A DNA stretch of 64,000 nt, taken from the NCBI GenBank assembly GCA_029548865.1, contig JAKPMO010000015.1, forward strand, positions 10,482 to 74,481. The letters run 5' to 3'. The number at the start of each line of letters is the position of its first letter. Within the stretch, counting starts at the first letter, position 1. The notes beneath the pieces are model-generated. The model was not told where the DNA came from, did not search any database, and was given only the letters and a program-made list of their open reading frames with translations. This DNA is from Caldisericota bacterium (GTDB lineage Bacteria > Caldisericota > Caldisericia > JAAYUI01). Positions 1-64,000 of this stretch are shown in pieces. A program made the position numbers and the translations under genes.

Positions 1-21
1 AAACTTGGGAGAGACAAGATA

Positions 22-1359
22 ATGACAGATCCAGCAAAAACACCTAAGGCGAAAGTGTCCTGGAAAGCAAAATGGATATTCTATACCTTGTTGATAGTCA
101 CCACAGTAATAATCGTAAATACCATTTCTTGCAATAAGAACAAAGCCTATAACGATAAAATACCCTATTCTATTGAGGTAAACGAAGCTCTTGGGGAAGT
201 CATACCGATTGACATATCAGCCAACATGTCTAATATGATGGTCCCACCATTCACAATTAACAAAAATGAATTAACCATATATTATGACTGGCGTTTAAAA
301 TCGGTTGCCAAGCATATAAAACTGCCAGGAGAGTATTTTGGATATTATCGACTTTATGTTATAGACGAAGATCAAGTTGATAACCCATTTATGATATACT
401 ATTTCTTTTTAAGCAAAACTCCTGATAATAATTACATATCTGTCTTGAAGCGTCCCGATAGGGAAGATTCTATTGGTGTTTATTTTGAGATGGAGAAGAT
501 TAAGGACATCTCAATAGGGGACCTGAATCTAATAGCTGTTGCAAAAAATGATGGAATAGAAAATTTCACATATGTTTGCCAGAACAAAAGCCAGACCAGC
601 GTGTCATTTTTTGATAAAAGTGGCATATTAAGAGAAAAAATGAACCTTCAGAGACCAACTGCCCTATCAAAATCCTTTGAACACGATAATGCATTAGACA
701 TCTATGGTTTTGACGGCAAAGATGTATTTTTCTATTCAATCGACAAGTACAGCTTGACCTTAAAACATAAAATCACCTTAAGAGACACTTATTCAAAAAT
801 ATTCAAGATATCACCCAGTGACAGACTCGTTGATGTCTGGAATAATTTGCAGTTATCTATATATGATGGGGAATATCTATACCTGCTTGATAATAAATAT
901 CTTAAAAAAACTTATAAATTTACCGATTTTAAAGGTTGTTCAATCGATCGCAGGTTCCTTTATGTCGATAACAAATTATTCTTCTCAGACATAAAAGATA
1001 ATATTTACAGTTTAAAGAGTAATGCTGACCAGTCTTACGTTAAAGACGGGGTTCTGGATACCAATAAAAAATTTGATCAAATATTTTCTTCAGGGTATGA
1101 TCTTATTCATTACTGCACAGGTTACTGGTCCGAGGAAGGCTATATATTCTCAATATATTATTACACAACTGACTCGCCTAAAAATGTTATATACAGGCAT
1201 AATTTTGGACCTTTCTCCAAAAAAATAACTTCTTTTTCTGAAGACAAGAGAACCCTGGTGCTATATAGCGAAACATTAATTTACTTTTATAATAAAGGCC
1301 CTGACTGGGAAGACGATCTTGAAATTATACCTCTAAATGAGAGTGCTTTAGATAAGTAG
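22..1359 (+). CDS. Membrane-anchored (N-terminal TM) Tyr/Asn/Lys-rich envelope protein, low GC. Member of a local paralog family sharing an 'LPGE(Y/V)' motif about 100 aa from the N-terminus.
   Basis: Complete ORF with GGGAGAG Shine-Dalgarno at 10-16 before the ATG at 22. Hydrophobic segment WIFYTLLIVTTVIIV. Motif KLPGEYFGYY at nt ~319-345. AT-rich codon usage unlike the neighbouring kinase gene. Confidence 0.5.
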   Translation: MTDPAKTPKAKVSWKAKWIFYTLLIVTTVIIVNTISCNKNKAYNDKIPYSIEVNEALGEVIPIDISANMSNMMVPPFTINKNELTIYYDWRLKSVAKHIKLPGEYFGYYRLYVIDEDQVDNPFMIYYFFLSKTPDNNYISVLKRPDREDSIGVYFEMEKIKDISIGDLNLIAVAKNDGIENFTYVCQNKSQTSVSFFDKSGILREKMNLQRPTALSKSFEHDNALDIYGFDGKDVFFYSIDKYSLTLKHKITLRDTYSKIFKISPSDRLVDVWNNLQLSIYDGEYLYLLDNKYLKKTYKFTDFKGCSIDRRFLYVDNKLFFSDIKDNIYSLKSNADQSYVKDGVLDTNKKFDQIFSSGYDLIHYCTGYWSEEGYIFSIYYYTTDSPKNVIYRHNFGPFSKKITSFSEDKRTLVLYSETLIYFYNKGPDWEDDLEIIPLNESALDK

Positions 1360-1600
1360 CCATTCCCAAGCAAAATTGCATTTTCTGATATACAAACAAG
1401 TGCAAGTGTGCTTACAAGCAGGAGTCAATACCCGCAAAAAACCAGCCCTTCGCTATCAACTATAACGATGCGGGAGTAAGCTGAGAGAATCACTTTTGGA
1501 TTTTTGGCCAGAAGGTCTTTTTTTATCCGCCATTTTTTCTTGCCGTTGTCACACTTAAAAAGTAATCTTCATTGGTTACTTTGTGATTAAACTCGCGGTC

Positions 1601-1626
1601 TTGCCAAGGCCGTTTGCCTTGGCAGG
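1601..1626 (+). promoter_or_regulatory. 8-bp perfect stem-loop (GCCAAGGC / GCCTTGGC) 20 nt upstream of the kinase start. Could be a terminator remnant of the upstream gene or a leader structure.
   Basis: The inverted repeat is seen directly in the sequence. No T-run follows it. Confidence 0.25.
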
Positions 1627-1648
1627 TTAAATGGTCTAAAATCTGGGC

Positions 1649-3304
1649 ATGGGTAGAATTCTTCTAGGAGCTGACTTCGGAACTTCCCAGGTAAATGTCG
1701 TGGCGCTTGATGTCAAAACTGGCCAGACAATAGGCTTTTCCTCATCACCATACAAATCCGGCGTGATCGAAAAAACACTTCCCGATGGCACAAAACTGCC
1801 CAGGGGTTTTGCCCTCCAGGACCCCTCCGACTGGCTGGAAGGGCTCTTTGAGGCCACAAAAAAACTGATCGAGGAAACCAGGATACCCGAGAAAGAGATA
1901 ATTTCCATCGGTGTCTCCTTCACAAGCTGCACTGTCCTTCCCGTTGATGTCTTTGGGACACCGCTTTGCATGATAGGCGACCTCTCAAAAAATCCCCATG
2001 CCTGGCCAAAGCTCTGGAGGCACACGACAGCACAGCCACAGGCCAATCTTTTGACCACAATCGCACAGGAGAGGGGCGAACCCTTCCTGGATTTTTATGG
2101 CGGAAAGATGGGCGCAGAGTGGCTCTGGCCAAAATTGCTGGAGCTTGTCCAGGAGGCACCGGAGCTTGTTCCGTCAATTGAATATTTCATCGAGGCAGGG
2201 GACTGGATTGTCTGGCAACTGACAGGCCATCAGGTCAGAAACCAGTGCGCGGCCGGATACAAGGCCTGCTGGGTCGAAGGTGTCGGTTATCCGGGTCACG
2301 ACTATTTTGCCTCGATTTCGCAGGAGCTGGCCGACCTCTCCGACAAGTCGAGGGGCATAGAGGTGCTGCCACCAGGAAGACCGGCCGGGAAGCTGATCAA
2401 GGACATGGCCGGGAAGATGGGCCTGAGGACTGGAATACCTGTCGCATCCGCAGTCATAGACGCCCAGTCTGCCGTCGCCGGCGCCGGTGTTTTCGAACCC
2501 AACATAATGACAATCGTGATGGGCAGTTCGAACTGCCACCTTGTCATGTCAAAACAGGAGAGGCTTTTTGTTGGATATGCAGGCGTCGTAAAAGACGGCA
2601 TCCTCGACGGATACTGGGGCTACGAGGCAGGCCAGCCGGCCATGAGCGACATGCTCGAATGGTTTGTGAACACCATTGCCCCAATATCGTTCTACGAGAG
2701 GGCAAACGAGGACGAAACCGAGTTTGCAACCATCCTGGACAGATACCTTTCCGAGGTGCCGGCAGGCTCAAACGGTGTCCTGGCGCTCGACTGGATGGGC
2801 GGCAACAGGAGTGTTCTTCTCGACTCGTCACTGAGCGGTGTTTTCGCTGGCCTGACGTTGCAGACAAGGGCCGAAGACATGTACAAGGCGCTGGCAGAAG
2901 CATCTGCATTCGGGACAAGAAAGATAATTGAAACATTCAGGGCTGGTGGCGTGGAAATCAAGCAGGTTGTCGCAACAGGCGCACTGCCAATCACCTCGCC
3001 CAGCCTCATCCAGATATATGCTGATGTATTGGGAATGCCAATCTCCGTTCCAGACACAAACAACGCAACCGGAAGGGGTGCCGCAATCATTGGCGGCCTG
3101 TCGGTCGGAATGGAAAAACTTGGCCATAAATCGCGGGAAAGCTATTTCAAGGCCCTGCTTCCACAAACCCTCGACTGGTGTAAACCACACGAGGCAAACA
3201 AGAAGCTTTACAACGAAATCTACAACGATTACCTGACGCTCCATGACATGTTTGGCGGGACCCAGAGGGTACTTGCAAGACTCAAGGAGAGGGGCAAGGT
3301 CTAG
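1649..3304 (+). CDS. FGGY-family carbohydrate kinase (ribulokinase-like pentulose kinase)
   Basis: 551 aa. The N-terminus LLGADFGTSQVNVVALD matches the FGGY N-terminal ATPase fold. Length and C-terminal glycine-rich region fit ribulokinase-type FGGY kinases. No araA/araD partner in the window. Confidence 0.8.
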   Translation: MGRILLGADFGTSQVNVVALDVKTGQTIGFSSSPYKSGVIEKTLPDGTKLPRGFALQDPSDWLEGLFEATKKLIEETRIPEKEIISIGVSFTSCTVLPVDVFGTPLCMIGDLSKNPHAWPKLWRHTTAQPQANLLTTIAQERGEPFLDFYGGKMGAEWLWPKLLELVQEAPELVPSIEYFIEAGDWIVWQLTGHQVRNQCAAGYKACWVEGVGYPGHDYFASISQELADLSDKSRGIEVLPPGRPAGKLIKDMAGKMGLRTGIPVASAVIDAQSAVAGAGVFEPNIMTIVMGSSNCHLVMSKQERLFVGYAGVVKDGILDGYWGYEAGQPAMSDMLEWFVNTIAPISFYERANEDETEFATILDRYLSEVPAGSNGVLALDWMGGNRSVLLDSSLSGVFAGLTLQTRAEDMYKALAEASAFGTRKIIETFRAGGVEIKQVVATGALPITSPSLIQIYADVLGMPISVPDTNNATGRGAAIIGGLSVGMEKLGHKSRESYFKALLPQTLDWCKPHEANKKLYNEIYNDYLTLHDMFGGTQRVLARLKERGKV

Positions 3305-3353
3305 CCCAATTTTCTGGTTTGTTTCCCTGCGTGGGTGTAAAAACAGGTCTATA

Positions 3354-3857
3354 ATGCGAAGCAACAAATCGGCCATTCATAAAGCAATCACTGCACTTTT
3401 GCTGGCACTTATTTTCCTCTCTTCATGCTCAAAAACCGCCACACCAGAAACTCCCCGGGTAGAAGAGCGAAAAGAACAGATTGGTCCTGTTTCAATTGTC
3501 GTCCCAAAAGGGTTTATCTGGCAAACTGTTGGCAACAGCAGCGCCACAATAAAGGGCGACTTTGAAATCAAGATTGAACTCTTTGACTGCCAGGGGCTGA
3601 AGGAAGGCGACCTTGACTCGCTCTCCCCAATAATACAAGAAATCACACAGGGACTCAAACAGGAAAAAGAAGTCCAGGTGGAAAACATCGGCGGCAAGGA
3701 GTGCATCACGGTCAATTCAAGCGGGGCAAAAAATGTCTTCTATGCGGCAATTTTCCCTCTCGAATCGCAAGTGGCAGCAATCTACACAAGCAAAATGCCG
3801 CTGAAGAAAACGGCAGACATGGCCATCCAGGTCGTAAGATCAACAACAACTTTTTGA
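3354..3857 (+). CDS. Lipoprotein (single-domain member of the tandem paralog array)
   Basis: Internal ATG start at 3354 gives MRSNKSAIHKAITALLLALIFLSSC, a signal peptide with lipobox LSSC. The upstream part of the tool ORF overlaps the kinase gene. Motif PKGFIWQTVG. Confidence 0.6.
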   Translation: MRSNKSAIHKAITALLLALIFLSSCSKTATPETPRVEERKEQIGPVSIVVPKGFIWQTVGNSSATIKGDFEIKIELFDCQGLKEGDLDSLSPIIQEITQGLKQEKEVQVENIGGKECITVNSSGAKNVFYAAIFPLESQVAAIYTSKMPLKKTADMAIQVVRSTTTF

Positions 3858-3892
3858 AACAAACGGCACCATTTTTGTGTATAATGCATGAC

Positions 3893-4396
3893 ATGAAAAA
3901 AATGTTTTTGGCCTGCCTGTGCCTCTTTGTTTTGGCCTCCTGCGGCGCCCCAAAAGTAGACAACCAGATACCTGAGGAGCTAAAATTCAAGTTTGATGGC
4001 GATCTTTTCGAGGTCTACTACCCGGATGGGTGGGAAACACTCTCCTCGGTTGGCGGCGGGGTCAACATCTTCAAAAAAGACAAATCCATTACAATTCCAT
4101 TCTCTATCTTCCCCTATGAAGGTTCCAGAGAAAACGACATATCAAGCATAGGCGAGCTGTCGCAGGCCTTTGAAAAAACGATAGGAAAAACAGGGCAGGG
4201 AACAATAGAAACCCGCGAAATATCCGGGAAAAAGGCACTCTGGATGGAGGGTGAAGTTGGCATGGGCAAAATGCAGGCCTTTATGGTTCCACTCGACAAT
4301 GCCGTGGTAAGTTGCATGATGTTCCCAGGAAAAGGGGCCAGTGCCGAGGACGCCAGACTTGCAGGGCTCATAGTAAAGAGCTTCCGTTTCAAGTGA
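3893..4396 (+). CDS. Lipoprotein (single-domain array member), ends ...KSFRFK
   Basis: MKKMFLACLCLFVLASCG lipobox. YYPDGWETL motif. C-terminal amphipathic motif shared with the other array members. Confidence 0.6.
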   Translation: MKKMFLACLCLFVLASCGAPKVDNQIPEELKFKFDGDLFEVYYPDGWETLSSVGGGVNIFKKDKSITIPFSIFPYEGSRENDISSIGELSQAFEKTIGKTGQGTIETREISGKKALWMEGEVGMGKMQAFMVPLDNAVVSCMMFPGKGASAEDARLAGLIVKSFRFK

Positions 4397-4403
4397 GGCG
4401 GAG

Positions 4404-5351
4404 ATGAAAACAACCAGAATTTTTGTGGCACTTTGTGCAATACTTACTCTTCTTTCCTGTGGAACTGAAGAAAAACCATTGCCTCTCACTGAAACATATT
4501 TTGGTCCCTTCTACAGGATCGACTTCCCAAAAAACGCAAAAATTGAGCCTGTCGGAAACCTCACAAGCATAGTCACCGACAAATTTGTTGTTGAGGTAAA
4601 ATTAGAGCCTTCAGAAGGCCTCAAGCCGGGGGATTTTGGGGGAGTGGCCTTTTTGAAAGAACAGTCCCAAAAAATGGCAGACGAGCTTGGGGCAAAAGCC
4701 AGCTTTAGAGAGGCAAAACTTGGTGACGCACCCTGCCTCGTAATCGATATGACAGGCGAGAATATCGCATGGAAAAGGATTTGCGTTCCACTAAAAAACA
4801 ACATAGCCATGGTATCACTCAAAGAGCCTTTCGAGGGTGAAAAAGCTGCCGAATCGCCATTTTTCAAATCGGCCTCGGACATGATCATTTCTTTCAGAAT
4901 AACAGACAGCTCCTATCTTGGCTCTGAAACACCATCTCAAAATGGCAATGGGGGAGAAATAAAACTTGAAACGCGCTTTGAAAATGAAAACCTCTCCATG
5001 ATGCTCCCGTCAGGCTGGGAGGCCGGTGGAGACGGCGTTGTGCTTGTTTGTCCAAAAGACATTGCAAAATTCGACCAGGGTTTTACGGTAACGGTCTTTG
5101 GAGAAAACAGGGACCCTAAAAGTGCCTGCCAGTCAATGTCATCATCACTTTCAGGCGGTACAATCCAGAAAACAAGGATCGGAGGGAACGACTACTGGAT
5201 GTTCGAGTACTCAGTCGGGCAGACCAAAATGGTTTCGATGTTCTCGGGGCAAAAAGGAAAGGTTTTTCTTCTGTCTTCAACATCTTTTAATGGAAAACCC
5301 TCCAGGATCGCCGAAAAAATAATTGGAAGCATGTCTTTCAAGCATCCATGA
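4404..5351 (+). CDS. Lipoprotein, two tandem copies of the array domain
   Basis: MKTTRIFVALCAILTLLSCG lipobox, 7-nt gap to the previous gene. Internal ISFRITD and terminal SMSFKHP motifs. MMLPSGWEAGG motif. Confidence 0.65.
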   Translation: MKTTRIFVALCAILTLLSCGTEEKPLPLTETYFGPFYRIDFPKNAKIEPVGNLTSIVTDKFVVEVKLEPSEGLKPGDFGGVAFLKEQSQKMADELGAKASFREAKLGDAPCLVIDMTGENIAWKRICVPLKNNIAMVSLKEPFEGEKAAESPFFKSASDMIISFRITDSSYLGSETPSQNGNGGEIKLETRFENENLSMMLPSGWEAGGDGVVLVCPKDIAKFDQGFTVTVFGENRDPKSACQSMSSSLSGGTIQKTRIGGNDYWMFEYSVGQTKMVSMFSGQKGKVFLLSSTSFNGKPSRIAEKIIGSMSFKHP

Positions 5352-5466
5352 CTCATTACTATTTTGTTGAGATTTTATTAAGCTTTTAACGTCTTGAAAG
5401 AACAAATTCGCTTCATATGATGTATGTGCTTTTGAAAATCCCAAAAGGACAGAGAGGAGTCTCAAC

Positions 5467-6060
5467 TTGAAGAAATTTTTCGCAACTTTTATCATACTGG
5501 TGCTTGGCGTTGCCGTTTTCGCATCCTGCGGTGGCGGATCAAATGACGAGGGCACAAAGCCAGCCGACGAAGGCCAGAACATAGAACAGACAGAGAACCA
5601 GACCGGAAGCCAGAACAACGAACAGACCCCGGCCGCAACATTTGCCAACTATGCCGAGACCAAGCTACTCAAAATTGGCATTGCCGAGGGTTGGAAAAAC
5701 AATACTCCCGAAGCACCAAAGGATCAGCAGAATGGTGATATAGACATAATATCGCTTATGAGTGATGATGGGAAGGCAATTACCGTAACAAGTGTTAAAA
5801 CCGGAGAAATCCCTGTCAAGATAGAAGATTTTGTTGAACAAATGAAAAAAAATCTGGTCGAAAGCAAGGCAACTTCAATTGAAGAAGGTAAAGCTTCCTA
5901 CGCAGGCATTGACTACACTACACTTACTTTCAGCGTAGAAAACAACAAAGCAATAAGTCTTTTCGGAATTAAGGGTAACCAGGTTATCAATATTAGCCTT
6001 AATGGCACCGATATTGATGCCGAAATCGAAGGAATGCTCAATTCAGTCGAAACAAAGTAA
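5467..6060 (+). CDS. Lipoprotein, one array domain preceded by a Q/N/E-rich low-complexity linker
   Basis: MKKFFATFIILVLGVAVFASCGGGS lipobox, followed by a rho-independent terminator. Confidence 0.65.
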   Translation: MKKFFATFIILVLGVAVFASCGGGSNDEGTKPADEGQNIEQTENQTGSQNNEQTPAATFANYAETKLLKIGIAEGWKNNTPEAPKDQQNGDIDIISLMSDDGKAITVTSVKTGEIPVKIEDFVEQMKKNLVESKATSIEEGKASYAGIDYTTLTFSVENNKAISLFGIKGNQVINISLNGTDIDAEIEGMLNSVETK

Positions 6061-6080
6061 GAACCATTTTAAAGAACCAA

Positions 6081-6118
6081 CAAAAAAACCGGCTCAAAAC
6101 AGCCGGTTTTTTTGTTTT
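6081..6118 (+). terminator. Rho-independent terminator (CCGGCT...AGCCGG followed by a T-run)
   Basis: Hairpin ~6089-6106 followed by TTTTTTTGTTTT. Confidence 0.6.
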
Positions 6119-6172
6119 AATGACCTTTGACAAGCCAATTTTTGGGACTACTTTTTATGCGGAGGAATTTGA

Positions 6173-7126
6173 ATGAAGAAACTTGTTGCTTTTTTGCTGT
6201 TGGCCCTCTTTGCCATTTCCTGTGGCGGACAACCACCCACAAAACATGATGGCGGATGGTTCGAGATAGAATATGACCAGGGCATGAAAACTCTTGCCGA
6301 GGGTGATACATTCATGGTTTTTGATGATGAAATATTTATGAAAGTCCAGCCAAACATGGACTATTCAAACACCGAGAAGATTGAGGTCGCAAGACAATCT
6401 GCAAAACAACTCGTGGAGAGCATGAGCAAAGATACATCAAACACCGTGACCGAAAGGGAAAGCAAATGCGGCTCGATTCCATGTATCTGGGTTGAAGTTG
6501 AAAACAAAAACCAGGGCACAGGCGGCTTGATAATGTATGTACCAATACAAAATGTCGTTGTGTGGGTGGGCCTGGCACAACCAGTTAATCTTAAAACCGG
6601 CATGGACAAAGCCAGAAGAATTGCCGAAAGCTTCAGGATCAAGGACGAGGGTTATTTCAAAAACAGGGTGGAAGATTTCGCCAAGAATTACAATGTCAAT
6701 GGATCATCAAAGACAATCGAAACTGAGACATTCTCTATAACACCAGCAAAAGAGTGGGCAGGGGAAAAAGACCTGAAAAACAGCAATGTCAGGTTGCGCC
6801 TGCTTCCTGACAGCACAAAAGCAAAACAGACACCCTACGCACCAAACATAGAGGTTGGGATCATGGACAAAGGGCAAATGGCACTGGAGGAGTTCCTGGA
6901 ATCATTCAAAAATGCAATGGTAAACAAAGACAAGGTCGCTGGCCCAAAACCGTTCAAGTTTGCCGAAATGATGTATTACAGGTATGATTTGCCAGCAAAA
7001 AAAGACGGTGCCCCACTTATGTATATTGTTGGCGAAAAAGATGGCAAGATAATAAAAGCCCTGATTGCAGGGGAATTAAGCGGAGACATCGAAACGATGC
7101 TTGAAAGCATCAAGATAAAAAAATAA
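6173..7126 (+). CDS. Lipoprotein, two array domains (internal ...ESFRIKDEGYF, terminal ...ESIKIKK)
   Basis: MKKLVAFLLLALFAISCGG lipobox. GGAATTTGA-ATG context. Confidence 0.65.
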   Translation: MKKLVAFLLLALFAISCGGQPPTKHDGGWFEIEYDQGMKTLAEGDTFMVFDDEIFMKVQPNMDYSNTEKIEVARQSAKQLVESMSKDTSNTVTERESKCGSIPCIWVEVENKNQGTGGLIMYVPIQNVVVWVGLAQPVNLKTGMDKARRIAESFRIKDEGYFKNRVEDFAKNYNVNGSSKTIETETFSITPAKEWAGEKDLKNSNVRLRLLPDSTKAKQTPYAPNIEVGIMDKGQMALEEFLESFKNAMVNKDKVAGPKPFKFAEMMYYRYDLPAKKDGAPLMYIVGEKDGKIIKALIAGELSGDIETMLESIKIKK

Positions 7127-7138
7127 GGAGAGAAAAAA

Positions 7139-8092
7139 ATGAAAAAACTCCAAAACATTCTGCTGACAGTCATCATAGGGTTGACCCTTATTTCATGCGG
7201 AAAAACCACACTGGACGAAACTTATGAAGGGCCCTATTTCAGCATAAGCCACCCGGGTTCCTGGAAGGTCGAGGAAAATCCGTCTCTGACAACAATCAGT
7301 GGGGACGGCGTTGGAATAATGATCGAGTCCGTTCCAAACGAGCAAATAAAAGCAAATGATGTTGCCGAGATCAAGACATATTCAGACCAGCTCCTCAAAG
7401 AGCTTGGTGGAAACGAGGACTTCGACCTCTCAACCGAGGAGAAGGAAATAAATGGCCAGAAGGGTGTCTGGCTCTTGGCAAAGAGCAAGAAGGAAGAAAA
7501 GGGCGGGTTTATGTTCATTACGGCCGTCGACAAGGCCGTCCTCATGGTTGGTGTTGGCGCGGAGGTCGAAGGGCAGGAGAAGCTCGATCTTGTAAAAATG
7601 GCCATTGAGTCCTTCAAGATAACAAAACCTGACTACTTCACAAAAAAAGAGCCTGAAAAAAAGGACACCGAAACCACTCCAAAAACCGAAGAGACAAAAT
7701 TTGGCCAGCCGCTTGTGGCAGAAAAAATTACAATCACACCGCTTGAGGGTTGGACTTCCAAATATGAAAAACTCACCAGTACAATAACATTAACAAATGC
7801 GGCCAACAGAACGTTCTCGATGGTGATACTTGATCGCCAAGGAATGAAAAAGGACGACTATACAAAAAGCTTAAGAGAAGGCCTTAAGCAAAGTGCTGAT
7901 TTGAAGGTAAAAGAATCAACCGAAAAAATTGGTGAAATCGAATATGACAGGATTGATTTTTTGACAATGGATGGCAGAACCGCTATGACCGACCTTGTTG
8001 GAGAAAAAAACAACATCATGATAGTGATAATGATCCAGGATGGTCTCTCAAGCGACATACAAAAGATGCTTGAAACTATAAAAACAAACTAG
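7139..8092 (+). CDS. Lipoprotein, two array domains (internal ...ESFKITKPDYF, terminal ...ETIKTN) with a K/E/T-rich linker
   Basis: MKKLQNILLTVIIGLTLISCG lipobox. AGGAGAGAAAAAA-ATG ribosome-binding site, 12-nt gap to the previous gene. Confidence 0.65.
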   Translation: MKKLQNILLTVIIGLTLISCGKTTLDETYEGPYFSISHPGSWKVEENPSLTTISGDGVGIMIESVPNEQIKANDVAEIKTYSDQLLKELGGNEDFDLSTEEKEINGQKGVWLLAKSKKEEKGGFMFITAVDKAVLMVGVGAEVEGQEKLDLVKMAIESFKITKPDYFTKKEPEKKDTETTPKTEETKFGQPLVAEKITITPLEGWTSKYEKLTSTITLTNAANRTFSMVILDRQGMKKDDYTKSLREGLKQSADLKVKESTEKIGEIEYDRIDFLTMDGRTAMTDLVGEKNNIMIVIMIQDGLSSDIQKMLETIKTN

Positions 8093-8113
8093 GCCACAAT
8101 TTCCCTGCTGCAA

Positions 8114-8147
8114 CAAAATGCCCTCTCTTTTGAGGGGGCATTTTTTA
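8114..8147 (+). terminator. Probable rho-independent terminator after the lipoprotein at 7139-8092
   Basis: ATGCCCTC...GAGGGGGCAT imperfect hairpin followed by TTTTTT. Confidence 0.5.
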
Positions 8148-8272
8148 TGGATAAAAATCACGATATGGGATGTATGATGTATTGATGCGACTAAACCATC
8201 ACTTAATTGTTTGGATAAAATACGATGTTGACATATATAGCTATGATTGCAAAATAGGTCTCTTGGAGAACA

Positions 8273-9316
8273 ATGATGAACATATCAAGAAGATTACATA
8301 ACACACCCGCTTTGGTCTTTATATCAGTCTGCGTCATGCTTTCTTCGTGCGGCAAATCTGCGCCTGCGCTGGACAAAACCTTTGAAAACAGCCATCTTTC
8401 AATCGCCTACCCGTCTTTATACCAGGTGGCAGAGAAAGACAACGTGGTGTTTATAAAATCAGAGAATGTCGAATTTTCTATAACTTACGCCCCCGATGCC
8501 TCATCAAAAACTGGCGACACAAGCTCGATAAATCAGCTCGTTTCCTCGCTTACCCAGACACTGACAGGCAAAATAATCAAAAATGAACCAGTAGAGCTTG
8601 AAAAAAATAAAATATGGTGGATTGAAACACAAAATCCGGAATCAGTAATAGCCCTGTTCCCGTTTGATGGCATTGTCTATAACATCCAGCTCACCCAGGG
8701 CGATTACGAAAATCAGGTCATCGAAACCGCCAGCAACATGGCAGCAAGCTTTGTTGCAAAAATAACAAAAATAGAAAAGCAAGCACCATCAGGAAACGGT
8801 GGCAAAACAACAGACCCGCAAAACCCATCTGGCCAGCAAACCTCTACCGATCCGGAAAAAAAGCCGACAGGCGGCAATGAGCCAGTAGGCAAACCAGATG
8901 TTGAAGTTCCGAACAAGCTCCCAACTGGCGAGTCTTTCGAAAATGATTATTTCAAGATAATCCTCCCAAAAAACTGGACAGTAGAAAAAACAACGGACAT
9001 GCTCATCACCCTTTTCCCGCCAGACAAGACACAGGGGAGCATCATGATTGCCACTCAGACTGGCAACACAGAAAAGGCAGAGAACATCGCCAAAATAATG
9101 ACCTCCTCAATTGAAGGAAGCACAACTCCCGTTTCCGTACAGCTTGGCTCAGGCATCGGTTACCAGTTTGTCTACTCCGATGGCGGAATAAAACAGGTCC
9201 AGACGGTTTACACAAAAGACGACAAATACTATGCTATAACCTATGTCCAGAACAAACAGGGTGTTGATCTTAAGCAGGATTATGACAGCCTTCTCCTATC
9301 GCTCTTTGCTAAATAA
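8273..9316 (+). CDS. Lipoprotein, two array domains separated by a Gly/Pro/Thr/Gln-rich linker
   Basis: ALVFISVCVMLSSCGKS lipobox. GGAG 4 nt before ATGATG. Motifs LSIAYPSLYQV and FKIILPKNWTVEKT. Confidence 0.6.
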   Translation: MMNISRRLHNTPALVFISVCVMLSSCGKSAPALDKTFENSHLSIAYPSLYQVAEKDNVVFIKSENVEFSITYAPDASSKTGDTSSINQLVSSLTQTLTGKIIKNEPVELEKNKIWWIETQNPESVIALFPFDGIVYNIQLTQGDYENQVIETASNMAASFVAKITKIEKQAPSGNGGKTTDPQNPSGQQTSTDPEKKPTGGNEPVGKPDVEVPNKLPTGESFENDYFKIILPKNWTVEKTTDMLITLFPPDKTQGSIMIATQTGNTEKAENIAKIMTSSIEGSTTPVSVQLGSGIGYQFVYSDGGIKQVQTVYTKDDKYYAITYVQNKQGVDLKQDYDSLLLSLFAK

Positions 9317-10562
9317 ATTCCCGGCGATAATCCTCGCCATACTGTTTCTTGCAGGCTGTGGCGGCGGGGCAGTTACCATAGAGACAAACCCAAAGGGTGG
9401 AACAATCATCTTTGAAGGCAAGGAATATACTTCTCCAGCACAGCTTGAGCTTGAAGAAGGTGTCCACAAGATAGAAGCAAAGGTAACGGGGTACCTGCCA
9501 GCACAGGAAGAAATCCTGTACAAAAAAGGGCAGGGAGACAGATTTGTAATCAGCCTCTCAAAAGAACCTGTTGAATCAGACTCAATAAAACCCGTTCTGG
9601 TAGACAAGGCCGTCAGGATAAGGACTTCCCCAAAATCGACAAACAGCTTTCTCTATGTTTATGATCCATTAACTGGCAAAATCGGCAAAGAGCTTGATCT
9701 GGAGACAACACCAATACAAGGTGACTGGGAAAAGATGTGCAGGATTTCCGGTGTCCCGGGAGACTACAACCATCTCTCAGGTCTAGTGGTATTGAAAAAT
9801 GGCGAAGCGTACGGGGCTGTCTATTTAAGGCTGAATGCTGACCCGGCCATCTCGCTTTCCCTCATTGAAGACGGCTGGAAAAAACCATCAGTAAAACCAC
9901 AGCAATTGACAGGCGAGACCAAACAGGAAACCGTCACCCCAAAAAATGATGGCAGTAAATTCACCCTTTTCTCCGGAACAAAAGAAATTGCAAGCTACAC
10001 TGGAAAAGCAAGATTCCTCGGAAAATCAATGGGTGTAAATATTGTTTACACCTACGTTGACGATCAGGGAAGGCAAAAACTGCTCCTTGATGATGGCACC
10101 AAAACAAAAATCCTCTGGGAAGGCGAATACGGGCTTGGTGTTTTCAACCACATAAAAAAACAGGCCTCACCAGTCTGTTTTCTCGGAAATGGCCTTGTTG
10201 CAGCAGCGCTTGCCACAGAAACTGGCTACTCAATTGCTGTTTTTGATACCACTTCCGGGCAGGCAAAATTCTTTGAACCCCTGAAGCGCTTTCCTACAAA
10301 CATAACCGCCATAAAGTATTCTGGCTCGGTGGCCCTGAAAATGACGTTTTCGAATGGCCTATCAAAGACAATCACGGTCCTTCCCGATGGAAGCAAGCTT
10401 GAGATACCAGAAGAAATTGCAAATGCCAGCTTTTATGATTCAGACGGGACATGGCTTGATGCCGGAAATGGATACATCGAACACAGGTTCTGCGAGGGCC
10501 TTTCGGCCTTCATCAAGAAATTTGGGGAAAGATATGTAGTGGTCTGGGCAGGCAAGCCCTGA
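9282..10562 (+). CDS. Lipoprotein with an N-terminal PEGA domain, last gene of the array (start uncertain)
   Basis: Start at the internal ATG gives MTAFSYRSLLNKFPAIILAILFLAGCGG (lipobox LAGC). GGGAVTIETNPKGGTIIFEGKEYTSPAQLELEEGVHKIEAKVTGYLPAQEEIL fits the PEGA pattern. This start overlaps the previous gene by 35 nt; an alternative TTG start lies at 9300. Confidence 0.5.
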   Translation: MTAFSYRSLLNKFPAIILAILFLAGCGGGAVTIETNPKGGTIIFEGKEYTSPAQLELEEGVHKIEAKVTGYLPAQEEILYKKGQGDRFVISLSKEPVESDSIKPVLVDKAVRIRTSPKSTNSFLYVYDPLTGKIGKELDLETTPIQGDWEKMCRISGVPGDYNHLSGLVVLKNGEAYGAVYLRLNADPAISLSLIEDGWKKPSVKPQQLTGETKQETVTPKNDGSKFTLFSGTKEIASYTGKARFLGKSMGVNIVYTYVDDQGRQKLLLDDGTKTKILWEGEYGLGVFNHIKKQASPVCFLGNGLVAAALATETGYSIAVFDTTSGQAKFFEPLKRFPTNITAIKYSGSVALKMTFSNGLSKTITVLPDGSKLEIPEEIANASFYDSDGTWLDAGNGYIEHRFCEGLSAFIKKFGERYVVVWAGKP

Positions 10563-10574
10563 TTTTATCAATAT

Positions 10575-11453
10575 CTACTGTTCACTGACAATCAAACCGA
10601 GTCCTGCAAGCGAAACTTGGGCAATCTCAGAAAATAGAAGCACCGAAAATGATGCCCAGGGCTGCACATCAAAACCATCAAAGACAACCGATAATTTTGT
10701 GTTCTCGCCCTCTTGGAAAAAGGAGAACCTTAAGGAAAGCGGAGATGCTGGTGAGAAAGGATTGTCTTTTGCAACAAGCGTTATCCTGTCGCTTTCAAAT
10801 TCAGAAACAACCCCATGAAGCAAAATATTTCCCCATGGCCTCTGCCATGCAATCTGGAACTGGCCGCTCTCCCTGGCTTCAATCTGGACCATGTCGGCAA
10901 GCCACTTCACGGCCTCATCGGCACGCAAAAGCATCGACCTGAGAGTGTCTGGTGTCGCCTTTATAATTGTTGATGCCTCGATTGATCTTGTGCCAGAAAC
11001 ACATTTTTCAGGCTCTTTTCCAAAAAACTTTGTCAACATGGCCATTTTTGTGTAGGCCCATGATGAGGCGGAAAGCAGGGGGGCGTCCCCGGTGTGCGTC
11101 AGATCAAACCCTGACAATTTGAGCTTGCATATCTCCCCAAATTCGAACTGTACGGCTAACTCGAAGAGGTCAGGCCTGTGGTGCCACGGATTGCCCTCAA
11201 AAATTGCCTTCAGGCTCTCATACTGCCTGGATTCCTGGGTTTCTATATGCCACGAGGCCGAGAAACTTGGTTCAAGGCCCCATATTTGCCCTTCACAGCC
11301 TTCAATTGTTGAAATTTCCAGGCCCTCACCCCAAGCCCTGGCAAGTTTGGCCTTGTCATTAAATAACTCCCAGACTGTCGGCACGAGGATGCCAAGATTT
11401 GAGACCACTTCAATTGAGCGCTGGCCCTGGGGCCTGTAGAAGCCCTTTGTCAT
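10575..11453 (-). CDS. Cytoplasmic protein, possibly SRPBCC/AHSA1-like tandem-domain fold (low confidence)
   Basis: 292 aa, no signal peptide. Its start overlaps the upstream transglutaminase-like gene stop by 4 nt (ATGA). Confidence 0.45.
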   Translation of the reverse strand: MTKGFYRPQGQRSIEVVSNLGILVPTVWELFNDKAKLARAWGEGLEISTIEGCEGQIWGLEPSFSASWHIETQESRQYESLKAIFEGNPWHHRPDLFELAVQFEFGEICKLKLSGFDLTHTGDAPLLSASSWAYTKMAMLTKFFGKEPEKCVSGTRSIEASTIIKATPDTLRSMLLRADEAVKWLADMVQIEARESGQFQIAWQRPWGNILLHGVVSEFESDRITLVAKDNPFSPASPLSLRFSFFQEGENTKLSVVFDGFDVQPWASFSVLLFSEIAQVSLAGLGLIVSEQ

Positions 11454-12202
11454 ATCATTCTCAATCTCGATACATTCTTTGTGATCGATGGCGAAACAAC
11501 TGTCGAAAAAATAAAGGACTGTACCTTCTTTGGTATGTGTTCAGCAAAAATTTCTTCCACGTTAGTATGAACACCAAGATCCTCAAGAACACATGTGGAC
11601 TGGCAGAAAGTGTCACTCTCGCCATCCCAGTTCTCTATGTCTTTTGAGAGAACAAGGAGCGGCCTCTTGTCTGCAACCCCAAGACTGAAGCATGGCCTGT
11701 CATCATTGAGTATTGTTGAAAGCTTTTCCAGATACATCCTGTCCAGGACAACCCCCTCAAGCGTTATCCACCTGCCCTTCAGGTGGATTTCTGGCATGAG
11801 GTGGACCATGGTCTTCGGAACAAACCTCTCGACGATACCCACATAAAGCCCCTTCAGGTACGAGCTGTCGGCGATGGAAACCTTGAACCTCGCTGGTATC
11901 CTGGCAAGTCTCATCATGGAGACAAGGCAAACGGATTTTGAAACCGAGTCCCCGCCACCTGTCGCAAGTACTTGCGACGCCTTGGTCAAGATTGACGGCG
12001 GCAACATGAAAACCAGGTTGTCTTTGACAAAATGGTAGATCACTCTTGCGGCGTCATTTGGATTTGTTACACCGCCCAGTATCGATTCGGTCATCTGCAC
12101 GACGGACTTTGAAGACAGGTCGCAAAGCTCCGATTCCTCAAGATACTCCCCAAAACCGACAGGGCCCTCCCATGGTAAACTCAACAAATCAAGCGTCTTC
12201 AT
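11450..12202 (-). CDS. Transglutaminase-like cysteine-protease superfamily protein
   Basis: Motif GGGDSVSKSVCLVSMMRLARIPARF matches the transglutaminase-core Cys nucleophile region followed by R(L/A)xGIPAR. The ATG at 12202 sits next to GGAGG; the tool ORF extends 5' from a TTG. Confidence 0.55.
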   Translation of the reverse strand: MKTLDLLSLPWEGPVGFGEYLEESELCDLSSKSVVQMTESILGGVTNPNDAARVIYHFVKDNLVFMLPPSILTKASQVLATGGGDSVSKSVCLVSMMRLARIPARFKVSIADSSYLKGLYVGIVERFVPKTMVHLMPEIHLKGRWITLEGVVLDRMYLEKLSTILNDDRPCFSLGVADKRPLLVLSKDIENWDGESDTFCQSTCVLEDLGVHTNVEEIFAEHIPKKVQSFIFSTVVSPSITKNVSRLRMI

Positions 12203-12361
12203 CCTCCCTAATTTATCCCCCAAGCTGGATAAGTTCAAGTGGACCCGTGCAAAACCAAGATTCTTAAAGCAATGACAAATGCTGTTCCATAAAGCATTCT
12301 GAAGTGTCCAAAAAAACATATCCTGTTTTTCCGTGTCAAAAATGCCATGGAAAGGAGTATT

Positions 12362-13507
12362 ATGAAGAAATTCGCTGTTTTGACAGTATTATTCATGGTT
12401 CTCGCCCTCCCACTCATAGGCTGTGGAAGCGGCGATGGGGCAAATAGTGGCGGCACAGACACTGGCAAGCAAGTGGCAACACACCAGGACTGGCCAATGA
12501 TGATGGGGAACATGTCAAGGACTGGCACCGCAACAGGTGGAATCTCGGCCCAGCCGGCAATCGAGAAGGCGTGGGAGTTTGAATCAAAGGAACCCCTGAG
12601 GGGCCAACCGGTTGCATCAAACGGAAAAGCGTACTTTGGCAGTGACAAGCTTTATTGCCTGGACATCCCGACAGGCAAGGAAGAATGGAGCTTCCAGGCA
12701 GACGCAAAAATCTGGAACACACCGTGCATCTCTGGCGAGAAGATTTATTTTGCCGATGAAGCTGGAAAGTTCTACTGTGTGAACACCAGGTCAAAAAACC
12801 CGGTCTGGACATCAAAGTTCTCCTCAAAGATCGAGTCTTCACCAGCAGTTAGTAGTGGAGTGGCATTCTTTGGCGACATGGGCGGCAACTTCCACTGCCT
12901 GAACGCCGACAGCGGCTATGAATACTGGAGCTTCAAGGCCGGGAGGGGAATCGCCTCTGCACCGGCCCTGCTGGATGGCAAGGTCTATTTTGGCTCGCAG
13001 GACCAGAAACTGTACTGCCTCAACCAGGAAACTAGCGAGCTGGTCTGGGAGAGCAAGACCGATGACGGAATAGTCAACCCGGTTGTTGCCTCGTCCGGAA
13101 AAGTCTGGGCAATCGTTGGTGACGCCAATCTGGTCTGCTTCGATGCACTCACTGGCGCAAAGCTGTGGACATTCAAGAGCGGCGACAAGGTGACCGCACC
13201 AGCCGTTTACGACCAGTTTGTCTTTACAGGCTCGGACTTAGACACCTTCTATTGCCTGAATATTGCAGACGGCAAGGAAGTCTGGAATGCACCCGTTGGT
13301 GACAACGTGTTTGGCTCACCAGCAATCTGTGGCGACAAGGTGTTTTTCGGCAGCGACAACAAGACGCTCTACTGCATGGACGCAAAAACCGGCAAGGAGC
13401 TTGCAAAGCTGGATTGCGGCTATCCGATCAACGCAAACATCGCAATCTCTGACGGCACCATCATCACCTGCACCGACGGGAAGGTGCTCTGCTTTACAAT
13501 CAGGTGA
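12362..13507 (+). CDS. PQQ/BamB-like beta-propeller repeat lipoprotein
   Basis: AAAGGAG-N5-ATG. MKKFAVLTVLFMVLALPLIGCGSG lipobox. Repeated (K/Q)(L/V)YCL(D/N) ... GKE(V/L)W blades. Confidence 0.75.
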   Translation: MKKFAVLTVLFMVLALPLIGCGSGDGANSGGTDTGKQVATHQDWPMMMGNMSRTGTATGGISAQPAIEKAWEFESKEPLRGQPVASNGKAYFGSDKLYCLDIPTGKEEWSFQADAKIWNTPCISGEKIYFADEAGKFYCVNTRSKNPVWTSKFSSKIESSPAVSSGVAFFGDMGGNFHCLNADSGYEYWSFKAGRGIASAPALLDGKVYFGSQDQKLYCLNQETSELVWESKTDDGIVNPVVASSGKVWAIVGDANLVCFDALTGAKLWTFKSGDKVTAPAVYDQFVFTGSDLDTFYCLNIADGKEVWNAPVGDNVFGSPAICGDKVFFGSDNKTLYCMDAKTGKELAKLDCGYPINANIAISDGTIITCTDGKVLCFTIR

Positions 13508-13530
13508 GACCCTATTCTGTTCTTTTGGAC

Positions 13531-13560
13531 AAAGCCTCCTCGATTACCGAGGGGGCTTTG
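13531..13560. terminator. Probable bidirectional terminator hairpin between convergent genes
   Basis: AGCCTCCTCG...CGAGGGGGCT stem (1 mismatch) flanked by T- and A-rich runs. Confidence 0.45.
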
Positions 13561-13572
13561 TCATTTATCAAA

Positions 13573-14892
13573 CTATTTTTCTTCATATTCTGGCCCAAGA
13601 TCCATCTTGATAAGATCGTATTGGCCTTCTGCTGTATTCATGTAGTCACATTCCCAAACAGAATCTTCTGTGTAAAAATAGATTTTGTATGAGAGAAACA
13701 GAACGTTTACAACTTTTCCAGGGATTTCCCTGTAAGAATGTTTTCTAAACAATCTATTTTGGTTATCCCGGACTGTTTGCATATCATAGACCAACGTGGA
13801 ATCTGGATTGTATTGGCAAAAGTAATAAAGACTGATATCCGGAGTCCGTACATATGACAATGGTTTATAATCAACCTCGAACAATCTACTTGCAATAAAA
13901 TCTCCAGCATTATTCATACGGCTGTCAAATACACGCTTAGTACTTATATAAAACATAGCATTACTACCAAAATAGAACTCGTAATCAAGTTGCTTTGTGA
14001 AAGTTGTATCCAGGAACTCTCTTGAATAAATTACTGATTTATTGAATCTATCTATAAGATGGATCGCTTTACCATCATACAGACTGAAAAGCCAACCATA
14101 ACCATATCCCTCAAGGCTATTCAAATCATTAATTACACTCTTTGTTAAATCACCTTCCGTTCCCAGGTCTATTTTAAAATCAACAAGTAACTGGCCATCA
14201 ACAAACTTGTAAAAATAAACAATTTTGCCATCGTATCCGACCATTGTTGGTGACGTAGGGCTGAATTCGTTGTATCTCAGATCTGCAAAAAGCATTGGTG
14301 ATTCAAGAGATTTTATATGCCCTGTTTTCCCCCACGGATCACTTAGATAAAGCAACTTATTGTCATTTGACTGGCAGACAAGCAGAGCTTTATGATCCTT
14401 GTCATTATGAGAAATTGATATTATTTTATCAGCTTTTGTTGAGAAACTGGCTGATTTTGTCTCGTTTGCATTACCTTTTATTAGATTAGAATAATCAAAC
14501 TGATATAGAACAATTGTATTAGAGGTGTTGCCGCGACACAAGAATACTAAATAGTTTTTATCGTACTCACTATTGTGATATCCCCCAGATTCTGTCGTGG
14601 TTGTTGAGTTATTTTTTAGGGAATATGACAAAACTTCACCAGGCAGGTTGATTGTTTTGACTGGTTGCTGCAACAGTGGATCTTTGTATGTTGTTACCTC
14701 TTGGTCATTTACGAGTATTGGAAAAAACAATTCACGATGAACCTTTCCCTCATCGCTCAAGATACCAATTATTTTCCCTGGAGGTCTCTTATCGGACACA
14801 AGTTTGACCTCATATGGTTTTGCAAAGGAACAAGATGAGCAAAACAAAAATATAACCCCAAACAAAGATAATCCCCTGGACATTTTTTTCAT
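13573..14892 (-). CDS. Secreted Tyr-rich protein, low GC, LPGE-motif family member
   Basis: Signal peptide MKKMSRGLSLFGVIFLFCSSCSFA. Motif NLPGEVLSY ~85 aa from the N-terminus. Strongly AT-rich relative to the flanks. 19 nt downstream of the membrane protein gene at 14911-15888. Confidence 0.55.
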   Translation of the reverse strand: MKKMSRGLSLFGVIFLFCSSCSFAKPYEVKLVSDKRPPGKIIGILSDEGKVHRELFFPILVNDQEVTTYKDPLLQQPVKTINLPGEVLSYSLKNNSTTTTESGGYHNSEYDKNYLVFLCRGNTSNTIVLYQFDYSNLIKGNANETKSASFSTKADKIISISHNDKDHKALLVCQSNDNKLLYLSDPWGKTGHIKSLESPMLFADLRYNEFSPTSPTMVGYDGKIVYFYKFVDGQLLVDFKIDLGTEGDLTKSVINDLNSLEGYGYGWLFSLYDGKAIHLIDRFNKSVIYSREFLDTTFTKQLDYEFYFGSNAMFYISTKRVFDSRMNNAGDFIASRLFEVDYKPLSYVRTPDISLYYFCQYNPDSTLVYDMQTVRDNQNRLFRKHSYREIPGKVVNVLFLSYKIYFYTEDSVWECDYMNTAEGQYDLIKMDLGPEYEEK

Positions 14893-14910
14893 TTTGTCTC
14901 CAATAATATA

Positions 14911-15888
14911 TTAGTTCTCCCCGGCCTCATCGCCCTCAAGCGCTGAACTTGTCCTTCCAGTAAGAGAAAGGATGCAGTATATCGCCAGCCCGGCAATGCC
15001 CAGAAAGCCCAGAACAAGCGCGGCCCACTCGTCTCCGGAGAGGAACCCGAAGCCTGTCGAGGTGTGGACGCTTACTAGTGTCCACGTTGAAACTTCAAAA
15101 CCCTGCACCAAAATTTCGTAGATCATATACGCAAGCCCAAGCAAAACCGGGTAAGCCATCAGCCTTGAGAGCCAGACCGTGGCAAGGGCAAAGCACAGGA
15201 CAAGGATCTTCACAAAAAGCTCTGTTTCAAAAGGCACGGCAAATGTTGCTGCGACGCATGCCACAACAAAGACTGTCGCAAGAAGCATTTTGACAAGCGC
15301 ATTGCCCTTCTTTGCCGGCTTCTCTGCGGATGCCTCCCTGACATTCTCCCTGACAGCATTTGCGGCCTCCTGCCAGGGGCCTCTTCCGGTAAAGATGATC
15401 ATGACATTGCGCCATGTGTTGCGGAGCGTTATCCTGCCGCGTTTTTCATTGTAGAGTACCTGGTTGATGTTTTTCCACGGAACATAGATTGTCTCTTGCG
15501 ATCTGGCAAGGAGCCCAGCGCCGGCCGCCTGGCCACCGCCCAGGAACCCGGCGCCGATTGCGACCCTGTTTGCCATTTTCACCCTTCTGTCCAGCGTTTC
15601 GAAGGTGGCGCCCTCGGAATCAAGCGTGTATTTTATGTGGTAGGAGTTCCGGAAAACAATCAGCATGACGAGGGCAGAAAGCACCATCAGACCGCCGACA
15701 ATCAGCGCAAACATCCAGACAATCTGGAGAAATCCCTCCATTTCGCCCTGGAGCAGAAAAATAAAGCCCATAAGCAAAACAACGATGAGATAGGTCAGAC
15801 CAAAACCCTTGAGTATGTCGGTGAGTATCGCCGTGTTGGCCAGGAGTGGCACCTTTATTTCCCACGAAATATTCTTGCTGTTTTCCAT
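14911..15888 (-). CDS. Polytopic membrane protein of unknown function
   Basis: 325 aa with multiple hydrophobic helices and a Gly/Ala-rich loop. Likely co-transcribed with 13573-14892. Confidence 0.55.
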   Translation of the reverse strand: MENSKNISWEIKVPLLANTAILTDILKGFGLTYLIVVLLMGFIFLLQGEMEGFLQIVWMFALIVGGLMVLSALVMLIVFRNSYHIKYTLDSEGATFETLDRRVKMANRVAIGAGFLGGGQAAGAGLLARSQETIYVPWKNINQVLYNEKRGRITLRNTWRNVMIIFTGRGPWQEAANAVRENVREASAEKPAKKGNALVKMLLATVFVVACVAATFAVPFETELFVKILVLCFALATVWLSRLMAYPVLLGLAYMIYEILVQGFEVSTWTLVSVHTSTGFGFLSGDEWAALVLGFLGIAGLAIYCILSLTGRTSSALEGDEAGEN

Positions 15889-16057
15889 TATCTGCTCCTT
15901 TGTTTTTGTGGCCGTTTTCTAAAAAAATGATAGCCCAGCCCGCAAGGAAAGTAAACTTTTTGGGAACAAATCTGGCCAGAGCAAGCACGGGAAGGCGCAA
16001 CAGACAAAACGCCAAAACGCCCCGTATAAGAAATCAAATAACACAAGGAGGCAGAAG

Positions 16058-16807
16058 ATGAAGAAAATAGCAATATTTTTGGCCATTGCCAGTCTGGCAG
16101 TTGGCGCCTCATGGATACCACAAGCAAGAGCAGACGGGACAAGCGAGATAATAAGCAACCTCCCAGGGGACGCACAATGCCAGTTTGAGGTCTGGTGGAG
16201 AAAGGACCCGGGGACAACAATCGTCAATGAAGGCAAAACAGCAACGTTCAAGTTTGGGATCACCAACTGGGAATATCCGGACAAAATGCACTTTGTCATC
16301 ACAACATCAGACAAAAACATCCAGTTCCAGAAGACCGATTTCTACTCAAACGAGACTTTTATGGAGATGACAATCACGATCACAATGCCAAAGAGGCAGT
16401 CTGGCCAGAAGGTCGCCTACTGGAGCTTCAAGATCACCTCCGACTGTGGCAGGCATTATTCGGTCAAATTCCATGTCCACTACCCGGAGGAATGCTGCTC
16501 CTACAAGACATCCTGGGAAAAGGAGCCTGCAAGCTTCAAGGTTGCCCAGAACAAAACCTGCTCGTTCAAATTTGTGGTGGAAAACAAATGCAGCGAGGCC
16601 CCAATCGATTTCCAGCTCTCAAGCAACATATCATCACTCGGTTTTTCCAGAAAAAGCTTCACTGTCCAGCCCGGGAAAAAGTTTGAAATCACCGTGACCA
16701 TCAAACAGCCGTCCCAGGGTGGCAAGTCAAAATCGGACTGGAGCTTCAAGATAAAACCGGCATGCGGGCAGGAAAAGCAGATCAGTTTTAGTGTAAAATA
16801 TCCATAA
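16058..16807 (+). CDS. Secreted protein with two internal repeats each ending WSFKI...CG...(F/Y)SVK(F/Y)...YP (Ig-like?)
   Basis: AGGAGG-N6-ATG. Signal peptide MKKIAIFLAIASLAVGASWIPQARA. Repeats AYWSFKITSDCGRHYSVKFHVHYP and SDWSFKIKPACGQEKQISFSVKYP. Confidence 0.6.
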   Translation: MKKIAIFLAIASLAVGASWIPQARADGTSEIISNLPGDAQCQFEVWWRKDPGTTIVNEGKTATFKFGITNWEYPDKMHFVITTSDKNIQFQKTDFYSNETFMEMTITITMPKRQSGQKVAYWSFKITSDCGRHYSVKFHVHYPEECCSYKTSWEKEPASFKVAQNKTCSFKFVVENKCSEAPIDFQLSSNISSLGFSRKSFTVQPGKKFEITVTIKQPSQGGKSKSDWSFKIKPACGQEKQISFSVKYP

Positions 16808-16825
16808 TTTCAAAGAGACTTGGTG

Positions 16826-16858
16826 GAAAAAGCGGGGTTTTGCCCCGCTTTTTTTATT
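16826..16858 (+). terminator. Rho-independent terminator
   Basis: AAAGCGGGGTTTTGCCCCGCTTTTTTTATTTT. Confidence 0.65.
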
Positions 16859-16875
16859 TTTGGAGGGAGGGTAAG

Positions 16876-16930
16876 ATCTTATTGTTATAAAATCTGGATT
16901 GTTGTATATTGCCCTTTGAGGTGGCGCGAC
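16876..16930 (+). promoter_or_regulatory. Copy 1 of a duplicated ~52-bp promoter/leader element (TTGTTA-N17-TATATT followed by GAGGTGG)
   Basis: Near-identical to 18262-18316. Contains sigma70-like -35/-10 boxes with a 17-nt spacer and a Shine-Dalgarno-like GAGGTGG. Confidence 0.55.
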
Positions 16931-16938
16931 AATAACTA

Positions 16939-18156
16939 ATGCCAAAAAAACATTTACCAATATATAAGCATGCAATATTACTTCTAGTTGGGACAACACT
17001 ATTACTATTTCCGAAGAATACAGGTTCCAATAATACATTACCCACAAAAAAAGTGATATTCAAATCTGAATATATGATAAATAATCCATTTATTAATTCT
17101 AGATACATTGTCTGGTCCCAACATATCAAAGACGAGAGCGGCATCACTTACAAAATATTATCTTTTGATACAATTACAGGCAACTTAATAGAAGTCGCTA
17201 CCGATGATTCTTTGATGGAGATGCCGGGCGATAACAACATTTATCTGGGGATAGCTCATTGTTGTTGGATTAATATTGAGGGAAAGGGAGCCAATGCGTT
17301 TGTAATAAAGGGTAGCAAGGTTTATAATAATCGTTCTGAAATAAAAATCTCCAAAGGAAGACTGCCTTGGAAGAATGCCAATGTTTATAACAGCTATGTG
17401 ACGTATGTTGAAGCAAATGATGAAAATCTGTGCTCGTACGTTGTTGATTTATCAGAAATACAGCCAAAATACATTTTGCTTACTCAAAAAGCACGCGTTT
17501 CTACCACACCCAGGTTATCCCATAACCAAGTAGTATATGAAGCTACTGATGATGATGGTAATCCTTCTATATTTCTATATGATCTAGACAGGGGTACTTC
17601 TTTGAAAATATCACAAGATACTTTTCTTGCATCTAACCCTCACGTTACAAAAAATTATGTCTATTATTTATCCAGTTCCACTTCAAATGATACTGTAAAT
17701 GTAATGTGCTATGATATTAAGAACCATGAATACACCAATATTTATCAATTAAAAAAGGGGCTTCATATTAGCCTAATAAATAACCCTGATAGTGATCTAC
17801 TCATGTTTAGTACCCAGGGTGATGATCATGGCACTCCAAATATTATGTGCTACGATCCTTTTACAAAAAAAGTACTTTGCCTTGATAAATATCTTTCTGA
17901 GATAAATATGCCTGGTTCTATTGAACTCAATAGTGGATGCTCACAAGCTAGGGATATAGTTTTAATTGTAAAGAACGTTTTATTGATATTGAACGTTGAT
18001 AATTATGGGTCTATTAGCTGCAAATACATTGATAAATCAACAAATGGATCGATGAAAAAGCGCCTTGCAAGGATTTACTGCAATAATATAATTTGGGTAG
18101 AATCTCCAAATGGTAGCAGCATCTCACAACTATATTGTTTGTCATTGAGCAAATAA
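16939..18156 (+). CDS. Membrane-anchored extracytoplasmic protein, probable beta-propeller (TolB/DUF5050-like repeats?), low GC
   Basis: N-terminal TM helix AILLLVGTTLLLF. Recurring YV(T/Y)Y, VVYEATDDDGNPSIFLYDLDRG and DLLMFSTQGDDHGTPNIMCYD repeats. The annotated ATG lies 17 nt after the GAGGTGG, so the true start may differ. Confidence 0.45.
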   Translation: MPKKHLPIYKHAILLLVGTTLLLFPKNTGSNNTLPTKKVIFKSEYMINNPFINSRYIVWSQHIKDESGITYKILSFDTITGNLIEVATDDSLMEMPGDNNIYLGIAHCCWINIEGKGANAFVIKGSKVYNNRSEIKISKGRLPWKNANVYNSYVTYVEANDENLCSYVVDLSEIQPKYILLTQKARVSTTPRLSHNQVVYEATDDDGNPSIFLYDLDRGTSLKISQDTFLASNPHVTKNYVYYLSSSTSNDTVNVMCYDIKNHEYTNIYQLKKGLHISLINNPDSDLLMFSTQGDDHGTPNIMCYDPFTKKVLCLDKYLSEINMPGSIELNSGCSQARDIVLIVKNVLLILNVDNYGSISCKYIDKSTNGSMKKRLARIYCNNIIWVESPNGSSISQLYCLSLSK

Positions 18157-18261
18157 AACCTAAAGGGTTTTCTACCAACCTTGGAAGACAACAAAAAACT
18201 GTTTATTTCTACACAAATCGTGGGGTGTACAAATACCAGGAAAAATGATTCAAAATCAATC

Positions 18262-18316
18262 TCTTGCTTATTGTTATAAAACCTGGATTGTTGTATATTG
18301 CCTTTTGAGGTGGCGC
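18262..18316 (+). promoter_or_regulatory. Copy 2 of the duplicated promoter/leader element, immediately upstream of the ATG at 18318
   Basis: CTTATTGTTATAAAACCTGGATTGTTGTATATTGCCTTTTGAGGTGGCGCG-ATG. Differs from copy 1 at about 2 positions. Confidence 0.55.
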
Positions 18317-18317
18317 G

Positions 18318-19661
18318 ATGGACGGGGAAATGGAAGAGAAAAAACAGTTAGGATGGAAGGCAATTCTCAAGGAAATGCTTAAGCTAGTTCTTATTTTTAT
18401 ATTCATAATAACAACTGGGATTACCCTGATTGCTCTATGCTCTACGAATACAGACAACGACTTTTTTAACAAAATTAGAGAATTTTTCCAGCCAAAATTT
18501 ACCTATAAAGATTTTGCTCGACTTCCAAATACCAGCTTTTTGTTCAACCAACAATATCTGGGAGTGCTTGAGGTGGAGAATGATTTGACAGAATACATCG
18601 GCTTTGGAGATATCTTTCATCCAGTTTATTCATCTGGCAACAAGATTTTGATTTATCAGGACCAGAACCTTGAACAAGTTGCAAGAGAAATTGAACTCCC
18701 TGGGAATGTAATTGGTAAATCATTTGTTTATTTCTACGATAAAGACAATTCTAGCGCCAGCAATTGGCAATACTACTTTTTGACCCAAAATAATGGCAAG
18801 AATCATATCACAGCTTTCTTGAGCAACAGGTCTAACAATGAGCCACAATATGATCTTCAGCAAAAATTTTCAATTGAGACAAAGGGGACAAAGATAGTTC
18901 CGATAGAAGATTTTGATAATTTTCTTGCGTGCATAGATAATGAAGGCAAGACACTAACTGTTTACAAATCCAGTGGAGAGGTTTTTTGCAATAAAACATT
19001 TGCCAAAAAATCTGCATTTTTCATGATTGGCAAAAATGTTGTCCAATATGATGGCCAGAAGCTGGTTTTATTCACAATTGACAAAAATGATGTTCTCCAG
19101 AAAACAAGCATTTTACTGCCTGATAAAGGGGACGTCTCCAAAGCATCACTTGATGGTGAGAAACACTCAGAAAAGACGTGCTTTACAGACGGTTCAAATG
19201 CGTATTATCTTGATGAATATTTCAACTATATCGAGAAAGCCCCCTTTAAGGATGTGGAGAAATCCCTTTGTGAAGGAGATTTCCTTGTCTGCAAAGATAA
19301 ACTTGTGTCCAATATTCTATTTTCAAATACAGACACTGGCAACAAACCCCACTTCTACACTTTCGAATCTTCAACAGTTTTCAATGACAGGTTCAATTAT
19401 GCACTGCCTTTATTATATTGTTACAAAGTTTTTATGTTGGTAAAAAATAACCTGTTCACATTCTCACCGGTATTTGTATGGAGCAATATAAGAGAAAATC
19501 AAAAAGTGACATATTATGTTTACAGGATGCAAGGTACCCCATTTGGAAGGGTGAAAGGTTTCTTTTTGAAAAACCACAGTGAATTGTTCAAAGTATACGA
19601 GGTCGCATATTTTTATACGGACCACGGGGTCTACCGCTTCAAGGAAGTGACAGAAGACTAA
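18318..19661 (+). CDS. Membrane-anchored Tyr/Phe/Lys-rich protein, LPGE-motif family member, low GC
   Basis: N-terminal TM LVLIFIFIITTGITLIAL. Motif EIELPGNVIGKSFVYFYD. Confidence 0.5.
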   Translation: MDGEMEEKKQLGWKAILKEMLKLVLIFIFIITTGITLIALCSTNTDNDFFNKIREFFQPKFTYKDFARLPNTSFLFNQQYLGVLEVENDLTEYIGFGDIFHPVYSSGNKILIYQDQNLEQVAREIELPGNVIGKSFVYFYDKDNSSASNWQYYFLTQNNGKNHITAFLSNRSNNEPQYDLQQKFSIETKGTKIVPIEDFDNFLACIDNEGKTLTVYKSSGEVFCNKTFAKKSAFFMIGKNVVQYDGQKLVLFTIDKNDVLQKTSILLPDKGDVSKASLDGEKHSEKTCFTDGSNAYYLDEYFNYIEKAPFKDVEKSLCEGDFLVCKDKLVSNILFSNTDTGNKPHFYTFESSTVFNDRFNYALPLLYCYKVFMLVKNNLFTFSPVFVWSNIRENQKVTYYVYRMQGTPFGRVKGFFLKNHSELFKVYEVAYFYTDHGVYRFKEVTED

Positions 19662-19713
19662 TAATTCTTGCTACTGATCCCTGCCTATGATTGGGGCAGA
19701 AAAGGGCTGATTC

Positions 19714-19866
19714 TCACTCGCTCTCGTACACAAGGATGTCGTGCGAGCAGGCCGGGCAGACAGGAACAGGCTTGCCCTCCTGGACCATGATCTTGTATCC
19801 GCACTTCTTGCAGACGTAGTAGCCAGTCTGCGGGGCGGTTTCACCAGCTTTTATTGTGCAAACCAT
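19714..19866 (-). CDS. Small Cys4 zinc-ribbon protein (rubredoxin-like fold, ~50 aa)
   Basis: AAAGAGGAGGAGAG-ATG ribosome-binding site. YVCKKCGY...CPACSHD gives two CxxC pairs. A TATAAT-like box lies ~25 nt upstream. The tool ORF extends further 5' without a ribosome-binding site. Confidence 0.5.
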   Translation of the reverse strand: MVCTIKAGETAPQTGYYVCKKCGYKIMVQEGKPVPVCPACSHDILVYESE

Positions 19867-19911
19867 CTCTCCTCCTCTTTTTATTTTTATTATAGCAAAT
19901 AGTTCCCAAAA

Positions 19912-19942
19912 ACAAAAAGGGGCGGATTTCTCCGCCCCTTCC
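19912..19942 (-). terminator. Rho-independent terminator of the giant surface-protein gene (minus strand)
   Basis: On the minus strand: AAGGGGCGGAGAAATCCGCCCCTT followed by TTTGTTTTTGG. Confidence 0.65.
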
Positions 19943-19959
19943 AACCAAAAGGAGGAATT

Positions 19960-22900
19960 CTAGTAGTATCTGGTCATCGTTATCGTCTTCTCGTCGCCGT
20001 TCCACTGCACCTCTGCGCCAAGCGCCTCGGCTATGAACCTGAACGGGAGGACTGTCCTGCCGTCTTTTATCAACGGCGGCTGTTCAAGCTGGGAGATCTT
20101 TCCATTCACAATGGCGACCTTCGAGCCGATTGTCATCATGATCAGGTCCTTGCCAAGGGTTATGGTCACCTGCTTGACCTGGGCATTCCAGTCCACTTTT
20201 GCGCCAAAGGCCTGGGCAATCGCCCTGACAGGCACAAGTGTCCTGCTGGTTTGCGGGTCAACATAAGGTGCCACATCGAGCTTGCTTATCTGGCCATCGA
20301 CAAGCATAACATCGTTTCCTATCTTCATCTGAACCAGCTTTATCTGCCAGTTGTACAGCTCAAGGGTCGGCCTGGACTGGTTGCCAAGGGCATCGGTTGC
20401 CTCAAACTTGAATGTGTTTTTGCCAAGCACAAGATCGAGTGTGACCACAAACTTGCCCGGCCCGACTTCGATGATTTTTCCATCAATGGCCAGCTTTGCT
20501 TTCTCGCTGGCATTGCCTTCAACCTCAACCTGCTTTGCATTCACAAGCTTTGTTTTCGGCTGGACAAATTCAACCACTGGCGGGGTCGTGTCTTTTGTGA
20601 TGGTGATCTTCTTGGAAATCTTTGTGCCAACAGGATTGGCGGCAATGACTTCGATTTCGTTTACACCTTCCTTGAGTGTGACAGTGACAAAGAACACGCC
20701 ATCAGCGCCAACGCTCACCGGGTTTCCACCAACAGAGACCACTGCCTCGGAGTTTGTCTTGCCCCTGATTGTTATCTGGTCTTCTTTTGTAAGAGATGGC
20801 ACCTCTTCAATCTCAAGAGGCGGCGGGGCGACAGGTGAAACAACTTCTATTACCTGCGGGTTCACCGTTATGTATGTTCCGCTGTCCAGCCTGGCGACTA
20901 TCTTGCCTGGCTTTGTCGGTAGGACATCAAATTCAACTTCACCCTTTGGCCCTGTCTTGGCCTCCATCATGACGCCTGCTCCTTGCACCGTTACAGTGAC
21001 ATTGGAGAGTGGCGCCCTGGAGGCAACGTCTTCAACCGTGACGGCGATCTTCTTCTGGAGTCCGGGGTAGAAGGTGCCGGCATAAACAACATTGAGGCTT
21101 GCGCCCTTTGCAACATCAAACTCAAGCGACTTGCGGGCTATGACAACGTCTTCCCCGAATGTGGCCTTTGCCTTATAGCTGAGGGTTGCAACCGATGTGC
21201 CGGTGTTGCTTGTCGGCGTGTAGTGGACAATGGCCTCGGAGGCCTTTGGGTCAACCTTGCTCTGGGTGGTCTCGACGCTGGTTTTTACTTCAGACTTTGC
21301 GCCCACGCTTGCGACTTCAATTATTCCACCAGGCTTTATCGGGTCCGTTTCCTTCTGACATGCTGGCGTCACCCTTGCCACAAAAACATTGTCGGTGCCA
21401 TAGGCAAGGTCGTAATTGGAAGGCGACAGGAACCCTGTGGAAAGCTCATCGCCGACGTTCTGGTCATAGAGCCTTATAACAGGCTGCTTTATCGGAACAT
21501 TGGTTACTGTCGGGGTGTCCCAGTCGAGTGCAAATGTGCCATCGCCCTTGTACCTGAGGAGCGGATTGAAGGCCATCGACTGTGATCTTGGGGCATCGCC
21601 GGCAACATCTCCCTTGATGACCGATGCCTTGTTGGCACCGAGCAGGCCGCCAACCATAAACACCTGGTCAGCAAAGACGTAGAAGGTAACATTTCCATTT
21701 TCATCCGGGTTGAGCGAATCCTTGTAGTCAATCCTCGAATCACCGTTGAAATCAGAGAAGAAGTAGTTGCCTGCGATCTCGGAGTTGTACACGCAACCCT
21801 TGCCCCAGCTCTTCAGGTCTATTGTTGAGCCATCGAGCTTTGCGCTCGTCTTGCATCTTACAGACATTGGCTTGACAAGGTTTGAAGTGGAAGAGATTTC
21901 GCCTGTTGATGAAATCCCGAACCTGTTGAAATAAGTCAATTTTTCCGGATCAGCGCCGGCGTCAAGGACAAGGAACGGGGTAAACCTGATAAAATCTGTC
22001 GAAGAGCCATACTTGCCCGGCAGTTTTGACGAGCCCTTGAGCAGCTGGCCCTGTGCGTCCTTGAGTGTTGCAACAACCTTGTAAACGCGGCGGTCAAGGC
22101 CGGTCATGCAGGCCTCTGGTTCCTCCGGCCACTTCATTGTGACAGCATCGCCTGTTGCCACGTTGGTTATCGAATAGGTAACCTTTGGTCTTGCGACCTT
22201 GATTGAACCTACACCCCAACTCTTGTAGTCGGACGAGCGTACTTTTATCTGTATTTCACCCTCGTCATTGGCCACAAAACCTGTGAACTTGTATATGCCT
22301 TTGGAGGCCTGCGAGAAATCGTAGCCTATCGGCTTGAACTCGCCAAACAGGTGCTCATTGTCCGATATTGTGCCATCTTTGTTGCGCAGTGAGGTCACTG
22401 TCCAGTAATAGGCACCAACACGTTCCGGTCTGGCATCAGATATGAAGCTGACTGCCTCTTCCGGCTTCAGCTTCCCACCCTTGGTTAGGTCGACCGGCCT
22501 GCCGTTTATGTCCTTTATGGTAAAGGTCAGTGGCTGGTTCGAATTGACAACCTCGGGGGAAACGCCCGCAGTCACAATGCCTGGATTGACTTCAATGATG
22601 ATGTTGGGGTCCTTTGATACCCCGCCACCTGGCTCCGGATACATGCTTACCTGGCCGGCAAGGTAAACCTCGTGCGAGTAGTACTGCCTGGTTCCAGGGA
22701 CGTTCCAGAGAGGGGCAAAGCTCCTGTCGTTGTTATCATCATAATATTTGTAAACGGTCAGATTGACCGGCAATCTTTCGTCCTCTGCAATAACATGGTC
22801 ATTGTTGAAATCAAGGCCGGCATCTTCAATCCTGCAGCCGTTTGAAAGGCTCATGTCAAAGACATACCTGCCGTTGTTGCGCTGATAAGTCCTTGCATCA

Positions 22901-25900
22901 ATGATGCCGCCCACCCAGCTGTTGGTCGCCAGGTTGTAGGCGCCAATGAGCTCGGTTTCGTAGGCATCAAAAGAAATTCTTCCGTCACCGTTCAGGTCCA
23001 TGTCACTGCTGAAGGCGCCAGCCGAGCCGGAGCCAACAGAGGATGACGGGCCGTTTGTCACCCAGCCATCGCCTGCGCCAAAGAAAACGTTGCCGCCCAT
23101 CTGCTGGAGGACACCCCTGTCCTGCCAGACATAGGCCATTGCATCGTTGCATTCCCTGACCACCTGGATGTCTTCCCATTCGGTGATTTTGACATCAAGG
23201 ACGTTGTCGGCAATGATTCCGAGTGTCCCGGGTGCACCTTCTATGTGGAGCCCGTGGACCGGGATTCCCTGTATCCTGTACTCCTGGCAGCAATCTTCCC
23301 AGATCCTTGACTGGCCGTTTGCCAGCTTGACTTCGATCCTTATGACACCTCTGTCAACCGGGATTATCTCGTCAAAAACAAACACGTTGCCATTGACCAT
23401 CGAATAGTCCAGCCTTCTGCTCTGGAGGAGCCTCTGGTTGGCCTGCTGGTAGACATAGCGGTCCTTGAATCCAGGGTTTATGATCCTGGTGAAGTCTTGC
23501 GGGGCAAGCTCGTAGTCTCTCCAGTTGGTCTGGTCAACCACAATCCTGCCAGAATAGTCATACTGTACTGGCACATTCCTGAGGCCATTGTATGTATAGT
23601 CGGTGATCGGGAATCTTGGCGTCATGAATGGCCCGGTTATTTCTATCCACTGTATCTTGTGGTCGCTGTCTGTTGCATTGAACGAGAGGAACTCGCTCCT
23701 TGCATTTGTGAGCATAAAGAAAAGACCATAATCTGTGAGAGGCAGGAACTCTGTTCCAAGCTTCCACACCTGGTCGCGGAATATGGCAGGATATGCGTTC
23801 CTTCCGTCCCCCATTCCACCTTGCACCCTGATTGGGTGTGTCTGTCCACCAGGATATGCCCTGAATTCCCTGACAAGATTTGAAAGAACAGGGTCATAAG
23901 GTGACTGTATCTGGGAGGCCGGGGGTGGCATCCTGGACAGGGCACCAGAGCCAGAGGTGTAGTTGACGCTGGAGTACTGGAGGGCGTGGTCAATTGCGGT
24001 AAATTCGACGAAATTGATGTCTCCATAACCACCGGAGCCACCACCCCCGCCGCCTCCTCCTCCACCACCGCCACCACCTCCGCCTCCACCGCCTCCTCCA
24101 CCGGAGGCAGTTGGCGGGATGACGTGGACACCACAATAGTCGGTGCCCTTGGCAGGCGAGGTGATAAAGTATGGTGGGTGGGTGATTGTGCTGTTGTAAT
24201 CCCAAAGTGCATTATCAGTGTGCACCCTTACATTCAGGCTGGAGGTGCGGTCTGGTGGCCAGCAGGCCACCATTATGCTTCCACCTGGATCGGCCCATGG
24301 GGTCGTCTTGTATGTGGTGACAAAGCATGGCACACCATACGTTTCAATGACTGGCAAATTGACGCCGTCAAACTGGCCCCATGTGTCGCCTTTGGTCACA
24401 ACACCCATTTTTTCGAAGCCCTGGCCACAGATGTCGCATTCTGCAAATCTTCCAGAGCAGTCTATATCAACAAGACTGCCTGAATTGATATTGCCCTGTG
24501 TCGGCCCAACAACAGTGTCTTCCTGGTCAAGTGCGCCAATGGCACCAATGCCTGGCGTCGGGCTCTGGTTGTCGTTCCAGGCCCAGTAATAGTATGTGCC
24601 ATCCTTGTTGACCTGGACTATGTATCTGTTTGTGCCAGTGCCAGCGGTAAACATCCAGTCGATGCCGGCCCCTGTGCAATTGTAGTAGGCAATAATATTG
24701 CCTGCAGAAGCCGTGGTTGAGATGTTGACGCCATTGAGGTCATTCACATCATATGGGTTGTCAAAATCTTTGAGGGTCAAAACAAAGTTCGGGTAGCGGG
24801 TCGAGATGTTTGTAAGACAGACGGTGCTGCAGTCAAAATACATGTCTTCCGGCTCCACCGTGAACTCTTTTGCCAGGTAGCAGTCATAGTTGTTCGGAAT
24901 AATGGTGTTGTTCAGGATCTGCGGGGAAGGAACAACCCAATATCCGTAAGTTCCATCTGGCGGGCCTCCCCAACCAATGTCTTGTGGTTTGCCAGTACCC
25001 TTTTCATAATAAACCTCTATAAGATATGGGTGAATCCTGCCAAATTCGTCGCAAGAGCCTTCATAGGGAGTTATCTGGACAGTGGCTCTTGGGCGATCTT
25101 TGGTTATCGTTCCAGCAACGTTTCTCTGGCCTGAGGCATCAGTCAGCACTATGTAGGCTATTCTGCCTTCGTCAGGCGCCGGGTTCATTGTCAAATTGAC
25201 TTCCGAGGTCTGTTCGACCTTGAACGGTCTCGAGACATTCACCTGCACAGGTGCAACACCCGGCAGGACCTCCATGTCCATGAAGCGGAAATTGCCGCAC
25301 CTTCCAACAGTTATACCAGAAATCGGATAGCTCCTTATGTAAAGCTCAGGGCCGGCAACAACCGTTCCGCACTGATAGGTGTTGCCATTCTTGTTGACCA
25401 CCGTCAGACGAACGTCACCGGCAGTTACGGAGTTGGAAAGATCATTGTCCTGATAAATCCATTCACCCTCTTCAAACTCGTTGTTATTGTTGGCATCAAA
25501 CCAGCCAACGTTCGTGAATGGACGAATAATATAGCCATTATCGACATCACCGGCTGAAACATACGAGCCAGCCTCATAGGTGACTATAGCTCCACCAACA
25601 CTAAACGTGACGGTGGTCATACGCTTGTCGCCAGGGTTGACGATGTCGTTCATGAACGGGTCCTGGGCGGTGTTGAGGTTGTCATATATCGGCTCGCCAC
25701 AGCCAAAACCGGTTCCGCCGCTGTCGTAATACCTGAAGCTTGCCGGGAAGGGTTTTAGTGGGAGGCCGGTATCGGAATCATTCACTCCTGAATTTGAGGC
25801 GCCAATGAAATCCTCACAGGCATACAAGGCCTTGTAGTCATCAGAAAGGTTTTGGGCAAAGCACTGACCTTGCGGGTTGTTGATATTGTTTTCACCAGAA

Positions 25901-26784
25901 TCCCTAAATATCTCAATGCCTACGTAGCTCCTGTAAGACGGCTTAACATTGAAAAAAGTGGTTGCCGGGACCTGAAAATCCAGGCCAGTAGGGCCAAGCA
26001 CGGTTGATTTCTGGATTCTCTGCGATCTTCTGAGTGTCGGGTTTTCAGGGTCAAAGATTGATGCAGCGGTAACGGCCGGATTGACGCCTTCCCACATATC
26101 GGTTTCAACCGAGAGGTTGTAGGAGGTGTTCGGATCGCAAGATGCAAGGAAGGTCTCTGACATGACAAGAGCCATTCCATTGCCAGGAAGCGCAGCCTGC
26201 CCCAACTTGAAAAGCCTCCCTGAAAAATTGCGCGGGAAGGTGTATGGGCCATGTTGATGGCTGATCGGCGTGAACCAGTAGCCCTTGTTGTGGAAGAAGT
26301 TTGCATAGTCGCCGACCCTATATGGGCCCTGTGTGTTGTTGGCCGGAGTATTGTCTGTCTTGAAGTTGTAGTCGTAACACTGACCTGGCGGGTCTGGTCT
26401 TGCTCTTTCGGCAGCATTGTGGAAATAGCCGTCCGGGTCAAACCAGATGTTGCCGTTTGAGTCCAGGATGCAGTTCATCTTGTCTTTTTCAGTGGACTGC
26501 CCGCCTGCACCAATAACGGTAAGATAAACTTCCGACCAATACCTTGGCTGGGACGGCATCGGAAATTGCTGCCTGCCCCACCAGGTGGAAATATCGCCGG
26601 AAGTCCACGGAACGACCCTGCCGGAGAGTGGCTGGCCGCTCCTGTCCTGTCCAAGCGGAGACCACCTGACTACTGCAAAAAGTATGTTTTTTGTTTCGGC
26701 ATAAGCCTGTGGTATTTCGCCAAAAAACGGAACCACGGTGAGCGCCACCGCGAGCGTTAGCATTGTAGCCAAGAGCTTTCTCAT
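19960..26784 (-). CDS. Giant secreted surface protein (~2275 aa). Large conserved N-terminal body shared with the paralog at 56852-64000, a 24-Gly tract, Ca-binding-like DxDxDG loops, C-terminal Ig-like (Big) domains and two copper-amine-oxidase N-terminal (CAO-N) type wall-association domains.
   Basis: GAAAGGAG-N8-ATG at 26784 gives the signal peptide MRKLLATMLTLAVALTVVPFFGEIPQAYA. C-terminus LVPVRAIAQAFGAKVDWN...GRTVLPFRFIAEALGAEVQWN fits CAO-N repeats. DMDLNGDGRISFDAYE is EF-hand/dockerin-like. Long stretches are alignable with the second giant ORF. Confidence 0.8.
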   Translation of the reverse strand: MRKLLATMLTLAVALTVVPFFGEIPQAYAETKNILFAVVRWSPLGQDRSGQPLSGRVVPWTSGDISTWWGRQQFPMPSQPRYWSEVYLTVIGAGGQSTEKDKMNCILDSNGNIWFDPDGYFHNAAERARPDPPGQCYDYNFKTDNTPANNTQGPYRVGDYANFFHNKGYWFTPISHQHGPYTFPRNFSGRLFKLGQAALPGNGMALVMSETFLASCDPNTSYNLSVETDMWEGVNPAVTAASIFDPENPTLRRSQRIQKSTVLGPTGLDFQVPATTFFNVKPSYRSYVGIEIFRDSGENNINNPQGQCFAQNLSDDYKALYACEDFIGASNSGVNDSDTGLPLKPFPASFRYYDSGGTGFGCGEPIYDNLNTAQDPFMNDIVNPGDKRMTTVTFSVGGAIVTYEAGSYVSAGDVDNGYIIRPFTNVGWFDANNNNEFEEGEWIYQDNDLSNSVTAGDVRLTVVNKNGNTYQCGTVVAGPELYIRSYPISGITVGRCGNFRFMDMEVLPGVAPVQVNVSRPFKVEQTSEVNLTMNPAPDEGRIAYIVLTDASGQRNVAGTITKDRPRATVQITPYEGSCDEFGRIHPYLIEVYYEKGTGKPQDIGWGGPPDGTYGYWVVPSPQILNNTIIPNNYDCYLAKEFTVEPEDMYFDCSTVCLTNISTRYPNFVLTLKDFDNPYDVNDLNGVNISTTASAGNIIAYYNCTGAGIDWMFTAGTGTNRYIVQVNKDGTYYYWAWNDNQSPTPGIGAIGALDQEDTVVGPTQGNINSGSLVDIDCSGRFAECDICGQGFEKMGVVTKGDTWGQFDGVNLPVIETYGVPCFVTTYKTTPWADPGGSIMVACWPPDRTSSLNVRVHTDNALWDYNSTITHPPYFITSPAKGTDYCGVHVIPPTASGGGGGGGGGGGGGGGGGGGGGGSGGYGDINFVEFTAIDHALQYSSVNYTSGSGALSRMPPPASQIQSPYDPVLSNLVREFRAYPGGQTHPIRVQGGMGDGRNAYPAIFRDQVWKLGTEFLPLTDYGLFFMLTNARSEFLSFNATDSDHKIQWIEITGPFMTPRFPITDYTYNGLRNVPVQYDYSGRIVVDQTNWRDYELAPQDFTRIINPGFKDRYVYQQANQRLLQSRRLDYSMVNGNVFVFDEIIPVDRGVIRIEVKLANGQSRIWEDCCQEYRIQGIPVHGLHIEGAPGTLGIIADNVLDVKITEWEDIQVVRECNDAMAYVWQDRGVLQQMGGNVFFGAGDGWVTNGPSSSVGSGSAGAFSSDMDLNGDGRISFDAYETELIGAYNLATNSWVGGIIDARTYQRNNGRYVFDMSLSNGCRIEDAGLDFNNDHVIAEDERLPVNLTVYKYYDDNNDRSFAPLWNVPGTRQYYSHEVYLAGQVSMYPEPGGGVSKDPNIIIEVNPGIVTAGVSPEVVNSNQPLTFTIKDINGRPVDLTKGGKLKPEEAVSFISDARPERVGAYYWTVTSLRNKDGTISDNEHLFGEFKPIGYDFSQASKGIYKFTGFVANDEGEIQIKVRSSDYKSWGVGSIKVARPKVTYSITNVATGDAVTMKWPEEPEACMTGLDRRVYKVVATLKDAQGQLLKGSSKLPGKYGSSTDFIRFTPFLVLDAGADPEKLTYFNRFGISSTGEISSTSNLVKPMSVRCKTSAKLDGSTIDLKSWGKGCVYNSEIAGNYFFSDFNGDSRIDYKDSLNPDENGNVTFYVFADQVFMVGGLLGANKASVIKGDVAGDAPRSQSMAFNPLLRYKGDGTFALDWDTPTVTNVPIKQPVIRLYDQNVGDELSTGFLSPSNYDLAYGTDNVFVARVTPACQKETDPIKPGGIIEVASVGAKSEVKTSVETTQSKVDPKASEAIVHYTPTSNTGTSVATLSYKAKATFGEDVVIARKSLEFDVAKGASLNVVYAGTFYPGLQKKIAVTVEDVASRAPLSNVTVTVQGAGVMMEAKTGPKGEVEFDVLPTKPGKIVARLDSGTYITVNPQVIEVVSPVAPPPLEIEEVPSLTKEDQITIRGKTNSEAVVSVGGNPVSVGADGVFFVTVTLKEGVNEIEVIAANPVGTKISKKITITKDTTPPVVEFVQPKTKLVNAKQVEVEGNASEKAKLAIDGKIIEVGPGKFVVTLDLVLGKNTFKFEATDALGNQSRPTLELYNWQIKLVQMKIGNDVMLVDGQISKLDVAPYVDPQTSRTLVPVRAIAQAFGAKVDWNAQVKQVTITLGKDLIMMTIGSKVAIVNGKISQLEQPPLIKDGRTVLPFRFIAEALGAEVQWNGDEKTITMTRYY
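24018..24117 (-). repeat. GGN-codon microsatellite-like tract encoding G24SGG inside the giant protein
   Basis: Plus strand reads ccaccggagccaccacccccgccgcctcctcctccaccaccgccaccacctccgcctccaccgcctcctccaccggagg. The spurious Arg/Trp-rich ORF 23990-24205 is a frame artefact of this tract. Confidence 0.7.
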
Positions 26785-26909
26785 CTTGAAACTCCTTTCG
26801 ATGCATTCATGGCTGATTTGCTTCAAATACACGAAATCTTGGGGTCAAGTTCAAAATTGGGGAGGGTGCTGATGTCTTGATAAAAAATAGAATCTTTTTT
26901 TGAAGACAA

Positions 26910-26944
26910 ACAAAAAAGGCGGGGGCAACCCCGCCTTTTTTGTT
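26910..26944. terminator. Bidirectional rho-independent terminator (downstream of htrA)
   Basis: AAAAAAGGCGGGGGCAACCCCGCCTTTTTTG. Confidence 0.65.
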
Positions 26945-26968
26945 CCAGAAGGTACTTATTGGTGATGG

Positions 26969-28285
26969 CTATTCCGCAGCAGCACCAAGTTTAACGTTAA
27001 AGGTCATCTCTCTTCCATCCCTGCTGACCCTGATCTTGACGACATCTCCCACTTGATGGTTCCTTACCTCAACAAGGAGTCCTTCAAAATCTGTAACTTC
27101 CTTTCCATCTATTGCGGTGATGATATCACCCCTCTGTATTCCTGCTTCCTGGGCACCACCCTTTTCAACCACTGCTATGTATGCACCTGACGCATACTTC
27201 AAACCAAGCTGCGAAGAGAGGTCCTGTGTGAGTGTTGCGCCCCTGACACCAAGCACTGGCCAGCCCACCTTGCCGAACTTGATGAGGTCTTTGGCAACTC
27301 TTGACGCAACATTTGAGGAGACTGCAAAACCTAGATTTTGTGCACCCTCAATAATGACTGTATTGATTCCGACCACCTTGCCATCCAGTGTCACAAGTGG
27401 CCCACCGGAATTGCCTGGGTTGATGGCGGCATCCGTCTGAACAACTCCGACCAGCATACGGCTTTTATCTACCTGTATGTTTCTGGCAAGGGCCGAGATA
27501 ACGCCCGTTGTGACTGTATTTTCAAACTTGTATGGGTTGCCTATTGCAACGACCGGCTGACCAACTTTCAATTTTGAGGAGTCCCCGAGCTCGGCCATTG
27601 GAAGATTTTTCTCTTTCACCTTGAGGATAGCAAGATCGGAAAGTGAATCTGTGGCGACAATCTGGGCCTCAAAATTCCTCTTGTCTATGAGGTGGACAAC
27701 GATCTTTTGGCCATTCTCCACAACATGGTTGTTGGTGAGGATAAAACCTTGTTCATCAGTCCAGGTATTTTTTATTATGACACCAGAACCTGCCGCCTGC
27801 TCGACCCTTACTTGAGGCTGCTGTCTGGCAAATGGGTTGACGTTATTGTCGTTGTTGAAGAACTGCTCAAAAGGATTGTCAAACTGCAATATGGAGTTTG
27901 TAATTTCCTTGTCAACAGTTATCGAGACAACAGCAGGAGATACTTTATTTACCACATCAACAACACCGTCGTAGAACATCTGCTGATTTATCGGGGTTTC
28001 CGGCACCGGCTGCTGGATCACCACGGTACTATTTTTGTTGTCTGCAAGCCTGTATCCCAGGAACCCTGAGAGGCCACCAAAAAGCACCGAGAATACAAGA
28101 GCAAGGGCAATAATTCCGCCCCATCTCGGGGTGTTCTGCCTGTCTGCCTGTCTGCCACCATTTATATTCATCTGCGAATACTGCGGTTTCTCCTCATGAG
28201 CTGGTTCCTTGTACTCAGTATCAATAGTTTCCGGCTCTTCAGTTTTATCTATCGGGGTATAGTTATACTCTTCCTCAAATAACAT
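26969..28285 (-). CDS. htrA: HtrA/DegP-family serine protease, membrane-anchored, with C-terminal PDZ domain
   Basis: AAGGAGG-N8-ATG. N-terminal TM GGIIALALVFSVLFGGLSGFLGY. Catalytic motif GNSGGPLV. PDZ-like C-terminus. Confidence 0.85.
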   Translation of the reverse strand: MLFEEEYNYTPIDKTEEPETIDTEYKEPAHEEKPQYSQMNINGGRQADRQNTPRWGGIIALALVFSVLFGGLSGFLGYRLADNKNSTVVIQQPVPETPINQQMFYDGVVDVVNKVSPAVVSITVDKEITNSILQFDNPFEQFFNNDNNVNPFARQQPQVRVEQAAGSGVIIKNTWTDEQGFILTNNHVVENGQKIVVHLIDKRNFEAQIVATDSLSDLAILKVKEKNLPMAELGDSSKLKVGQPVVAIGNPYKFENTVTTGVISALARNIQVDKSRMLVGVVQTDAAINPGNSGGPLVTLDGKVVGINTVIIEGAQNLGFAVSSNVASRVAKDLIKFGKVGWPVLGVRGATLTQDLSSQLGLKYASGAYIAVVEKGGAQEAGIQRGDIITAIDGKEVTDFEGLLVEVRNHQVGDVVKIRVSRDGREMTFNVKLGAAAE

Positions 28286-28298
28286 CTATTCTTCCTCC

Positions 28299-29408
28299 TT
28301 ATAGCTTTCTTATGACAAGCCTCTTGTCCAGTATCAGGTTTCCAAAACCGTCTATCTTTATGGCTTGTTCAGGGTAAAAGTTGACCTGGTAAGGCTTTCC
28401 GGCATCACCAGTTGGCTTGACAAGGGCCACCATCTTTCCTTCAATCATTTTTTGCGCCTGCACCTCTGAAATCCCCATCTCTACAAGGGAATTTGTTTTT
28501 TCCGGCCAGAGGGGCATCAAAAGCAACAGTGTGAAGCAGAGCACTGTAGCAAGAGATTTGTGCGCCACAAGTTTTTCTTTCTTTGGTTCGAGCAAAGCCA
28601 TGGTTCTCTCCTCGAGTCCGCCAGAAGAAAGATTTGCGGCCACTCTTACCGGTGAACAGAGCTTTGCAACACCTATAAGTGCTTCCGCAAGCGGGAAGGG
28701 TGAACCAATCGCCTTTATTGCAAGGCGGTCAGTCTCCTTTTCAAGCTCCAGCGAATAGCTCTTCCAGGCAAACTTTCCTGGAAGATACGAACAAAGTGCA
28801 ACATTGAGCGTCCAGAGCCACATGTTGATTATGTCTCTGCGCCTTATGTGGGCCATCTCATGGGCAACAACTGCATCAAGTTGCTCTTTTGAAAGCCCCT
28901 TTATCAAATTTTCTGAAATGTAAACAGAGTTTAGGGTCGAGAAGGCCTCGGAACCTGAATTGCCAAGAAAAAAAGTTGTGCTCCTGGTGTCTTGCCCGCC
29001 AAATCCACGAGAAAGCGATTCCCTGAAAGATTTTGGTGCGACACGGTACCCTCTGGTCCTTGAGGACAGCAGAAACAGCCCAAACCCAAGGCGGAAAGTA
29101 ACAAAACCGATTACGATCCACGGCGCAGCGATGAGAAGATAATGCCAGAAGGTCGGCTCCAGCGTGACATTGGCTCCGTAAATAATACCCTCTGTGGAAA
29201 AGAGCTTTGTTGGTGTGAGGGTGAGTTTTACTGTCTCCGGAACAAGACTGGAGAGCATTATGAAGCCGGCAGAAAACCCAAAGAGGGACGCCAGTGACAC
29301 AAAAATTGACCAGCCCAGCCCCTTCGGGGAGAGCTTCCTGCCAAGCAGGAACCACAAGAACGGCCACGCCACAACCAGATAAAGGGCAAAAACAAGACTA
29401 TTTTCCAT
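28299..29408 (-). CDS. BlaR1/MecR1-like M56 family membrane metalloprotease-transducer lacking a penicillin-binding sensor domain
   Basis: Multi-TM N-terminus. HEXXH zinc motif VVAHEMAHI. 369 aa with only a ~70-aa extracytoplasmic C-terminal tail. Confidence 0.8.
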   Translation of the reverse strand: MENSLVFALYLVVAWPFLWFLLGRKLSPKGLGWSIFVSLASLFGFSAGFIMLSSLVPETVKLTLTPTKLFSTEGIIYGANVTLEPTFWHYLLIAAPWIVIGFVTFRLGFGLFLLSSRTRGYRVAPKSFRESLSRGFGGQDTRSTTFFLGNSGSEAFSTLNSVYISENLIKGLSKEQLDAVVAHEMAHIRRRDIINMWLWTLNVALCSYLPGKFAWKSYSLELEKETDRLAIKAIGSPFPLAEALIGVAKLCSPVRVAANLSSGGLEERTMALLEPKKEKLVAHKSLATVLCFTLLLLMPLWPEKTNSLVEMGISEVQAQKMIEGKMVALVKPTGDAGKPYQVNFYPEQAIKIDGFGNLILDKRLVIRKL

Positions 29409-29814
29409 TTTGTTTCCTCTCCTTTATCATACGCTCAAGCATGTCCAATTTGTTCGAGTCCGAATTCTCAAGCATTTCCAGAAAATTTGCCATGACAGGC
29501 TCGGTAAGGCTGCCAATGACCGAGTTAAGTACCTTGCACGTGCTTTTAACGTCCATCTCTTCTTGGGTGACTGACGGCATGTAAACATAGCTCTTGCCGC
29601 ATTTTTCCCTTTTGAGGACACCCTTTTTGGAGAGCCTGTCGCAGGTTGTCATGATGGTCGTGTAGGCATGATCGGTCGAAAGGTGGTCTACTATTTCCCT
29701 TACAGTTGCCTTTCCGATGGCGCAGCAGGCCTTGTAGACCTCGTACTCCAGGGAGCCGAGAACCAGCCCTGCACCGACCCTGTTTGACGTTACCCTTATA
29801 ACTTTGTCTTCCAT
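29398..29814 (-). CDS. BlaI/MecI/CopY-family winged-helix transcriptional repressor
   Basis: LGSLEYEVYKACCAIGKATVREIVDHL matches the penicillinase-repressor N-terminal DNA-binding domain. Overlaps the M56 gene by 11 nt. Confidence 0.75.
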   Translation of the reverse strand: MEDKVIRVTSNRVGAGLVLGSLEYEVYKACCAIGKATVREIVDHLSTDHAYTTIMTTCDRLSKKGVLKREKCGKSYVYMPSVTQEEMDVKSTCKVLNSVIGSLTEPVMANFLEMLENSDSNKLDMLERMIKERKQNGK

Positions 29815-29880
29815 GATGGTGGGTATTTTACAATCAATAGTACTACAGTCAATAGTATAAGATTAAGGAATGGTTTCGTG
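29815..29880 (-). promoter_or_regulatory. Candidate promoter/operator of the blaI operon: 9-bp direct repeat TCAATAGTA x2 flanking the palindrome TAGTACTA
   Basis: Plus strand TTTTACAATCAATAGTACTACAGTCAATAGTATAAG lies immediately upstream of blaI. BlaI/CopY operators are TACA/TGTA-type dyads. Assignment is by inference only. Confidence 0.35.
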
Positions 29881-29953
29881 TAAAAAAATGTAGAAAATAG
29901 CTGACTTATAGCCGATTAAAGAGAATTGGGTCTGTCCATTCCGAACATCCTAA

Positions 29954-31288
29954 TTACCTGATATAGTAATCCTCTCCAATCCTCGGTATTTCATTTTGGG
30001 GTTGCACCTTGAAGAGCTTGCCGTCCAGGTATTCCATCAATACTCTTTCGACTTTTGTTTTTGCTTCATTATGGATACCCGCAAAAATATAGGCTTTGTC
30101 TGGATGAGAAGCTCTTATGAAACAGCCATCAGAAAACGTATTTTGATCAAACTCTTTTATTTTTTTCACTTCACCACTGTTCATGTCCAGCCTGAGCAAA
30201 TAATTCCTGTATCTTGGTGCAACTGCCTCCCCAAAACCTGGTTTCATGTAACCGGCAAAGATAAAAACAGAATCTTTCGAAGTTGAAACTATTGCATATT
30301 CACAGGTTTTATATTCACTATCTTCAAAATTTTTCAACTTTTCCTGGAATATCCATATTTTTTTACCACTCATGTCAGCAATAGCATATGTATTGCGTTC
30401 ACAATTTACATTTGTGATGTTTGGTATATCACTACTTTCCGGGTATGTTTTGTCATAGGGCCCAACATAGCCAACAATGCCGGTGGTTTGATCGGCAAAC
30501 GTGACCCATGGTCTAATGGGTTTCACTCTATCCGTTGTGGTAATGCTTAGATCGTCCAGGGAAAGTCTGACTCCACGGGCATGGGCATAAGGCACCTGTG
30601 CATGAGTAAGGTCCATTGTCACAACCCTTGGGTCGCAATATTTTCCACTGGTGCCAAAGAATTTGTTTTCTTTTGTCTGTTCAACAAGCAACAATTCTTT
30701 TTCCCCCCAATAAACAGGAAAGTAAAGAACACCACTTTCTTTTACTAGCTCCCCAAGATCATCATGGTAAAAAGATTTTCTATATCTGGCACCAAGTTTT
30801 TTTGATGAACCGTTTTTCAGGTTATACAAAATGGTATATTTGGCCGATATTTCTTTTAGCAATTTACCGTCTTCTTTGTGTGGTATTTCAAAGTAAAACC
30901 CGGTCCCTGCAGAAAGGAGGGCCCATTGTTTGTCAGGTGAAAGCCCCTCCAGGCTACATGTGTGCGGACCCTCCAGATAGAAATAAAATGCACTGCCAAA
31001 ATTTGTCGCCACAGTGTATTTTAGCAGGCCCTCCATGTAAGGGTCCCTGATTCTTGGCAACTTTACCTTAAATGCCGACGTGAAATCACTCCAGTCAAGC
31101 TGGGCGGAATAGATGATAATCTCTCTTTTTCTCATCTGGGTTTCCCAGTCATCGCCATAGCCAAGGGTATAAAAACGTTTCTCTCCCTGTGGCGTAATCT
31201 GCCCTATCCCCTCGTTTGAGGCCCCGCAACCGACAAGGAACACCAAAATCAGACCTATTGCATAAAAAACTCTGGCCATTTTCTTCAT
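29954..31288 (-). CDS. Lipoprotein, Tyr-rich, possible beta-propeller (unknown function)
   Basis: MKKMARVFYAIGLILVFLVGCGAS lipobox. 444 aa, moderately low GC. Confidence 0.55.
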   Translation of the reverse strand: MKKMARVFYAIGLILVFLVGCGASNEGIGQITPQGEKRFYTLGYGDDWETQMRKREIIIYSAQLDWSDFTSAFKVKLPRIRDPYMEGLLKYTVATNFGSAFYFYLEGPHTCSLEGLSPDKQWALLSAGTGFYFEIPHKEDGKLLKEISAKYTILYNLKNGSSKKLGARYRKSFYHDDLGELVKESGVLYFPVYWGEKELLLVEQTKENKFFGTSGKYCDPRVVTMDLTHAQVPYAHARGVRLSLDDLSITTTDRVKPIRPWVTFADQTTGIVGYVGPYDKTYPESSDIPNITNVNCERNTYAIADMSGKKIWIFQEKLKNFEDSEYKTCEYAIVSTSKDSVFIFAGYMKPGFGEAVAPRYRNYLLRLDMNSGEVKKIKEFDQNTFSDGCFIRASHPDKAYIFAGIHNEAKTKVERVLMEYLDGKLFKVQPQNEIPRIGEDYYIR

Positions 31289-31432
31289 TAAGCAACCCCC
31301 AGAAAAACTTTTTATCTGCTCAGAACCAGTCAAGAATTATAGCAGAGAAGAAGGGGTTTTTGTATATTTTTGTAATGATGTTGTTCGAGAGTGTTGAAAA
31401 AATCTATATATTTCGGGGTTATCGACTAAACA

Positions 31433-32623
31433 TCACACAATCAGCATATCTCTGGCAATCGCAGAGGCCGCATTCGGCATGCCTGCCTCAAGCGATAGCG
31501 CCTGAATGGCAACCATCGTGGCCTGGGTGTTGGCGTCCTGCAAATCAGGGCGTTCTGCACCAGAATGGTTGAATGCTCCAAACATCTTTGGGTCTGGTTG
31601 CCTGTTGGCAAGCTCCCCGCAAAGCCTTTTTGTTGCCTTGTCTATTTTCAGGCAGTAGCCCTCCGGAAGCATCCCCAGGGCCTCGATGAGCCTTCCGGCC
31701 CTGATAAAATGGGCACACACATCGGCCCTTTCGTAGTTCTCGCCCTCGCCCACGAGCATCGGGAAACCACCATCCTGGAGCTGGCAGTCTGCAACAAAAC
31801 GCCATGTCTTCAGTGCAGCTTCAAGCATCCTCTGCCTGTCCAGCATCACCGAACCAACAAGGAGTGCGTCAACAGCATGCATTGTTGGAAGCAGATGGAC
31901 CGATCTTCCAGTTGAGGTTATTGCCCCTTCCTGCTTTTCCTCTGCGCTCTGACACGCCCAGTCAAGCAACCTTATTGCATGCGTTCTGGCCCTTTCAGAC
32001 CTTATTGCCTGCGCGTAGTTCATGAGCCCTATGGCAATTTTTGCTAGGTACGGCTGGATGTCGGCGCGCCAGTTCGATGTGTCCTGTATGACTGTTGCAC
32101 TGTCAACATCAAGGAGAGGATAAGGAACGCCGTTTGGCCCCATCATGCGCTGGGTTATAAAATCAACTGCCTTTGAGGCCACAGAAAGGCAAAAAGAGTT
32201 GTCAGTTTCATAATGCAGATGCACAAAAGCATTCAGGATCATTGCCACATCAAGCGTTTTTATTTGCCTGATCTGGGAGTCATTTTGGGGATTGATGCCC
32301 ACCATAAACCCACCCTCATCAGCCACCCATGCCTTGTCAAGCAACCAAAAGGCCGCCTGTTCTGTCGGGTTTTGCCTCGGCCAGCCCGGCAACATCCTGT
32401 CCAGAAAAAGCATGCAGGTGATTGCATTTCCAGTGGTGGTAGAAAACATGATGGAATGGCAGTGCTCAAGTGTTGAATACCAGCCGTAAAATCCACCAGC
32501 ATGGGGCCCTTCCTGCTCCTGGATGCCTGATTGAGAGAGCCAGGCGGACGCAGAAAGAAGGGCCTTTATTGCATCACCATTTGCGCGCCCGCTTGTCCAC
32601 GAGAGCGCATTGGCAAGGGTCAT
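31433..32623 (-). CDS. Cytoplasmic alpha/alpha-toroid-type protein (prenyltransferase/squalene-oxidase-repeat or terpene-cyclase-like; low confidence)
   Basis: No signal peptide. Repeated Q..DGGF / GGFYGW-like motifs (ADCQLQDGGFPM, HAGGFYGWYS). Start ATG at 32623 overlaps the stop of the upstream PQQ gene (ATGA). Confidence 0.4.
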   Translation of the reverse strand: MTLANALSWTSGRANGDAIKALLSASAWLSQSGIQEQEGPHAGGFYGWYSTLEHCHSIMFSTTTGNAITCMLFLDRMLPGWPRQNPTEQAAFWLLDKAWVADEGGFMVGINPQNDSQIRQIKTLDVAMILNAFVHLHYETDNSFCLSVASKAVDFITQRMMGPNGVPYPLLDVDSATVIQDTSNWRADIQPYLAKIAIGLMNYAQAIRSERARTHAIRLLDWACQSAEEKQEGAITSTGRSVHLLPTMHAVDALLVGSVMLDRQRMLEAALKTWRFVADCQLQDGGFPMLVGEGENYERADVCAHFIRAGRLIEALGMLPEGYCLKIDKATKRLCGELANRQPDPKMFGAFNHSGAERPDLQDANTQATMVAIQALSLEAGMPNAASAIARDMLIV

Positions 32624-34752
32624 GGGTTGAAGACCATCCTTACTGTTTTTGTCTCGGCAATCCACACTACATCGGCGCCAAAGGCCTCGGCTATTGCCCT
32701 GAACGGAACCATTGTTCTGCCGTCTTTTATCTCTGGCGGGGAGGGGATGGCTTTTATGAGATCATTGACGTCCATTTCAGGACGACCTACCCAGAGCTTG
32801 ACCCTATTGTCAAACCTGTTTATCTGTATCTCTTTCTTGTCGGCAATCCATTTGACGTCGGCACCAAAGGTCTCGGAGATAAACCTTATCGGAACCATTG
32901 TTCTACCTTTGCTTGTTACATACGGGGCAACGTCCATGTCAACAGGCCTGCCATTTACAAAAGCCGTGTTGTCGCCAATGACCATTGAGATCTCTATCCT
33001 GGGCTCGGTTTCGACCTTTACCATGACGGAAACCTGCTGGCAAACATCATTTTTCGTGGCAATGACAATCCTTCCCTGGGCCTCGTTGCCTGCCGGTATT
33101 CTACTGCCATTGAGTGTGATCTTTAGAAGGAACTTGCGATTTATCGAGGTGAAAGAGACTGGTTCTACATCAATCCACCTGTCTTCACCCATCACTATGC
33201 CGGAGACTTCCTCATCGGTATCAAAAGAAAGGGTCAGCGTCTTTGAGACTTCCTCACCCCTTTTGATGAACCCAAAATTGAGTTCGGATGGAGAAACATT
33301 CAGGCATGGTGGTGCTGGTGAAACAATGCGCCACCTGATTATCATGGTGAACTCGCCGCCATTTGAAGATATCTTGAGCAACGCCTGGTGGTTGCCATAA
33401 TCAAGCCCACCGGGATCAAGCGTTACCCTGATTTTTTGCTCAGATCCATTGCTTATATCAAAAAATTCGGTCGCACTGAAAGAAAGATGTTTCTCATCAG
33501 TAACCATTTTTCCTTCGAGTTTCGTCTGGAACTGGTCTTTTCTGGCATTTCTGATGATGATGTCCCTGAAAGGTGTTGTTCCATGGGTCACAATACCAAA
33601 ATCAATTTCTTGCGGCTCAACTTCAAGAATTGGCCCTGGCTGGAAGACCTGGACTGTTCCACCCCATGTGCCGACATAAACTGCCTCGCAGTAGATTACA
33701 GGCGACGCCTCAATAATGTATCCAAGATTGCCCTTCCAGGCGAGTTGGCCCGTTTTCCAGTACAGACAGTAGAGATTCTGGTCATCCGACCCAAAGAAAA
33801 CGTATTTTCCGCCGACAGCCGGGGAGGAGTAGTTCCAGTTTTCCGTCCTGAAATTCCAGACTTCCTCGCCGGTATCCTGGTAGAGGCAACGGACCATCTT
33901 GTCGTATCCAGTTGGAATTATGAGTTTGTCTTCAACAAGTGCTGGCGTTGCCCAGACGTGGGCACCAACATCTATCTTCCAGATCTGCCTGCCATCATCG
34001 GACAGACAATAGAACTGACCGCCATCTGTGCCAAAAAATATCTTTTCGTTTCTGACAGAACAGGCCGCAAAAACCTCAGAAGGGGTCTCAAATTCCCAGG
34101 TCAGCCTGCCATTTTCGGCATTGAGGCAATAAAGCTTCTTTGAATATGAACCGATGAGGATAGTCTTATTGTGCTCATTGTAGGTCGGCGAGGCATCAAC
34201 AAAAGCACCCGTATGGAATGCCCAGACTTTCTGGCCAGAAAGGACGTCAAGGCAATAAACCTTCATGTCCCTTGATGCAAAATAGACCTTCCCGTTAACA
34301 ACAAGGGGTGACGATCTTATGATATCGCCAGTTTTGAATTTCCAGACTTCATTTCCAGTTTCAAGGTTCAGGCAATAGAGGTAGCCGTCATCCGAGCCAC
34401 AGATTGTTACTTCTCCAAAAATTGTTGGTGACGAGCGGACCTTGTTTCCAGTCAGATAGTTCCACCTTATCCTGAATGAGTGAGTGTCGTAGCAATATAT
34501 CCTCATGTCATCAGAACCAACCACGCTGTACCTGTCGGTCATTGCAATTGAGCTGTGGATGGCGGCCGTGGCTTTGTAGGCCTCTCCAACAAGAAGCGGC
34601 GGTGCCGCCTGGTTCGTTGTCAGACAAGACCTCGAAGGATCATGGTTAAACATTACCCAATCATCGCACTTTCCTTCTTCGGCCATGGCAAAAACAGGCA
34701 TCTGGAGAGCTAGTATAATAGCCAACATTGCTGTAATCAGTCTGGATTTCAT
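32620..34752 (-). CDS. Secreted PQQ/BamB-like beta-propeller protein with Ig-like (DUF1573/ASH-type) domains and two C-terminal CAO-N wall-association domains
   Basis: Signal peptide MKSRLITAMLAIILALQMPVFAMA. Many blades of the form YCL..E.G...W. C-terminus VAPYVTSKGRTMVPIRFISETFGADVKW...GRTMVPFRAIAEAFGADVVW. Confidence 0.7.
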   Translation of the reverse strand: MKSRLITAMLAIILALQMPVFAMAEEGKCDDWVMFNHDPSRSCLTTNQAAPPLLVGEAYKATAAIHSSIAMTDRYSVVGSDDMRIYCYDTHSFRIRWNYLTGNKVRSSPTIFGEVTICGSDDGYLYCLNLETGNEVWKFKTGDIIRSSPLVVNGKVYFASRDMKVYCLDVLSGQKVWAFHTGAFVDASPTYNEHNKTILIGSYSKKLYCLNAENGRLTWEFETPSEVFAACSVRNEKIFFGTDGGQFYCLSDDGRQIWKIDVGAHVWATPALVEDKLIIPTGYDKMVRCLYQDTGEEVWNFRTENWNYSSPAVGGKYVFFGSDDQNLYCLYWKTGQLAWKGNLGYIIEASPVIYCEAVYVGTWGGTVQVFQPGPILEVEPQEIDFGIVTHGTTPFRDIIIRNARKDQFQTKLEGKMVTDEKHLSFSATEFFDISNGSEQKIRVTLDPGGLDYGNHQALLKISSNGGEFTMIIRWRIVSPAPPCLNVSPSELNFGFIKRGEEVSKTLTLSFDTDEEVSGIVMGEDRWIDVEPVSFTSINRKFLLKITLNGSRIPAGNEAQGRIVIATKNDVCQQVSVMVKVETEPRIEISMVIGDNTAFVNGRPVDMDVAPYVTSKGRTMVPIRFISETFGADVKWIADKKEIQINRFDNRVKLWVGRPEMDVNDLIKAIPSPPEIKDGRTMVPFRAIAEAFGADVVWIAETKTVRMVFNP

Positions 34753-34955
34753 GAGAGAGATATTAGCACAATAAATTAAATCAATCAATTGAACGCAGAC
34801 TTGGACAAGGTCAATTTATTGAAAAATCTACATTAAAATTACAGTGTTTTCTCCAATCAAAATAAAGAAATCCCATATTTATGCACAAATTGTTATAAAC
34901 AAAAATACGCCGAAGGTTTCCCCCTCGACGTATCTGAAGCTTTGTGTGTTCCCGG

Positions 34956-37900
34956 TTATTTTGCACCAAAACAGTAGAGTTTGTTGTCAAAAGAGCCTGC
35001 CAGTATATGGCCGTTTGAAATGGCAGGTGATGAAACGGCTCCTTCTGTTTTGAAAGACCATATCTTCTCGCCAGTGTTGAAATCAACGCAGTAGAAATAA
35101 TAATCCTGGCTGCCAAACCAGACCTTGTCACCACAAACTGCCGGGCTGGTTACCCACCCTTCCGCCCTGAACGTCCAAAGCTTTTTGCCAGTTTCAGAAT
35201 CCAGGCAATAAAGGAAGGAATCAGTCGCACCCACAAACACCCTCCCGTTCCAGATCGCAGGTGAAGAGTAGTGGAGGACACCGCCTGCCTCAAACATCCA
35301 CACCTGGGAGCCAGTCTGGGCGTCCAGGCAATAAAGCTTCTTGTCATCGGAACCAATGTAGACCTTTCCATTCCAGATGGCAGGCGTTGAGGTTATCATA
35401 TAGCCAGTCTTAAAGTCCCATATTTTCTTGCCAGTTAGCGCGTCCAGGCAATAAAGGCTCTTATCCTCACATCCAAAATATATCTTGCCTTCCCAGAGCG
35501 CAGGCGATGAATCAACCTGGTCGGGTGCCTCAAACTTCCAGAGCAGTTTCCCTGTGGTGGCATCAAGGCAGTACATAAAATGGTCCTTTGACCCAAAATA
35601 TACCCTGTTTTCCCACACCACTGGGGAGGAGAATGTTGGGCCCTGGGACATAAATGACCATATCTTGTTACCTGTTTTTGCGTCCAGGCAGTAGAGGTTT
35701 CTGTCATAGGAACAGGCATAGACCCTTCCGGAATCGACTGCCGGAGAGAACACCCTGCCTGTAGCGGTGAAGTCCCATATCTTTGACCCACTCGCCAGAT
35801 CGAGGCAATAGAGATGATTGTCGTCCGAACCGACAAAAACCCTGCCATCGGAGATGGTTGGCGAAGAATAGATGTCATCACCTGTTTCAAAGCTCCAGAT
35901 AAGTTCCGTCTTTGCCGGGTCAGGCCCGCAACCATCAGGAACAACGCCATTTCTCTGGAGGTTGCCCCTGTACTGGCTCCACTCGCAAGTCACTTCTTCC
36001 GGTTTTGCGATCTTGAGCACTTTCACTTTTCCGGTGTCAGAAAGTTCAAGGTAAGTAGCGGTTACGGTGCATTCCCCATCCTTGATGGCAGTAAAGAGGC
36101 CGTTCTGGTCAACTGACCCGATTTCAGCATCAGAGCATTCCCAGCTTATCTGGATATCTTTCATCTCCTGGTCGAACTGGTCAAAAACCGTGGCCGTAAA
36201 CTGCTGGGTCTCGCCTGGTTTCAGGACTGATTCCTTCGGCTGGACAACAAGTCTGGCCGGATATGGTTTTTCAGGCTCGACAGTGTCATCATCAACAAAG
36301 CAGTAGAGGAAGCCATCGGTGTTTGTGAAGAGTATCTTTCCTCCACAAACTGATGGATACACAAAATCCTTCCCGCCTTTTACATTGTAGGCAAATTTTT
36401 CCTCGCCTGTAGAAGCGTCAAGCAACTTGATCAATCCACCGGTATCGCCAAGAACCACCCTATTCCCGTAGCAGGCCACGGAATAAAACGATGAGCCTTC
36501 CATTGGCACATCATAAAGCACCTTGCCATCCACAAGCGAGAGGCAGAACATCCTCTTGTTTGTGGAAATGGCGAAAATCCTGCCGTCCCTTATCGCCAGA
36601 GGGCCAAAAACTGCCTTGTCTATTTCACTCGTCCAGATGGCGTCACCGGAACGGGGATCAACACACCTTACAATGCCGTCCCATGTGGAGAAATAGATCC
36701 TGCCATCAAAATATGTTGTTTCACCGTCAAAATCGTTCTTGCTGTCGATTGTCCACAAAATATCGCCTGTGTTTGCATCAAAGCAGTAGTAGGTGTCATC
36801 ACTGGACCCGATAAATACTTTGCCATCGGCAACAGTCGGTGATGACTCGAAATCTATCTTGTTCGGGTTCTCCCATACTAGCTTGCCAGTCAGGACGTCA
36901 AGGCAATACAGGGCGTTTTTACCGGAATTGTTTTCGTTGTCGTCACGGACCTTGCCGCAGCCAAAATAAAGCTTTCCCTGATAAATAGTTGGCGATGTCC
37001 TTATCTCTCCGCCAGCCTCAAAAGACCAGAGCTCTTTGCCAGTTTTTGCGTCGAGGCAATAGAGTTTCTTGTCAAATGACGGCGCAAACAGTTTTCCCTG
37101 CCAGTAAACCGGCGTGTAGGCAAGCGCCCCCGATTTGAACTCCCAGATCTTTGCGCCCGTCTCAAGATCCATGCAATGGAACTTGCCGTCCTGGGCGCCC
37201 GCAAAAACCATCCCATCCACAGAAATTGCTTGGGTGGTGAGAGGCGATTTTGCATTGTATTTCCACAATATTTTCAGCTTGTCGGTTTTTGGACCGCAAT
37301 CGGCCTCTGTGGATGAAGTCCTGCTCGGGTCACCGCCAAAACATGGCCAGTCGCAACCCTGCTTTTCAAGGTTCAGCCCCTCGTCATAGACATAGACTTT
37401 TGCCCTTGCAGAGAGCTGGCCGGAAGTGGCAACAATATCAGTCAGCCCTGGCGATTTGGCACCAAAGAGACCGCCATAATCAAGCGTTCCGGTTTTGGGG
37501 TCCGTCAAAGACCAGGTTATTTTCTGGTCTTTCATGACCTCATCATAATTGTTGTAGACTGTGGCAGTAAAAAGTATGCTCTGGCCAGGTTTCAGCACGG
37601 CAAATTTTGGCTTTATGGTCATTTTAACTGGTTTTTCAACACGCGCTTCAAGGCAATAAACGTTGCTGTCGTTTGACCCAAAATAGATCTTTTTATTGCA
37701 GATTACAGGTGTTGACCACACCTCATCCTTTGTTTCAAAAGAAGACAGCTCCTTGCCAGTTTTTGCATCAAGGCAGTAGAGCTTATTGTCATAGGAGCCA
37801 AAATATATCTTCCCTGCACAATATACAGGTGATGAGTTGTTGATTTTTCCGTCTGTTTTGTATTTCCAGGAAAGCTTTTTTGATGATCCGTCAACGCAGT

Positions 37901-38795
37901 ATAGGTTGCCATCATCACTGCCGAAATAGATTTTACCCTCGGCAATTGTTGGTGTTGTAAGTATCGGCCCTCCAGCAAGGTAGGTCCAGAGAGTTTTGCC
38001 AGTCTTCAAATCGAGGCAGTATAGCTTTTTGTCCCAGTTCCCAGCGTATATCTTGCCGGAAGCAACTGATATTGATGCTGGGGCATCAAATTCACTGCCT
38101 ACCCTTGCAGATTTCCAGAGCTGTTTGCCATTTGTCGCATCAAAACAATACATGCAATTGTCGTTTGATCCTATGACAATTTTCCCGCCAGCAATTGCTG
38201 GGGAAGCCTCAAAACCCACCTGGTTTTTTACCTTCCAGATGGCTTTTCCCGTTTTGGCATCCAGGCAATAAATGTAATTATCACCCTTGTTTGTCTTGTC
38301 ATTTGTTTTGCCGCAGGCTGCATAGAGCTTGCCCAAATAAACCAGGGGATTGGAGATGCTTGCGGATGACATTGTAAAAACCCAGAGCTGCTTCCCAGTT
38401 TTTGCATCAAGGCAATAGACCCTTTTGTCGGTGCAGGAAGCATAAACCCTGTCTGAATCATAACATATCCCGTTAAGGACCCCGCCTATCTTTGCTGACC
38501 AGGAGAGAGTCCCTTTCTCTGCATCTAGGCAATACATCTTGTTGTCCCACGAAGCCACATAAACCTTTCCAGAGACAACGAGTGGTGCACAGGTAACAGA
38601 ACCTCCTGTCATATATGACCAGCGCTTTACAAGGTCATTGTTTTCTGGCGCACACTCAGAAGGGAAAACCCCGTTATTGCCAAGGTCGAACTTGAACCTT
38701 GTGCAATCACAGCTGGCAGCAACGCCAGGGCCAGAAACAAAAACAGACGACATGACAATCAAAAGCGCAAGCGCCCTTGCAGTTATTTTTTTCAT
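34956..38795 (-). CDS. Giant secreted protein (1279 aa): three PQQ/BamB-like beta-propellers separated by Big_2-type Ig domains
   Basis: GGAG-N5-ATG. Signal peptide MKKITARALALLIVMSSVFVSGPGVAAS. Dozens of LYCLDAKTGK..W blades. Big_2-like PGQSILFTATVYNNYDEVMKDQKITWSL and PGETQQFTATVFDQFDQEMKDIQISW. Confidence 0.75.
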   Translation of the reverse strand: MKKITARALALLIVMSSVFVSGPGVAASCDCTRFKFDLGNNGVFPSECAPENNDLVKRWSYMTGGSVTCAPLVVSGKVYVASWDNKMYCLDAEKGTLSWSAKIGGVLNGICYDSDRVYASCTDKRVYCLDAKTGKQLWVFTMSSASISNPLVYLGKLYAACGKTNDKTNKGDNYIYCLDAKTGKAIWKVKNQVGFEASPAIAGGKIVIGSNDNCMYCFDATNGKQLWKSARVGSEFDAPASISVASGKIYAGNWDKKLYCLDLKTGKTLWTYLAGGPILTTPTIAEGKIYFGSDDGNLYCVDGSSKKLSWKYKTDGKINNSSPVYCAGKIYFGSYDNKLYCLDAKTGKELSSFETKDEVWSTPVICNKKIYFGSNDSNVYCLEARVEKPVKMTIKPKFAVLKPGQSILFTATVYNNYDEVMKDQKITWSLTDPKTGTLDYGGLFGAKSPGLTDIVATSGQLSARAKVYVYDEGLNLEKQGCDWPCFGGDPSRTSSTEADCGPKTDKLKILWKYNAKSPLTTQAISVDGMVFAGAQDGKFHCMDLETGAKIWEFKSGALAYTPVYWQGKLFAPSFDKKLYCLDAKTGKELWSFEAGGEIRTSPTIYQGKLYFGCGKVRDDNENNSGKNALYCLDVLTGKLVWENPNKIDFESSPTVADGKVFIGSSDDTYYCFDANTGDILWTIDSKNDFDGETTYFDGRIYFSTWDGIVRCVDPRSGDAIWTSEIDKAVFGPLAIRDGRIFAISTNKRMFCLSLVDGKVLYDVPMEGSSFYSVACYGNRVVLGDTGGLIKLLDASTGEEKFAYNVKGGKDFVYPSVCGGKILFTNTDGFLYCFVDDDTVEPEKPYPARLVVQPKESVLKPGETQQFTATVFDQFDQEMKDIQISWECSDAEIGSVDQNGLFTAIKDGECTVTATYLELSDTGKVKVLKIAKPEEVTCEWSQYRGNLQRNGVVPDGCGPDPAKTELIWSFETGDDIYSSPTISDGRVFVGSDDNHLYCLDLASGSKIWDFTATGRVFSPAVDSGRVYACSYDRNLYCLDAKTGNKIWSFMSQGPTFSSPVVWENRVYFGSKDHFMYCLDATTGKLLWKFEAPDQVDSSPALWEGKIYFGCEDKSLYCLDALTGKKIWDFKTGYMITSTPAIWNGKVYIGSDDKKLYCLDAQTGSQVWMFEAGGVLHYSSPAIWNGRVFVGATDSFLYCLDSETGKKLWTFRAEGWVTSPAVCGDKVWFGSQDYYFYCVDFNTGEKIWSFKTEGAVSSPAISNGHILAGSFDNKLYCFGAK

Positions 38796-38842
38796 TTATA
38801 CTCCACTATACGCTAGAGGGATGTATTTTGCCTGTATGTTTT

Positions 38843-39031
38843 TTAACAGCCAGGATCCACAAAATGCTTTTTAGATGATTCCATGGCAACATCAAGGTCA
38901 TCTAAGGCTTGCGACATCTCTTCGGCCAGATTTTTTGGCAAGACATTTAGATCGATTGCCTTTTTTATGGCCTCAGCGGCATAGTAAGCTGCATCAAAAA
39001 GCCTTTTGTGTGCTATTTCAAGTTTTTCCAT
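38843..39031 (-). CDS. Small (62 aa) helical protein of unknown function between two giant PQQ genes
   Basis: Strong AAAAGGAGG-N4-ATG ribosome-binding site. Acidic amphipathic sequence. Confidence 0.5.
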   Translation of the reverse strand: MEKLEIAHKRLFDAAYYAAEAIKKAIDLNVLPKNLAEEMSQALDDLDVAMESSKKHFVDPGC

Positions 39032-39077
39032 AATGCCTCCTTTTGGTAATTATAACCAAAAAGGGGCTGGCTTGATA

Positions 39078-42000
39078 TCACTTAATCATAATTGTTACTG
39101 GGAGCACGACAACTCTGTCATTCCACGCAATTTTTACAAGCCCATTGTTCGGGCCCTTCTGGGCTTTTTGCGGATCAATTGAAATATTAAAATTCACCTT
39201 TTCGCCACTCTTCATCTCAAAGGTTGCAGGTTTCACTGAGAAAAAGTCACCTTCTTTTGTGATGGAAACGGTGACCTTCTTTGCAATCCTGTTGGTCAGC
39301 GTTATTGGCATTATGGGCTCTCTGCCCTCTTCCACAAGCCCGAAATCAGCATTATCAGGTTCTACAGAAACTTCCCTGGTTGTTTCAGAGAAGCAGAACA
39401 ATGTCCCATCCTCTGAGATGATATAAAGCCTTCCCATGGAAATTATCGGGGAGGAAATGACCTCCTCCGGAAGTACCGCTGACCATATCTTCTCAGGGGA
39501 ACCGGCATCAATGCAAATTGCTTTTTTGTCCAGAGTGCCAAGGTAGACCTTCCCACCACAAACCACGGGTGAAGTCATAAAACCACCACTGGCTCGGTAC
39601 GACCACAGGTTTTTGCCAGTTTTCCCCTCAAGACATATGAGGAGAGAATCGGATGTTGCACAATAAATATTCCCTCCAAAAAATGAAGGCGAGTTCACAA
39701 CGCCAGTTTTGTATGTCCACATGTTGTAACCAGTCGCAACGTTCAAACAGTAAAACATCCCATTATGGCAACCAACATAGACCTTATCATCCTTGATGCA
39801 GGGAGTTGATTTTACCGGAGCTTTGCAATCATATGTCCAATATTTGGCGCCAGAAATGGCGTCAAGACAGTAAATCTTGCCATCCATAGAGCCAAAAATA
39901 ACCCTGTCCAGCTTTGAAAGCTTGCCTGATGTTTTTGTAAAGGAAACGGCCGGAGAAGAGCTGACAGCACCAGCAGTCTTATAGCTCCAAATCCTCTCGC
40001 CCGTCTTGGCATCGAGACAGTACATGTAGCCATCATTGCAACCAATATATGCCCTTGGTTTGTTGTCAAAATCACCCGTTATCACCGGAGATGACTGGAA
40101 ACCAGATGGCCCTTCAAATTTCCACAGCAATGAGCCATCTTCCCAATCGACACAATACACGTTTGAATCATTGGAGCCAAAATAAATCCTTTTTTCAAAT
40201 ATCGCCGGTGAGGAATAGATCGGCCCTCCAGTTTCGAAATTCCATATCTCCTTGCCATTCTCTGCATCATAGCAATAGAGGTTGCCATCCATGCAACCAA
40301 CAAAAAGCCTGCCGTCAAAGGTTGCTGGAGAAGACTCCACCATGTCCCTCATCTTTACAGAGAATATTTTTACAAGCTCTGTAGCTGCAGGGGCACATCC
40401 GTCAAATTCAAAACCTGTTCTGGCCGGGTTCCTCTTGAAACAAATCCACTCACAACCCGAAGCTTCTTCATCCTGGTCTTCTCCTGAGATGTAGACCCTG
40501 ACATCAATTTGGTCTTCATAATCTCCAGATTTCAGTTTTATCTGTCCCCAATAGTTGCCTTGGTCTGTAATGCCATCTGCCGTGAGGCCAATTTTTACAA
40601 TGTATTTGCTCTTTGGGGCAATGACAAGTGTTTTGTTTGATAGCACAAACCACGTTGAGGCCGTGGAGAGTTCCACAACCATCTCTTCCTCGGAGGTGTT
40701 GCCAACCTCAAGCATGATGGGGTCTGGGGAACCATAGAGGTCATAAGATTGGATCGAGCCAAAATCAACTTTCTTTGGCTCAATTGTTAAAGTTTCCTTG
40801 GTATCAGAAAGGCAATAAACCTGCTTATCATAAGAACCAAAGATGATATTGCCTTTATAAATGATAGCTTCAGATTTTATCGAATCCTGACATTTGAAGG
40901 ACCAGAGTTTTTCGCCTGTAAATGAATCTAGGCAATAGATGGATTTGTCTTGCGAAGGAACAATGACCTTTTTCCCATAGATTGAGGGTGAAGCAGTGAC
41001 ATAATTCCCAGTGACAAACTCCCATTTCTTCTTGCCATCTGACTGGGCAAGGCAGGTCACGGAGCCATCATTGGAGCCAAAATAAACTTGGCCTTCAGAG
41101 ACCGACGGAGAGGATTGTATCTGGCTCTTTGCTTCATAAATCCATACTCTTTTGCCAGTTGTTACCTCTATGCAATAAACCATCTTTTCTCTTGTTGCAA
41201 AAAAGAGCTTGTTGGCTTCATATGCTGCGGTTGCAATCTCTCCTTTGGCTGTGAATGTCCAGAGAATGCTGCCTGATTCCGTCGCAAGGCAGTAGAGTTT
41301 CCCGTCGCTTCCACCAAAGCATATCCTGTTCATGCAAATGGTCCCAGAAGTTACAATCGGCGAAAGTTCGTCTGATTTCCACAGGAGCTTGCCTGTATTG
41401 ACAGCAAGGCAATAAACATACTCATCTTTCGAACCAAAAAACACCCTGTCATCAATTATCATGGGATTGGAGAGGATGTCTCCTTCAGTCTGAAACTCCC
41501 ACAATTTTTTTCCAGACTCGGTGTCCATGCAATAAAGCATCTCCTGGGCACCAATTATTGTATAATCCATTGTTGCAGACGGTGATGAAGTAATGTATTT
41601 GTCCAGTTCAGTGTTCCACACTACAGAGCCATTTTCGACCAGTAAACAGGAAATCATCTTTCCCCATGTTGGGCCAGCTATTATCCAATCACCCACAACA
41701 CAAGGAGAATTCCCAAAAGGCTGACTAAAACCTGTTGACCAGATTTTTGCCACAGAGTCAGTCAAGGGGCCGCACTCTGCGCCTGTAGATCCAGTCCTTT
41801 GCGGATTTGCCTTGCTGTTCCCCCAGCCGCAGCCTTTGAATTCGGCATTCAACTCATAAAGAACATAAGCTTTCGCAAGCACTATACTCTGGCTTGAACC
41901 CCAGACAAGCTTTATCGATGCCCTTTGCATTCCAACATCTGTGATTTTCTCCCAGTCAATGGAGGCGGTGATTGTTTTTTCTTCACCAGGAATTAGCGAA

Positions 42001-43256
42001 ATAGCGGTATTATCAAGCTTGAGCCATGATTTATTGATGGTTAGTATAACCGTCTGGTCTTTCTCTGTTTTATTTTTTATGATCAGTGAAACTGATTTTT
42101 GCTCACCTTTGGACATCTCGCCAAAGTTTATGTTTTCTGGTTTTATTTCAATTTCCGGGCTGATATCACCCAAACAGTAGAGGTTACCATCCAGAGAACC
42201 TGCAAGTACTCTGTCTGTGGCAATGCTTGCTTGGCACATGGAACCTTTTGCCTGGAAGACTGAGAGTTTTTCACCAGTCTCTGAGTCAAGGCAGCAGATT
42301 GTACTGCCCACACCGACATAAACCTTGGAACTAACAAGAGTGCATGTTGTGACTTGCATTTTAGGCTCGGTATAACGCCAGATCTCTTCCATTGTATTTT
42401 TGTCCAGGCAAAAGATATTGTCGCCAGAACCAACGTAAAGGTAGTCGCCCATGAGCGCCGGAGAGGTCCTGACGGTGGCGCCGGTTTGAAACTGTGCAAG
42501 GAGCTGGCCAGTTTCAGATTCTAGGCAATAAACGTTGCCATCATCACTGCCAAAATATATCTTGTTGTTTTGGGCGGCAACTGAAGAATAGATGCTGCCA
42601 TCAGTCTTGAATGACCAGAACAGCTTGCCGGTCTCGGAATCTACGGCATAAAGGGAATGGTCTTTTGACCCAAAATAAACCTTGTTTAAAAAAACCAGTG
42701 GACTTGAAATAATGCCATCCTTTGTCTCAAACTTCCATTTGAGCTCGCCAAGGCTTGCACCGACACAATAAAGATACCTGCCAAGGCAGCCAAAATAACA
42801 ATTTGTCCCATATACTGTCGGGCTTGAAATAATACCGCCCCTTGCCTTGAAACTCCAGAGTTTGTCTCCATTTGATGCGTTCAAACAGTACATATTGTGA
42901 TCTTGCGAGCCAAAATAAACCATCTTGCCGGTGGCATAAGGCTGGGATCTCATCTCCGACTCGGTTTCAAATTTCCACTTTTCCTCACCTGTTTCAGGAT
43001 CAAGGCAATACAGCCTGTGATCTGTTGATGGAATGTATATACTATCGCCATCATAGGAGGCAGAACAAAGGACTGGCCCTTTTGTCTCGAACTTCCAGAA
43101 GAGACCCAGATTGTTTCCCTGTGGGCCGCAATCAGAATAGAAGTTATGCCTGCTGTTGCCACCATAGCACGGCCAGCTGCATCCTTCACCTGAAGCTTTC
43201 CAGTAAAAACCCAGCGCAATGACAAGAGCACAACCCAGAGCAATCAGCTTCTTCAC
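39078..43256 (-). CDS. Giant secreted protein (~1392 aa): multiple PQQ/BamB-like beta-propellers plus DUF1573/ASH-like Ig domains
   Basis: GGGAGG-N5-GTG start gives VKKLIALGCALVIALGFYWKASG, a signal peptide. Propeller blade repeats run throughout. PapD-like domains (NINFGEMSKGEQKSVSLIIKN, VDFGSIQSYDL..., DNADFGLVEEGREPIMPITLTN). Confidence 0.7.
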   Translation of the reverse strand: MKKLIALGCALVIALGFYWKASGEGCSWPCYGGNSRHNFYSDCGPQGNNLGLFWKFETKGPVLCSASYDGDSIYIPSTDHRLYCLDPETGEEKWKFETESEMRSQPYATGKMVYFGSQDHNMYCLNASNGDKLWSFKARGGIISSPTVYGTNCYFGCLGRYLYCVGASLGELKWKFETKDGIISSPLVFLNKVYFGSKDHSLYAVDSETGKLFWSFKTDGSIYSSVAAQNNKIYFGSDDGNVYCLESETGQLLAQFQTGATVRTSPALMGDYLYVGSGDNIFCLDKNTMEEIWRYTEPKMQVTTCTLVSSKVYVGVGSTICCLDSETGEKLSVFQAKGSMCQASIATDRVLAGSLDGNLYCLGDISPEIEIKPENINFGEMSKGEQKSVSLIIKNKTEKDQTVILTINKSWLKLDNTAISLIPGEEKTITASIDWEKITDVGMQRASIKLVWGSSQSIVLAKAYVLYELNAEFKGCGWGNSKANPQRTGSTGAECGPLTDSVAKIWSTGFSQPFGNSPCVVGDWIIAGPTWGKMISCLLVENGSVVWNTELDKYITSSPSATMDYTIIGAQEMLYCMDTESGKKLWEFQTEGDILSNPMIIDDRVFFGSKDEYVYCLAVNTGKLLWKSDELSPIVTSGTICMNRICFGGSDGKLYCLATESGSILWTFTAKGEIATAAYEANKLFFATREKMVYCIEVTTGKRVWIYEAKSQIQSSPSVSEGQVYFGSNDGSVTCLAQSDGKKKWEFVTGNYVTASPSIYGKKVIVPSQDKSIYCLDSFTGEKLWSFKCQDSIKSEAIIYKGNIIFGSYDKQVYCLSDTKETLTIEPKKVDFGSIQSYDLYGSPDPIMLEVGNTSEEEMVVELSTASTWFVLSNKTLVIAPKSKYIVKIGLTADGITDQGNYWGQIKLKSGDYEDQIDVRVYISGEDQDEEASGCEWICFKRNPARTGFEFDGCAPAATELVKIFSVKMRDMVESSPATFDGRLFVGCMDGNLYCYDAENGKEIWNFETGGPIYSSPAIFEKRIYFGSNDSNVYCVDWEDGSLLWKFEGPSGFQSSPVITGDFDNKPRAYIGCNDGYMYCLDAKTGERIWSYKTAGAVSSSPAVSFTKTSGKLSKLDRVIFGSMDGKIYCLDAISGAKYWTYDCKAPVKSTPCIKDDKVYVGCHNGMFYCLNVATGYNMWTYKTGVVNSPSFFGGNIYCATSDSLLICLEGKTGKNLWSYRASGGFMTSPVVCGGKVYLGTLDKKAICIDAGSPEKIWSAVLPEEVISSPIISMGRLYIISEDGTLFCFSETTREVSVEPDNADFGLVEEGREPIMPITLTNRIAKKVTVSITKEGDFFSVKPATFEMKSGEKVNFNISIDPQKAQKGPNNGLVKIAWNDRVVVLPVTIMIK

Positions 43257-43453
43257 CAAAACCTCCCAGGCAGCAAATGATAGAAAAAGTTTGTATCTAA
43301 AAATCCATACGTTCCAAAAAGCGTTTCGGTTCAATTGGTATGATATTTGACTGGAAGATAAATTAGAAGGTGCATCACTGCACAAAAACAATGAAAACTC
43401 GGGTGGTTGCCCGAAAGAGTATTCGGATTATGATTTCTGGCAAGGAGGAACAA

Positions 43454-44296
43454 ATGCCATTTGAAATGCCGGAAGCAATTGTCATCTCGGGACAAATAAA
43501 CGATATCTTATCAAAGAGCACCCATAAAGTCAGTTCTGTAGAGTATATGAACACTGACTCGCTGGAGAGGCAGGGGTTCACAAATAAAACGAGCTCCGAA
43601 AGCGAAAAAATACTTAAAGGGCACAAACTCACAAAAGCCTATAGCAAGGGAAAGTGGATATTCATCGAAACTGACGACGGCCATTACCTGCTCTCCACCA
43701 TGGAAACTGCAGGCAAAATTCTCTATTTCAGGGATGGCGGCAAACCGGCCGGCAAATGGAGTGTCGGGATCGGTTTTGAAAATGGCTCAAAACTATATTA
43801 CACAATCGTTGGCTGGGGTTTCTTCAAAATAGTTGACGAGCAAGAGCTGGCAACACACGCCTACCCCGGAAAACTGGGGCTCAATCCGCTGGACAAAAAA
43901 GAATTCACGCCCGAGGCCCTATCTGCTCTCCTGGATGAGCACAAAAAAACCATAAAAGAATTTTTCACGGGTCAGCGCGGTGTCGCAGGTATTGGAAATG
44001 GCTATCTTCAAGATGTGCTCTTCCTGTCAGGGATACACCCGAAGAGAAAAACCAGCCTGTTGACGAAGGAAGAAAAAACAGCCCTTTTCAAGGCATGCAA
44101 ATCGGTCATGGAAGAGGCCATCGCAAAACACGGCAGATTGGCAGAGAGTGACCTCTTCGACAAACCAGGCAACTACGTCCCGATTCTAAACAAGGAAACG
44201 CTTGGTGCGCCCTGCCAAAACTGTGGCACTCCAATAGAAAAAGCCGCAATTGCCGGGTCTGCCTCGTACTTTTGCCCAAAGTGCCAGAAGATTTGA
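43454..44296 (+). CDS. Fpg/Nei-family DNA glycosylase (formamidopyrimidine-DNA glycosylase-like)
   Basis: AGGAGG-N5-ATG. N-terminal MP... (Pro2). H2TH region. C-terminal zinc finger CQNCGTPIEKAAIAGSASYFCPKCQ (CxxC-N16-CxxC). Confidence 0.75.
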   Translation: MPFEMPEAIVISGQINDILSKSTHKVSSVEYMNTDSLERQGFTNKTSSESEKILKGHKLTKAYSKGKWIFIETDDGHYLLSTMETAGKILYFRDGGKPAGKWSVGIGFENGSKLYYTIVGWGFFKIVDEQELATHAYPGKLGLNPLDKKEFTPEALSALLDEHKKTIKEFFTGQRGVAGIGNGYLQDVLFLSGIHPKRKTSLLTKEEKTALFKACKSVMEEAIAKHGRLAESDLFDKPGNYVPILNKETLGAPCQNCGTPIEKAAIAGSASYFCPKCQKI

Positions 44297-44316
44297 TTTT
44301 TTGTATCTTCTAAACC

Positions 44317-45006
44317 CTACCAGATATACGGAACAAATCTGTACCGGGTTTTCTGACAATACTCAACATAGCCAGGCAGATTTTTGGACAAAAACTTCTC
44401 CTCCTCCACTGCTCTCCAGGCAACCACAAGAATGATCGGTACAACAAAAAACAGCGCCCAGTAGGAGCCAAGTGCAAGCGGTGTTGCAATAAAAACAAGT
44501 ATTGCACCAGAATACATGGGGTGGCGGACAATGGCATAAGGGCCTGTAGAAATGACTTTCTGGTCCTTTATGGTTTCGATAATGGCCGATGTGTAGGTGT
44601 TTGTTTTGAAGACAACGAAAACGATTATGTAGGCAACAACTAGAAGCAGGTTGCCAATGACAGGAACATACCAGGGGGCCATGGAAAAACCATAACGGTG
44701 ATCAAACCCAGGAAACAATATTGTTCCGGAAAAAACTAATGTTGAAAAGGTCTGGATTATTCTCTGGCTTTTTTCCTTCTCGGAAAATGGCCCCCTGCGG
44801 AGCCTTCGTTTTAGCAGTTCCGGGTCATTTCTCAGCAGGTAGAGCGTGACAAGCAGGACAAGGACAAAATAGATGGAAATATAGACCCAGCCTTCCCAGT
44901 AAGCAAGCGACCACGCCGGCAAAAAGATTGCCAGTCCCATGATCACGAGGAACAGGGCAAAGTACAGCAGTGTTTTTTTGGCCAGAATGGCAGTTTCTCT
45001 GTTCAT
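44317..45006 (-). CDS. Isoprenylcysteine carboxyl methyltransferase (ICMT)/phospholipid methyltransferase family membrane protein
   Basis: Multi-TM. C-terminal IVRHPMYSGAILVFIATPLALGSYWALF...EEKFL motif. Confidence 0.75.
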   Translation of the reverse strand: MNRETAILAKKTLLYFALFLVIMGLAIFLPAWSLAYWEGWVYISIYFVLVLLVTLYLLRNDPELLKRRLRRGPFSEKEKSQRIIQTFSTLVFSGTILFPGFDHRYGFSMAPWYVPVIGNLLLVVAYIIVFVVFKTNTYTSAIIETIKDQKVISTGPYAIVRHPMYSGAILVFIATPLALGSYWALFFVVPIILVVAWRAVEEEKFLSKNLPGYVEYCQKTRYRFVPYIW

Positions 45007-45016
45007 GGGGCCAAAA

Positions 45017-45478
45017 CTACTTTGTTTTTAGCAGGCTTTTTATAGATTTTGCCCACTCGACAGACTTTTCCACCTCACCATCAAAAAGCGGGCCCTCTCT
45101 GCCTTTGACATAAAACATCTGCGGCTTGGAAACAATTTCAGCACCGGCCACCTCGAGCCTTTCCGAGATCTTTCTGGCCGCGTCCCCGTGGATGAATATT
45201 TTCACTCTCGTGTCAAAAGCCACTGCTTTGGTGCCCTTTAGCTGTTCCTTGGCCAGGCCATTGAGAAACGCCTCCATCTTCTCAGAAGGTTTCCAGCCAA
45301 TGATCGGACTGCCGACAACAAGCAAATCCAGCCCCTTCAATTCGGAAGCGCCAACGCTGGAGGCCTGCACCGCCTTTGCCCCGCTCCCGAGCTCCTTTGC
45401 AATCGCCTCTGCGATTGTTTTCGTGTTCCCAAAAGTTGTGTCAAAAATAACCAAGGCCTTGATTGATTTCTTCTCCAT
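45017..45478 (-). CDS. Flavodoxin-like protein
   Basis: N-terminal KALVIFDTTFGNTKTIAEAIAKEL, a flavodoxin FMN-binding loop. Confidence 0.7.
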   Translation of the reverse strand: MEKKSIKALVIFDTTFGNTKTIAEAIAKELGSGAKAVQASSVGASELKGLDLLVVGSPIIGWKPSEKMEAFLNGLAKEQLKGTKAVAFDTRVKIFIHGDAARKISERLEVAGAEIVSKPQMFYVKGREGPLFDGEVEKSVEWAKSIKSLLKTK

Positions 45479-45607
45479 CCGGTCACCCTGCCTTTCGCAA
45501 TGCCTGTTTACCCATATATTTAGTCAAATCGCTACTTAATGCAAACCCTTGAAACCATTGTGCGATTTTTTGTTTCCGGGCCTTGGTGGTGCTACTTCCC
45601 AAAACCC

Positions 45608-46957
45608 TTACGAATCAGAACTCCCAGTCAGCCTCACCACGGTGGCGCCGCCACAGTTTTTTGTGCACAGCTTGTTGTTTGACCGGTGCATGTCCAGGCG
45701 GGCGCGCCCGAGGGTGCGGTGCCAGCGCCCAACCGGCACGCAGTCTGCATACGGGATCTTTACATACTGTGCGAGGCACCAAAGGGCATTTTCATCAATG
45801 ATGTCGTTGCTTACCTCGCCGGTCTCCTCAAGGCGGGAGATGAACCTCACAATAAAGTCCTCGAGTGTGTTTCCAGTTTCGCCCTGATAGGCGCGGCCCT
45901 GCAAGATGCTCCTGTATTCATTCGGTGAAAATCCTATCTCAAGCTGTTTTCTTCCGGCAACAATCTTGCCTTCACCCTGGCCGGGCATGATGGGCAAGCT
46001 CTCCGAGAGCCCAACGGACCAGCCAGGAACAGCACAAATCCGCCTGTTGGCAATCACTTCCAGTTTGGTCTGCCCGCGGTGGCTGACCAAGTACTCCTCC
46101 GGAAAATAGACAAGCCCGTCAGTGTCCAGGACTTCTTTCAGGGTCTCCCAAATCCAGACGTGTTTTTCCTTGTTGACGCGGACTGGCACGAGAGGATCAA
46201 AAGGGCCTCGCCTGGTGCGGAAAATTTTTCCTTCCGCCATGCGCCTGAGGATTGTCGCCCTCATCAAGTCGGCAAGAAAAAGCACCGGGGCCGCCATTGG
46301 AACAAGCTCCAGTCGGTCAAAACCCTGGGGAAATTTCTTTTCCACCAGCTCTCTGTTGCCAGAGAAAAGCCCCAGAACCTGCCCAAGCGTTGGCACCGGG
46401 TACTCTTTCCCGTCAATCCCAATCGCACCAATACTTCCCGATTTAGGGAGAGGCCCAATGACACCGGATTTTGCCAAGGTTTCGATGCAACGGGTGTACT
46501 CTTTTTCAACAGGAAATTTGCATGGTGTCTTAATGGCAAAAGCAAGAGCTGGAGCGTTTCTTTTTTGCGTCTTGGGCACAGACTTCTTCTTGCTTTCAGC
46601 CTCCTGCCTGTCCTCTTCTACTCTGAATTCCACAATTTTCTTCACGATGTCAAATGGTATCGGCCTGTCAAAGGGGAACTGGACGGCCCCCTTTGATTGT
46701 TTGTAGGATGAGAGCTCTTTTTTGAAAACAATGATCGGCGAGGATGTCGGATAGAAACCGATATGGTTTTTGTGGGCCGCAAAATAGACCAGGACCTTGT
46801 TCAGCTTGAATGCCGGCATCTGGTAGCTTATCACTTCTTTGGCCCCAGGTGCGGCATTCTTTATCACTTCCCGCATTTTCTCAAGTAGAAGGCGGGTCTC
46901 CTCCGGAAAGCTGGAGATGTATTCATCAATGCTTTTTGGCTTCTCGCTGTTTTGCAT
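45608..46957 (-). CDS. DUF1801 (YdhG-like) domain fused to a ~320-aa C-terminal domain of unknown function
   Basis: N-terminal IDEYISSFPEETRLLLEKMREVI...ISYQMPAF...HIGFYPT is the canonical DUF1801 pattern. The remainder is unrecognised. Confidence 0.55.
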   Translation of the reverse strand: MQNSEKPKSIDEYISSFPEETRLLLEKMREVIKNAAPGAKEVISYQMPAFKLNKVLVYFAAHKNHIGFYPTSSPIIVFKKELSSYKQSKGAVQFPFDRPIPFDIVKKIVEFRVEEDRQEAESKKKSVPKTQKRNAPALAFAIKTPCKFPVEKEYTRCIETLAKSGVIGPLPKSGSIGAIGIDGKEYPVPTLGQVLGLFSGNRELVEKKFPQGFDRLELVPMAAPVLFLADLMRATILRRMAEGKIFRTRRGPFDPLVPVRVNKEKHVWIWETLKEVLDTDGLVYFPEEYLVSHRGQTKLEVIANRRICAVPGWSVGLSESLPIMPGQGEGKIVAGRKQLEIGFSPNEYRSILQGRAYQGETGNTLEDFIVRFISRLEETGEVSNDIIDENALWCLAQYVKIPYADCVPVGRWHRTLGRARLDMHRSNNKLCTKNCGGATVVRLTGSSDS

Positions 46958-47154
46958 CTTTTTGCCTCACTCCAATTATTAGCCCTTTTGAGCACGGTGC
47001 GCAACATCTCCAGAACCAGATATTTTTTGATTTTTCCTTTTTTGTGGCAACAAAGACAAACAGTCTTTGGAGACTTTTTCAAAGACAACAGAAAAAAGCA
47101 GCAGGCCCTATGCAATTTTGCTTCAATCAAAAATGAACGCCAGAAAAAAGCGAA

Positions 47155-48120
47155 TCAGCCCAGATCAATTTTGAACCTGCACCTGTCGTCACCCTTCAGG
47201 ACTGATTCAAGAACTTCGCATTTGACTGGTTTTCCAAGGACAACTTCCCACATCCTCTTGTGGAACCCCGCACTGCAATTGCAAAACACCGGCGGAACAG
47301 GCGATTTCCCATTGGCAAGCGACTCCTTGACCCACGGGCAGTGGCAATAGTGGTAGCGTCTTTTGACCGGGTCACTTTCTGAAAGCATTTTTGCGGCCTG
47401 GTGCGGAATTTTTGTGTCATAAAAAATATTTCCGGCCCTCACACCATAATGGATTTCAGGGTTTGATTTCACAAATTCGATGACCTCATCGGTGATTGGC
47501 TGGGTAAAATAGAGATTCCCCTCATTTTTGAGCGTTTCGAGCTCGGAAAGAAACCGATCTCCTCTTGTCTTGATGAATTTGTCAATATCTTTCCCGCACT
47601 CCTCAAAAAGCTTCACATCTTCCTCATACCACGAATCTTTAATATTTCTAAGGCACCCGCCAATCAGGGAAGCTGTTTTTTCCTGGCCGAGGTCCGATCC
47701 CACCCTGCCAATGACAGCCCCCATTGCTTCAGGCCTGATCTCGTTTGGCTCGCCAAGCTCAGGGAACCTGACACCCTCGTAGTATTTTGAAGCCACGATC
47801 TCACCAAAAGCCTCGTCAAGTTTGTCCCTCAGGTTCCACAGGGCCTCCGAGCCATCCAACAACTCAAGCGCATTTATAGTCAGGTTTTCGCACCCGATCG
47901 ACTTGCCGTAGACTGCAAGGGCAAAGATATTGTACCAGTTGTTTTTATTTTGCCTGATCAGCTTCGAACAATAATCAACAAGGGGCTTTTTGTCCGAAGG
48001 GTCTAAAGCTGCTGCTTTGAGATACTTCTCAAAACTGGCGATTGTTTCAAGCGCCTGCTCAATCCTGTTTTCATCAAAACCCCTCCTGGAAAGCTTTTCT
48101 CTCAAAATGTTTTCTTCCAT
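47155..48120 (-). CDS. Hypothetical cytoplasmic protein with C-terminal Cys/His cluster (HYCHCPW...FCNCSAGFH...C...C)
   Basis: 321 aa. Helical N-terminal two-thirds. Putative metal-binding C-terminus. Confidence 0.5.
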   Translation of the reverse strand: MEENILREKLSRRGFDENRIEQALETIASFEKYLKAAALDPSDKKPLVDYCSKLIRQNKNNWYNIFALAVYGKSIGCENLTINALELLDGSEALWNLRDKLDEAFGEIVASKYYEGVRFPELGEPNEIRPEAMGAVIGRVGSDLGQEKTASLIGGCLRNIKDSWYEEDVKLFEECGKDIDKFIKTRGDRFLSELETLKNEGNLYFTQPITDEVIEFVKSNPEIHYGVRAGNIFYDTKIPHQAAKMLSESDPVKRRYHYCHCPWVKESLANGKSPVPPVFCNCSAGFHKRMWEVVLGKPVKCEVLESVLKGDDRCRFKIDLG

Positions 48121-48179
48121 TATGGCTCCTTTGACAACAACTTACAGTTGTCAGCAAGTGATGTCAAGCTGAATGGAAA

Positions 48180-48860
48180 TCACTCTTTGGATCTCAAAAA
48201 ATCCTCGATCAGTTTTGCTCTTTCAAATCTCTTTCTTCTCTTGTTGGCGGCCAGGGTCAGCTCAATTGGTGGCACTTTGATGTCCAGGCCACGCCATCTT
48301 ATGGTTTCCAGATGTCTCCTTGCGTATGGGCCACAATCAATCGGCTCCGGTTTGTCCAGTTCGGCCACAGGGTCAGATGCAAGATCAATTCTTGCGTGCC
48401 AGAACAGAACACCAAAATTCCTGGTCACCCAGCCGTTTGTGTTGAGAATGGGATGAATGATCTTGTCTGGAAACACATCAGTAATACGGTCCAAATCTTT
48501 TGAACCAAACATGGCATCAACATCATGCGGTTTTAGTGCAATCCCCCTTATGCAAGCGGCACAGCTCCCTGTGAGCCACCAGTCAATCATGTTTTCTTTC
48601 ATTCTGAGCGCAAAATCATACAACGCCTCTTCCCATTTGCATTCTGAAAAATAGCCAAGCTGGTCAAACATCTCTTTTGAGTGGAGTCTGAAATTTTCCT
48701 TGGCATTGTCAATGTATTTTGAGTCCTTTGGAAAGCTTTTGAAATATGAGCCATTTTCCTCCTGCCAGAAGCATGATTTGAAAACTGGAACATACTTCTC
48801 ATCAAAATCACCTATCAGAAATATCACATCTTTTTCGTTTTCTTCAAAACTGATCCTCAT
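48180..48860 (-). CDS. Putative nucleotidyltransferase-fold (Pol-beta superfamily) protein
   Basis: AGAGGAG-N5-ATG at 48860. LTGSCAACIRGIALKPHDVDAMF matches the minimal NTase motif G[SG]-x9-13-Dx[DE]. Confidence 0.45.
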   Translation of the reverse strand: MRISFEENEKDVIFLIGDFDEKYVPVFKSCFWQEENGSYFKSFPKDSKYIDNAKENFRLHSKEMFDQLGYFSECKWEEALYDFALRMKENMIDWWLTGSCAACIRGIALKPHDVDAMFGSKDLDRITDVFPDKIIHPILNTNGWVTRNFGVLFWHARIDLASDPVAELDKPEPIDCGPYARRHLETIRWRGLDIKVPPIELTLAANKRRKRFERAKLIEDFLRSKE

Positions 48861-48870
48861 TTTATCTCCT

Positions 48871-49524
48871 CTATTCCAAAACCAGCCTGCCATAGACAAT
48901 ATCCAAAATCATGAATGCCAGCGCTGACGGGTTCTCTATCATTGGCATATGGCAGGCATTTTCAACAAACAACAATTTGATCCTTCCCAATGTTTCCTCA
49001 TCAAGGCACAAATCATTGATTCTATCTGGATAGTTCTTCTGTACCCGGTCTCCATAGATCGCATAGACATTCTGATTCAACACCTTGAGGTATTGCGTAT
49101 AGTCAAATCCCTCCTTAAGTGACTGTTTCAGGTCGTCTTGATAATATGGCGCCTCTTCCTGCATCATCTGCATAATCTTGCTGCCATATTGTTCCATATG
49201 CCCTTCTGTCATCAAATTGCGATAAAACATGTTTGCAGGCCTGAGACTGCAATCAACCAGTATTATCTGGCGAAATGCCAAGTTGAATTTTGCCGCAAGC
49301 TCCAGTGCGATAATGCCGCCCATGCTGTGGCCAACCACAAAATCATAATGATTGTTCCCACACTCACCAAAAACCCACTTTGTAATGTCCGAAACACAGT
49401 TTGCAGCGGCAGTGACCGCATGGGGGTATTCCACATAGTCAGCGTCAATGCCAACAAGGTGATTCTGCATCTGCGACCAGATCCTGGACGTACAGTTTAC
49501 GCCGTGCAAAAACAAACCCTTCAT
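48871..49524 (-). CDS. Alpha/beta-hydrolase fold esterase/lipase
   Basis: Nucleophile elbow VVGHSMGGIIALELA. Starts MKGLFLHGVNCT. Confidence 0.65.
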   Translation of the reverse strand: MKGLFLHGVNCTSRIWSQMQNHLVGIDADYVEYPHAVTAAANCVSDITKWVFGECGNNHYDFVVGHSMGGIIALELAAKFNLAFRQIILVDCSLRPANMFYRNLMTEGHMEQYGSKIMQMMQEEAPYYQDDLKQSLKEGFDYTQYLKVLNQNVYAIYGDRVQKNYPDRINDLCLDEETLGRIKLLFVENACHMPMIENPSALAFMILDIVYGRLVLE

Positions 49525-49647
49525 TTTTCGTTGCCTTTCCAAATTCCAACACTACATGATAAATGAAATCGCCATAGCAACAAGCATCTGCAACAATTCG
49601 GTAGCTATTGCTTTTGATCTCAGTATTATACATGTTGTAGGAGGTGC

Positions 49648-51438
49648 ATGAAACTACTTCTTGAAGAAAATTCATTATGGAAAAAACGTGCAAGAGCACC
49701 CAGAATAATCAGATTTCATGTGGCCAGGAACAACAGTTCTGTTGCTGTAATCGAGGCCAATATAGATGGTGCAGCGCAAACATATTTATTAAACATGAAA
49801 ACTGGCGATCTAGATGTAATACAAAGTCTAGATAAAGATTATTATAGTGTTTTAAGCCCTGATGGTCACTTCCTGCATTTCCATAAAGACACTAAAGGTA
49901 ACCAGCATGGCCATAGATGCAGAATGCCAACAAGTGGTGGTGAGATTGAGGATCTAACCCCTGAATTGCCGGATTATTATGCTTATAGAATTGAGTTCTC
50001 TGATGATTCGAAAAGATGTATATTTCCTGCTTATTTTGATGATGAAACCAACCTTTATGCATTATTTTTTAATAACAAAGGGGGGCTTGTTGATAGGAAG
50101 ATCTTGTTCAAAACAAAGGGTGATCTTGGCTGGGTAAAAATGTCAAGAGATGGAAATATGGTAGCAGTGTCTTCATCCAGAAGCAATAGAAATGATGAAA
50201 CAAAGTTGCTTGTATTAAGTGTGGACACCGGAGATGAATATAAGCAACTCAAGCTTGATTGCGAAACATCTGCATACGCCCACTTGTTCGTTCCTTGCAG
50301 CAGCAAGTTGATTATTTCAACAGAAGATGGAGATCATAAGAAATTTTATTTATGGGATTATGAAAATGATGCACTAAAGGAAATATTTGCAAATATAGAC
50401 TCAGAGATTCGAGTTGTGGATGTCTCCAGGGATGGAAAGAAACTCCTCATTCAGACAAGTTCACAAGCTAGAGATAGCCATATTGTATACAAACTAGAGG
50501 ATGGTTCTTTTCTTTCACTCGATAGCCTCGATGGTGTTTCAAGCTATTCCTACATATTGGAAGACGAGGTGCTATTATTAAATTCATCCTCACAGCATAA
50601 ATCACGCATATTGAATTATGATTTGAATACTGGAGAATTCAAAAGGGTTTTGCTGGAGCTTTCAGGATCGATACCTGCGAGCGGTGCTAGAGATGTAAGG
50701 TTTATAGGTGCCAGAGATGACAAAGTTCAGGGATGGCTTAGAATCCCCGTTGGAAATGGACCATTTCCAACAATTATCGAGCTACCAGGAGGTCCTAGCT
50801 GTGCATATAGTTGTTATGAATCCGACGTGTTTCTTGACCATGGTTTTGCAAAATTGACAATTAACTATCATGGCTCATCATCTTTTGGTTATGATTTTCA
50901 AAAATCGATCATCGGCAGGGTGGGAGAACTTGAACTAGAAGACATGGTGGCTGCCAGATCATGGCTAACCGAACAAGGTATTTCCAACCCAAACCAGATA
51001 TTCCTTATGGGGGGTTCATATGGCGGGTATCTGACGTTATGGGGTTTAGTAAGAAGGCCTGATTTGTGGAAAGCAGGACTTGCTCGTGTGCCGATTGCTG
51101 ATTTCGTTGCTGCCTATGAAGATGAAAATGGATCTCTCAAGAAATCGGATAATTACTTATTTGGTGGTTCTCTTTATGATAAGCCAGAGCTATACAGACA
51201 GAGTTCACCAATAACATATATCGAGCATTTAAATGCGCCATTGCAGATAATTGCTGGCAAACATGACACAAGATGTCCAAGGCGGCAAATAGAGCTATTT
51301 ATTGAAAAGGGAAAGGAACTTGGTAAGGACATCGAAACATACTGGTATGACGAAGGACACTCAAGCAATTCGATAAATGAACAGATACACCAGATTGAGC
51401 TTAGACTGAAATTCCTCAAAAAGGTTATGGATGGGTAA
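49648..51438 (+). CDS. S9-family serine peptidase (prolyl oligopeptidase/dipeptidyl-peptidase/acylaminoacyl-peptidase type): N-terminal beta-propeller plus C-terminal alpha/beta hydrolase
   Basis: GGSYGGYLT nucleophile motif and C-terminal YDEGHS His motif. GGAGGTG near the start. Markedly AT-rich. Confidence 0.8.
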   Translation: MKLLLEENSLWKKRARAPRIIRFHVARNNSSVAVIEANIDGAAQTYLLNMKTGDLDVIQSLDKDYYSVLSPDGHFLHFHKDTKGNQHGHRCRMPTSGGEIEDLTPELPDYYAYRIEFSDDSKRCIFPAYFDDETNLYALFFNNKGGLVDRKILFKTKGDLGWVKMSRDGNMVAVSSSRSNRNDETKLLVLSVDTGDEYKQLKLDCETSAYAHLFVPCSSKLIISTEDGDHKKFYLWDYENDALKEIFANIDSEIRVVDVSRDGKKLLIQTSSQARDSHIVYKLEDGSFLSLDSLDGVSSYSYILEDEVLLLNSSSQHKSRILNYDLNTGEFKRVLLELSGSIPASGARDVRFIGARDDKVQGWLRIPVGNGPFPTIIELPGGPSCAYSCYESDVFLDHGFAKLTINYHGSSSFGYDFQKSIIGRVGELELEDMVAARSWLTEQGISNPNQIFLMGGSYGGYLTLWGLVRRPDLWKAGLARVPIADFVAAYEDENGSLKKSDNYLFGGSLYDKPELYRQSSPITYIEHLNAPLQIIAGKHDTRCPRRQIELFIEKGKELGKDIETYWYDEGHSSNSINEQIHQIELRLKFLKKVMDG

Positions 51439-51610
51439 GAATTATTTGTGAAGATTGGAAACAAAGCCATGATTATTTCCATGAAACCATAAAAAAGTAT
51501 GCATTAGAAAAATCCAGTTTCCTTCAACTCCGTATATTGCATTCGGTGTTGTTTCTGGAATCACACCAACCTTCAAATTTTCATAATTTTTTCAGTGATA
51601 ATTGTCTTTA

Positions 51611-52156
51611 TTATGCTATTTTCCCAACAATAACCACATAATTTTTGCCATAAACCTTGGCGCATTTGGGGCAAGTTGTGTACCACATATACCATTTTTT
51701 GACTTCCTGCCCTTTGCCTTTGACGTAATCCTCAAAATCCTTGCACCATTTTCCAGTGTCTTTGAAATCTCCCTCGTAGACCCTGCTCAGATATTTTCCG
51801 CTCAGGGTAATGTTTTCAGCCCCAGGGATTTCCTTGTCCACAGCCAGATACAGGTCCATGTTCCATTTTGAAGTATGGTCGGAAAGGCACAACCAGTCAG
51901 GCATCTGTCCTTTGGCATCTTCTACCTTTTTGGTTATCCGGCGTATCACCGGACCAAAATTGACAGGCGCATAAAACATCGTAAACACCTTGTCTTTTAT
52001 AAACTTTTTATCCTTCCAGTCGAATTCCTTGTTGTCCCATGGTGTGGGATCAAATCTTGGGCAACACCCGGTTTCTTCAATATTTTTATTGTTATCATTC
52101 ATGGCCTTTACTAAGCCCCTTTCTTTTGCAAATTGATTAAGCCCTGTCGGGCTCAT
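51611..52156 (-). CDS. Hypothetical protein with GCCPRFDP motif (start uncertain)
   Basis: ORF with Lys-rich sequence. No recognised family. No clear ribosome-binding site for any candidate start. Confidence 0.4.
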   Translation of the reverse strand: MSPTGLNQFAKERGLVKAMNDNNKNIEETGCCPRFDPTPWDNKEFDWKDKKFIKDKVFTMFYAPVNFGPVIRRITKKVEDAKGQMPDWLCLSDHTSKWNMDLYLAVDKEIPGAENITLSGKYLSRVYEGDFKDTGKWCKDFEDYVKGKGQEVKKWYMWYTTCPKCAKVYGKNYVVIVGKIA

Positions 52157-52317
52157 GGCTGTAAAGTAACAAAGCACCGGACATTGTCAAGTTGTTCCCG
52201 ATCCGTTTTTTCAAAATCAACTTTTTGAGGTTGTTGTATTTCTCAAATTTTTGTCTTGATAATCTATTGGATTCACTGAATTATTTCTGGCGAGCTGTCA
52301 AAAAAGTAACATTAGAA

Positions 52318-52674
52318 TCAGTTTCCAATGTTTTCTGTAAAAACAGTTTTTTTATCCACCATTTTGATCAGCCCTACTATTTTCTCTTCATCAATATCAT
52401 CCACCGAATAAACTTTTATATGTTTCATGGTTTTGCCACTTCCTTCAAACAATCTTATCTCGTCTTTGTCCAGACCGGTTATGGCAAAACCAACATGAAC
52501 CCGATCTTTCAATGCAACAATATAAAATTTCCCTCTACCAAAAATAACAACACCCCAACCAACATTCTCCTCTGGTGTCTCAAGAGTTTTCAGGAATATC
52601 TCCCTGAGCCTCCTTAATATCTCCTTTTGTGGTGATTTTTGACTTTCGATGTATTCTTCTACAGTTTTCCCCAT
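52318..52674 (-). CDS. DUF1801 (YdhG-like) domain protein
   Basis: VEEYIESQKSPQKEILRRLREIFLKTL... canonical DUF1801 N-terminus. Confidence 0.65.
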   Translation of the reverse strand: MGKTVEEYIESQKSPQKEILRRLREIFLKTLETPEENVGWGVVIFGRGKFYIVALKDRVHVGFAITGLDKDEIRLFEGSGKTMKHIKVYSVDDIDEEKIVGLIKMVDKKTVFTENIGN

Positions 52675-52772
52675 GAAGTTGTGATGACCTCCTTGAAATA
52701 TGTGCGATTAAAAACATTGTGTTGATGCGAAAAAATAATCTGATGTTTATTTTTGGATCCCCATACTGAAAC

Positions 52773-52864
52773 TGGCGGAGAGTGAGGGATTCGAACCCCC
52801 GAACCAGTTTGACCCAGTTACCCGCTCTCCAGGCGGGTGCTTTCGACCGCTCAGCCAACTCTCC
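52773..52864 (-). tRNA. tRNA-Ser (anticodon GGA), class II with long variable arm, CCA encoded
   Basis: Minus strand reads GGAGAGTTGGCTGAGCGGTCGAAAGCACCCGCCTGGAGAGCGGGTAACTGGGTCAAACTGGTTCGGGGGTTCGAATCCCTCACTCTCCGCCA. 7-bp acceptor stem, anticodon loop CTGGAGA, T-loop TTCGAAT. Confidence 0.85.
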
Positions 52865-52865
52865 T

Positions 52866-52895
52866 GACAGGGCAAAATTATCCGGATTTGCCCTG
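52866..52895 (-). other. Perfect 10-bp stem-loop abutting the tRNA 5' end (ACAGGGCAAA / TTTGCCCTGT)
   Basis: The inverted repeat is seen directly. Possible terminator for the upstream small ORF or a pre-tRNA processing structure. Confidence 0.4.
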
Positions 52896-52913
52896 TCGGT
52901 GTCAAGTCAAATC

Positions 52914-53132
52914 TTATACTATCCTGACTGTGCAAGTCTCCCCAAAGTCACCTTCGATGTTTACAACCTCGCCCACAAAGTTTTCATCCAGGATTGCTTC
53001 TTCCAGGACCTCTCTGACATTTACCCCACTTACTTCAAACTTTATCCAGGGATAAATCGTTTCCACCATGGAGAATGGGACCTTGAGGTTTATGTTTTTC
53101 CCTTTCGAGTCTCTGATGATGACATGTATCAT
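52914..53132 (-). CDS. Small hypothetical protein (~72 aa)
   Basis: ATG at 53132 (MIHVIIRDSKGK...). The tool ORF starts at an upstream TTG. Weak ribosome-binding site. Confidence 0.3.
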   Translation of the reverse strand: MIHVIIRDSKGKNINLKVPFSMVETIYPWIKFEVSGVNVREVLEEAILDENFVGEVVNIEGDFGETCTVRIV

Positions 53133-53231
53133 CCTATTTTGCTTTGGACGTTTTTCCAGCCCCAAAATTACCCGTTTTGCCTGTTCCCTTGTGATAAGAC
53201 CTGGGAGAGTTCAAAAAGTATTTTTTCGACC

Positions 53232-53693
53232 TCAGAATTCACCATAATGGATAAAGTCCTCCCTGATGGTACCAGTCAGTGAATGATACAAAACATCAAT
53301 TCCGGCTACTATAAGTGCAATCGGCCAGAACCATGACCACCACTGGCCAAGTGTTATTATTTCGGCGTTGACAATCATTCTGGCTATACCAATAGAGCAC
53401 AGCACAGTGCCCATAAGCGAAAATCCACCACGTCTTCCTTTTGAAAAAATCATTTTTAGTCCGCCAGTAAAAAGGATCACTGGCCATACAATGTTCCACC
53501 ATGAGCCTGTCCCCGGAAAATAACCAAGCTGGTAAAAAAGCACTGCAAGACCTTGCAAAACAAGGTATACGCCAAAAAATAATCCACCTGACCAACGTTT
53601 TCTCATTTTTAACTCCCTTACCCTTTTTGCACCCTCCTCCGGCGACATTCTATGGCTCTCAACATCCTCAAGGACATCATCGATATCTTGCAT
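53232..53693 (-). CDS. Small membrane protein (3-4 TM), possibly LiaI/LiaF-like envelope-stress family
   Basis: GAAGGAGG-N9-ATG. Cytoplasmic charged N-terminus followed by Trp-rich TM helices. Confidence 0.5.
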   Translation of the reverse strand: MQDIDDVLEDVESHRMSPEEGAKRVRELKMRKRWSGGLFFGVYLVLQGLAVLFYQLGYFPGTGSWWNIVWPVILFTGGLKMIFSKGRRGGFSLMGTVLCSIGIARMIVNAEIITLGQWWSWFWPIALIVAGIDVLYHSLTGTIREDFIHYGEF

Positions 53694-53794
53694 TTTTCAC
53701 TGCCTCCTTCACTTTGGATAGACACTCCACCCTGAAAAGAGTTTACACCTGATGGCAAGGTAACGTAAAGTAGACATTGCGAGTCAAAGACTGT

Positions 53795-54268
53795 ATGAGG
53801 ATCGGGCTTGGATTTGATGTCCACAACACAAAATCGGGAAAACCTCTTGTAATCGGAGGGGTCATTGTTCCTTGCGAATTTGGCCTCGATGGAGACAGTG
53901 ATGCAGATGTTTTGTGCCATTCGGTTATCGACGCGGTTCTTGGTGCACTGAACCTTGGCGACATCGGCTCATATTTTGGTGTAGGCACACCAGATATGAT
54001 GGGCGTGGAAAGCCTTTCCCTGCTTGCCAGGCTGACACCCCTGATTGGTGAAAATCGGATGACTGTTTCAAATCTGGACTGTACAATAATTGCACAATAC
54101 CCAAAACTTTCTGACAAAAGGGAACAGATGCGCGCCAATATTGCAAGGGTTTTACAAACCCCACAAAATAGAATATCATTGAAATTCACCACCCCGAAGG
54201 GTCTTGGCCCCTTGGGGAACAAGGAAGGCATTGCCTGCCTTTCAGCTATACTTCTGGAGGAAAAATAA
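53795..54268 (+). CDS. ispF: 2-C-methyl-D-erythritol 2,4-cyclodiphosphate synthase
   Basis: MRIGLGFDVH...GHSDADVLCHSVIDAVLGA matches IspF metal-binding and active-site motifs. Confidence 0.85.
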   Translation: MRIGLGFDVHNTKSGKPLVIGGVIVPCEFGLDGDSDADVLCHSVIDAVLGALNLGDIGSYFGVGTPDMMGVESLSLLARLTPLIGENRMTVSNLDCTIIAQYPKLSDKREQMRANIARVLQTPQNRISLKFTTPKGLGPLGNKEGIACLSAILLEEK

Positions 54269-54723
54269 TGGTTGATAAAGAGAGAATTGAATCTATAAAA
54301 CAGCTGATTGTTCTTGCAAAAGAGCTTGGTGTCGCACAGCTCAGCTATGAAGACGAAGACATCAATGTGGCCTTTGAACTTGAGGGTTGTGTCCACGAGC
54401 ATTTTGAGGAAAGATTTGAACCAATCTCAATTCCACAGCAGAAAATGGTTGAAGAAAAAAAGCCGGTTTCATCTGGTGGAAACACTTTCGCCATTGAATC
54501 CCCGCTCTCTGGCACCTATTACGCCTCGCCTGCCCCTGGTGCGGACCCATTCATTACCCTTGGCCAGATTGTAAATCCAGGAGACACCCTTTGCATTGTC
54601 GAAGCCATGAAGGTAATGAACGAAATAGTGACCGACAAAAAGGGCAGAGTTGTTGATATGTACTACACTAGCGGTCAGGAAGTCGACGCCGGTTCTCCAC
54701 TTTTTGTACTCGAGGAGATTTAA
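54268..54723 (+). CDS. Biotin carboxyl carrier protein-like (biotinyl/lipoyl attachment domain)
   Basis: C-terminal GDTLCIVEAMKVMNEI biotinylation motif. TAATG overlap with ispF. No accC nearby. Confidence 0.7.
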   Translation: MVDKERIESIKQLIVLAKELGVAQLSYEDEDINVAFELEGCVHEHFEERFEPISIPQQKMVEEKKPVSSGGNTFAIESPLSGTYYASPAPGADPFITLGQIVNPGDTLCIVEAMKVMNEIVTDKKGRVVDMYYTSGQEVDAGSPLFVLEEI

Positions 54724-55378
54724 AAATCGAAAGATAGCAATTTGCTATCTTGATGTCTTCCGGGCTGGTAATTTTCAGGTTGAAAGCTGATCCATGAACA
54801 GTTGCCACAGTCAGCCCATATTCTGAAATCATTGCAGACTCGTCGGGAAACTCGGCGAGTCTGTTTTTGTATCTATCGAATACAAATTCCAGGGGTTTTT
54901 TCCAGACAAGCTGTGGCGTTTGCGCAATATGATAGGCACCACCGATGCTCTTTTCCAAAAACTCGCCTTTTATGGTTTTTAGTGCGCCAACCAGTGGTAT
55001 CACGGGTATCACGCAAGCAGCCTCTTTTGCCCGGCCTATCACCTTGTCTATCATCTCCTGGTTTATAAATGGCCTTGCCGCATCATGCACCAAAACCACA
55101 TCGCAATTCCCAATTATCTCAAAGGCCTTTTTTACAGACTCTTCCCTACAATCTCCACCCATGACAAATTTTACGTTTGAGGGTACGTGGCCGTATACAA
55201 GTTTTTTTGACTTCTCTGGGTCAGAACACGCAACTACAACCTCTGAAACACCAGGATGGTTCGCCATTGCAGCAACAGACCAGGCAAGGACCGGTTTACC
55301 ACCCAGGTCCACTTCAAGTTTGTCCAAGCCAAACCTGGTTGATGACCCACCAGCTGCAATGATGCATGATATTTTCAT
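54668..55378 (-). CDS. ispD: 2-C-methyl-D-erythritol 4-phosphate cytidylyltransferase
   Basis: MKISCIIAAGGSSTRFG N-terminal CTP-binding motif. ATGA overlap with the upstream yacL-like gene. 3' end overlaps the convergent BCCP-like gene by ~56 nt. Confidence 0.85.
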   Translation of the reverse strand: MKISCIIAAGGSSTRFGLDKLEVDLGGKPVLAWSVAAMANHPGVSEVVVACSDPEKSKKLVYGHVPSNVKFVMGGDCREESVKKAFEIIGNCDVVLVHDAARPFINQEMIDKVIGRAKEAACVIPVIPLVGALKTIKGEFLEKSIGGAYHIAQTPQLVWKKPLEFVFDRYKNRLAEFPDESAMISEYGLTVATVHGSAFNLKITSPEDIKIANCYLSIFKSPRVQKVENRRRLPDR

Positions 55379-56436
55379 CGTGTTATTATCTTGCCAAAGA
55401 CAATCCTGCCCTGTGGATTCTGAAGAAGAGATGTGCAAATTATTCTCACTGTCTGGCCAATGACTTTTTTCCCGTCTTCAATGACAACCATTGTTCCATC
55501 ATCCAGGAAGCCAACGCCCTGACCCTGCTCTTTTCCTTCCTTTATGACCGCTATCATTGTCTCTTCGCCAGGAACAATCATCGTCTTGAGGGCCGATGCC
55601 GCCTCGTTTAGATTTACAACTGTTGCACCCTGTCGTCTAAGGTCAAGCGTCAGTTCCATGTCACAGCTGATTATGAGATAGCCATCCCGCGACATCTTGA
55701 GCAAGAGGTCAATCTGTCTGCCTCTGTTTGAGGTATGCAACACCTCTAGCTTTGGCCCCATAATTTCCTGCAATTTTTCAAGGGTCATCATTCCCCTTTT
55801 GCCCCTGTGCGAAAGTATCGGGTCCTGTGAATCAGAGATCCTTTGCAGATCAAACAGCACAAAACTCGGCACAGCAAAACGCCCGTTCAGTGTTGTTGTA
55901 GTCATCAGTTCCGCTATTCTGCCATCGATAAGGCATGATGAATCCAGAATATGCTGGTTTGAACAGGGTTGGGATATGGAAGAGCCAAAGAGTTGCCTTG
56001 TGGATTCAATTATGGATTCCCTCTTCCCGATACCCAGCATCCAGATAATTATGAAGAGTATTGGTGTCGTTAGGAATGTGACAAGGATATATACTTTTGG
56101 CTCAAGGGCAAACCTGTAGATTGGCTCCAGAAATATATAAACCACAACTGTCACAAAAAGCGCGAAGATGAGGATCATCAAATCTGTAATGGCCAATCTT
56201 TTCATGATCTTCTGGAACAATTTTGAGAGCATCCTGAAAAAAGCAACTATTTCTGGCCAGACAAGATAGAAGAGCCCACCTCCAAGAATGCATGCGACAA
56301 AAGCCCAAACAACATCCATCACTATGAACCCAGTTTGTTCTCCCACAACATACTGACGAAGCACCCATGTATAGGTCAATCCGCCAAGTGCGCCACCAAA
56401 AAGAGAAAAAATCAATCTGTCAATCATTAATCTCAT
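55375..56436 (-). CDS. yacL: YacL-like membrane protein with PIN and TRAM domains
   Basis: N-terminal TM helices, central PIN-like fold, C-terminal TRAM (GKEQGQGVGFLDDGTMVVIEDG...RIICTS). The yacL-ispD adjacency matches Firmicutes synteny. Confidence 0.7.
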   Translation of the reverse strand: MRLMIDRLIFSLFGGALGGLTYTWVLRQYVVGEQTGFIVMDVVWAFVACILGGGLFYLVWPEIVAFFRMLSKLFQKIMKRLAITDLMILIFALFVTVVVYIFLEPIYRFALEPKVYILVTFLTTPILFIIIWMLGIGKRESIIESTRQLFGSSISQPCSNQHILDSSCLIDGRIAELMTTTTLNGRFAVPSFVLFDLQRISDSQDPILSHRGKRGMMTLEKLQEIMGPKLEVLHTSNRGRQIDLLLKMSRDGYLIISCDMELTLDLRRQGATVVNLNEAASALKTMIVPGEETMIAVIKEGKEQGQGVGFLDDGTMVVIEDGKKVIGQTVRIICTSLLQNPQGRIVFGKIITR

Positions 56437-56526
56437 GGCTTTCACCTCTTTATAAAAGGATTGTATGTTTACAAACAAGCGAGGTCAACACTTGCACAAA
56501 ATATGGAGGTAAACCATAATTCATGC

Positions 56527-56733
56527 ATGGAAATAACACTTGACACAAAAATAGAAAAAATCCTCGAGACTTACCCTTCATCTTCAAGTTTTTTTGCCAA
56601 AAGGGGCCTTGTGTGTTATATATGTGGAGAAGCCTTCTGGGGAACACCGGATGAGCTGTGCCAGGAAAAAGGTGCAGACCCAAAAACCATACTCGCCGAG
56701 CTGGTGAGTTTTCTCAAACAAAATCAACGATAA
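56527..56733 (+). CDS. DUF1858 (hybrid-cluster-protein-associated redox disulfide) small protein
   Basis: MEITLDTKIEKILETYP...GLVCYICGEAFWGTPDELC. CxxC motif and architecture typical of DUF1858. Confidence 0.55.
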   Translation: MEITLDTKIEKILETYPSSSSFFAKRGLVCYICGEAFWGTPDELCQEKGADPKTILAELVSFLKQNQR

Positions 56734-56797
56734 ACATGGCATTCACCGCAAAAAATTAATTCTAAAATCCCTCTATTTGGTTCCTCTCTCCAATAAA

Positions 56798-56834
56798 AAT
56801 AAAAAAGGCCACCCAAAAGGGTGGCCTTTTTTGT
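56798..56834. terminator. Bidirectional rho-independent terminator
   Basis: AAAAAAGGCCACCCAAAAGGGTGGCCTTTTTTG. Confidence 0.65.
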
Positions 56835-56851
56835 ATACGGTTTAGTGCTTC

Positions 56852-59800
56852 TTACGGCTGCCTTACAAGTTTTACTTCGTGTGTTGTCTGGTTTTCGGCA
56901 ACATCAATGAACTGGAAGGAGAGTGGAAGTTCTGGAAGGTTTGCATCCATTGTTATTTCGACTTCCCAGATGTCATAGACGACCTTTGCCGGTGCGCCAT
57001 TGACCGTGACCTTGGAGCCTGGATCAATTCTTCCTGAGAGCTTAATCGTTGTCTGATCTTTCGCAACAAGAATCTTTCCATCGACCTCGCCATTGATGAT
57101 GAAGGCTGGCGGTGTAATGTCGACTATTGTTGAGAGTATCCTCATGCTTCTGTTTCCAGCAGCATCAATTGCCTCGACTACGATTGGGTTTACGCCTTCC
57201 TTGAGTGTTATCTTGACTGTGAACTTGCCGGAGTCATCAACCCTGGCGGAAGTTCCATTGACAGTCAGCTTGACGCCTGGCTCTGTCTTTCCGGTTACAT
57301 CAATGGAAGTCTTGTTTCCATATGGTGCGATCGGATCAACATCCAATATTGGCGGGAAGGTGTCTTTTCCAATCATGACCCATGCGGAACCAGCAATGTA
57401 TTCATCGCGCTCTGCAGTGACAACAATCTTGCCCTGTGACTTTGGAGTAACTTTTACCTTGACTTCGCCCTTTGCGTTTGTGGTGAGCGAGGTCTGCTGT
57501 ATTCCTGGGCCTTCGACATAAACGGTTGCTTCTGGAACAACAGCTTCGGTGCCAAGTTCCTTGACGTAGATTGTGAGTTCTGAGGTGGCGTTCGGGGCAA
57601 GGTTGTCGGAAGCGATCATGACTTCAAGTCCCTTGCCAACATCAAGATGGTAGATCTTCTTGAGTGAATACCACTCTGGATTGTCAAGCTGGTATGGATC
57701 TGCAAAGTACCACTTGTTCTTTGCCAGATAGGAGATGAAGGTTGTTGACTGACCGGTTCCGGTTGGAGTGTAGTGGAACGTGGTTTCGGTTGCCATGTCA
57801 TCAACTTCTGACTTCTTGGTCTGTCCATATATCCACTGCTGTGCCTGGTTGCCGGAGACATAGACCCTTCCATCTTCCTTGAGCGGGAGGTCTTCCTTGA
57901 ATGCCGGGTAGACCCTTGCAATGAAGTGGTTGTCGTAGTTGTAAACCATGTCGTAATTGTCGACGTTGAGGAGATCCTTGGAGACTTCGTTGCCGTTCTC
58001 TGCGTAGAAGAGTTCGATTCTCGGGTATGAAACCTGGGCAACCTTGTCCGGAATTGCTTCCCAATCCATGAAGAACACTGTGTCGTTGGTTACTCCATGC
58101 CTAAATCTCTTGACCATGTACCTTGGGTTTGTCTTGTCAGAATATGGTGGGTAGCCTACAAGGTCTGCTTTGACTTGGGTGTTGCAATAGACGTTGTCTC
58201 CAACAAGTCCGCCAACATAGAACAGGTCTTCGGCCCAGAGGTAGAATGAAGTTTGGGCATTAACATCAAGACCAAGTGCATCATGGTAATCAAGCGAGCC
58301 ATTGCGATCGATATCTGTAAAGAGGAAACCGCCCCAATATGGCCAGTTGTAGATGGCACCGAGACCCCATCCAAACGCTGGTGGTGGAAGGAGCAGGTTA
58401 AGTACTTCAACACGCTGTCCGGCTGTACCTTCGTTGATAACTCTCCAGGTCTTGTCGTCCCTGAAGTATTCATTTGTTGTGTTGTAGAAGACTTCACCAA
58501 CACCCTGGCGATCCCAGCACTTGTTGTTAATTGGCCTGAGTGTAAATCCGCCAGCCTTGTAGAGTTCCTGGTCTTGCCATGTGATGTTGCCATCGGCGAC
58601 GAAGTCATAACCAAAGTGCGGGTAGGTGACCTGTGAGCATGGAACGTAGTCACATGTCTGGTTGCGGAAATCAAAGGACTGTGGCCTTGTGGTGAATGGT
58701 GTGAACCTTGCGGTATTCTTTACGCCACCACCGCAGACTGAGACACCCTTCGTTACACCCTTGACCAGCTGGCCCTGGGCGTTGCTAATTGTTACTGTTA
58801 CTTTGTAAATGCGGTTGTCAGCTGCGGTCATTATAAAGTCCGGCTCCCCTGGGACTGTGAAAGCCCTGAGCTGTGGATCTTCCGTGTTGACAACTGAATA
58901 CTCAGCATGTGGGTTGACAATTTTAACATCAACAGAACCCCTGTGCTTGCGGTCTGGTGTGTAGATATAGACTCTGACCAAGTGCTCTTTTTCCCACTGC
59001 TCTCTGTCTGGGTGGTCTTCGTCCTTCATCCAGATGTTGTTATCGTTGGCGCAGAAACCTCTGAAGATGTAGAGACCAGATTTTGCATTGGAGAAGTCTG
59101 GTGTTATTGGTTCAAATGCTTCGAGAATTGTTTCCTTGCAATCGTAGGATGAGTCTCTTCCTCTTGATGAGTAAAGCTCACGGTTATTTACATCTGTTCC
59201 ATCATAGTTGTGGAGGTCTGTTCTGAGGAAGTAGTACTGCGGGAGAATTGAATTTCTTCCATAATAATAGGTGTTGTCTGGGTGCGGATCCTTAAAGAGA
59301 TAGTTCCAACCAACTTTTGGATCAACATCTTTCTTGCCCCATTGGTCGATAATTCCATCAAGCAGGTTGACTGGGTCACCCTTTTCATTCTTAACAACGA
59401 ATGTGAGTGGTGAGTTAACATCAACAAGCTCTGGGGTGATACCGGCTGTGAGTGGGTTTGGTGTATAGGTTACGATAAGGTCATCGTACGGCTCAACTGG
59501 CAATGCAACCTGGGCTGCAAGATAAACTTCGTGGCTGTAACGTGTCCTTGTGTACTGGCCAACAGACGCATCGTACTGGGAGTAGTAGGCATCAAAATCC
59601 CACCATGGCCCAAACGATCTGTCGTTGTTGTCATCACCATACTTGTAGGCAGTGATATAGACTGGCAGTGTTTCGTTGTCCGAGATGATATGGTCTTGTG
59701 GATCAGCAACTCCATTTTCTCCACCAAAATCAAGACCTACTGTGTCGATATTTGCACCGGTTGCCTGGGAGAGTTCGAAGTCATATCTGCCGGTATTGCG

Positions 59801-62800
59801 CTGGAAGGTACGAGCATCAATGATACCGCCCATCCAGGTATTTGTTACCATGTCATAAGTTCCGCAGATTTCAGTCTCATAATCATTGAACTTAATCTTG
59901 TTGTCGCCGTTGACGTCGTTGTCCGGGATGTACTGGGTATGATAATTCTCGGCTCTTGAGGAAGTTGGTGGGTTAGTTACCCAACCATCGCCTGCACCAA
60001 CTACAAGATTGCTCTTGGTGTCACGGAGGTCTTTTACACCCCTGTCCTGCCAGATGTACATGACTGCGTCATTGCAAAGCTGCTCGACTTGCATCGGCTC
60101 ATATTCCTTCAGTGTGAAGGAGAGCTTTTGGATCATGTTTCTGCCAGAATCAAGTGTGATATGGTCAATTGGTTCATAATTCTCGTCGCCTTCGGTCTGC
60201 TTGAGATCAAGGGCTCTGACATCAATTCCGTCAACCGGCGGTGCAGTGCAGCAATCCTGGTACATCTTGAAGGTGCCATCTGCAAGGGTGACGTAGATAA
60301 ATATCTTTCCAGAATTCCACGGGATAAGTTCGTCAATTACGAAAACGTTATCAAGGGAGCAATAGTTGAGCTTGCCTGTTCTCTTGATGCGGATATTCTC
60401 GTTTGAGCCATAATCAACATCGCTGAGAGCAGACCAGTTCATATAGTTTCCACCTGGTATATGCTCGAAGTATGACCAGTTGGTCTCATCTATTACGATC
60501 TTTCCTGAATAGTCATACTGTATCGGAACATTCTGGAGTCCATTATATGCATACCAGTTCAAAACTCTGTTCGTTGTCACATCGACAACTTTTGGACGTG
60601 CAAATGGTCCAACAATTTCGATTCTCTTGATAGTGCGGTCGAGGGTTGGAGATTTGAACGAGAGGTGGTTGCCTTCGCCATCTTTAAGGATGAAATATAG
60701 ACCGTAATCTGTGAGTGGGAAGAATTCAGTTCCAAGCTTGTAGAACATCTCGGATTTTGCATTCTTCTTGCCTTCTTCACTCCAGATTGCCGGATATGCG
60801 TTCCATCCGAAAGCTCCACCATTCTGGTTGAAGTTCTGGCCCTTTACCCTTCCGGTATGTGTTTGTCCACCAGGGTATACCCTGAATCCACCATGTGAAG
60901 TGCGCAGAATTGGCCAGTATGGTGGCTGAATCTGTGGTGCTGGTGGTGGAAGCTGTGAAAGTGCCGGGTTAGTAGATGATGCAACAGTATAGTTAACGTT
61001 GGAATACATGAGTGCTTTATCAACGATGAGCCACTCTGCGAAGTTTACATATGGGTCTGGCGGGTAAACCTTGAGATCAAGGGTACCAGCATAATCAATT
61101 CCATTTACTGTTTCACCAAGATTTATATAACCTGGGTTGTTCTGGTTGATTCCGGTTGGAACATCAGTCCTGAAGTACGGGCTTCCAGTAACCGGGTGAG
61201 CTATTGTCGAGTTGTAATCAAAGATTGCATTGGTCAGATAAACGTGGATGTTGAGATGAGTTGATCCATCTTTTGGATGAATAACTGCGAGGCACTCTCC
61301 ACCTGGATCAGACGGGGTGAGCTCACCATATGGAGTAACATAGGTTGGAACACCATACTGGACGATCCAGGCAAATGCTCCATCAATAATTCCATAATGG
61401 TCTGAACCCAGCGGGTTGCCCCACTGGCCGGTTATGTCGCCGATTGGTTTCATGCCTTCTGGCATGTTGACCCTGCAGGCTATATTGGTGGCCGAAGAGC
61501 AATCTGCATCATCCCAGGATGCCCTGTCATCAACCTTGACGCCTGTGCGTTTTACCTTATCGGTGCACTGGATTGGGAATGTTGTCCATTCCTGACCAAT
61601 GATAACGTCGTTCGCATCAATGGCATTTGGCACCTGTGGACCAAGATTTGGATCGGTGTTGGCCGGTTCATACCAGTACCAATACTCATAAGTTCCGTCG
61701 ATATTGGTCTGGATAATGATTTTTTCACCCTGGACTGCCGGGTTTGCAAGTTCGGCAACTGCAAGCCAGTTGACTCCACCGCCATGGCCATTGTAAACGG
61801 CGATAAGCGGGCTGTCAGTTTTTGGAACTGAAATGTTAACACCATACGGATCATTAACATCGTTTGGATTATCGATATCTGAAAGGGTGAGCATAATGTT
61901 CGGGAAGCGCTGGTCTAGTGTGGTGATACAAGCAACATTTGCGTCAACCTTGAGCTGCTCCGGAAGAACCTCAAAGTGTTTCTCACCATAACAATCATAA
62001 GATTCTGAAAGGGTCATTGGGAGTGGTGGTGCAGGAGCAAGATCAAATCCCTTGTTGTCAGCATCTGTCAGATAAAGTCCTGGTGACTTCTTGCCTGAAC
62101 GCGGGAACCTCTTACCCCAGTGGTTGCCACCGTGGCTACCAATCATGTTCATCATTCTCTTCCAGTCGCCTGTCCAGAAAAGGTCACGATAGAAGTGCAT
62201 GGTGTCCTGACGGAAGAAGTTTTGGGTGATTGGGCTCTGATATCCTGGGTGCTGGTCCGGTGGCACAATCATGAGATCTGCCATAAGCGTACGATTTGCA
62301 AAGAGACCAATTTCCGGGTTGGCCTTGAAAGCCTGAATTCTTACCTTGAGTGCATCTTGTTGTGGTCTTCCAAGCTTGAAGTTTTCTGGATGGCAAGAAC
62401 CCCTATAAGGAGTCATTGTGAAAGTAACTTTCGGGGACTTTGGTGTAAGCACCCTGTACTGTGCATTGATGTTAGTGTCAGACATGCCACCAGCTATTCC
62501 ACCTGGATCACGAACGAGCACATAAACGGCCTCGTCTGGAATCCATAATCTGTGATCGCCTTTGTCAACCCAGTGGCCTTCTCTTGGCGGCGGGTTAACA
62601 GAAACTGTGATGTCAGAGGTCTGCTCAACCATCAGTTCTTTGTCGATCTGGACATCAAGCTTGATGTCTCCAGGAATGACTTCCCAGTCCATATATCTTG
62701 AATCGCAATTGAGTCCTGAGGTAACACCATATGGAACTGATGCATAGAGATAGAAATCAAATGGAGGAACGATTGATCCACAATCATACCATGTGTCGCC

Positions 62801-64000
62801 AATCCAGCCTGCTGTCATTCTCTGGAAGCCTGGCTGAACAACACCCTGATCAATAAGACCGTTAAATGGCATGTTGGTATCATAGATTATTTCGCCTGGG
62901 TCGTATGTACCATTTGGCGGGAGGAGTCTTGTCGAATTCTCCGGGTCAATCATGTACTCATCATAGAACATTGGCCAATGGTACTGGCCATTGGTAAGAA
63001 TGGCTCTGAAGTCATTAAGGTCGTTGTTCGCGCCCGCGAAAGCGTTTACATCGACATCGCCAGCATTTACATAAGAACCCGCTTTGTAGGTGATAATCCC
63101 AGCATTCCTGTTGATTGTTATATCAGCAAGACGTTTGTCACCAATACCTATTTCATAATCATTGTTTACATCAAGATATATTCCCTTGCCACAACCGAAT
63201 AGTCTCGTTGTTCCTGCTCCACCCGGCTGGGTGTCAAGGAAACGAACCGGGACTGCAAGGTTGTCAAACCTGGTAAGGATTCTTCCAATATCCTTTGTAA
63301 TCAGTCCTCTTTGATAGTAGTCACTTGTGCTGCCAAGGAACCATGGCTTGGAAAAGAGGTTCGGGTTCGGGTCCTGTGCGCCAAGGAATACTTCACAAGT
63401 TTTGCCAGGACGATAGTCATCTGACATATTATTTGCATAGAGGAGGTCAGAAGCTGGTGGAGTTCCTATGATATCAGTATAGTGCTGGGTTCCAAGGTTA
63501 TTGTCTTTCCCGTTGTCGTTGAAAATTTCAACACCGAGATATTGTCTTGACCTTGGATAGCAATCCATGAATGTTGTAGCTGGAACTGCAAAAGCTGTGC
63601 CGGTTGGGCCAAGGACTGTGCTCTTGTTGATAGTTTGGCCTCTCTCGGTTATCTCACCAAGTTGTGACCTGAGGACTGCTGTGGTTGTGGATGGTATGAC
63701 ACCTTCCCAAAGATCTGATTCAACTGAGAGATTGTAGAAATCCTTGTCATTGCAAACAGTAGTGAGGACTTCTGAAAGAATCAGAACGTCTCCAACCCAA
63801 AGACCACCAAGCCTATTTGGCTGATCACTAACATAATTCTGGAGTGCCCATGGATGGGAATTGCTATTTACATTAGTAAGACGGTTGTCACCGATCTGCA
63901 CCCTTGGAAGAGTGTTAGGAACCCTGGTTGTTGTGGTATCGGTGTAACCTTTTTGGTAAATGTGCTCGTATGGATCATAAAGTCTGATATCGTTGAATGT
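56852..64000 (-). CDS. Second giant surface protein, paralog of 19960-26784. 5' end is truncated by the window edge (the frame stays open to nt 64000). C-terminal Ig-like domains, no CAO-N anchor, no poly-Gly tract.
   Basis: Long collinear similarity to giant A (for example KSTVLGPTG..F.VPATTF, YDCY(L/G)..F.V.PE, DIDNPNDVND.YGVNIS, IIDART(Y/F)QRN.GRY, YKY.DDNNDRSF.P.W, SHEVYLA.QV). No stop codon in the 99 nt upstream of the tool's GTG start. Confidence 0.8.
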   Translation of the reverse strand, partial: TFNDIRLYDPYEHIYQKGYTDTTTTRVPNTLPRVQIGDNRLTNVNSNSHPWALQNYVSDQPNRLGGLWVGDVLILSEVLTTVCNDKDFYNLSVESDLWEGVIPSTTTAVLRSQLGEITERGQTINKSTVLGPTGTAFAVPATTFMDCYPRSRQYLGVEIFNDNGKDNNLGTQHYTDIIGTPPASDLLYANNMSDDYRPGKTCEVFLGAQDPNPNLFSKPWFLGSTSDYYQRGLITKDIGRILTRFDNLAVPVRFLDTQPGGAGTTRLFGCGKGIYLDVNNDYEIGIGDKRLADITINRNAGIITYKAGSYVNAGDVDVNAFAGANNDLNDFRAILTNGQYHWPMFYDEYMIDPENSTRLLPPNGTYDPGEIIYDTNMPFNGLIDQGVVQPGFQRMTAGWIGDTWYDCGSIVPPFDFYLYASVPYGVTSGLNCDSRYMDWEVIPGDIKLDVQIDKELMVEQTSDITVSVNPPPREGHWVDKGDHRLWIPDEAVYVLVRDPGGIAGGMSDTNINAQYRVLTPKSPKVTFTMTPYRGSCHPENFKLGRPQQDALKVRIQAFKANPEIGLFANRTLMADLMIVPPDQHPGYQSPITQNFFRQDTMHFYRDLFWTGDWKRMMNMIGSHGGNHWGKRFPRSGKKSPGLYLTDADNKGFDLAPAPPLPMTLSESYDCYGEKHFEVLPEQLKVDANVACITTLDQRFPNIMLTLSDIDNPNDVNDPYGVNISVPKTDSPLIAVYNGHGGGVNWLAVAELANPAVQGEKIIIQTNIDGTYEYWYWYEPANTDPNLGPQVPNAIDANDVIIGQEWTTFPIQCTDKVKRTGVKVDDRASWDDADCSSATNIACRVNMPEGMKPIGDITGQWGNPLGSDHYGIIDGAFAWIVQYGVPTYVTPYGELTPSDPGGECLAVIHPKDGSTHLNIHVYLTNAIFDYNSTIAHPVTGSPYFRTDVPTGINQNNPGYINLGETVNGIDYAGTLDLKVYPPDPYVNFAEWLIVDKALMYSNVNYTVASSTNPALSQLPPPAPQIQPPYWPILRTSHGGFRVYPGGQTHTGRVKGQNFNQNGGAFGWNAYPAIWSEEGKKNAKSEMFYKLGTEFFPLTDYGLYFILKDGEGNHLSFKSPTLDRTIKRIEIVGPFARPKVVDVTTNRVLNWYAYNGLQNVPIQYDYSGKIVIDETNWSYFEHIPGGNYMNWSALSDVDYGSNENIRIKRTGKLNYCSLDNVFVIDELIPWNSGKIFIYVTLADGTFKMYQDCCTAPPVDGIDVRALDLKQTEGDENYEPIDHITLDSGRNMIQKLSFTLKEYEPMQVEQLCNDAVMYIWQDRGVKDLRDTKSNLVVGAGDGWVTNPPTSSRAENYHTQYIPDNDVNGDNKIKFNDYETEICGTYDMVTNTWMGGIIDARTFQRNTGRYDFELSQATGANIDTVGLDFGGENGVADPQDHIISDNETLPVYITAYKYGDDNNDRSFGPWWDFDAYYSQYDASVGQYTRTRYSHEVYLAAQVALPVEPYDDLIVTYTPNPLTAGITPELVDVNSPLTFVVKNEKGDPVNLLDGIIDQWGKKDVDPKVGWNYLFKDPHPDNTYYYGRNSILPQYYFLRTDLHNYDGTDVNNRELYSSRGRDSSYDCKETILEAFEPITPDFSNAKSGLYIFRGFCANDNNIWMKDEDHPDREQWEKEHLVRVYIYTPDRKHRGSVDVKIVNPHAEYSVVNTEDPQLRAFTVPGEPDFIMTAADNRIYKVTVTISNAQGQLVKGVTKGVSVCGGGVKNTARFTPFTTRPQSFDFRNQTCDYVPCSQVTYPHFGYDFVADGNITWQDQELYKAGGFTLRPINNKCWDRQGVGEVFYNTTNEYFRDDKTWRVINEGTAGQRVEVLNLLLPPPAFGWGLGAIYNWPYWGGFLFTDIDRNGSLDYHDALGLDVNAQTSFYLWAEDLFYVGGLVGDNVYCNTQVKADLVGYPPYSDKTNPRYMVKRFRHGVTNDTVFFMDWEAIPDKVAQVSYPRIELFYAENGNEVSKDLLNVDNYDMVYNYDNHFIARVYPAFKEDLPLKEDGRVYVSGNQAQQWIYGQTKKSEVDDMATETTFHYTPTGTGQSTTFISYLAKNKWYFADPYQLDNPEWYSLKKIYHLDVGKGLEVMIASDNLAPNATSELTIYVKELGTEAVVPEATVYVEGPGIQQTSLTTNAKGEVKVKVTPKSQGKIVVTAERDEYIAGSAWVMIGKDTFPPILDVDPIAPYGNKTSIDVTGKTEPGVKLTVNGTSARVDDSGKFTVKITLKEGVNPIVVEAIDAAGNRSMRILSTIVDITPPAFIINGEVDGKILVAKDQTTIKLSGRIDPGSKVTVNGAPAKVVYDIWEVEITMDANLPELPLSFQFIDVAENQTTHEVKLVRQP

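Follow-up and report, generated by a model that had tools for sequence, protein, structure and literature searches.

Three genes lie one behind the other on the minus strand of the DNA analyzed here, a 64,000-nucleotide stretch from an uncultured Caldisericia bacterium (hereafter, the window): blaI (29398–29814, 138 amino acids), a gene for a membrane metalloprotease of the M48/M56 clan (28299–29408, 369 amino acids), and htrA (26969–28285, 438 amino acids). A prior inspection made without database searches (the sequence-only reading) had described an 11-nt overlap of the first two genes and an htrA start 13 nt past the metalloprotease stop codon with its own AAGGAGG; both junctions are exactly so, and the AAGGAGG ribosome-binding site, as read from the sequence (28294–28300, minus strand), overlaps that stop codon. 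The 11-nt overlap is also present in loci L003, L001 and L083, with a gap of 3–5 nt in L171 and L172, and the metalloprotease–htrA junction measures 9–12 nt in L001, L083 and L171. The block is closed, as had been proposed, by a bidirectional intrinsic terminator (26908–26945), GGCGGGG-TTGC-CCCCGCC set between an A-run and a T-run; the hairpin is strong by RNA folding (−27.8 kcal/mol, z = −6.3, 0/200 shuffles equally stable), and the plus-strand side was also detected by consensus scan. An independent htrA promoter was considered and rejected: the 13-nt gap is too small, consensus scans of the 3′ part of the metalloprotease gene found none in the window or L001, and the single weak promoter-like site in that part of the L083 gene is within chance expectation. 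From the short gene junctions, the absence of an internal promoter-like site in these scans and the strong terminator, we infer that the three genes are co-transcribed as one operon. Genes for very large secreted surface proteins surround it.

Upstream of blaI, a sigma-70-like promoter (TTGACT-16 nt-TAAAAT; 29825–29852, minus strand) matches the consensus at 10 of 12 positions, and the same arrangement is found in L001 (11/12), L083, L171 and L172. A distance of 10 nt separates the end of the −10 hexamer from the blaI ATG, and no Shine-Dalgarno sequence is present; the blaI mRNA is therefore probably leaderless, judging by the start of transcription that this spacing implies. Centered on the −35 hexamer, which it encloses, is a predicted operator, TACTATTG-N-CARTAGTA, kept in all six Caldisericia loci found though metalloprotease identity drops to about 30%. 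In the window it reads TACTATTGACTGTAGTA (29841–29857, minus strand), an imperfect 17-bp dyad of 8-1-8 layout that is exact and unique; it is conserved in L003, L001 and L083, becomes the perfect palindrome TACTATTGACAATAGTA in L171, and reads TACTATTGAACATAGTA in L172. We regard this phylogenetic footprint as the predicted binding site of BlaI: judged from sequence, it offers the TAC...GTA half-sites over the repressor's own promoter that characterize operators of this family, and it shares the 6-N5-6 layout of the Clostridium thermocellum BlaI_0696 operator, for which DAP-seq and EMSA provide validation (PMC8457756).

The sequence-only reading had proposed a palindrome flanked by 9-bp direct repeats as a plausible operator. 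The repeats are real, but they are 14 nt long (TACTATTGA(C/T)TGTA, 29857–29844 and 29842–29829, 15 nt apart, 13/14 identical) and are seen within the 17-bp dyad. The TAGTACTA palindrome, located where the two repeats meet, is merely the junction with a second, degenerate copy of the dyad, TACTATTGATTGTAAAA (29826–29842, minus strand), which overlaps the −10 hexamer, is specific to the window lineage (the window and L003), and is not conserved in L001 or L083. The window has a single exact match to TACTAT-N5-GTAGTA; allowing up to two mismatches gives 7 matches across the 64 kb against 1.05 expected, a count that 0/100 shuffles reach. A search for further operator copies that would define a regulon found none in the window or in the flanks of the orthologous loci.

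BlaI is a winged-helix repressor of the BlaI/MecI/CopY family, matching Pfam Penicillinase_R (PF03965) over profile positions 1–114 of 115 at 80.3 bits (gathering cutoff 22.6, E = 1.7e-22); it is 62–69% identical in L001 and L083. The protein can be aligned to MecI (1sd6, 1okr) and BlaI (1sd4), with ‘vmaNFlem’ over ‘lvlNFvek’ of MecI and ‘lvlNFakn’ of BlaI, such that ANF is placed over LNF and N110-F111 falls at the aligned position of Staphylococcus aureus BlaI N101-F102, making it the candidate cleavage site. The ANF triplet recurs in L001 and L083, and every one of the six Caldisericia BlaI proteins retains the phenylalanine. L171 and L172 have EGF in place of ANF, so just the phenylalanine is universal, and with asparagine at P1 in the window clade and glycine in L171 and L172, the exact scissile bond is uncertain. 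These alignments suggest that BlaI would be cleaved by the metalloprotease. CopY-type metal sensing was rejected: BlaI carries no CxCxxxxCxC metal site, its C-terminus (...ERMIKERKQNGK) is without cysteine, and it scores 54.2 bits against the CopY/TcrY model TIGR02698 (cutoff 121.95).

The metalloprotease is laid out as TM1–TM2, an extracellular β-hairpin, TM3, a cytoplasmic HEMAH/EKETD domain, TM4 and a tail. Hydropathy and the positive-inside rule make the HEXXH domain cytoplasmic and the tail external, and the secondary structure of an AlphaFold2 model (pLDDT 78, pTM 0.70) puts the β-hairpin at residues 59–84. The predicted topology is thereby that of BlaR1: four TM helices, an extracellular TM2–TM3 loop, a cytoplasmic protease and an external C-terminus. 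As in BlaR1-type systems, the gene lies immediately downstream of a blaI-family gene. The HEXXH reported earlier is the zinc-binding motif H183-E-M-A-H187 (codons 28848–28862, minus strand); in an eight-sequence alignment of the subfamily, which accounts for only eight 50%-identity clusters in a set of 1.84 billion representative proteins, the motif is invariant, as are H183, E184, H187, E223, D227 and R268 individually. The protein thus has a gluzincin HEXXH...EXXXD site with a stabilizing arginine, counterparts of the H201EXXH and E242XXXD motifs and Arg294 described for BlaR1 (PMC9834060).

Beyond TM4, an extracytoplasmic C-terminal tail of 68 residues (302–369; 28302–28505, minus strand) forms one helix and four strands, a small α/β module without known fold. 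Its residues G312, E315, G324 and P346 are invariant and its last residue is always hydrophobic, all eight Caldisericia-type tails ending in L, M, F or W. The metalloprotease lacks the transpeptidase sensor domain (PF00905), in agreement with the earlier description of a ~70-residue tail in place of a penicillin-binding sensor. Correction of starts and stops uncovers no C-terminal sensor either: all eight 50%-identity representatives are 317–378 residues long, and wherever DNA of the locus is available, htrA starts directly behind the stop codon. The label “sensorless” is apt with respect to penicillin but overstated, as the tail forms a small domain of its own that is conserved and may act as the sensor. 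A phmmer match of TM4 and the tail to an archaellin (9i5h_C, E = 0.32) was treated as chance.

HtrA consists of an acidic cytoplasmic N-terminus, a single N-terminal TM segment (residues 58–76), which bears out its description as membrane-anchored, a protease domain and one PDZ domain. Pfam Trypsin_2 matches at 117 bits (E = 1.3e-33) and PDZ_2 at 57 bits (E = 2.4e-15), and the motifs TNNH187VV, D217LAIL and GNS293GGP supply a His187, Asp217, Ser293 triad. [quoted passage not shown]

Comparative synteny, which the sequence-only reading had put forward as a check, was queried next to these domain assignments. The trio is present at six of six Caldisericia loci, where metalloprotease identity falls as low as about 30% and two loci differ in their flanks; L002, a low-coverage contig with frameshifts, was left out of inference. 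It is also present at four of four distinct loci of a separate clade of Terriglobales (soil Acidobacteria), where the sequences predict the same operator-over-promoter and leaderless design. An adjacent HtrA was found at just 1 of 158 generic M48/M56 loci. Of 79 generic M56 loci from metagenomes, which were scanned with a five-sequence alignment of the subfamily, 56 carried an overlapping blaI–protease gene pair. The linkage of M56 and htrA arose twice independently, in Caldisericia and in Terriglobales. A general rule by which a short tail implies an HtrA partner was rejected: three other short-tailed acidobacterial M56 proteins (330, 415 and 484 residues) have unrelated downstream genes, making the HtrA link specific to certain clades.

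Taken together, these data lead us to favor, with moderate confidence, an operon of the BlaI/BlaR family that represses itself, is switched by proteolysis and carries the HtrA protease as its cargo. A BlaI dimer would bind the 17-bp dyad at −35, and in the window lineage perhaps the second copy over −10, keeping blaI, the metalloprotease gene and htrA low. The metalloprotease would sit in the membrane with its HEXXH/EXXXD site in the cytoplasm and its β-hairpin loop and 68-residue tail outside, where an extracytoplasmic cue would act on either; secreted proteins that have misfolded or jammed, or envelope damage of another kind, would be the most plausible cue. The activated enzyme would then cut BlaI in its dimerization helix, at or beside N110-F111, repression would be lifted, HtrA would be made and inserted in the membrane, and fresh BlaI would reset the switch. 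De-repression of HtrA by BlaR1-like proteolysis, the wiring suggested by the sequence-only reading, is supported, in that each in silico test able to refute it has left it standing. Since the trio recurs across Caldisericia and, in a separate origin, among Acidobacteria of soil, it probably represents a mode of switching on HtrA not described before; no description of an htrA linkage to BlaI/BlaR-type systems was found in the literature searchable. Inducers of the related CenIR system have been sought without success (PMC13492132).

Besides being the output, HtrA may take part in the signaling. Its PDZ or protease domain could bind or trim the metalloprotease tail; misfolded proteins would either titrate HtrA off the tail, as with CpxP and CpxA, or activate clipping of the tail, as in DegS-RseA-RseP, and either event would trigger BlaI cleavage. 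The DegS and DegP PDZ domains prefer hydrophobic C-termini such as L, M, F and W. The hydrophobic end of the tail would on this account be a tethered ligand of the HtrA PDZ domain, with free HtrA silencing the BlaR-like protease, misfolded clients drawing HtrA off or prompting clipping so that BlaI is cut, and HtrA output rising until the tail is occupied again. Several observations point this way: i) short-tailed M56 proteins and HtrA came together on two independent occasions, in Caldisericia and in Terriglobales, ii) the tails are conserved modules of about 55 residues each, iii) the eight Caldisericia-type tails have C-termini of the type bound by HtrA-family PDZ domains, and iv) HtrA is anchored in the same membrane as the metalloprotease. 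However, the eight tails are related in sequence, and their shared ending does not amount to eight independent observations; Terriglobales tails mostly end in T, I or L after a β-strand, a different rule; the three short-tailed acidobacterial proteins mentioned above lack an HtrA neighbor; and a simple regulator-plus-cargo operon accounts for the synteny equally well. We therefore hold HtrA as part of the sensor to be rather unlikely, and the sensing of unfolded secreted proteins by a closed feedback loop of HtrA and the tail to be a similarly tentative proposition.

The family assignment of the metalloprotease bears on a further possibility, that the enzyme is an HtpX-like (M48) quality-control protease acting beside HtrA, with a different trigger for the release of BlaI, such as a ligand, the redox state of its cysteines or another protease. 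Pfam M48 (PF01435) passes its threshold (34.7 bits against 20.3) and M56 (PF05569) does not (25 bits against 31, residues 160–232 only), both families are listed among the precomputed Pfam matches of relatives, and NCBI names most copies “M48 family metalloprotease”. In a profile search of PDB sequences, HtpX and Ste24 rank above BlaR1; the HtpX match (3cqb, E = 4.7e-5 with the subfamily profile) is confined to the active-site segment, the HEXXH region in which the two proteins are similar. In Escherichia coli, htpX and degP are co-regulated under Cpx, and window-clade BlaI has five cysteines in its DNA-binding domain. On the other side, the M48 match spans just 57 residues around HEXXH, whereas the whole predicted fold, including the extracellular hairpin and TM layout, best matches BlaR1 in Foldseek (8EXQ, 8EXS and 8EXP; E = 1.4e-5, 333 aligned columns), ahead of the M48 proteases ZMPSTE24, Ste24 and BepA. 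S. aureus BlaR1 is thus the closest solved structure to the modeled full-length protein, at TM-scores of just ~0.42. The partnership with blaI likewise follows BlaR1 rather than HtpX, the overlapping gene pair is frequent at generic M56 loci, and the cleavage-site phenylalanine of BlaI is conserved; the cysteines are partly lost in L171 and L172, and the C-terminal motif of CopY is absent. We consider the HtpX-like role distinctly improbable. The sequence-only reading had labeled the metalloprotease M56; by sequence it lies between M48 and M56. The subthreshold M56 score, a profile search in which BlaR1 comes no nearer than HtpX and Ste24, the modest TM-scores and the variable P1 residue of the putative BlaI site count against the switch that we favor.

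An indirect response to β-lactams or cell-wall damage, in which HtrA would help clear damaged penicillin-binding proteins, is highly improbable: such a response has been reported for the transpeptidase-less BlaIR of Mycobacterium tuberculosis, the literature continues to treat the sensor-domain-less BlaR proteins of M. tuberculosis and M. abscessus as parts of BlaIR systems (PMC13492132; bioRxiv 10.64898/2026.08.03.742534), and pneumococcal HtrA degrades altered PBP2x (PMC12826053), but the operon has no β-lactamase or PBP gene, the window no second operator copy elsewhere and the metalloprotease no transpeptidase domain, and CenIR and PvmSR did not respond to β-lactams (PMC13492132; bioRxiv 10.64898/2026.08.03.742534).

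The autorepressed operon that we favor shares with BlaI/BlaR1 and MecI/MecR1 of S. aureus and Bacillus licheniformis the order of a repressor gene followed by a membrane zinc-protease gene (overlapping here), a winged-helix repressor with an aligned scissile N-F, the HEXXH, EXXXD and conserved arginine of a protease with four TM helices and an extracellular TM2–TM3 loop, and autoregulation through a dyad operator over the promoter, which is here predicted. It differs from these systems in its tail of unknown fold in place of a penicillin-binding transpeptidase domain, in its subthreshold Pfam M56 score, in carrying htrA rather than β-lactamase or PBP2a, in forming a single operon rather than a divergon, and in its 8-1-8 operator (TAC-N11-GTA) in place of TACA-N2-TGTA. 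Transpeptidase-less BlaIR systems are known: Clostridioides difficile CenIR, M. tuberculosis Rv1846c/Rv1845c, M. abscessus BlaIR, Pseudomonas aeruginosa PvmSR and Synechocystis PetR/PetP. This architecture is the commonest among M56 proteins, ~6% of which carry a transpeptidase domain (PMC13492132; bioRxiv 10.64898/2026.08.03.742534). Like the operon described here, these systems pair a BlaI-family repressor with an M56-type protease without β-lactam sensor; they have non-antibiotic roles, CenIR being linked to the cell envelope, and the present tail is shorter than theirs and a conserved family of its own. In the literature searched, none of CenIR, PvmSR, PetRP and mycobacterial BlaIR is described as having htrA in its operon or regulon. 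BlaR proteins without penicillin sensor are already known, and the htrA linkage would be the new part.

With CssRS, CiaRH, CpxAR and sigma-E control the operon shares an HtrA-family output and, as likely input, extracytoplasmic protein-folding stress, whereas the proposed step is repressor cleavage here and a phosphorelay or anti-sigma degradation there; the locus contains no histidine kinase, response regulator, sigma factor, anti-sigma factor or M50 site-2 protease. The DegS pathway, too, combines a membrane-anchored single-PDZ HtrA with a membrane metalloprotease, but no anti-sigma substrate, ECF sigma factor or M50 protease is present in the operon and its immediate neighbors, and the likeness is limited to the anchored HtrA. 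A 2025 review of Gram-positive HtrA lists two-component regulators only (PMC12826053).

These comparisons indicate where the finding would matter. About 94% of M56 “BlaR” proteins are without a β-lactam sensor, and the question of their cue was raised in print only in 2026, in the CenIR and PvmSR papers. HtrA as the sole cargo, co-transcribed as inferred above, yields a specific hypothesis, namely extracytoplasmic protein-folding or secretion stress, and the module, with three genes, a 17-bp operator and a 68-residue tail, could be rebuilt in a model host. Should the feedback between HtrA and the tail hold, it would provide a third mode of sensing envelope proteostasis besides two-component systems and anti-sigma cascades, and a concrete cue for at least some sensor-less BlaR proteins. 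If the proposed switch is true, repressor proteolysis would join two-component systems and sigma-E in the control of htrA/degP, a result that bears on envelope homeostasis in the Caldisericia, a class that has received little study and of which very few members are in culture.

The blaI, metalloprotease and htrA genes form a compact minus-strand unit spanning positions 29857 to 26908 of the window, which comes from an uncultured member of Caldisericia or Caldisericales, with each of the elements described in the sequence-only reading (the three genes, their junctions, the terminator and the upstream repeats) found in its place. The promoter (TTGACT-16 nt-TAAAAT, 29852..29825) matches 10 of 12 consensus positions, and only 10 nt, devoid of a Shine-Dalgarno sequence, separate its −10 hexamer from the ATG (29814) of the 138-residue BlaI (29814..29398). 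The ATG of the 369-residue metalloprotease (29408..28299) lies inside the end of blaI, creating an 11-nt overlap, and the 438-codon htrA (28285..26969) begins 13 nt past the protease gene, preceded by AAGGAGG. The terminator is a GC hairpin between an A-run and a T-run, with a folding energy of −27.8 kcal/mol (z = −6.3). Comparative synteny upheld the linkage: the blaI-protease-htrA order is present in all six readable loci of the protease subfamily in Caldisericia, namely the window and L003, L001, L083, L171 and L172, in which the protease is 96%, 49%, 43% and, for the last two, ~30% identical to that of the window; the flanks of the operon differ in L001 and L083. In a further close relative, L002 (1907 nt, coverage 0.84), many frameshifts disrupt htrA and the protease gene; we rejected its reading as a pseudogene, as the frameshifts are an artefact of assembly quality.

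At the sequence level, the identity of the protease is less clear-cut. The M48 family scores above its Pfam threshold (34.7 bits against 20.3) and the M56 family below (25 bits against 31), with both matches confined to the HEXXH region, and the NCBI pipeline labels some copies of the protein ‘M48 family metalloprotease’ and others ‘M56 family metallopeptidase’. When the subfamily profile was compared with PDB sequences, HtpX and Ste24 scored slightly above BlaR1, and the longest match, covering positions 92–301, was to BlaR1. Structure and topology settle the assignment as BlaR1-like. From hydropathy and charge, the protein has four TM segments: an outside loop of 33 residues joins TM2 to TM3, the domain between TM3 and TM4 is basic and cytoplasmic and bears HEMAH(183–187) and E223-K-E-T-D227, and the 68 residues after TM4 form a tail on the outside. 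In the AlphaFold2 model (pLDDT 78, pTM 0.70), the outside loop is a beta-hairpin resembling EL1 of BlaR1. In the PDB, the model is matched best by the four cryo-EM entries of S. aureus BlaR1 (333 aligned columns, E = 1.4e-5), with ZMPSTE24, Ste24 and BepA ranking behind; the TM-score against BlaR1 is a modest ~0.42, a caveat even if expected, because a monomer model is being compared with a domain-swapped dimer. Residues H183, E184, H187, E223, D227 and R268 are invariant across the subfamily, and their counterparts in BlaR1 are H201EXXH, E242XXXD and Arg294 (PMC9834060).

The protease had been described as ‘sensorless’ on account of its ~70-residue tail. It does lack a transpeptidase domain, and shifting the start or the stop recovers none; among 1.84 billion representative proteins, the subfamily has eight 50%-identity representatives, all of them 317–378 residues long, and beyond them matches fall from E = 1e-56 to 1e-16. 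The tail itself is conserved, with G312, E315, G324 and P346 invariant and a last residue that is L, M, F or W in 8/8 members, and it is predicted to fold as one helix packed against four strands (pLDDT 72). ‘Without a known sensor’ is therefore the better description.

BlaI matches the Pfam Penicillinase_R family end to end (E = 1.7e-22), and a CopY identity was rejected (54 bits, where the cutoff is 122, and no C-terminal cysteine motif). Upon alignment with solved structures, A-N110-F111 of BlaI falls on L-N101-F102 of MecI/BlaI, in which N101-F102 is the bond cut by BlaR1 (PMC9834060). Ahead of the Pfam domain, BlaI carries an 18-residue N-terminal extension (VIRVTSNRVGAG...) that is kept in L001 and L083. 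Its winged-helix domain possesses five cysteines (C30, C31, C58, C72 and C93), no more than partly kept in L171 and L172. In the protease, a low-confidence loop (residues 253–261, or 251–259 when placed at 28632–28658 on the minus strand) contains an invariant Asn259 with L, F or I as the next residue, and its A-A-N-L resembles the A-N-F of BlaI; by analogy with S283-F284 of BlaR1, this loop may be a candidate autocleavage or pseudo-substrate loop.

The 9-bp repeats noted upstream of blaI are real, and they constitute only the cores of two longer, 14-nt copies positioned 15 nt apart. The putative operator is a dyad, TACTATTG-N-CAGTAGTA (as a search motif, TACTATTGNNNNTAGTA), which occurs once in exact form in the window; allowing up to two mismatches gives 7 matches where 1.05 are expected. 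Among the orthologous loci, L003, L001 and L083 retain TACTATTGAC(A/T)GTAGTACTA in an intergenic region that has otherwise diverged, and the two deepest relatives, L171 and L172, carry TACTATTGACAATAGTA (perfectly palindromic, 8-1-8) and TACTATTGAACATAGTA, respectively. The centre of the dyad holds the −35 hexamer, TTGAC(A/T), which a bound BlaI dimer would therefore occlude; a second copy, over the −10 hexamer, is restricted to the window's own lineage. The same layout, with six-base half-sites ending in CTAT and five bases apart, was established by DAP-seq and EMSA for BlaI_0696 of C. thermocellum (PMC8457756). As the −10 hexamer lies 6–10 nt from the blaI ATG in 6/6 Caldisericia loci, the inferred transcript start makes a leaderless blaI mRNA most likely.

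HtrA linkage is rare among generic M48/M56 loci: of 158 taken from genomes and metagenomes, only one adjoins an HtrA gene, and blaI lies upstream at 56/79 generic loci of the metagenome set. The single locus, L142, falls in a clade of 408–466-residue M56 proteins from Terriglobales (Acidobacteriota), in which a two-PDZ HtrA gene follows the M56 gene at four distinct loci (L142, L163/L164, L165 and L166/L167). Their tails differ from the Caldisericia tail, consisting of a Pro/Ala-rich linker and a ~55-residue conserved module with two invariant cysteines. The promoters follow the same design: a pair of TACGAA...TTCGTA dyads covers TTGACA and TATTAT, and the blaI ATG comes 6–7 nt after the −10 hexamer. 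One blaI gene is called as 305 residues on L166 (3087–4004) and 164 residues on L167 (3510–4004); both calls probably start too early, as they begin upstream of the conserved promoter and ATG. The short −10-to-ATG distance (6–10 nt) without a Shine-Dalgarno sequence is seen in both phyla (the window at 29812–29830, minus strand, and L001, L083, L171, L172, L142, L163, L165 and L167), and leaderless blaI mRNA would thus look like a design feature common to their modules. Three further acidobacterial M56 proteins with short tails lack an HtrA neighbour. The htrA linkage is therefore specific to the Caldisericia and Terriglobales clades and arose at least twice independently.

HtrA has the usual membrane-anchored architecture: an acidic 57-residue cytoplasmic stretch, a single N-terminal TM segment, and Trypsin_2 and one PDZ domain, with motifs placing the catalytic triad at His187, Asp217 and Ser293. 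Large secreted proteins are encoded around the operon. Directly past the htrA terminator begins the gene for a 2290-residue secreted protein (19960–26832, minus strand) with a run of >20 glycines, Glucodextran_B and a C-terminal Cu_amine_oxidN1; it also follows htrA in L003, and 2270–2275-residue proteins occupy that position in L171 and L172, which makes it a conserved operon neighbour and a candidate HtrA client. Upstream, large PQQ/beta-propeller proteins that are paralogues of one another are encoded in a cluster (32620–41999, minus strand); several of them end in Cu_amine_oxidN1 domains, among them a 722-residue protein (32620–34788, minus strand), and similar propeller proteins bearing this domain are also encoded beside the operon in L001, L171 and L172. 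Two further upstream genes (29954–31333 and 31433–32665, both minus strand) encode, first, a 459-residue protein that begins with a hydrophobic segment, matches no Pfam family above threshold and has a relative in L001 at 38% identity, and second, a 410-residue protein whose match to a prenyltransferase alpha-alpha-toroid is weak and below threshold.

The simplest model that fits all of these observations, and one that we consider reasonably probable, is a switch in which BlaI represses its own operon, an extracytoplasmic cue acting via the tail and/or the hairpin loop would activate the BlaR1-like protease, and the activated protease would cut BlaI. De-repression of htrA along with both regulators would then reset the system. 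The comparative evidence lends support, with refinements, to the de-repression wiring proposed from sequence alone. The cue is most plausibly folding or secretion stress, because HtrA is the sole cargo and because very large secreted proteins are encoded around the operon. HtrA might itself contribute to sensing, either binding the tail or clipping it, an unlikely addition that is compatible with the switch. That the protease is instead an HtpX-like quality-control enzyme, as its sequence scores would allow and its modelled fold and topology argue against, with BlaI inactivated some other way, is quite improbable. That the system responds indirectly to cell-wall antibiotics, the behaviour reported for BlaIR of mycobacteria, is very improbable.

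BlaR proteins that lack a transpeptidase domain are already known. In a 2026 survey, only ~6% of M56 proteins carried this domain, and the commonest architecture was ‘M56 plus an unassigned C-terminal region’ (PMC13492132). Among the studied transpeptidase-less examples are CenIR, with a role at the cell envelope, BlaIR of M. tuberculosis and M. abscessus, PvmSR of P. aeruginosa and PetR/PetP of Synechocystis. Among open-access papers and bioRxiv preprints, we found no BlaIR system whose operon or regulon includes htrA, only incidental co-mentions, and a December 2025 review of Gram-positive HtrA gives two-component regulators only, never mentioning BlaI (PMC12826053). Our analysis supports the module as a putative BlaIR-family switch with HtrA as its cargo and possibly also its partner. 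The parts are familiar; the wiring is conserved and was reached twice independently, and the module offers a tractable way to learn what BlaR proteins without a sensor detect.

Follow-up and report, generated by a model that had tools for sequence, protein, structure and literature searches.

The window, a 64,000-nt stretch of Caldisericota DNA, carries five consecutive minus-strand genes. They encode three large propeller proteins (A, B and C), a 62-aa protein between A and B, and a cytoplasmic helical protein, D, whose start codon overlaps the stop codon of C (Table 1). The positions that a sequence-only reading had assigned to all five ORFs hold, as does the ATGA overlap that it saw between C and D.

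Table 1 Features of the locus and of the genes downstream, with positions in the window
Feature	Position	Strand	Description
Gene A	39078..43256	-	1392 aa from GTG; signal peptide; three propeller + Ig units; without anchor domain
62-aa ORF	38843..39031	-	between A and B; orphan; cytoplasmic, predicted soluble; without signal peptide
Gene B	34956..38795	-	1279 aa; signal peptide; three propellers, two Big_2; without anchor domain
Intrinsic-terminator-like hairpin	34903..34935	-	21 nt past the B stop
Gene C	32620..34752	-	710 aa; signal peptide, propeller, two Ig-like domains, Cu_amine_oxidN1
C/D stop-start overlap ATGA	32620..32623	-	reads ccATGAcc
Gene D	31433..32623	-	396 aa; cytoplasmic (alpha/alpha)6 six-hairpin barrel
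Gene E	29954..31288	-	444-aa lipoprotein, LVGC lipobox; 100 nt downstream of D
Downstream syntenic block	19960..29814	-	BlaI-like, BlaR-like, HtrA, 2290-aa surface protein
BlaI-like repressor	29398-29814	-	part of downstream syntenic block
BlaR-like M48/M56 protease	28299-29408	-	part of downstream syntenic block
HtrA	26969-28285	-	part of downstream syntenic block
2290-aa surface protein	19960-26832	-	Cu_amine_oxidN1 at its end; part of downstream syntenic block

Transcription units and gene order in relatives

The hairpin between B and C has a 14-bp stem with 6 GC pairs, a 5-nt loop and a T-run. Because this strong terminator stands between the two genes, A-62aa-B and C-D are two separate transcription units. 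A, the 62-aa ORF and B adjoin C-D only within the same species cluster (91-100% nucleotide identity), and A-62aa-B is a species-specific transcription unit. The usual gene upstream of C in other lineages encodes an ArsR-type regulator. In the lineages that have eroded or lost D, the downstream syntenic block comes after C whether D is present or not. Gene E has no Pfam match and is accessory: strain L096 is left with its first 79 codons alone, and it is absent from related loci.

The 62-aa ORF is preceded by the Shine-Dalgarno sequence AAAGGAGG, 4 nt ahead of its ATG, in line with the strong initiation that had been attributed to it. It was called as a gene in 148 collection blocks. Its homologues are all 85-95% identical, the one with a source name comes from Caldisericia, and no homologue was found outside the species. 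Compared with strain L096 it has 5.5 synonymous and 3.5 non-synonymous differences, and the resulting dN/dS of 0.15 hints that the ORF is coding.

The sequence-only reading took all five products as one uncharacterised envelope machine or polymer-handling system. Their common strand and short gaps (46 and 47 nt flanking the 62-aa ORF, ~200 nt from B to C) would suit such a unit, and C, which carries the anchor domain that A and B lack, could tether both. Other propeller proteins also lie near C-D: an 871-aa protein in loci L001 and L007, in L094 one of 914 aa with propeller-Big_2-CAO_N architecture, and in L102, at a distance of about 6 kb, a possible orthologue of B. These neighbours, however, differ among lineages in architecture and orientation, and the order of the five genes, whose conservation had been proposed as a check, is confined to the one species cluster; the propeller proteins largely fail to co-occur. 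The terminator that splits B from C, the ArsR gene that stands upstream of C elsewhere and the species-bound 62-aa ORF likewise speak against a single machine, as do the age of the propellers, the presence of more of them elsewhere in the genome and the dispensability of D described below. We see very little chance that the five proteins form one system.

Propeller proteins A, B and C

A, B and C begin with hydrophobic signal-like segments. Neither the 62-aa protein nor D has one, in line with the earlier description of D as signal-less. A consists of three eight-bladed PQQ/BamB-like propellers (about residues 25-362, 481-826 and 941-1292) that alternate with ASH/PapD-like Ig domains (about 363-480, 827-940 and 1293-1392). 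The three propellers of B (about residues 29-388, 471-840 and 931-1279) are accompanied by Big_2 domains at about 392-465 and 851-915. The spacing of the YC[LV]D motif (~40 aa) gives three times eight blades in A and in B and one set of eight in C, and a membership test returned closed propellers of eight four-stranded, ~40-residue blades. Where two to four propellers per protein had been proposed, there are three in A, three in B and one in C.

Beta-prop_ACSF4 (PF13570) scores 693, 586 and 225 bits on A, B and C against a cut-off of 133, and PQQ_2 (PF13360) gives 395, 428 and 131 bits (cut-off 27.6); no WD40-type model reaches its cut-off on the three proteins. With PQQ-like models so far above threshold, the repeats are of the PQQ/BamB type originally suggested, and not generic WD40 or Kelch. 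The Ig assignments fared unevenly: Big_2 is present in B, and DUF1573 is absent among the matches. The non-Big_2 Ig domains match ASH, PapD-like and HYDIN-type models and the NCBIfam model 'choice-of-anchor D'.

The seven propellers are mutually just 26-39% identical and are therefore old paralogues. A fourth propeller gene lies elsewhere in the window; the genome has many surface proteins with PQQ-like propellers, which also occur widely in other taxa. The dN/dS against strain L096 is 0.050 for A and 0.067 for B. We read A and B, both Sec-exported, as unremarkable additions to the organism's large repertoire of surface binding proteins; they belong to a very large PQQ-like class, to which they add little.

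C has a Sec-type signal peptide without a lipobox (residues 1-24), one eight-bladed BamB/YxaL-like propeller (about residues 47-372, DNA 33637-34614), an ASH/PapD-like Ig domain (374-476), a second beta-sandwich (482-597) and a terminal Cu_amine_oxidN1 domain (PF07833; residues 598-705, DNA 32638-32961). This last domain scores 166.6 bits against a cut-off of 24.2 and covers profile positions 1-107 of 108. The two CAO-N anchors previously described in C are the two ~55-aa half repeats of this one 108-position domain, each of which scores 52-63 bits alone. Its wall-anchor role is putative; a related module mediates homodimerisation, in the only experimental report that we found (PMC10432803). 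Further Cu_amine_oxidN1 proteins in the organism are uncoupled to D, so a C-specific need for D is not evident. The dN/dS of C is 0.017.

Protein D, its family and its altered pocket

A structure search places D in the six-hairpin superfamily, with an (alpha/alpha)6 barrel similar to those of solved members. The closest structures are cellobiose/N-acylglucosamine 2-epimerases and GH76/GH88 enzymes, at only 8-14% identity. D had been described as prenyltransferase/squalene-oxidase-like. The Pfam model Prenyltrans (PF00432) reaches 21.9 bits, below its cut-off of 26.5, SQHop_cyclase (PF13243/9) does not match D, and cyclases rank below sugar epimerases and glycosidases in the structure search; the description does not survive. 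GlcNAc_2-epim (PF07221) does not match D either, and one fused relative scores 21.3 bits with it against a cut-off of 23.4.

The family of D has no Pfam or NCBIfam model. Its profile retrieves 554 representative clusters at E <= 0.001, 93 of them at <= 1e-30, and covers residues 16-380; over these residues the family matches of D have E values of 1e-58 to 1e-30 and 22-29% identity. The members are 370-400 aa long, like D, have no signal peptide and come from Omnitrophota, DPANN and other archaea, Planctomycetota (anammox), Chloroflexota and CPR. In all 15 fusion proteins scanned, the partners are cytoplasmic nucleotide-sugar enzymes (Epimerase_2, Formyl_trans, Hexapep, NTP_transferase and methyltransferase), and the epimerase among them is recognised as WecB (TIGR00236, 307 bits, cut-off 210). 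A WecB-like gene lies within three genes in 49 of 70 distant loci and is adjacent or fused in 37 of the 70; SDR, hexapeptide transferase and GT4 genes are other common neighbours. Judged by these profile matches, D is a true homologue of an unnamed WecB-associated six-hairpin family. The WecB-type association itself is absent from all Caldisericales D loci. With D carbohydrate-related, a glycan connection is plausible, and in this respect the polymer-handling idea retains some ground that the five-gene unit has lost.

The structural matches could also point to catabolism. C would then capture or cleave an extracellular glycan or other substrate, and D would process the imported product as an epimerase, isomerase or hydrolase, as its best matches do (cellobiose 2-epimerase, mannose isomerase, sulfoquinovose isomerase and unsaturated glucuronyl hydrolases). 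However, a transporter, a kinase and a sugar-responsive regulator are all missing from the conserved module, and the sequence family of D sits in biosynthetic, not catabolic, clusters. The propeller of C is at least as similar to the non-enzymatic scaffolds BamB and YxaL, and PQQ-dehydrogenase families score far under cut-off. A catabolic pair seems quite improbable to us.

A family signature was defined as the 27 positions that show 80% or more conservation across 116 distant members. It includes W28, S32, Q35, E62, Y66, D125, W185 and K195, and further H245, Y249, E252, D301, Q305, R308 and Q374. The positions map to the N-termini of the six inner helices (first residues 61, 123, 196, 244, 300 and 363), where six-hairpin enzymes have their active site. 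D in the window keeps 17 of the 27 and has lost 10, through the substitutions Y60F, E62T, Y66N, F124L, S186R, H245L, Y249H, E252D, Q305H and W367Q; F371V is also present. All 27 residues are intact in at least six other orthologues from Caldisericales. The signature has eroded independently in three lineages, that of the window included, and D is wholly absent from three further lineages that have C (L101, L104 and L105, with C at 54-68% identity), so the partnership of D with C is not obligate.

The dN/dS of D, from 73 synonymous and 3 non-synonymous differences, is the lowest of the five genes at 0.010. Selection on D in the window is thus very strongly purifying, and D therefore still does something; its remodelled pocket probably serves an altered substrate or binding alone. 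Three separate erosions together with strong purifying selection make D a clean natural experiment on active-site remodelling.

One way to combine these observations is that D is a pseudoenzyme partner of C, for example a holdase or targeting factor in the cytoplasm that would bind the precursor of C and, through translational coupling, be made one-to-one with it. The eroding lineages have retained the ORF and the 4-nt overlap, the dN/dS of D is low, and D is invariably found directly downstream of C. At the same time, catalysis matters in at least six lineages because all 27 signature residues are kept there, and the three lineages named above have C without any D. We know of no six-hairpin secretion chaperone, and a role of this kind appears rather unlikely.

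The C-D operon and comparison with known systems

The ATGA junction is identical in all seven C/D junctions read base by base, those of the window and of six other loci (L001-L005 and L007); most of the seven have a GGAtGG Shine-Dalgarno-like motif 11-18 nt upstream. Gene coordinates give the same 4-nt overlap in L094, L095, L099 and L102. Every Caldisericales locus with D has this junction behind a C orthologue, with D always immediately downstream. C-D is an ancestral Caldisericales operon, and the stop/start overlap conserved among orthologues marks it as a predicted translationally coupled pair. The linkage of the two genes proposed from the sequence holds across Caldisericales: D was looked for in related genomes and stays behind C wherever it is present, at identities from 62% down to 33%.

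C and D could still be adjacent by history only, with all three propeller proteins acting as independent adhesins or binding proteins. Overlaps of 4 nt are common here, another lying at 11450-11453, and BlaI and BlaR are joined by one of 11 nt. D has been lost three times with C retained, and the abundance of PQQ-like propeller surface proteins in this genome and in other taxa would agree with independent roles. Set against this, the identical ATGA junction recurs in ten or more loci and three C clades, it has been kept despite the divergence of D and the reshuffling of flanking genes, and the D family occurs in Caldisericales only behind C. We treat adjacency by history as a minority possibility to be kept in mind.

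We favour, at roughly one chance in three, a combination of independent surface proteins with an ancestral operon in which a surface protein is joined by a glycan-type enzyme of the cytoplasm. C would be exported as a propeller on a two-Ig stalk with Cu_amine_oxidN1 at its end, and D would be translated from the ATGA overlap and stay in the cytoplasm. Elsewhere the family of D stands beside WecB-type UDP-GlcNAc 2-epimerases, acetyl- and formyl-transferases and glycosyltransferases in what appears to be envelope-glycan synthesis. We infer both that a glycan links D to C and that D has an activity; D may work, or may once have worked, intracellularly on a ManNAc-type sugar or glycan precursor. 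The glycan would serve C outside the cell, either by decorating it or as the envelope polymer that its C-terminal domain binds, and co-translation would keep the two proteins in step. The conserved Caldisericales module contains no other glycan-synthesis gene (WecB, glycosyltransferase or flippase), and an ArsR-type regulator is not typical of glycan operons. Given three losses of D and three erosions of the signature in its catalytic pocket, the link would be auxiliary and not obligatory.

If functional, the C-D link would reveal how glycan chemistry in the cytoplasm is tied to a surface protein in the little-studied Caldisericota. It would also offer a first way into the function of a six-hairpin family of ~550 clusters without a Pfam or NCBIfam model that is common in the glycan clusters of Omnitrophota, DPANN archaea, anammox Planctomycetes and CPR. 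The family may, further, be a widespread envelope-glycan enzyme that partners WecB (UDP-ManNAc) and that, in Caldisericales, was captured into co-translation with a surface propeller protein and repeatedly became a strongly conserved but non-catalytic or re-specialised partner. We hold this to be unlikely; if true, it would provide a natural series of the transition from enzyme to pseudoenzyme tied to surface-protein biogenesis.

A, B and C resemble BamB/YxaL-type propellers in having eight ~40-residue blades with the YxLD...G...W motif, in Pfam scores well over threshold and in the extracytoplasmic location implied by their signal peptides. Unlike BamB and YxaL, A and B string together three propellers spaced by Ig domains, the propeller of C is followed by two Ig domains and Cu_amine_oxidN1, and most blades of A, B and C have a cysteine for the usual alanine, which gives YCLD. 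They are not BamB proper (TIGR03300, 135 bits against a cut-off of 285; PRK11138, 93 against 423), nor are they quinoprotein dehydrogenases (TIGR03075, 58 bits against 480; TIGR03074, 23 against 833).

The six-hairpin enzymes compared with D were cellobiose 2-epimerase (4z4j), N-acylglucosamine 2-epimerase, YihS, GH76, GH88/105 and GH8. D differs from the AGE superfamily and the six-hairpin glycosidases in that it reaches none of their Pfam cut-offs at the low identities given above, and its family has its own signature and a biosynthetic, not catabolic, context. Unlike prenyltransferase beta-subunits and squalene-hopene cyclases, the family has partners and neighbours that, where scanned, are sugar-nucleotide or glycan-assembly enzymes and not isoprenoid ones. 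The Caldisericales copies depart from the wider WecB-associated family in lying outside glycan clusters, behind a secreted propeller gene.

In Bacillus anthracis, csaB, which encodes a pyruvyltransferase, lies beside S-layer genes, and surface-protein attachment depends on a modified ManNAc-containing wall polymer. By analogy, C-D may be a further case in which the gene of a cytoplasmic glycan-modifying enzyme is kept beside surface-protein genes. The two systems differ in the enzyme fold and in the anchor, which is SLH in the one and Cu_amine_oxidN1 in the other.

Propeller proteins and probable transcription units in the window

The span 31433-43256 carries five minus-strand ORFs at exactly the positions given in the sequence-only reading, and the stop codon of C overlaps the start codon of D in ATGA. 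A, B and C encode exported PQQ/BamB-like propeller proteins and D a cytoplasmic alpha/alpha barrel protein, with a 62-aa ORF between A and B. A terminator (14-bp stem and T-run) lies 21 nt past the B stop, and no comparable signal was found among A, the 62-aa ORF and B. Because of this terminator between B and C, and because gene order is not conserved across lineages, we interpret the span as a pair of units, A-62aa-B and C-D. The gene for lipoprotein E, downstream of D, may be attached to the C-D unit as an accessory. An Rfam search for intergenic regulatory RNA matched only one tRNA in the window.

Features of the window discussed in the text
Feature	Position	Strand	Length	Remarks
A	39078-43256	minus	1392 aa	Counted from GTG start
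62-aa ORF	38843-39031	minus	62 aa	
B	34956-38795	minus	1279 aa	
C	32620-34752	minus	710 aa	
D	31433-32623	minus	396 aa	
E	29954-31288	minus	444 aa	Lipoprotein; no Pfam or NCBIfam match
BlaI-like repressor, BlaR-like M48/M56 protease, HtrA protease	26969-29814	minus		BlaI/BlaR 11-nt overlap
Giant protein	19960-26832	minus	2290 aa	Glucodextran_B-like domains; C-terminal Cu_amine_oxidN1, as in C
Giant protein	56852-63901	minus	2349 aa	Glucodextran_B-like domains
Fourth PQQ-like protein	12347-13507	plus	386 aa	Single-propeller lipoprotein, LIGC lipobox
Transglutaminase-like gene	11450-12319			4-nt overlap with uncharacterised 292-aa gene
Run of ORFs	3701-19661		~230-450 aa	No Pfam match at E<=1e-5
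tRNA	52776-52864	minus		

The N-termini of A, B and C have one or two basic residues and then a hydrophobic stretch (Kyte-Doolittle maxima of 2.7-2.9 over 11 residues). The products of D and the 62-aa ORF have neither an N-terminal hydrophobic segment nor any membrane-span-like stretch. All three propeller proteins score far over the thresholds of PQQ-like propeller models, and WD40-type models remain under their cut-offs. Blade motifs are spaced by 38-51 residues and group in eights, which corrects the two to four propellers previously assigned to each protein: A and B have three each, C a single one. C was modelled with AlphaFold from eleven orthologues (mean pLDDT 84); the model has eight blades of four strands each, a pair of beta-sandwich domains and an alpha/beta domain at the C-terminus. 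C was rejected as a BamB or quinoprotein dehydrogenase, as the equivalog and subfamily models fall far under their cut-offs. Big_2 domains act as spacers in B; A and C have ASH/PapD-like/'choice-of-anchor D' Ig folds in their place. At the C-terminus of C, two halves of ~55 aa both align to one and the same half of the Pfam Cu_amine_oxidN1 profile; the two anchors proposed earlier are therefore a single domain with two half repeats. That this domain anchors proteins to the wall is an assumption; in the sole experimental paper found (PMC10432803), a related module is reported to mediate homodimerisation.

Pairwise identity among the seven propellers is just 26-39%, so A and B did not arise by tandem duplication in recent time; by this measure the propellers are old paralogues. 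The fourth PQQ-like protein of the window has a propeller ~30% identical to those of A, B and C. Nearly every blade of A and B carries the cysteine of a YCLD motif, a position usually occupied by alanine in related families, and cysteines total 49 in A and 46 in B, both exported proteins of an anaerobe.

Other Caldisericales-type proteins join Cu_amine_oxidN1 with thioredoxin, AhpC-TSA or redoxin domains. One Cu_amine_oxidN1 and thioredoxin-type protein is encoded directly downstream of D in L102 (4411-5373, plus strand; L numbers denote loci from other genomes), and two proteins (P0172, P0174) each combine PQQ propellers, thioredoxin-like domains and Cu_amine_oxidN1. These architectures hint at extracytoplasmic redox functions among Caldisericales surface proteins.

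The 62-aa ORF has a AAAGGAGG Shine-Dalgarno sequence 4 nt ahead of its ATG, and no homologue beyond the species and no family match were found. At the margin of L003 lies a 61-aa gene that was discarded as a homologue, being the C-terminus of the ArsR regulator. Compared with L096, another strain of the same species, the ORF has 5.5 synonymous and 3.5 non-synonymous differences, which favours a coding sequence (rough binomial p 0.01-0.03). The intergenic stretches on both sides are even more conserved (2 differences in 93 nt), so the region may instead be regulatory sequence. Nothing was found that ties the ORF functionally to the propeller proteins.

Conservation of gene order and of the C-D pair

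Many metagenome assemblies contain the exact 62-aa protein and the gene order A-62aa-B-C, and every one of them falls in a single species cluster. The species is plentiful in anaerobic-digester biomass. The most divergent copy available is L096 (91-95% nucleotide identity). Upstream of A, this strain encodes a D12-class DNA methyltransferase and a DUF6996/DUF6997/DUF7226 protein (2897-5024, plus strand) where the window has Fpg and ICMT-like genes, so the flank of A varies between strains. E is likewise strain-variable, judging from its reduction to the first 79 codons in L096. With this truncation, and with no homologue in related loci, E was dismissed as a module member; nor is it related to the 298-aa gene that follows D in L004.

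Other Caldisericales lineages (L001/L006, L002, L003, L004/L005, L007, L008, L094, L095, L102/L103) have a divergent small Cu_amine_oxidN1 gene, next to which come the gene of an ArsR-type HTH regulator, C and D, in this order. Neither of the first two genes was detected in the window by tblastn with the L007 proteins. In L105, an inserted MerR/GyrI-like regulator (2651-3418, plus strand) separates the ArsR gene from C. Some lineages encode propeller proteins near C-D, such as an 871-aa lipoprotein and a 914-aa propeller-Big_2-Cu_amine_oxidN1 protein, whose architecture, position and orientation vary by lineage. In L102, 10120-10859 (minus strand) encodes the C-terminus of a 1281-aa protein, which shares 40% identity with B's last propeller along 245 residues. 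This protein, ~6 kb from C-D and with the remainder of its gene beyond the locus read, is a possible B orthologue. A and B are shown to be ordinary PQQ-like surface proteins confined to one species.

The earlier observation was largely accurate, apart from its domain counts and its identification of D. Its interpretation, an envelope machine encoded by the five genes, draws on the ATGA overlap and the strongly initiated 62-aa ORF. It is not supported and we consider it highly improbable, given the terminator after B, the restriction of the order to one species cluster and the ArsR gene that precedes C elsewhere.

The narrower proposal, that a secreted propeller gene and a toroid gene form a unit, is supported. 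Read base by base, the ATGA junction is the same in the window and six other loci, usually preceded by a GGAtGG motif; gene coordinates give a 4-nt overlap also in L094, L095, L099 and L102. Such overlaps are otherwise common in the window, so the overlap alone is unremarkable. The kept junction, together with the finding that the D family in Caldisericales was seen behind C only, supports a functional association of C and D. Across lineages, C is the more conserved (55-73% identity, D 33-62%). C-D is thus shown to be a Caldisericales-wide operon, in which a surface propeller-Ig-Cu_amine_oxidN1 protein is paired with a cytoplasmic protein of the six-hairpin type, from a family of glycan synthesis. 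That C and D lack any functional link would fit the commonness of 4-nt overlaps and the genomes that keep C without D; with the conserved junction and the exclusive placement of D, it seems unlikely.

The D family and its erosion

Pfam gives D a sole match, to Prenyltrans, at 21.9 bits (cut-off 26.5), and prenyltransferase and squalene cyclase structures rank below sugar epimerases and glycosidases, so the prenyltransferase-like identity first proposed was abandoned. NCBIfam returned no match. Because a 40-member family profile matches GH76 and cellobiose 2-epimerase sequences (E 1e-9 to 1e-8), D is taken to be a carbohydrate-type barrel with six hairpins, not a prenyltransferase.

A word-indexed search with D found six close relatives only, the sole source-named one being from Caldisericia (98% identity). 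An exhaustive profile search recovered 554 representative clusters, mostly of 370-400 aa. Longer members are fusions with Epimerase_2, formyltransferase, hexapeptide acyltransferase, nucleotidyltransferase or methyltransferase domains, and the fused epimerase is WecB-type (TIGR00236, 307 bits, cut-off 210). P0035 is an example of a natural WecB-D fusion, and L062 carries a canonical stand-alone member at 7980-9113. In 70 distant loci from Omnitrophota, Aenigmatarchaeota, Woesearchaeota, Planctomycetota, Chloroflexota and CPR (22-29% identity to D), the usual run is an SDR, a hexapeptide transferase, the D homologue, WecB and a GT4 glycosyltransferase. A WecB-like gene lies at most three genes away in 49 of these loci and is adjacent or fused in 37. 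Based on these fusions and neighbours, the family is predicted to comprise cytoplasmic enzymes of envelope-glycan or nucleotide-sugar metabolism. Pfam and NCBIfam contain no model for it, and we found no paper that describes the family or a WecB-linked six-hairpin enzyme. A literature search on Caldisericum envelope proteins and PQQ-propeller S-layer proteins yielded nothing usable.

Six-hairpin enzymes have their active-site pocket at the N-terminal ends of the inner helices. In the predicted model of D, these ends (helix starts 61, 123, 196, 244, 300 and 363) coincide with the family signature, 27 alignment positions at least 80% conserved in 116 distant members. All 27 are kept in at least six Caldisericales lineages, the L004/L095 type among them, and in ten distant members. 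The window and L096 have lost ten (Y60F, E62T, Y66N, F124L, S186R, H245L, Y249H, E252D, Q305H, W367Q; also F371V), L003 eight, and L099 thirteen, with an 11-residue deletion. L101, L104 and L105 keep C with no trace of D within 7-8 kb, and six-frame HMM and tblastn searches found no remnants there. L105 is the sister lineage of the window on the neighbour-joining tree of C, and its C gene ends at its own strong terminator. Since eroded and lost cases are scattered over all three clades of this tree, erosion is recurrent. In L101, D's place after C is taken by a 906-aa P-loop (GSGKS) protein (10290-13010, plus strand), possibly a STAND/NACHT-like NTPase; it was rejected as a disguised D (hhalign probability 0.3%).

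The BlaI/BlaR-like/HtrA block, which looks like an envelope-stress module, lies with a giant surface protein downstream of C in every eroded or lost case, and at no locus with intact D within the sequence available. Orthologues of the 2290-aa giant protein (~2250-2275 aa) follow these genes in L099, L101 and L104. The pair formed by the transglutaminase-like gene and its 292-aa neighbour recurs near C in L099.

The D of the window lineage is not decaying, since it differs from L096 by 73 synonymous and 3 non-synonymous changes and has the lowest dN/dS of the five genes (D 0.010, C 0.017, A 0.050, B 0.067, 62-aa ORF 0.15). Two transcription-unit-like blocks and the recurrent erosion or loss of C's partner are shown.

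Possible role of the C-D pair

We tentatively propose (probability about 0.35) that C is served at the surface by a ManNAc-type sugar or glycan which D provides or modifies, and that the window-lineage D may by now have a different role, or one without catalysis. A role of D as a pseudoenzyme partner or chaperone would agree with its eroded yet constrained state in the window; with the signature intact in other Caldisericales lineages, we regard it as unlikely. A catabolic pairing would draw on the structural resemblance of D to catabolic enzymes such as cellobiose 2-epimerase and is quite improbable, given the biosynthetic-type WecB neighbourhoods of the family.

With the propeller proteins A, B and C, a well-known kind gains new members; the WecB-associated six-hairpin family and the C-D coupling are undescribed variants. 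The gene csaB adjoins S-layer genes, and the C-D arrangement may be alike in logic.
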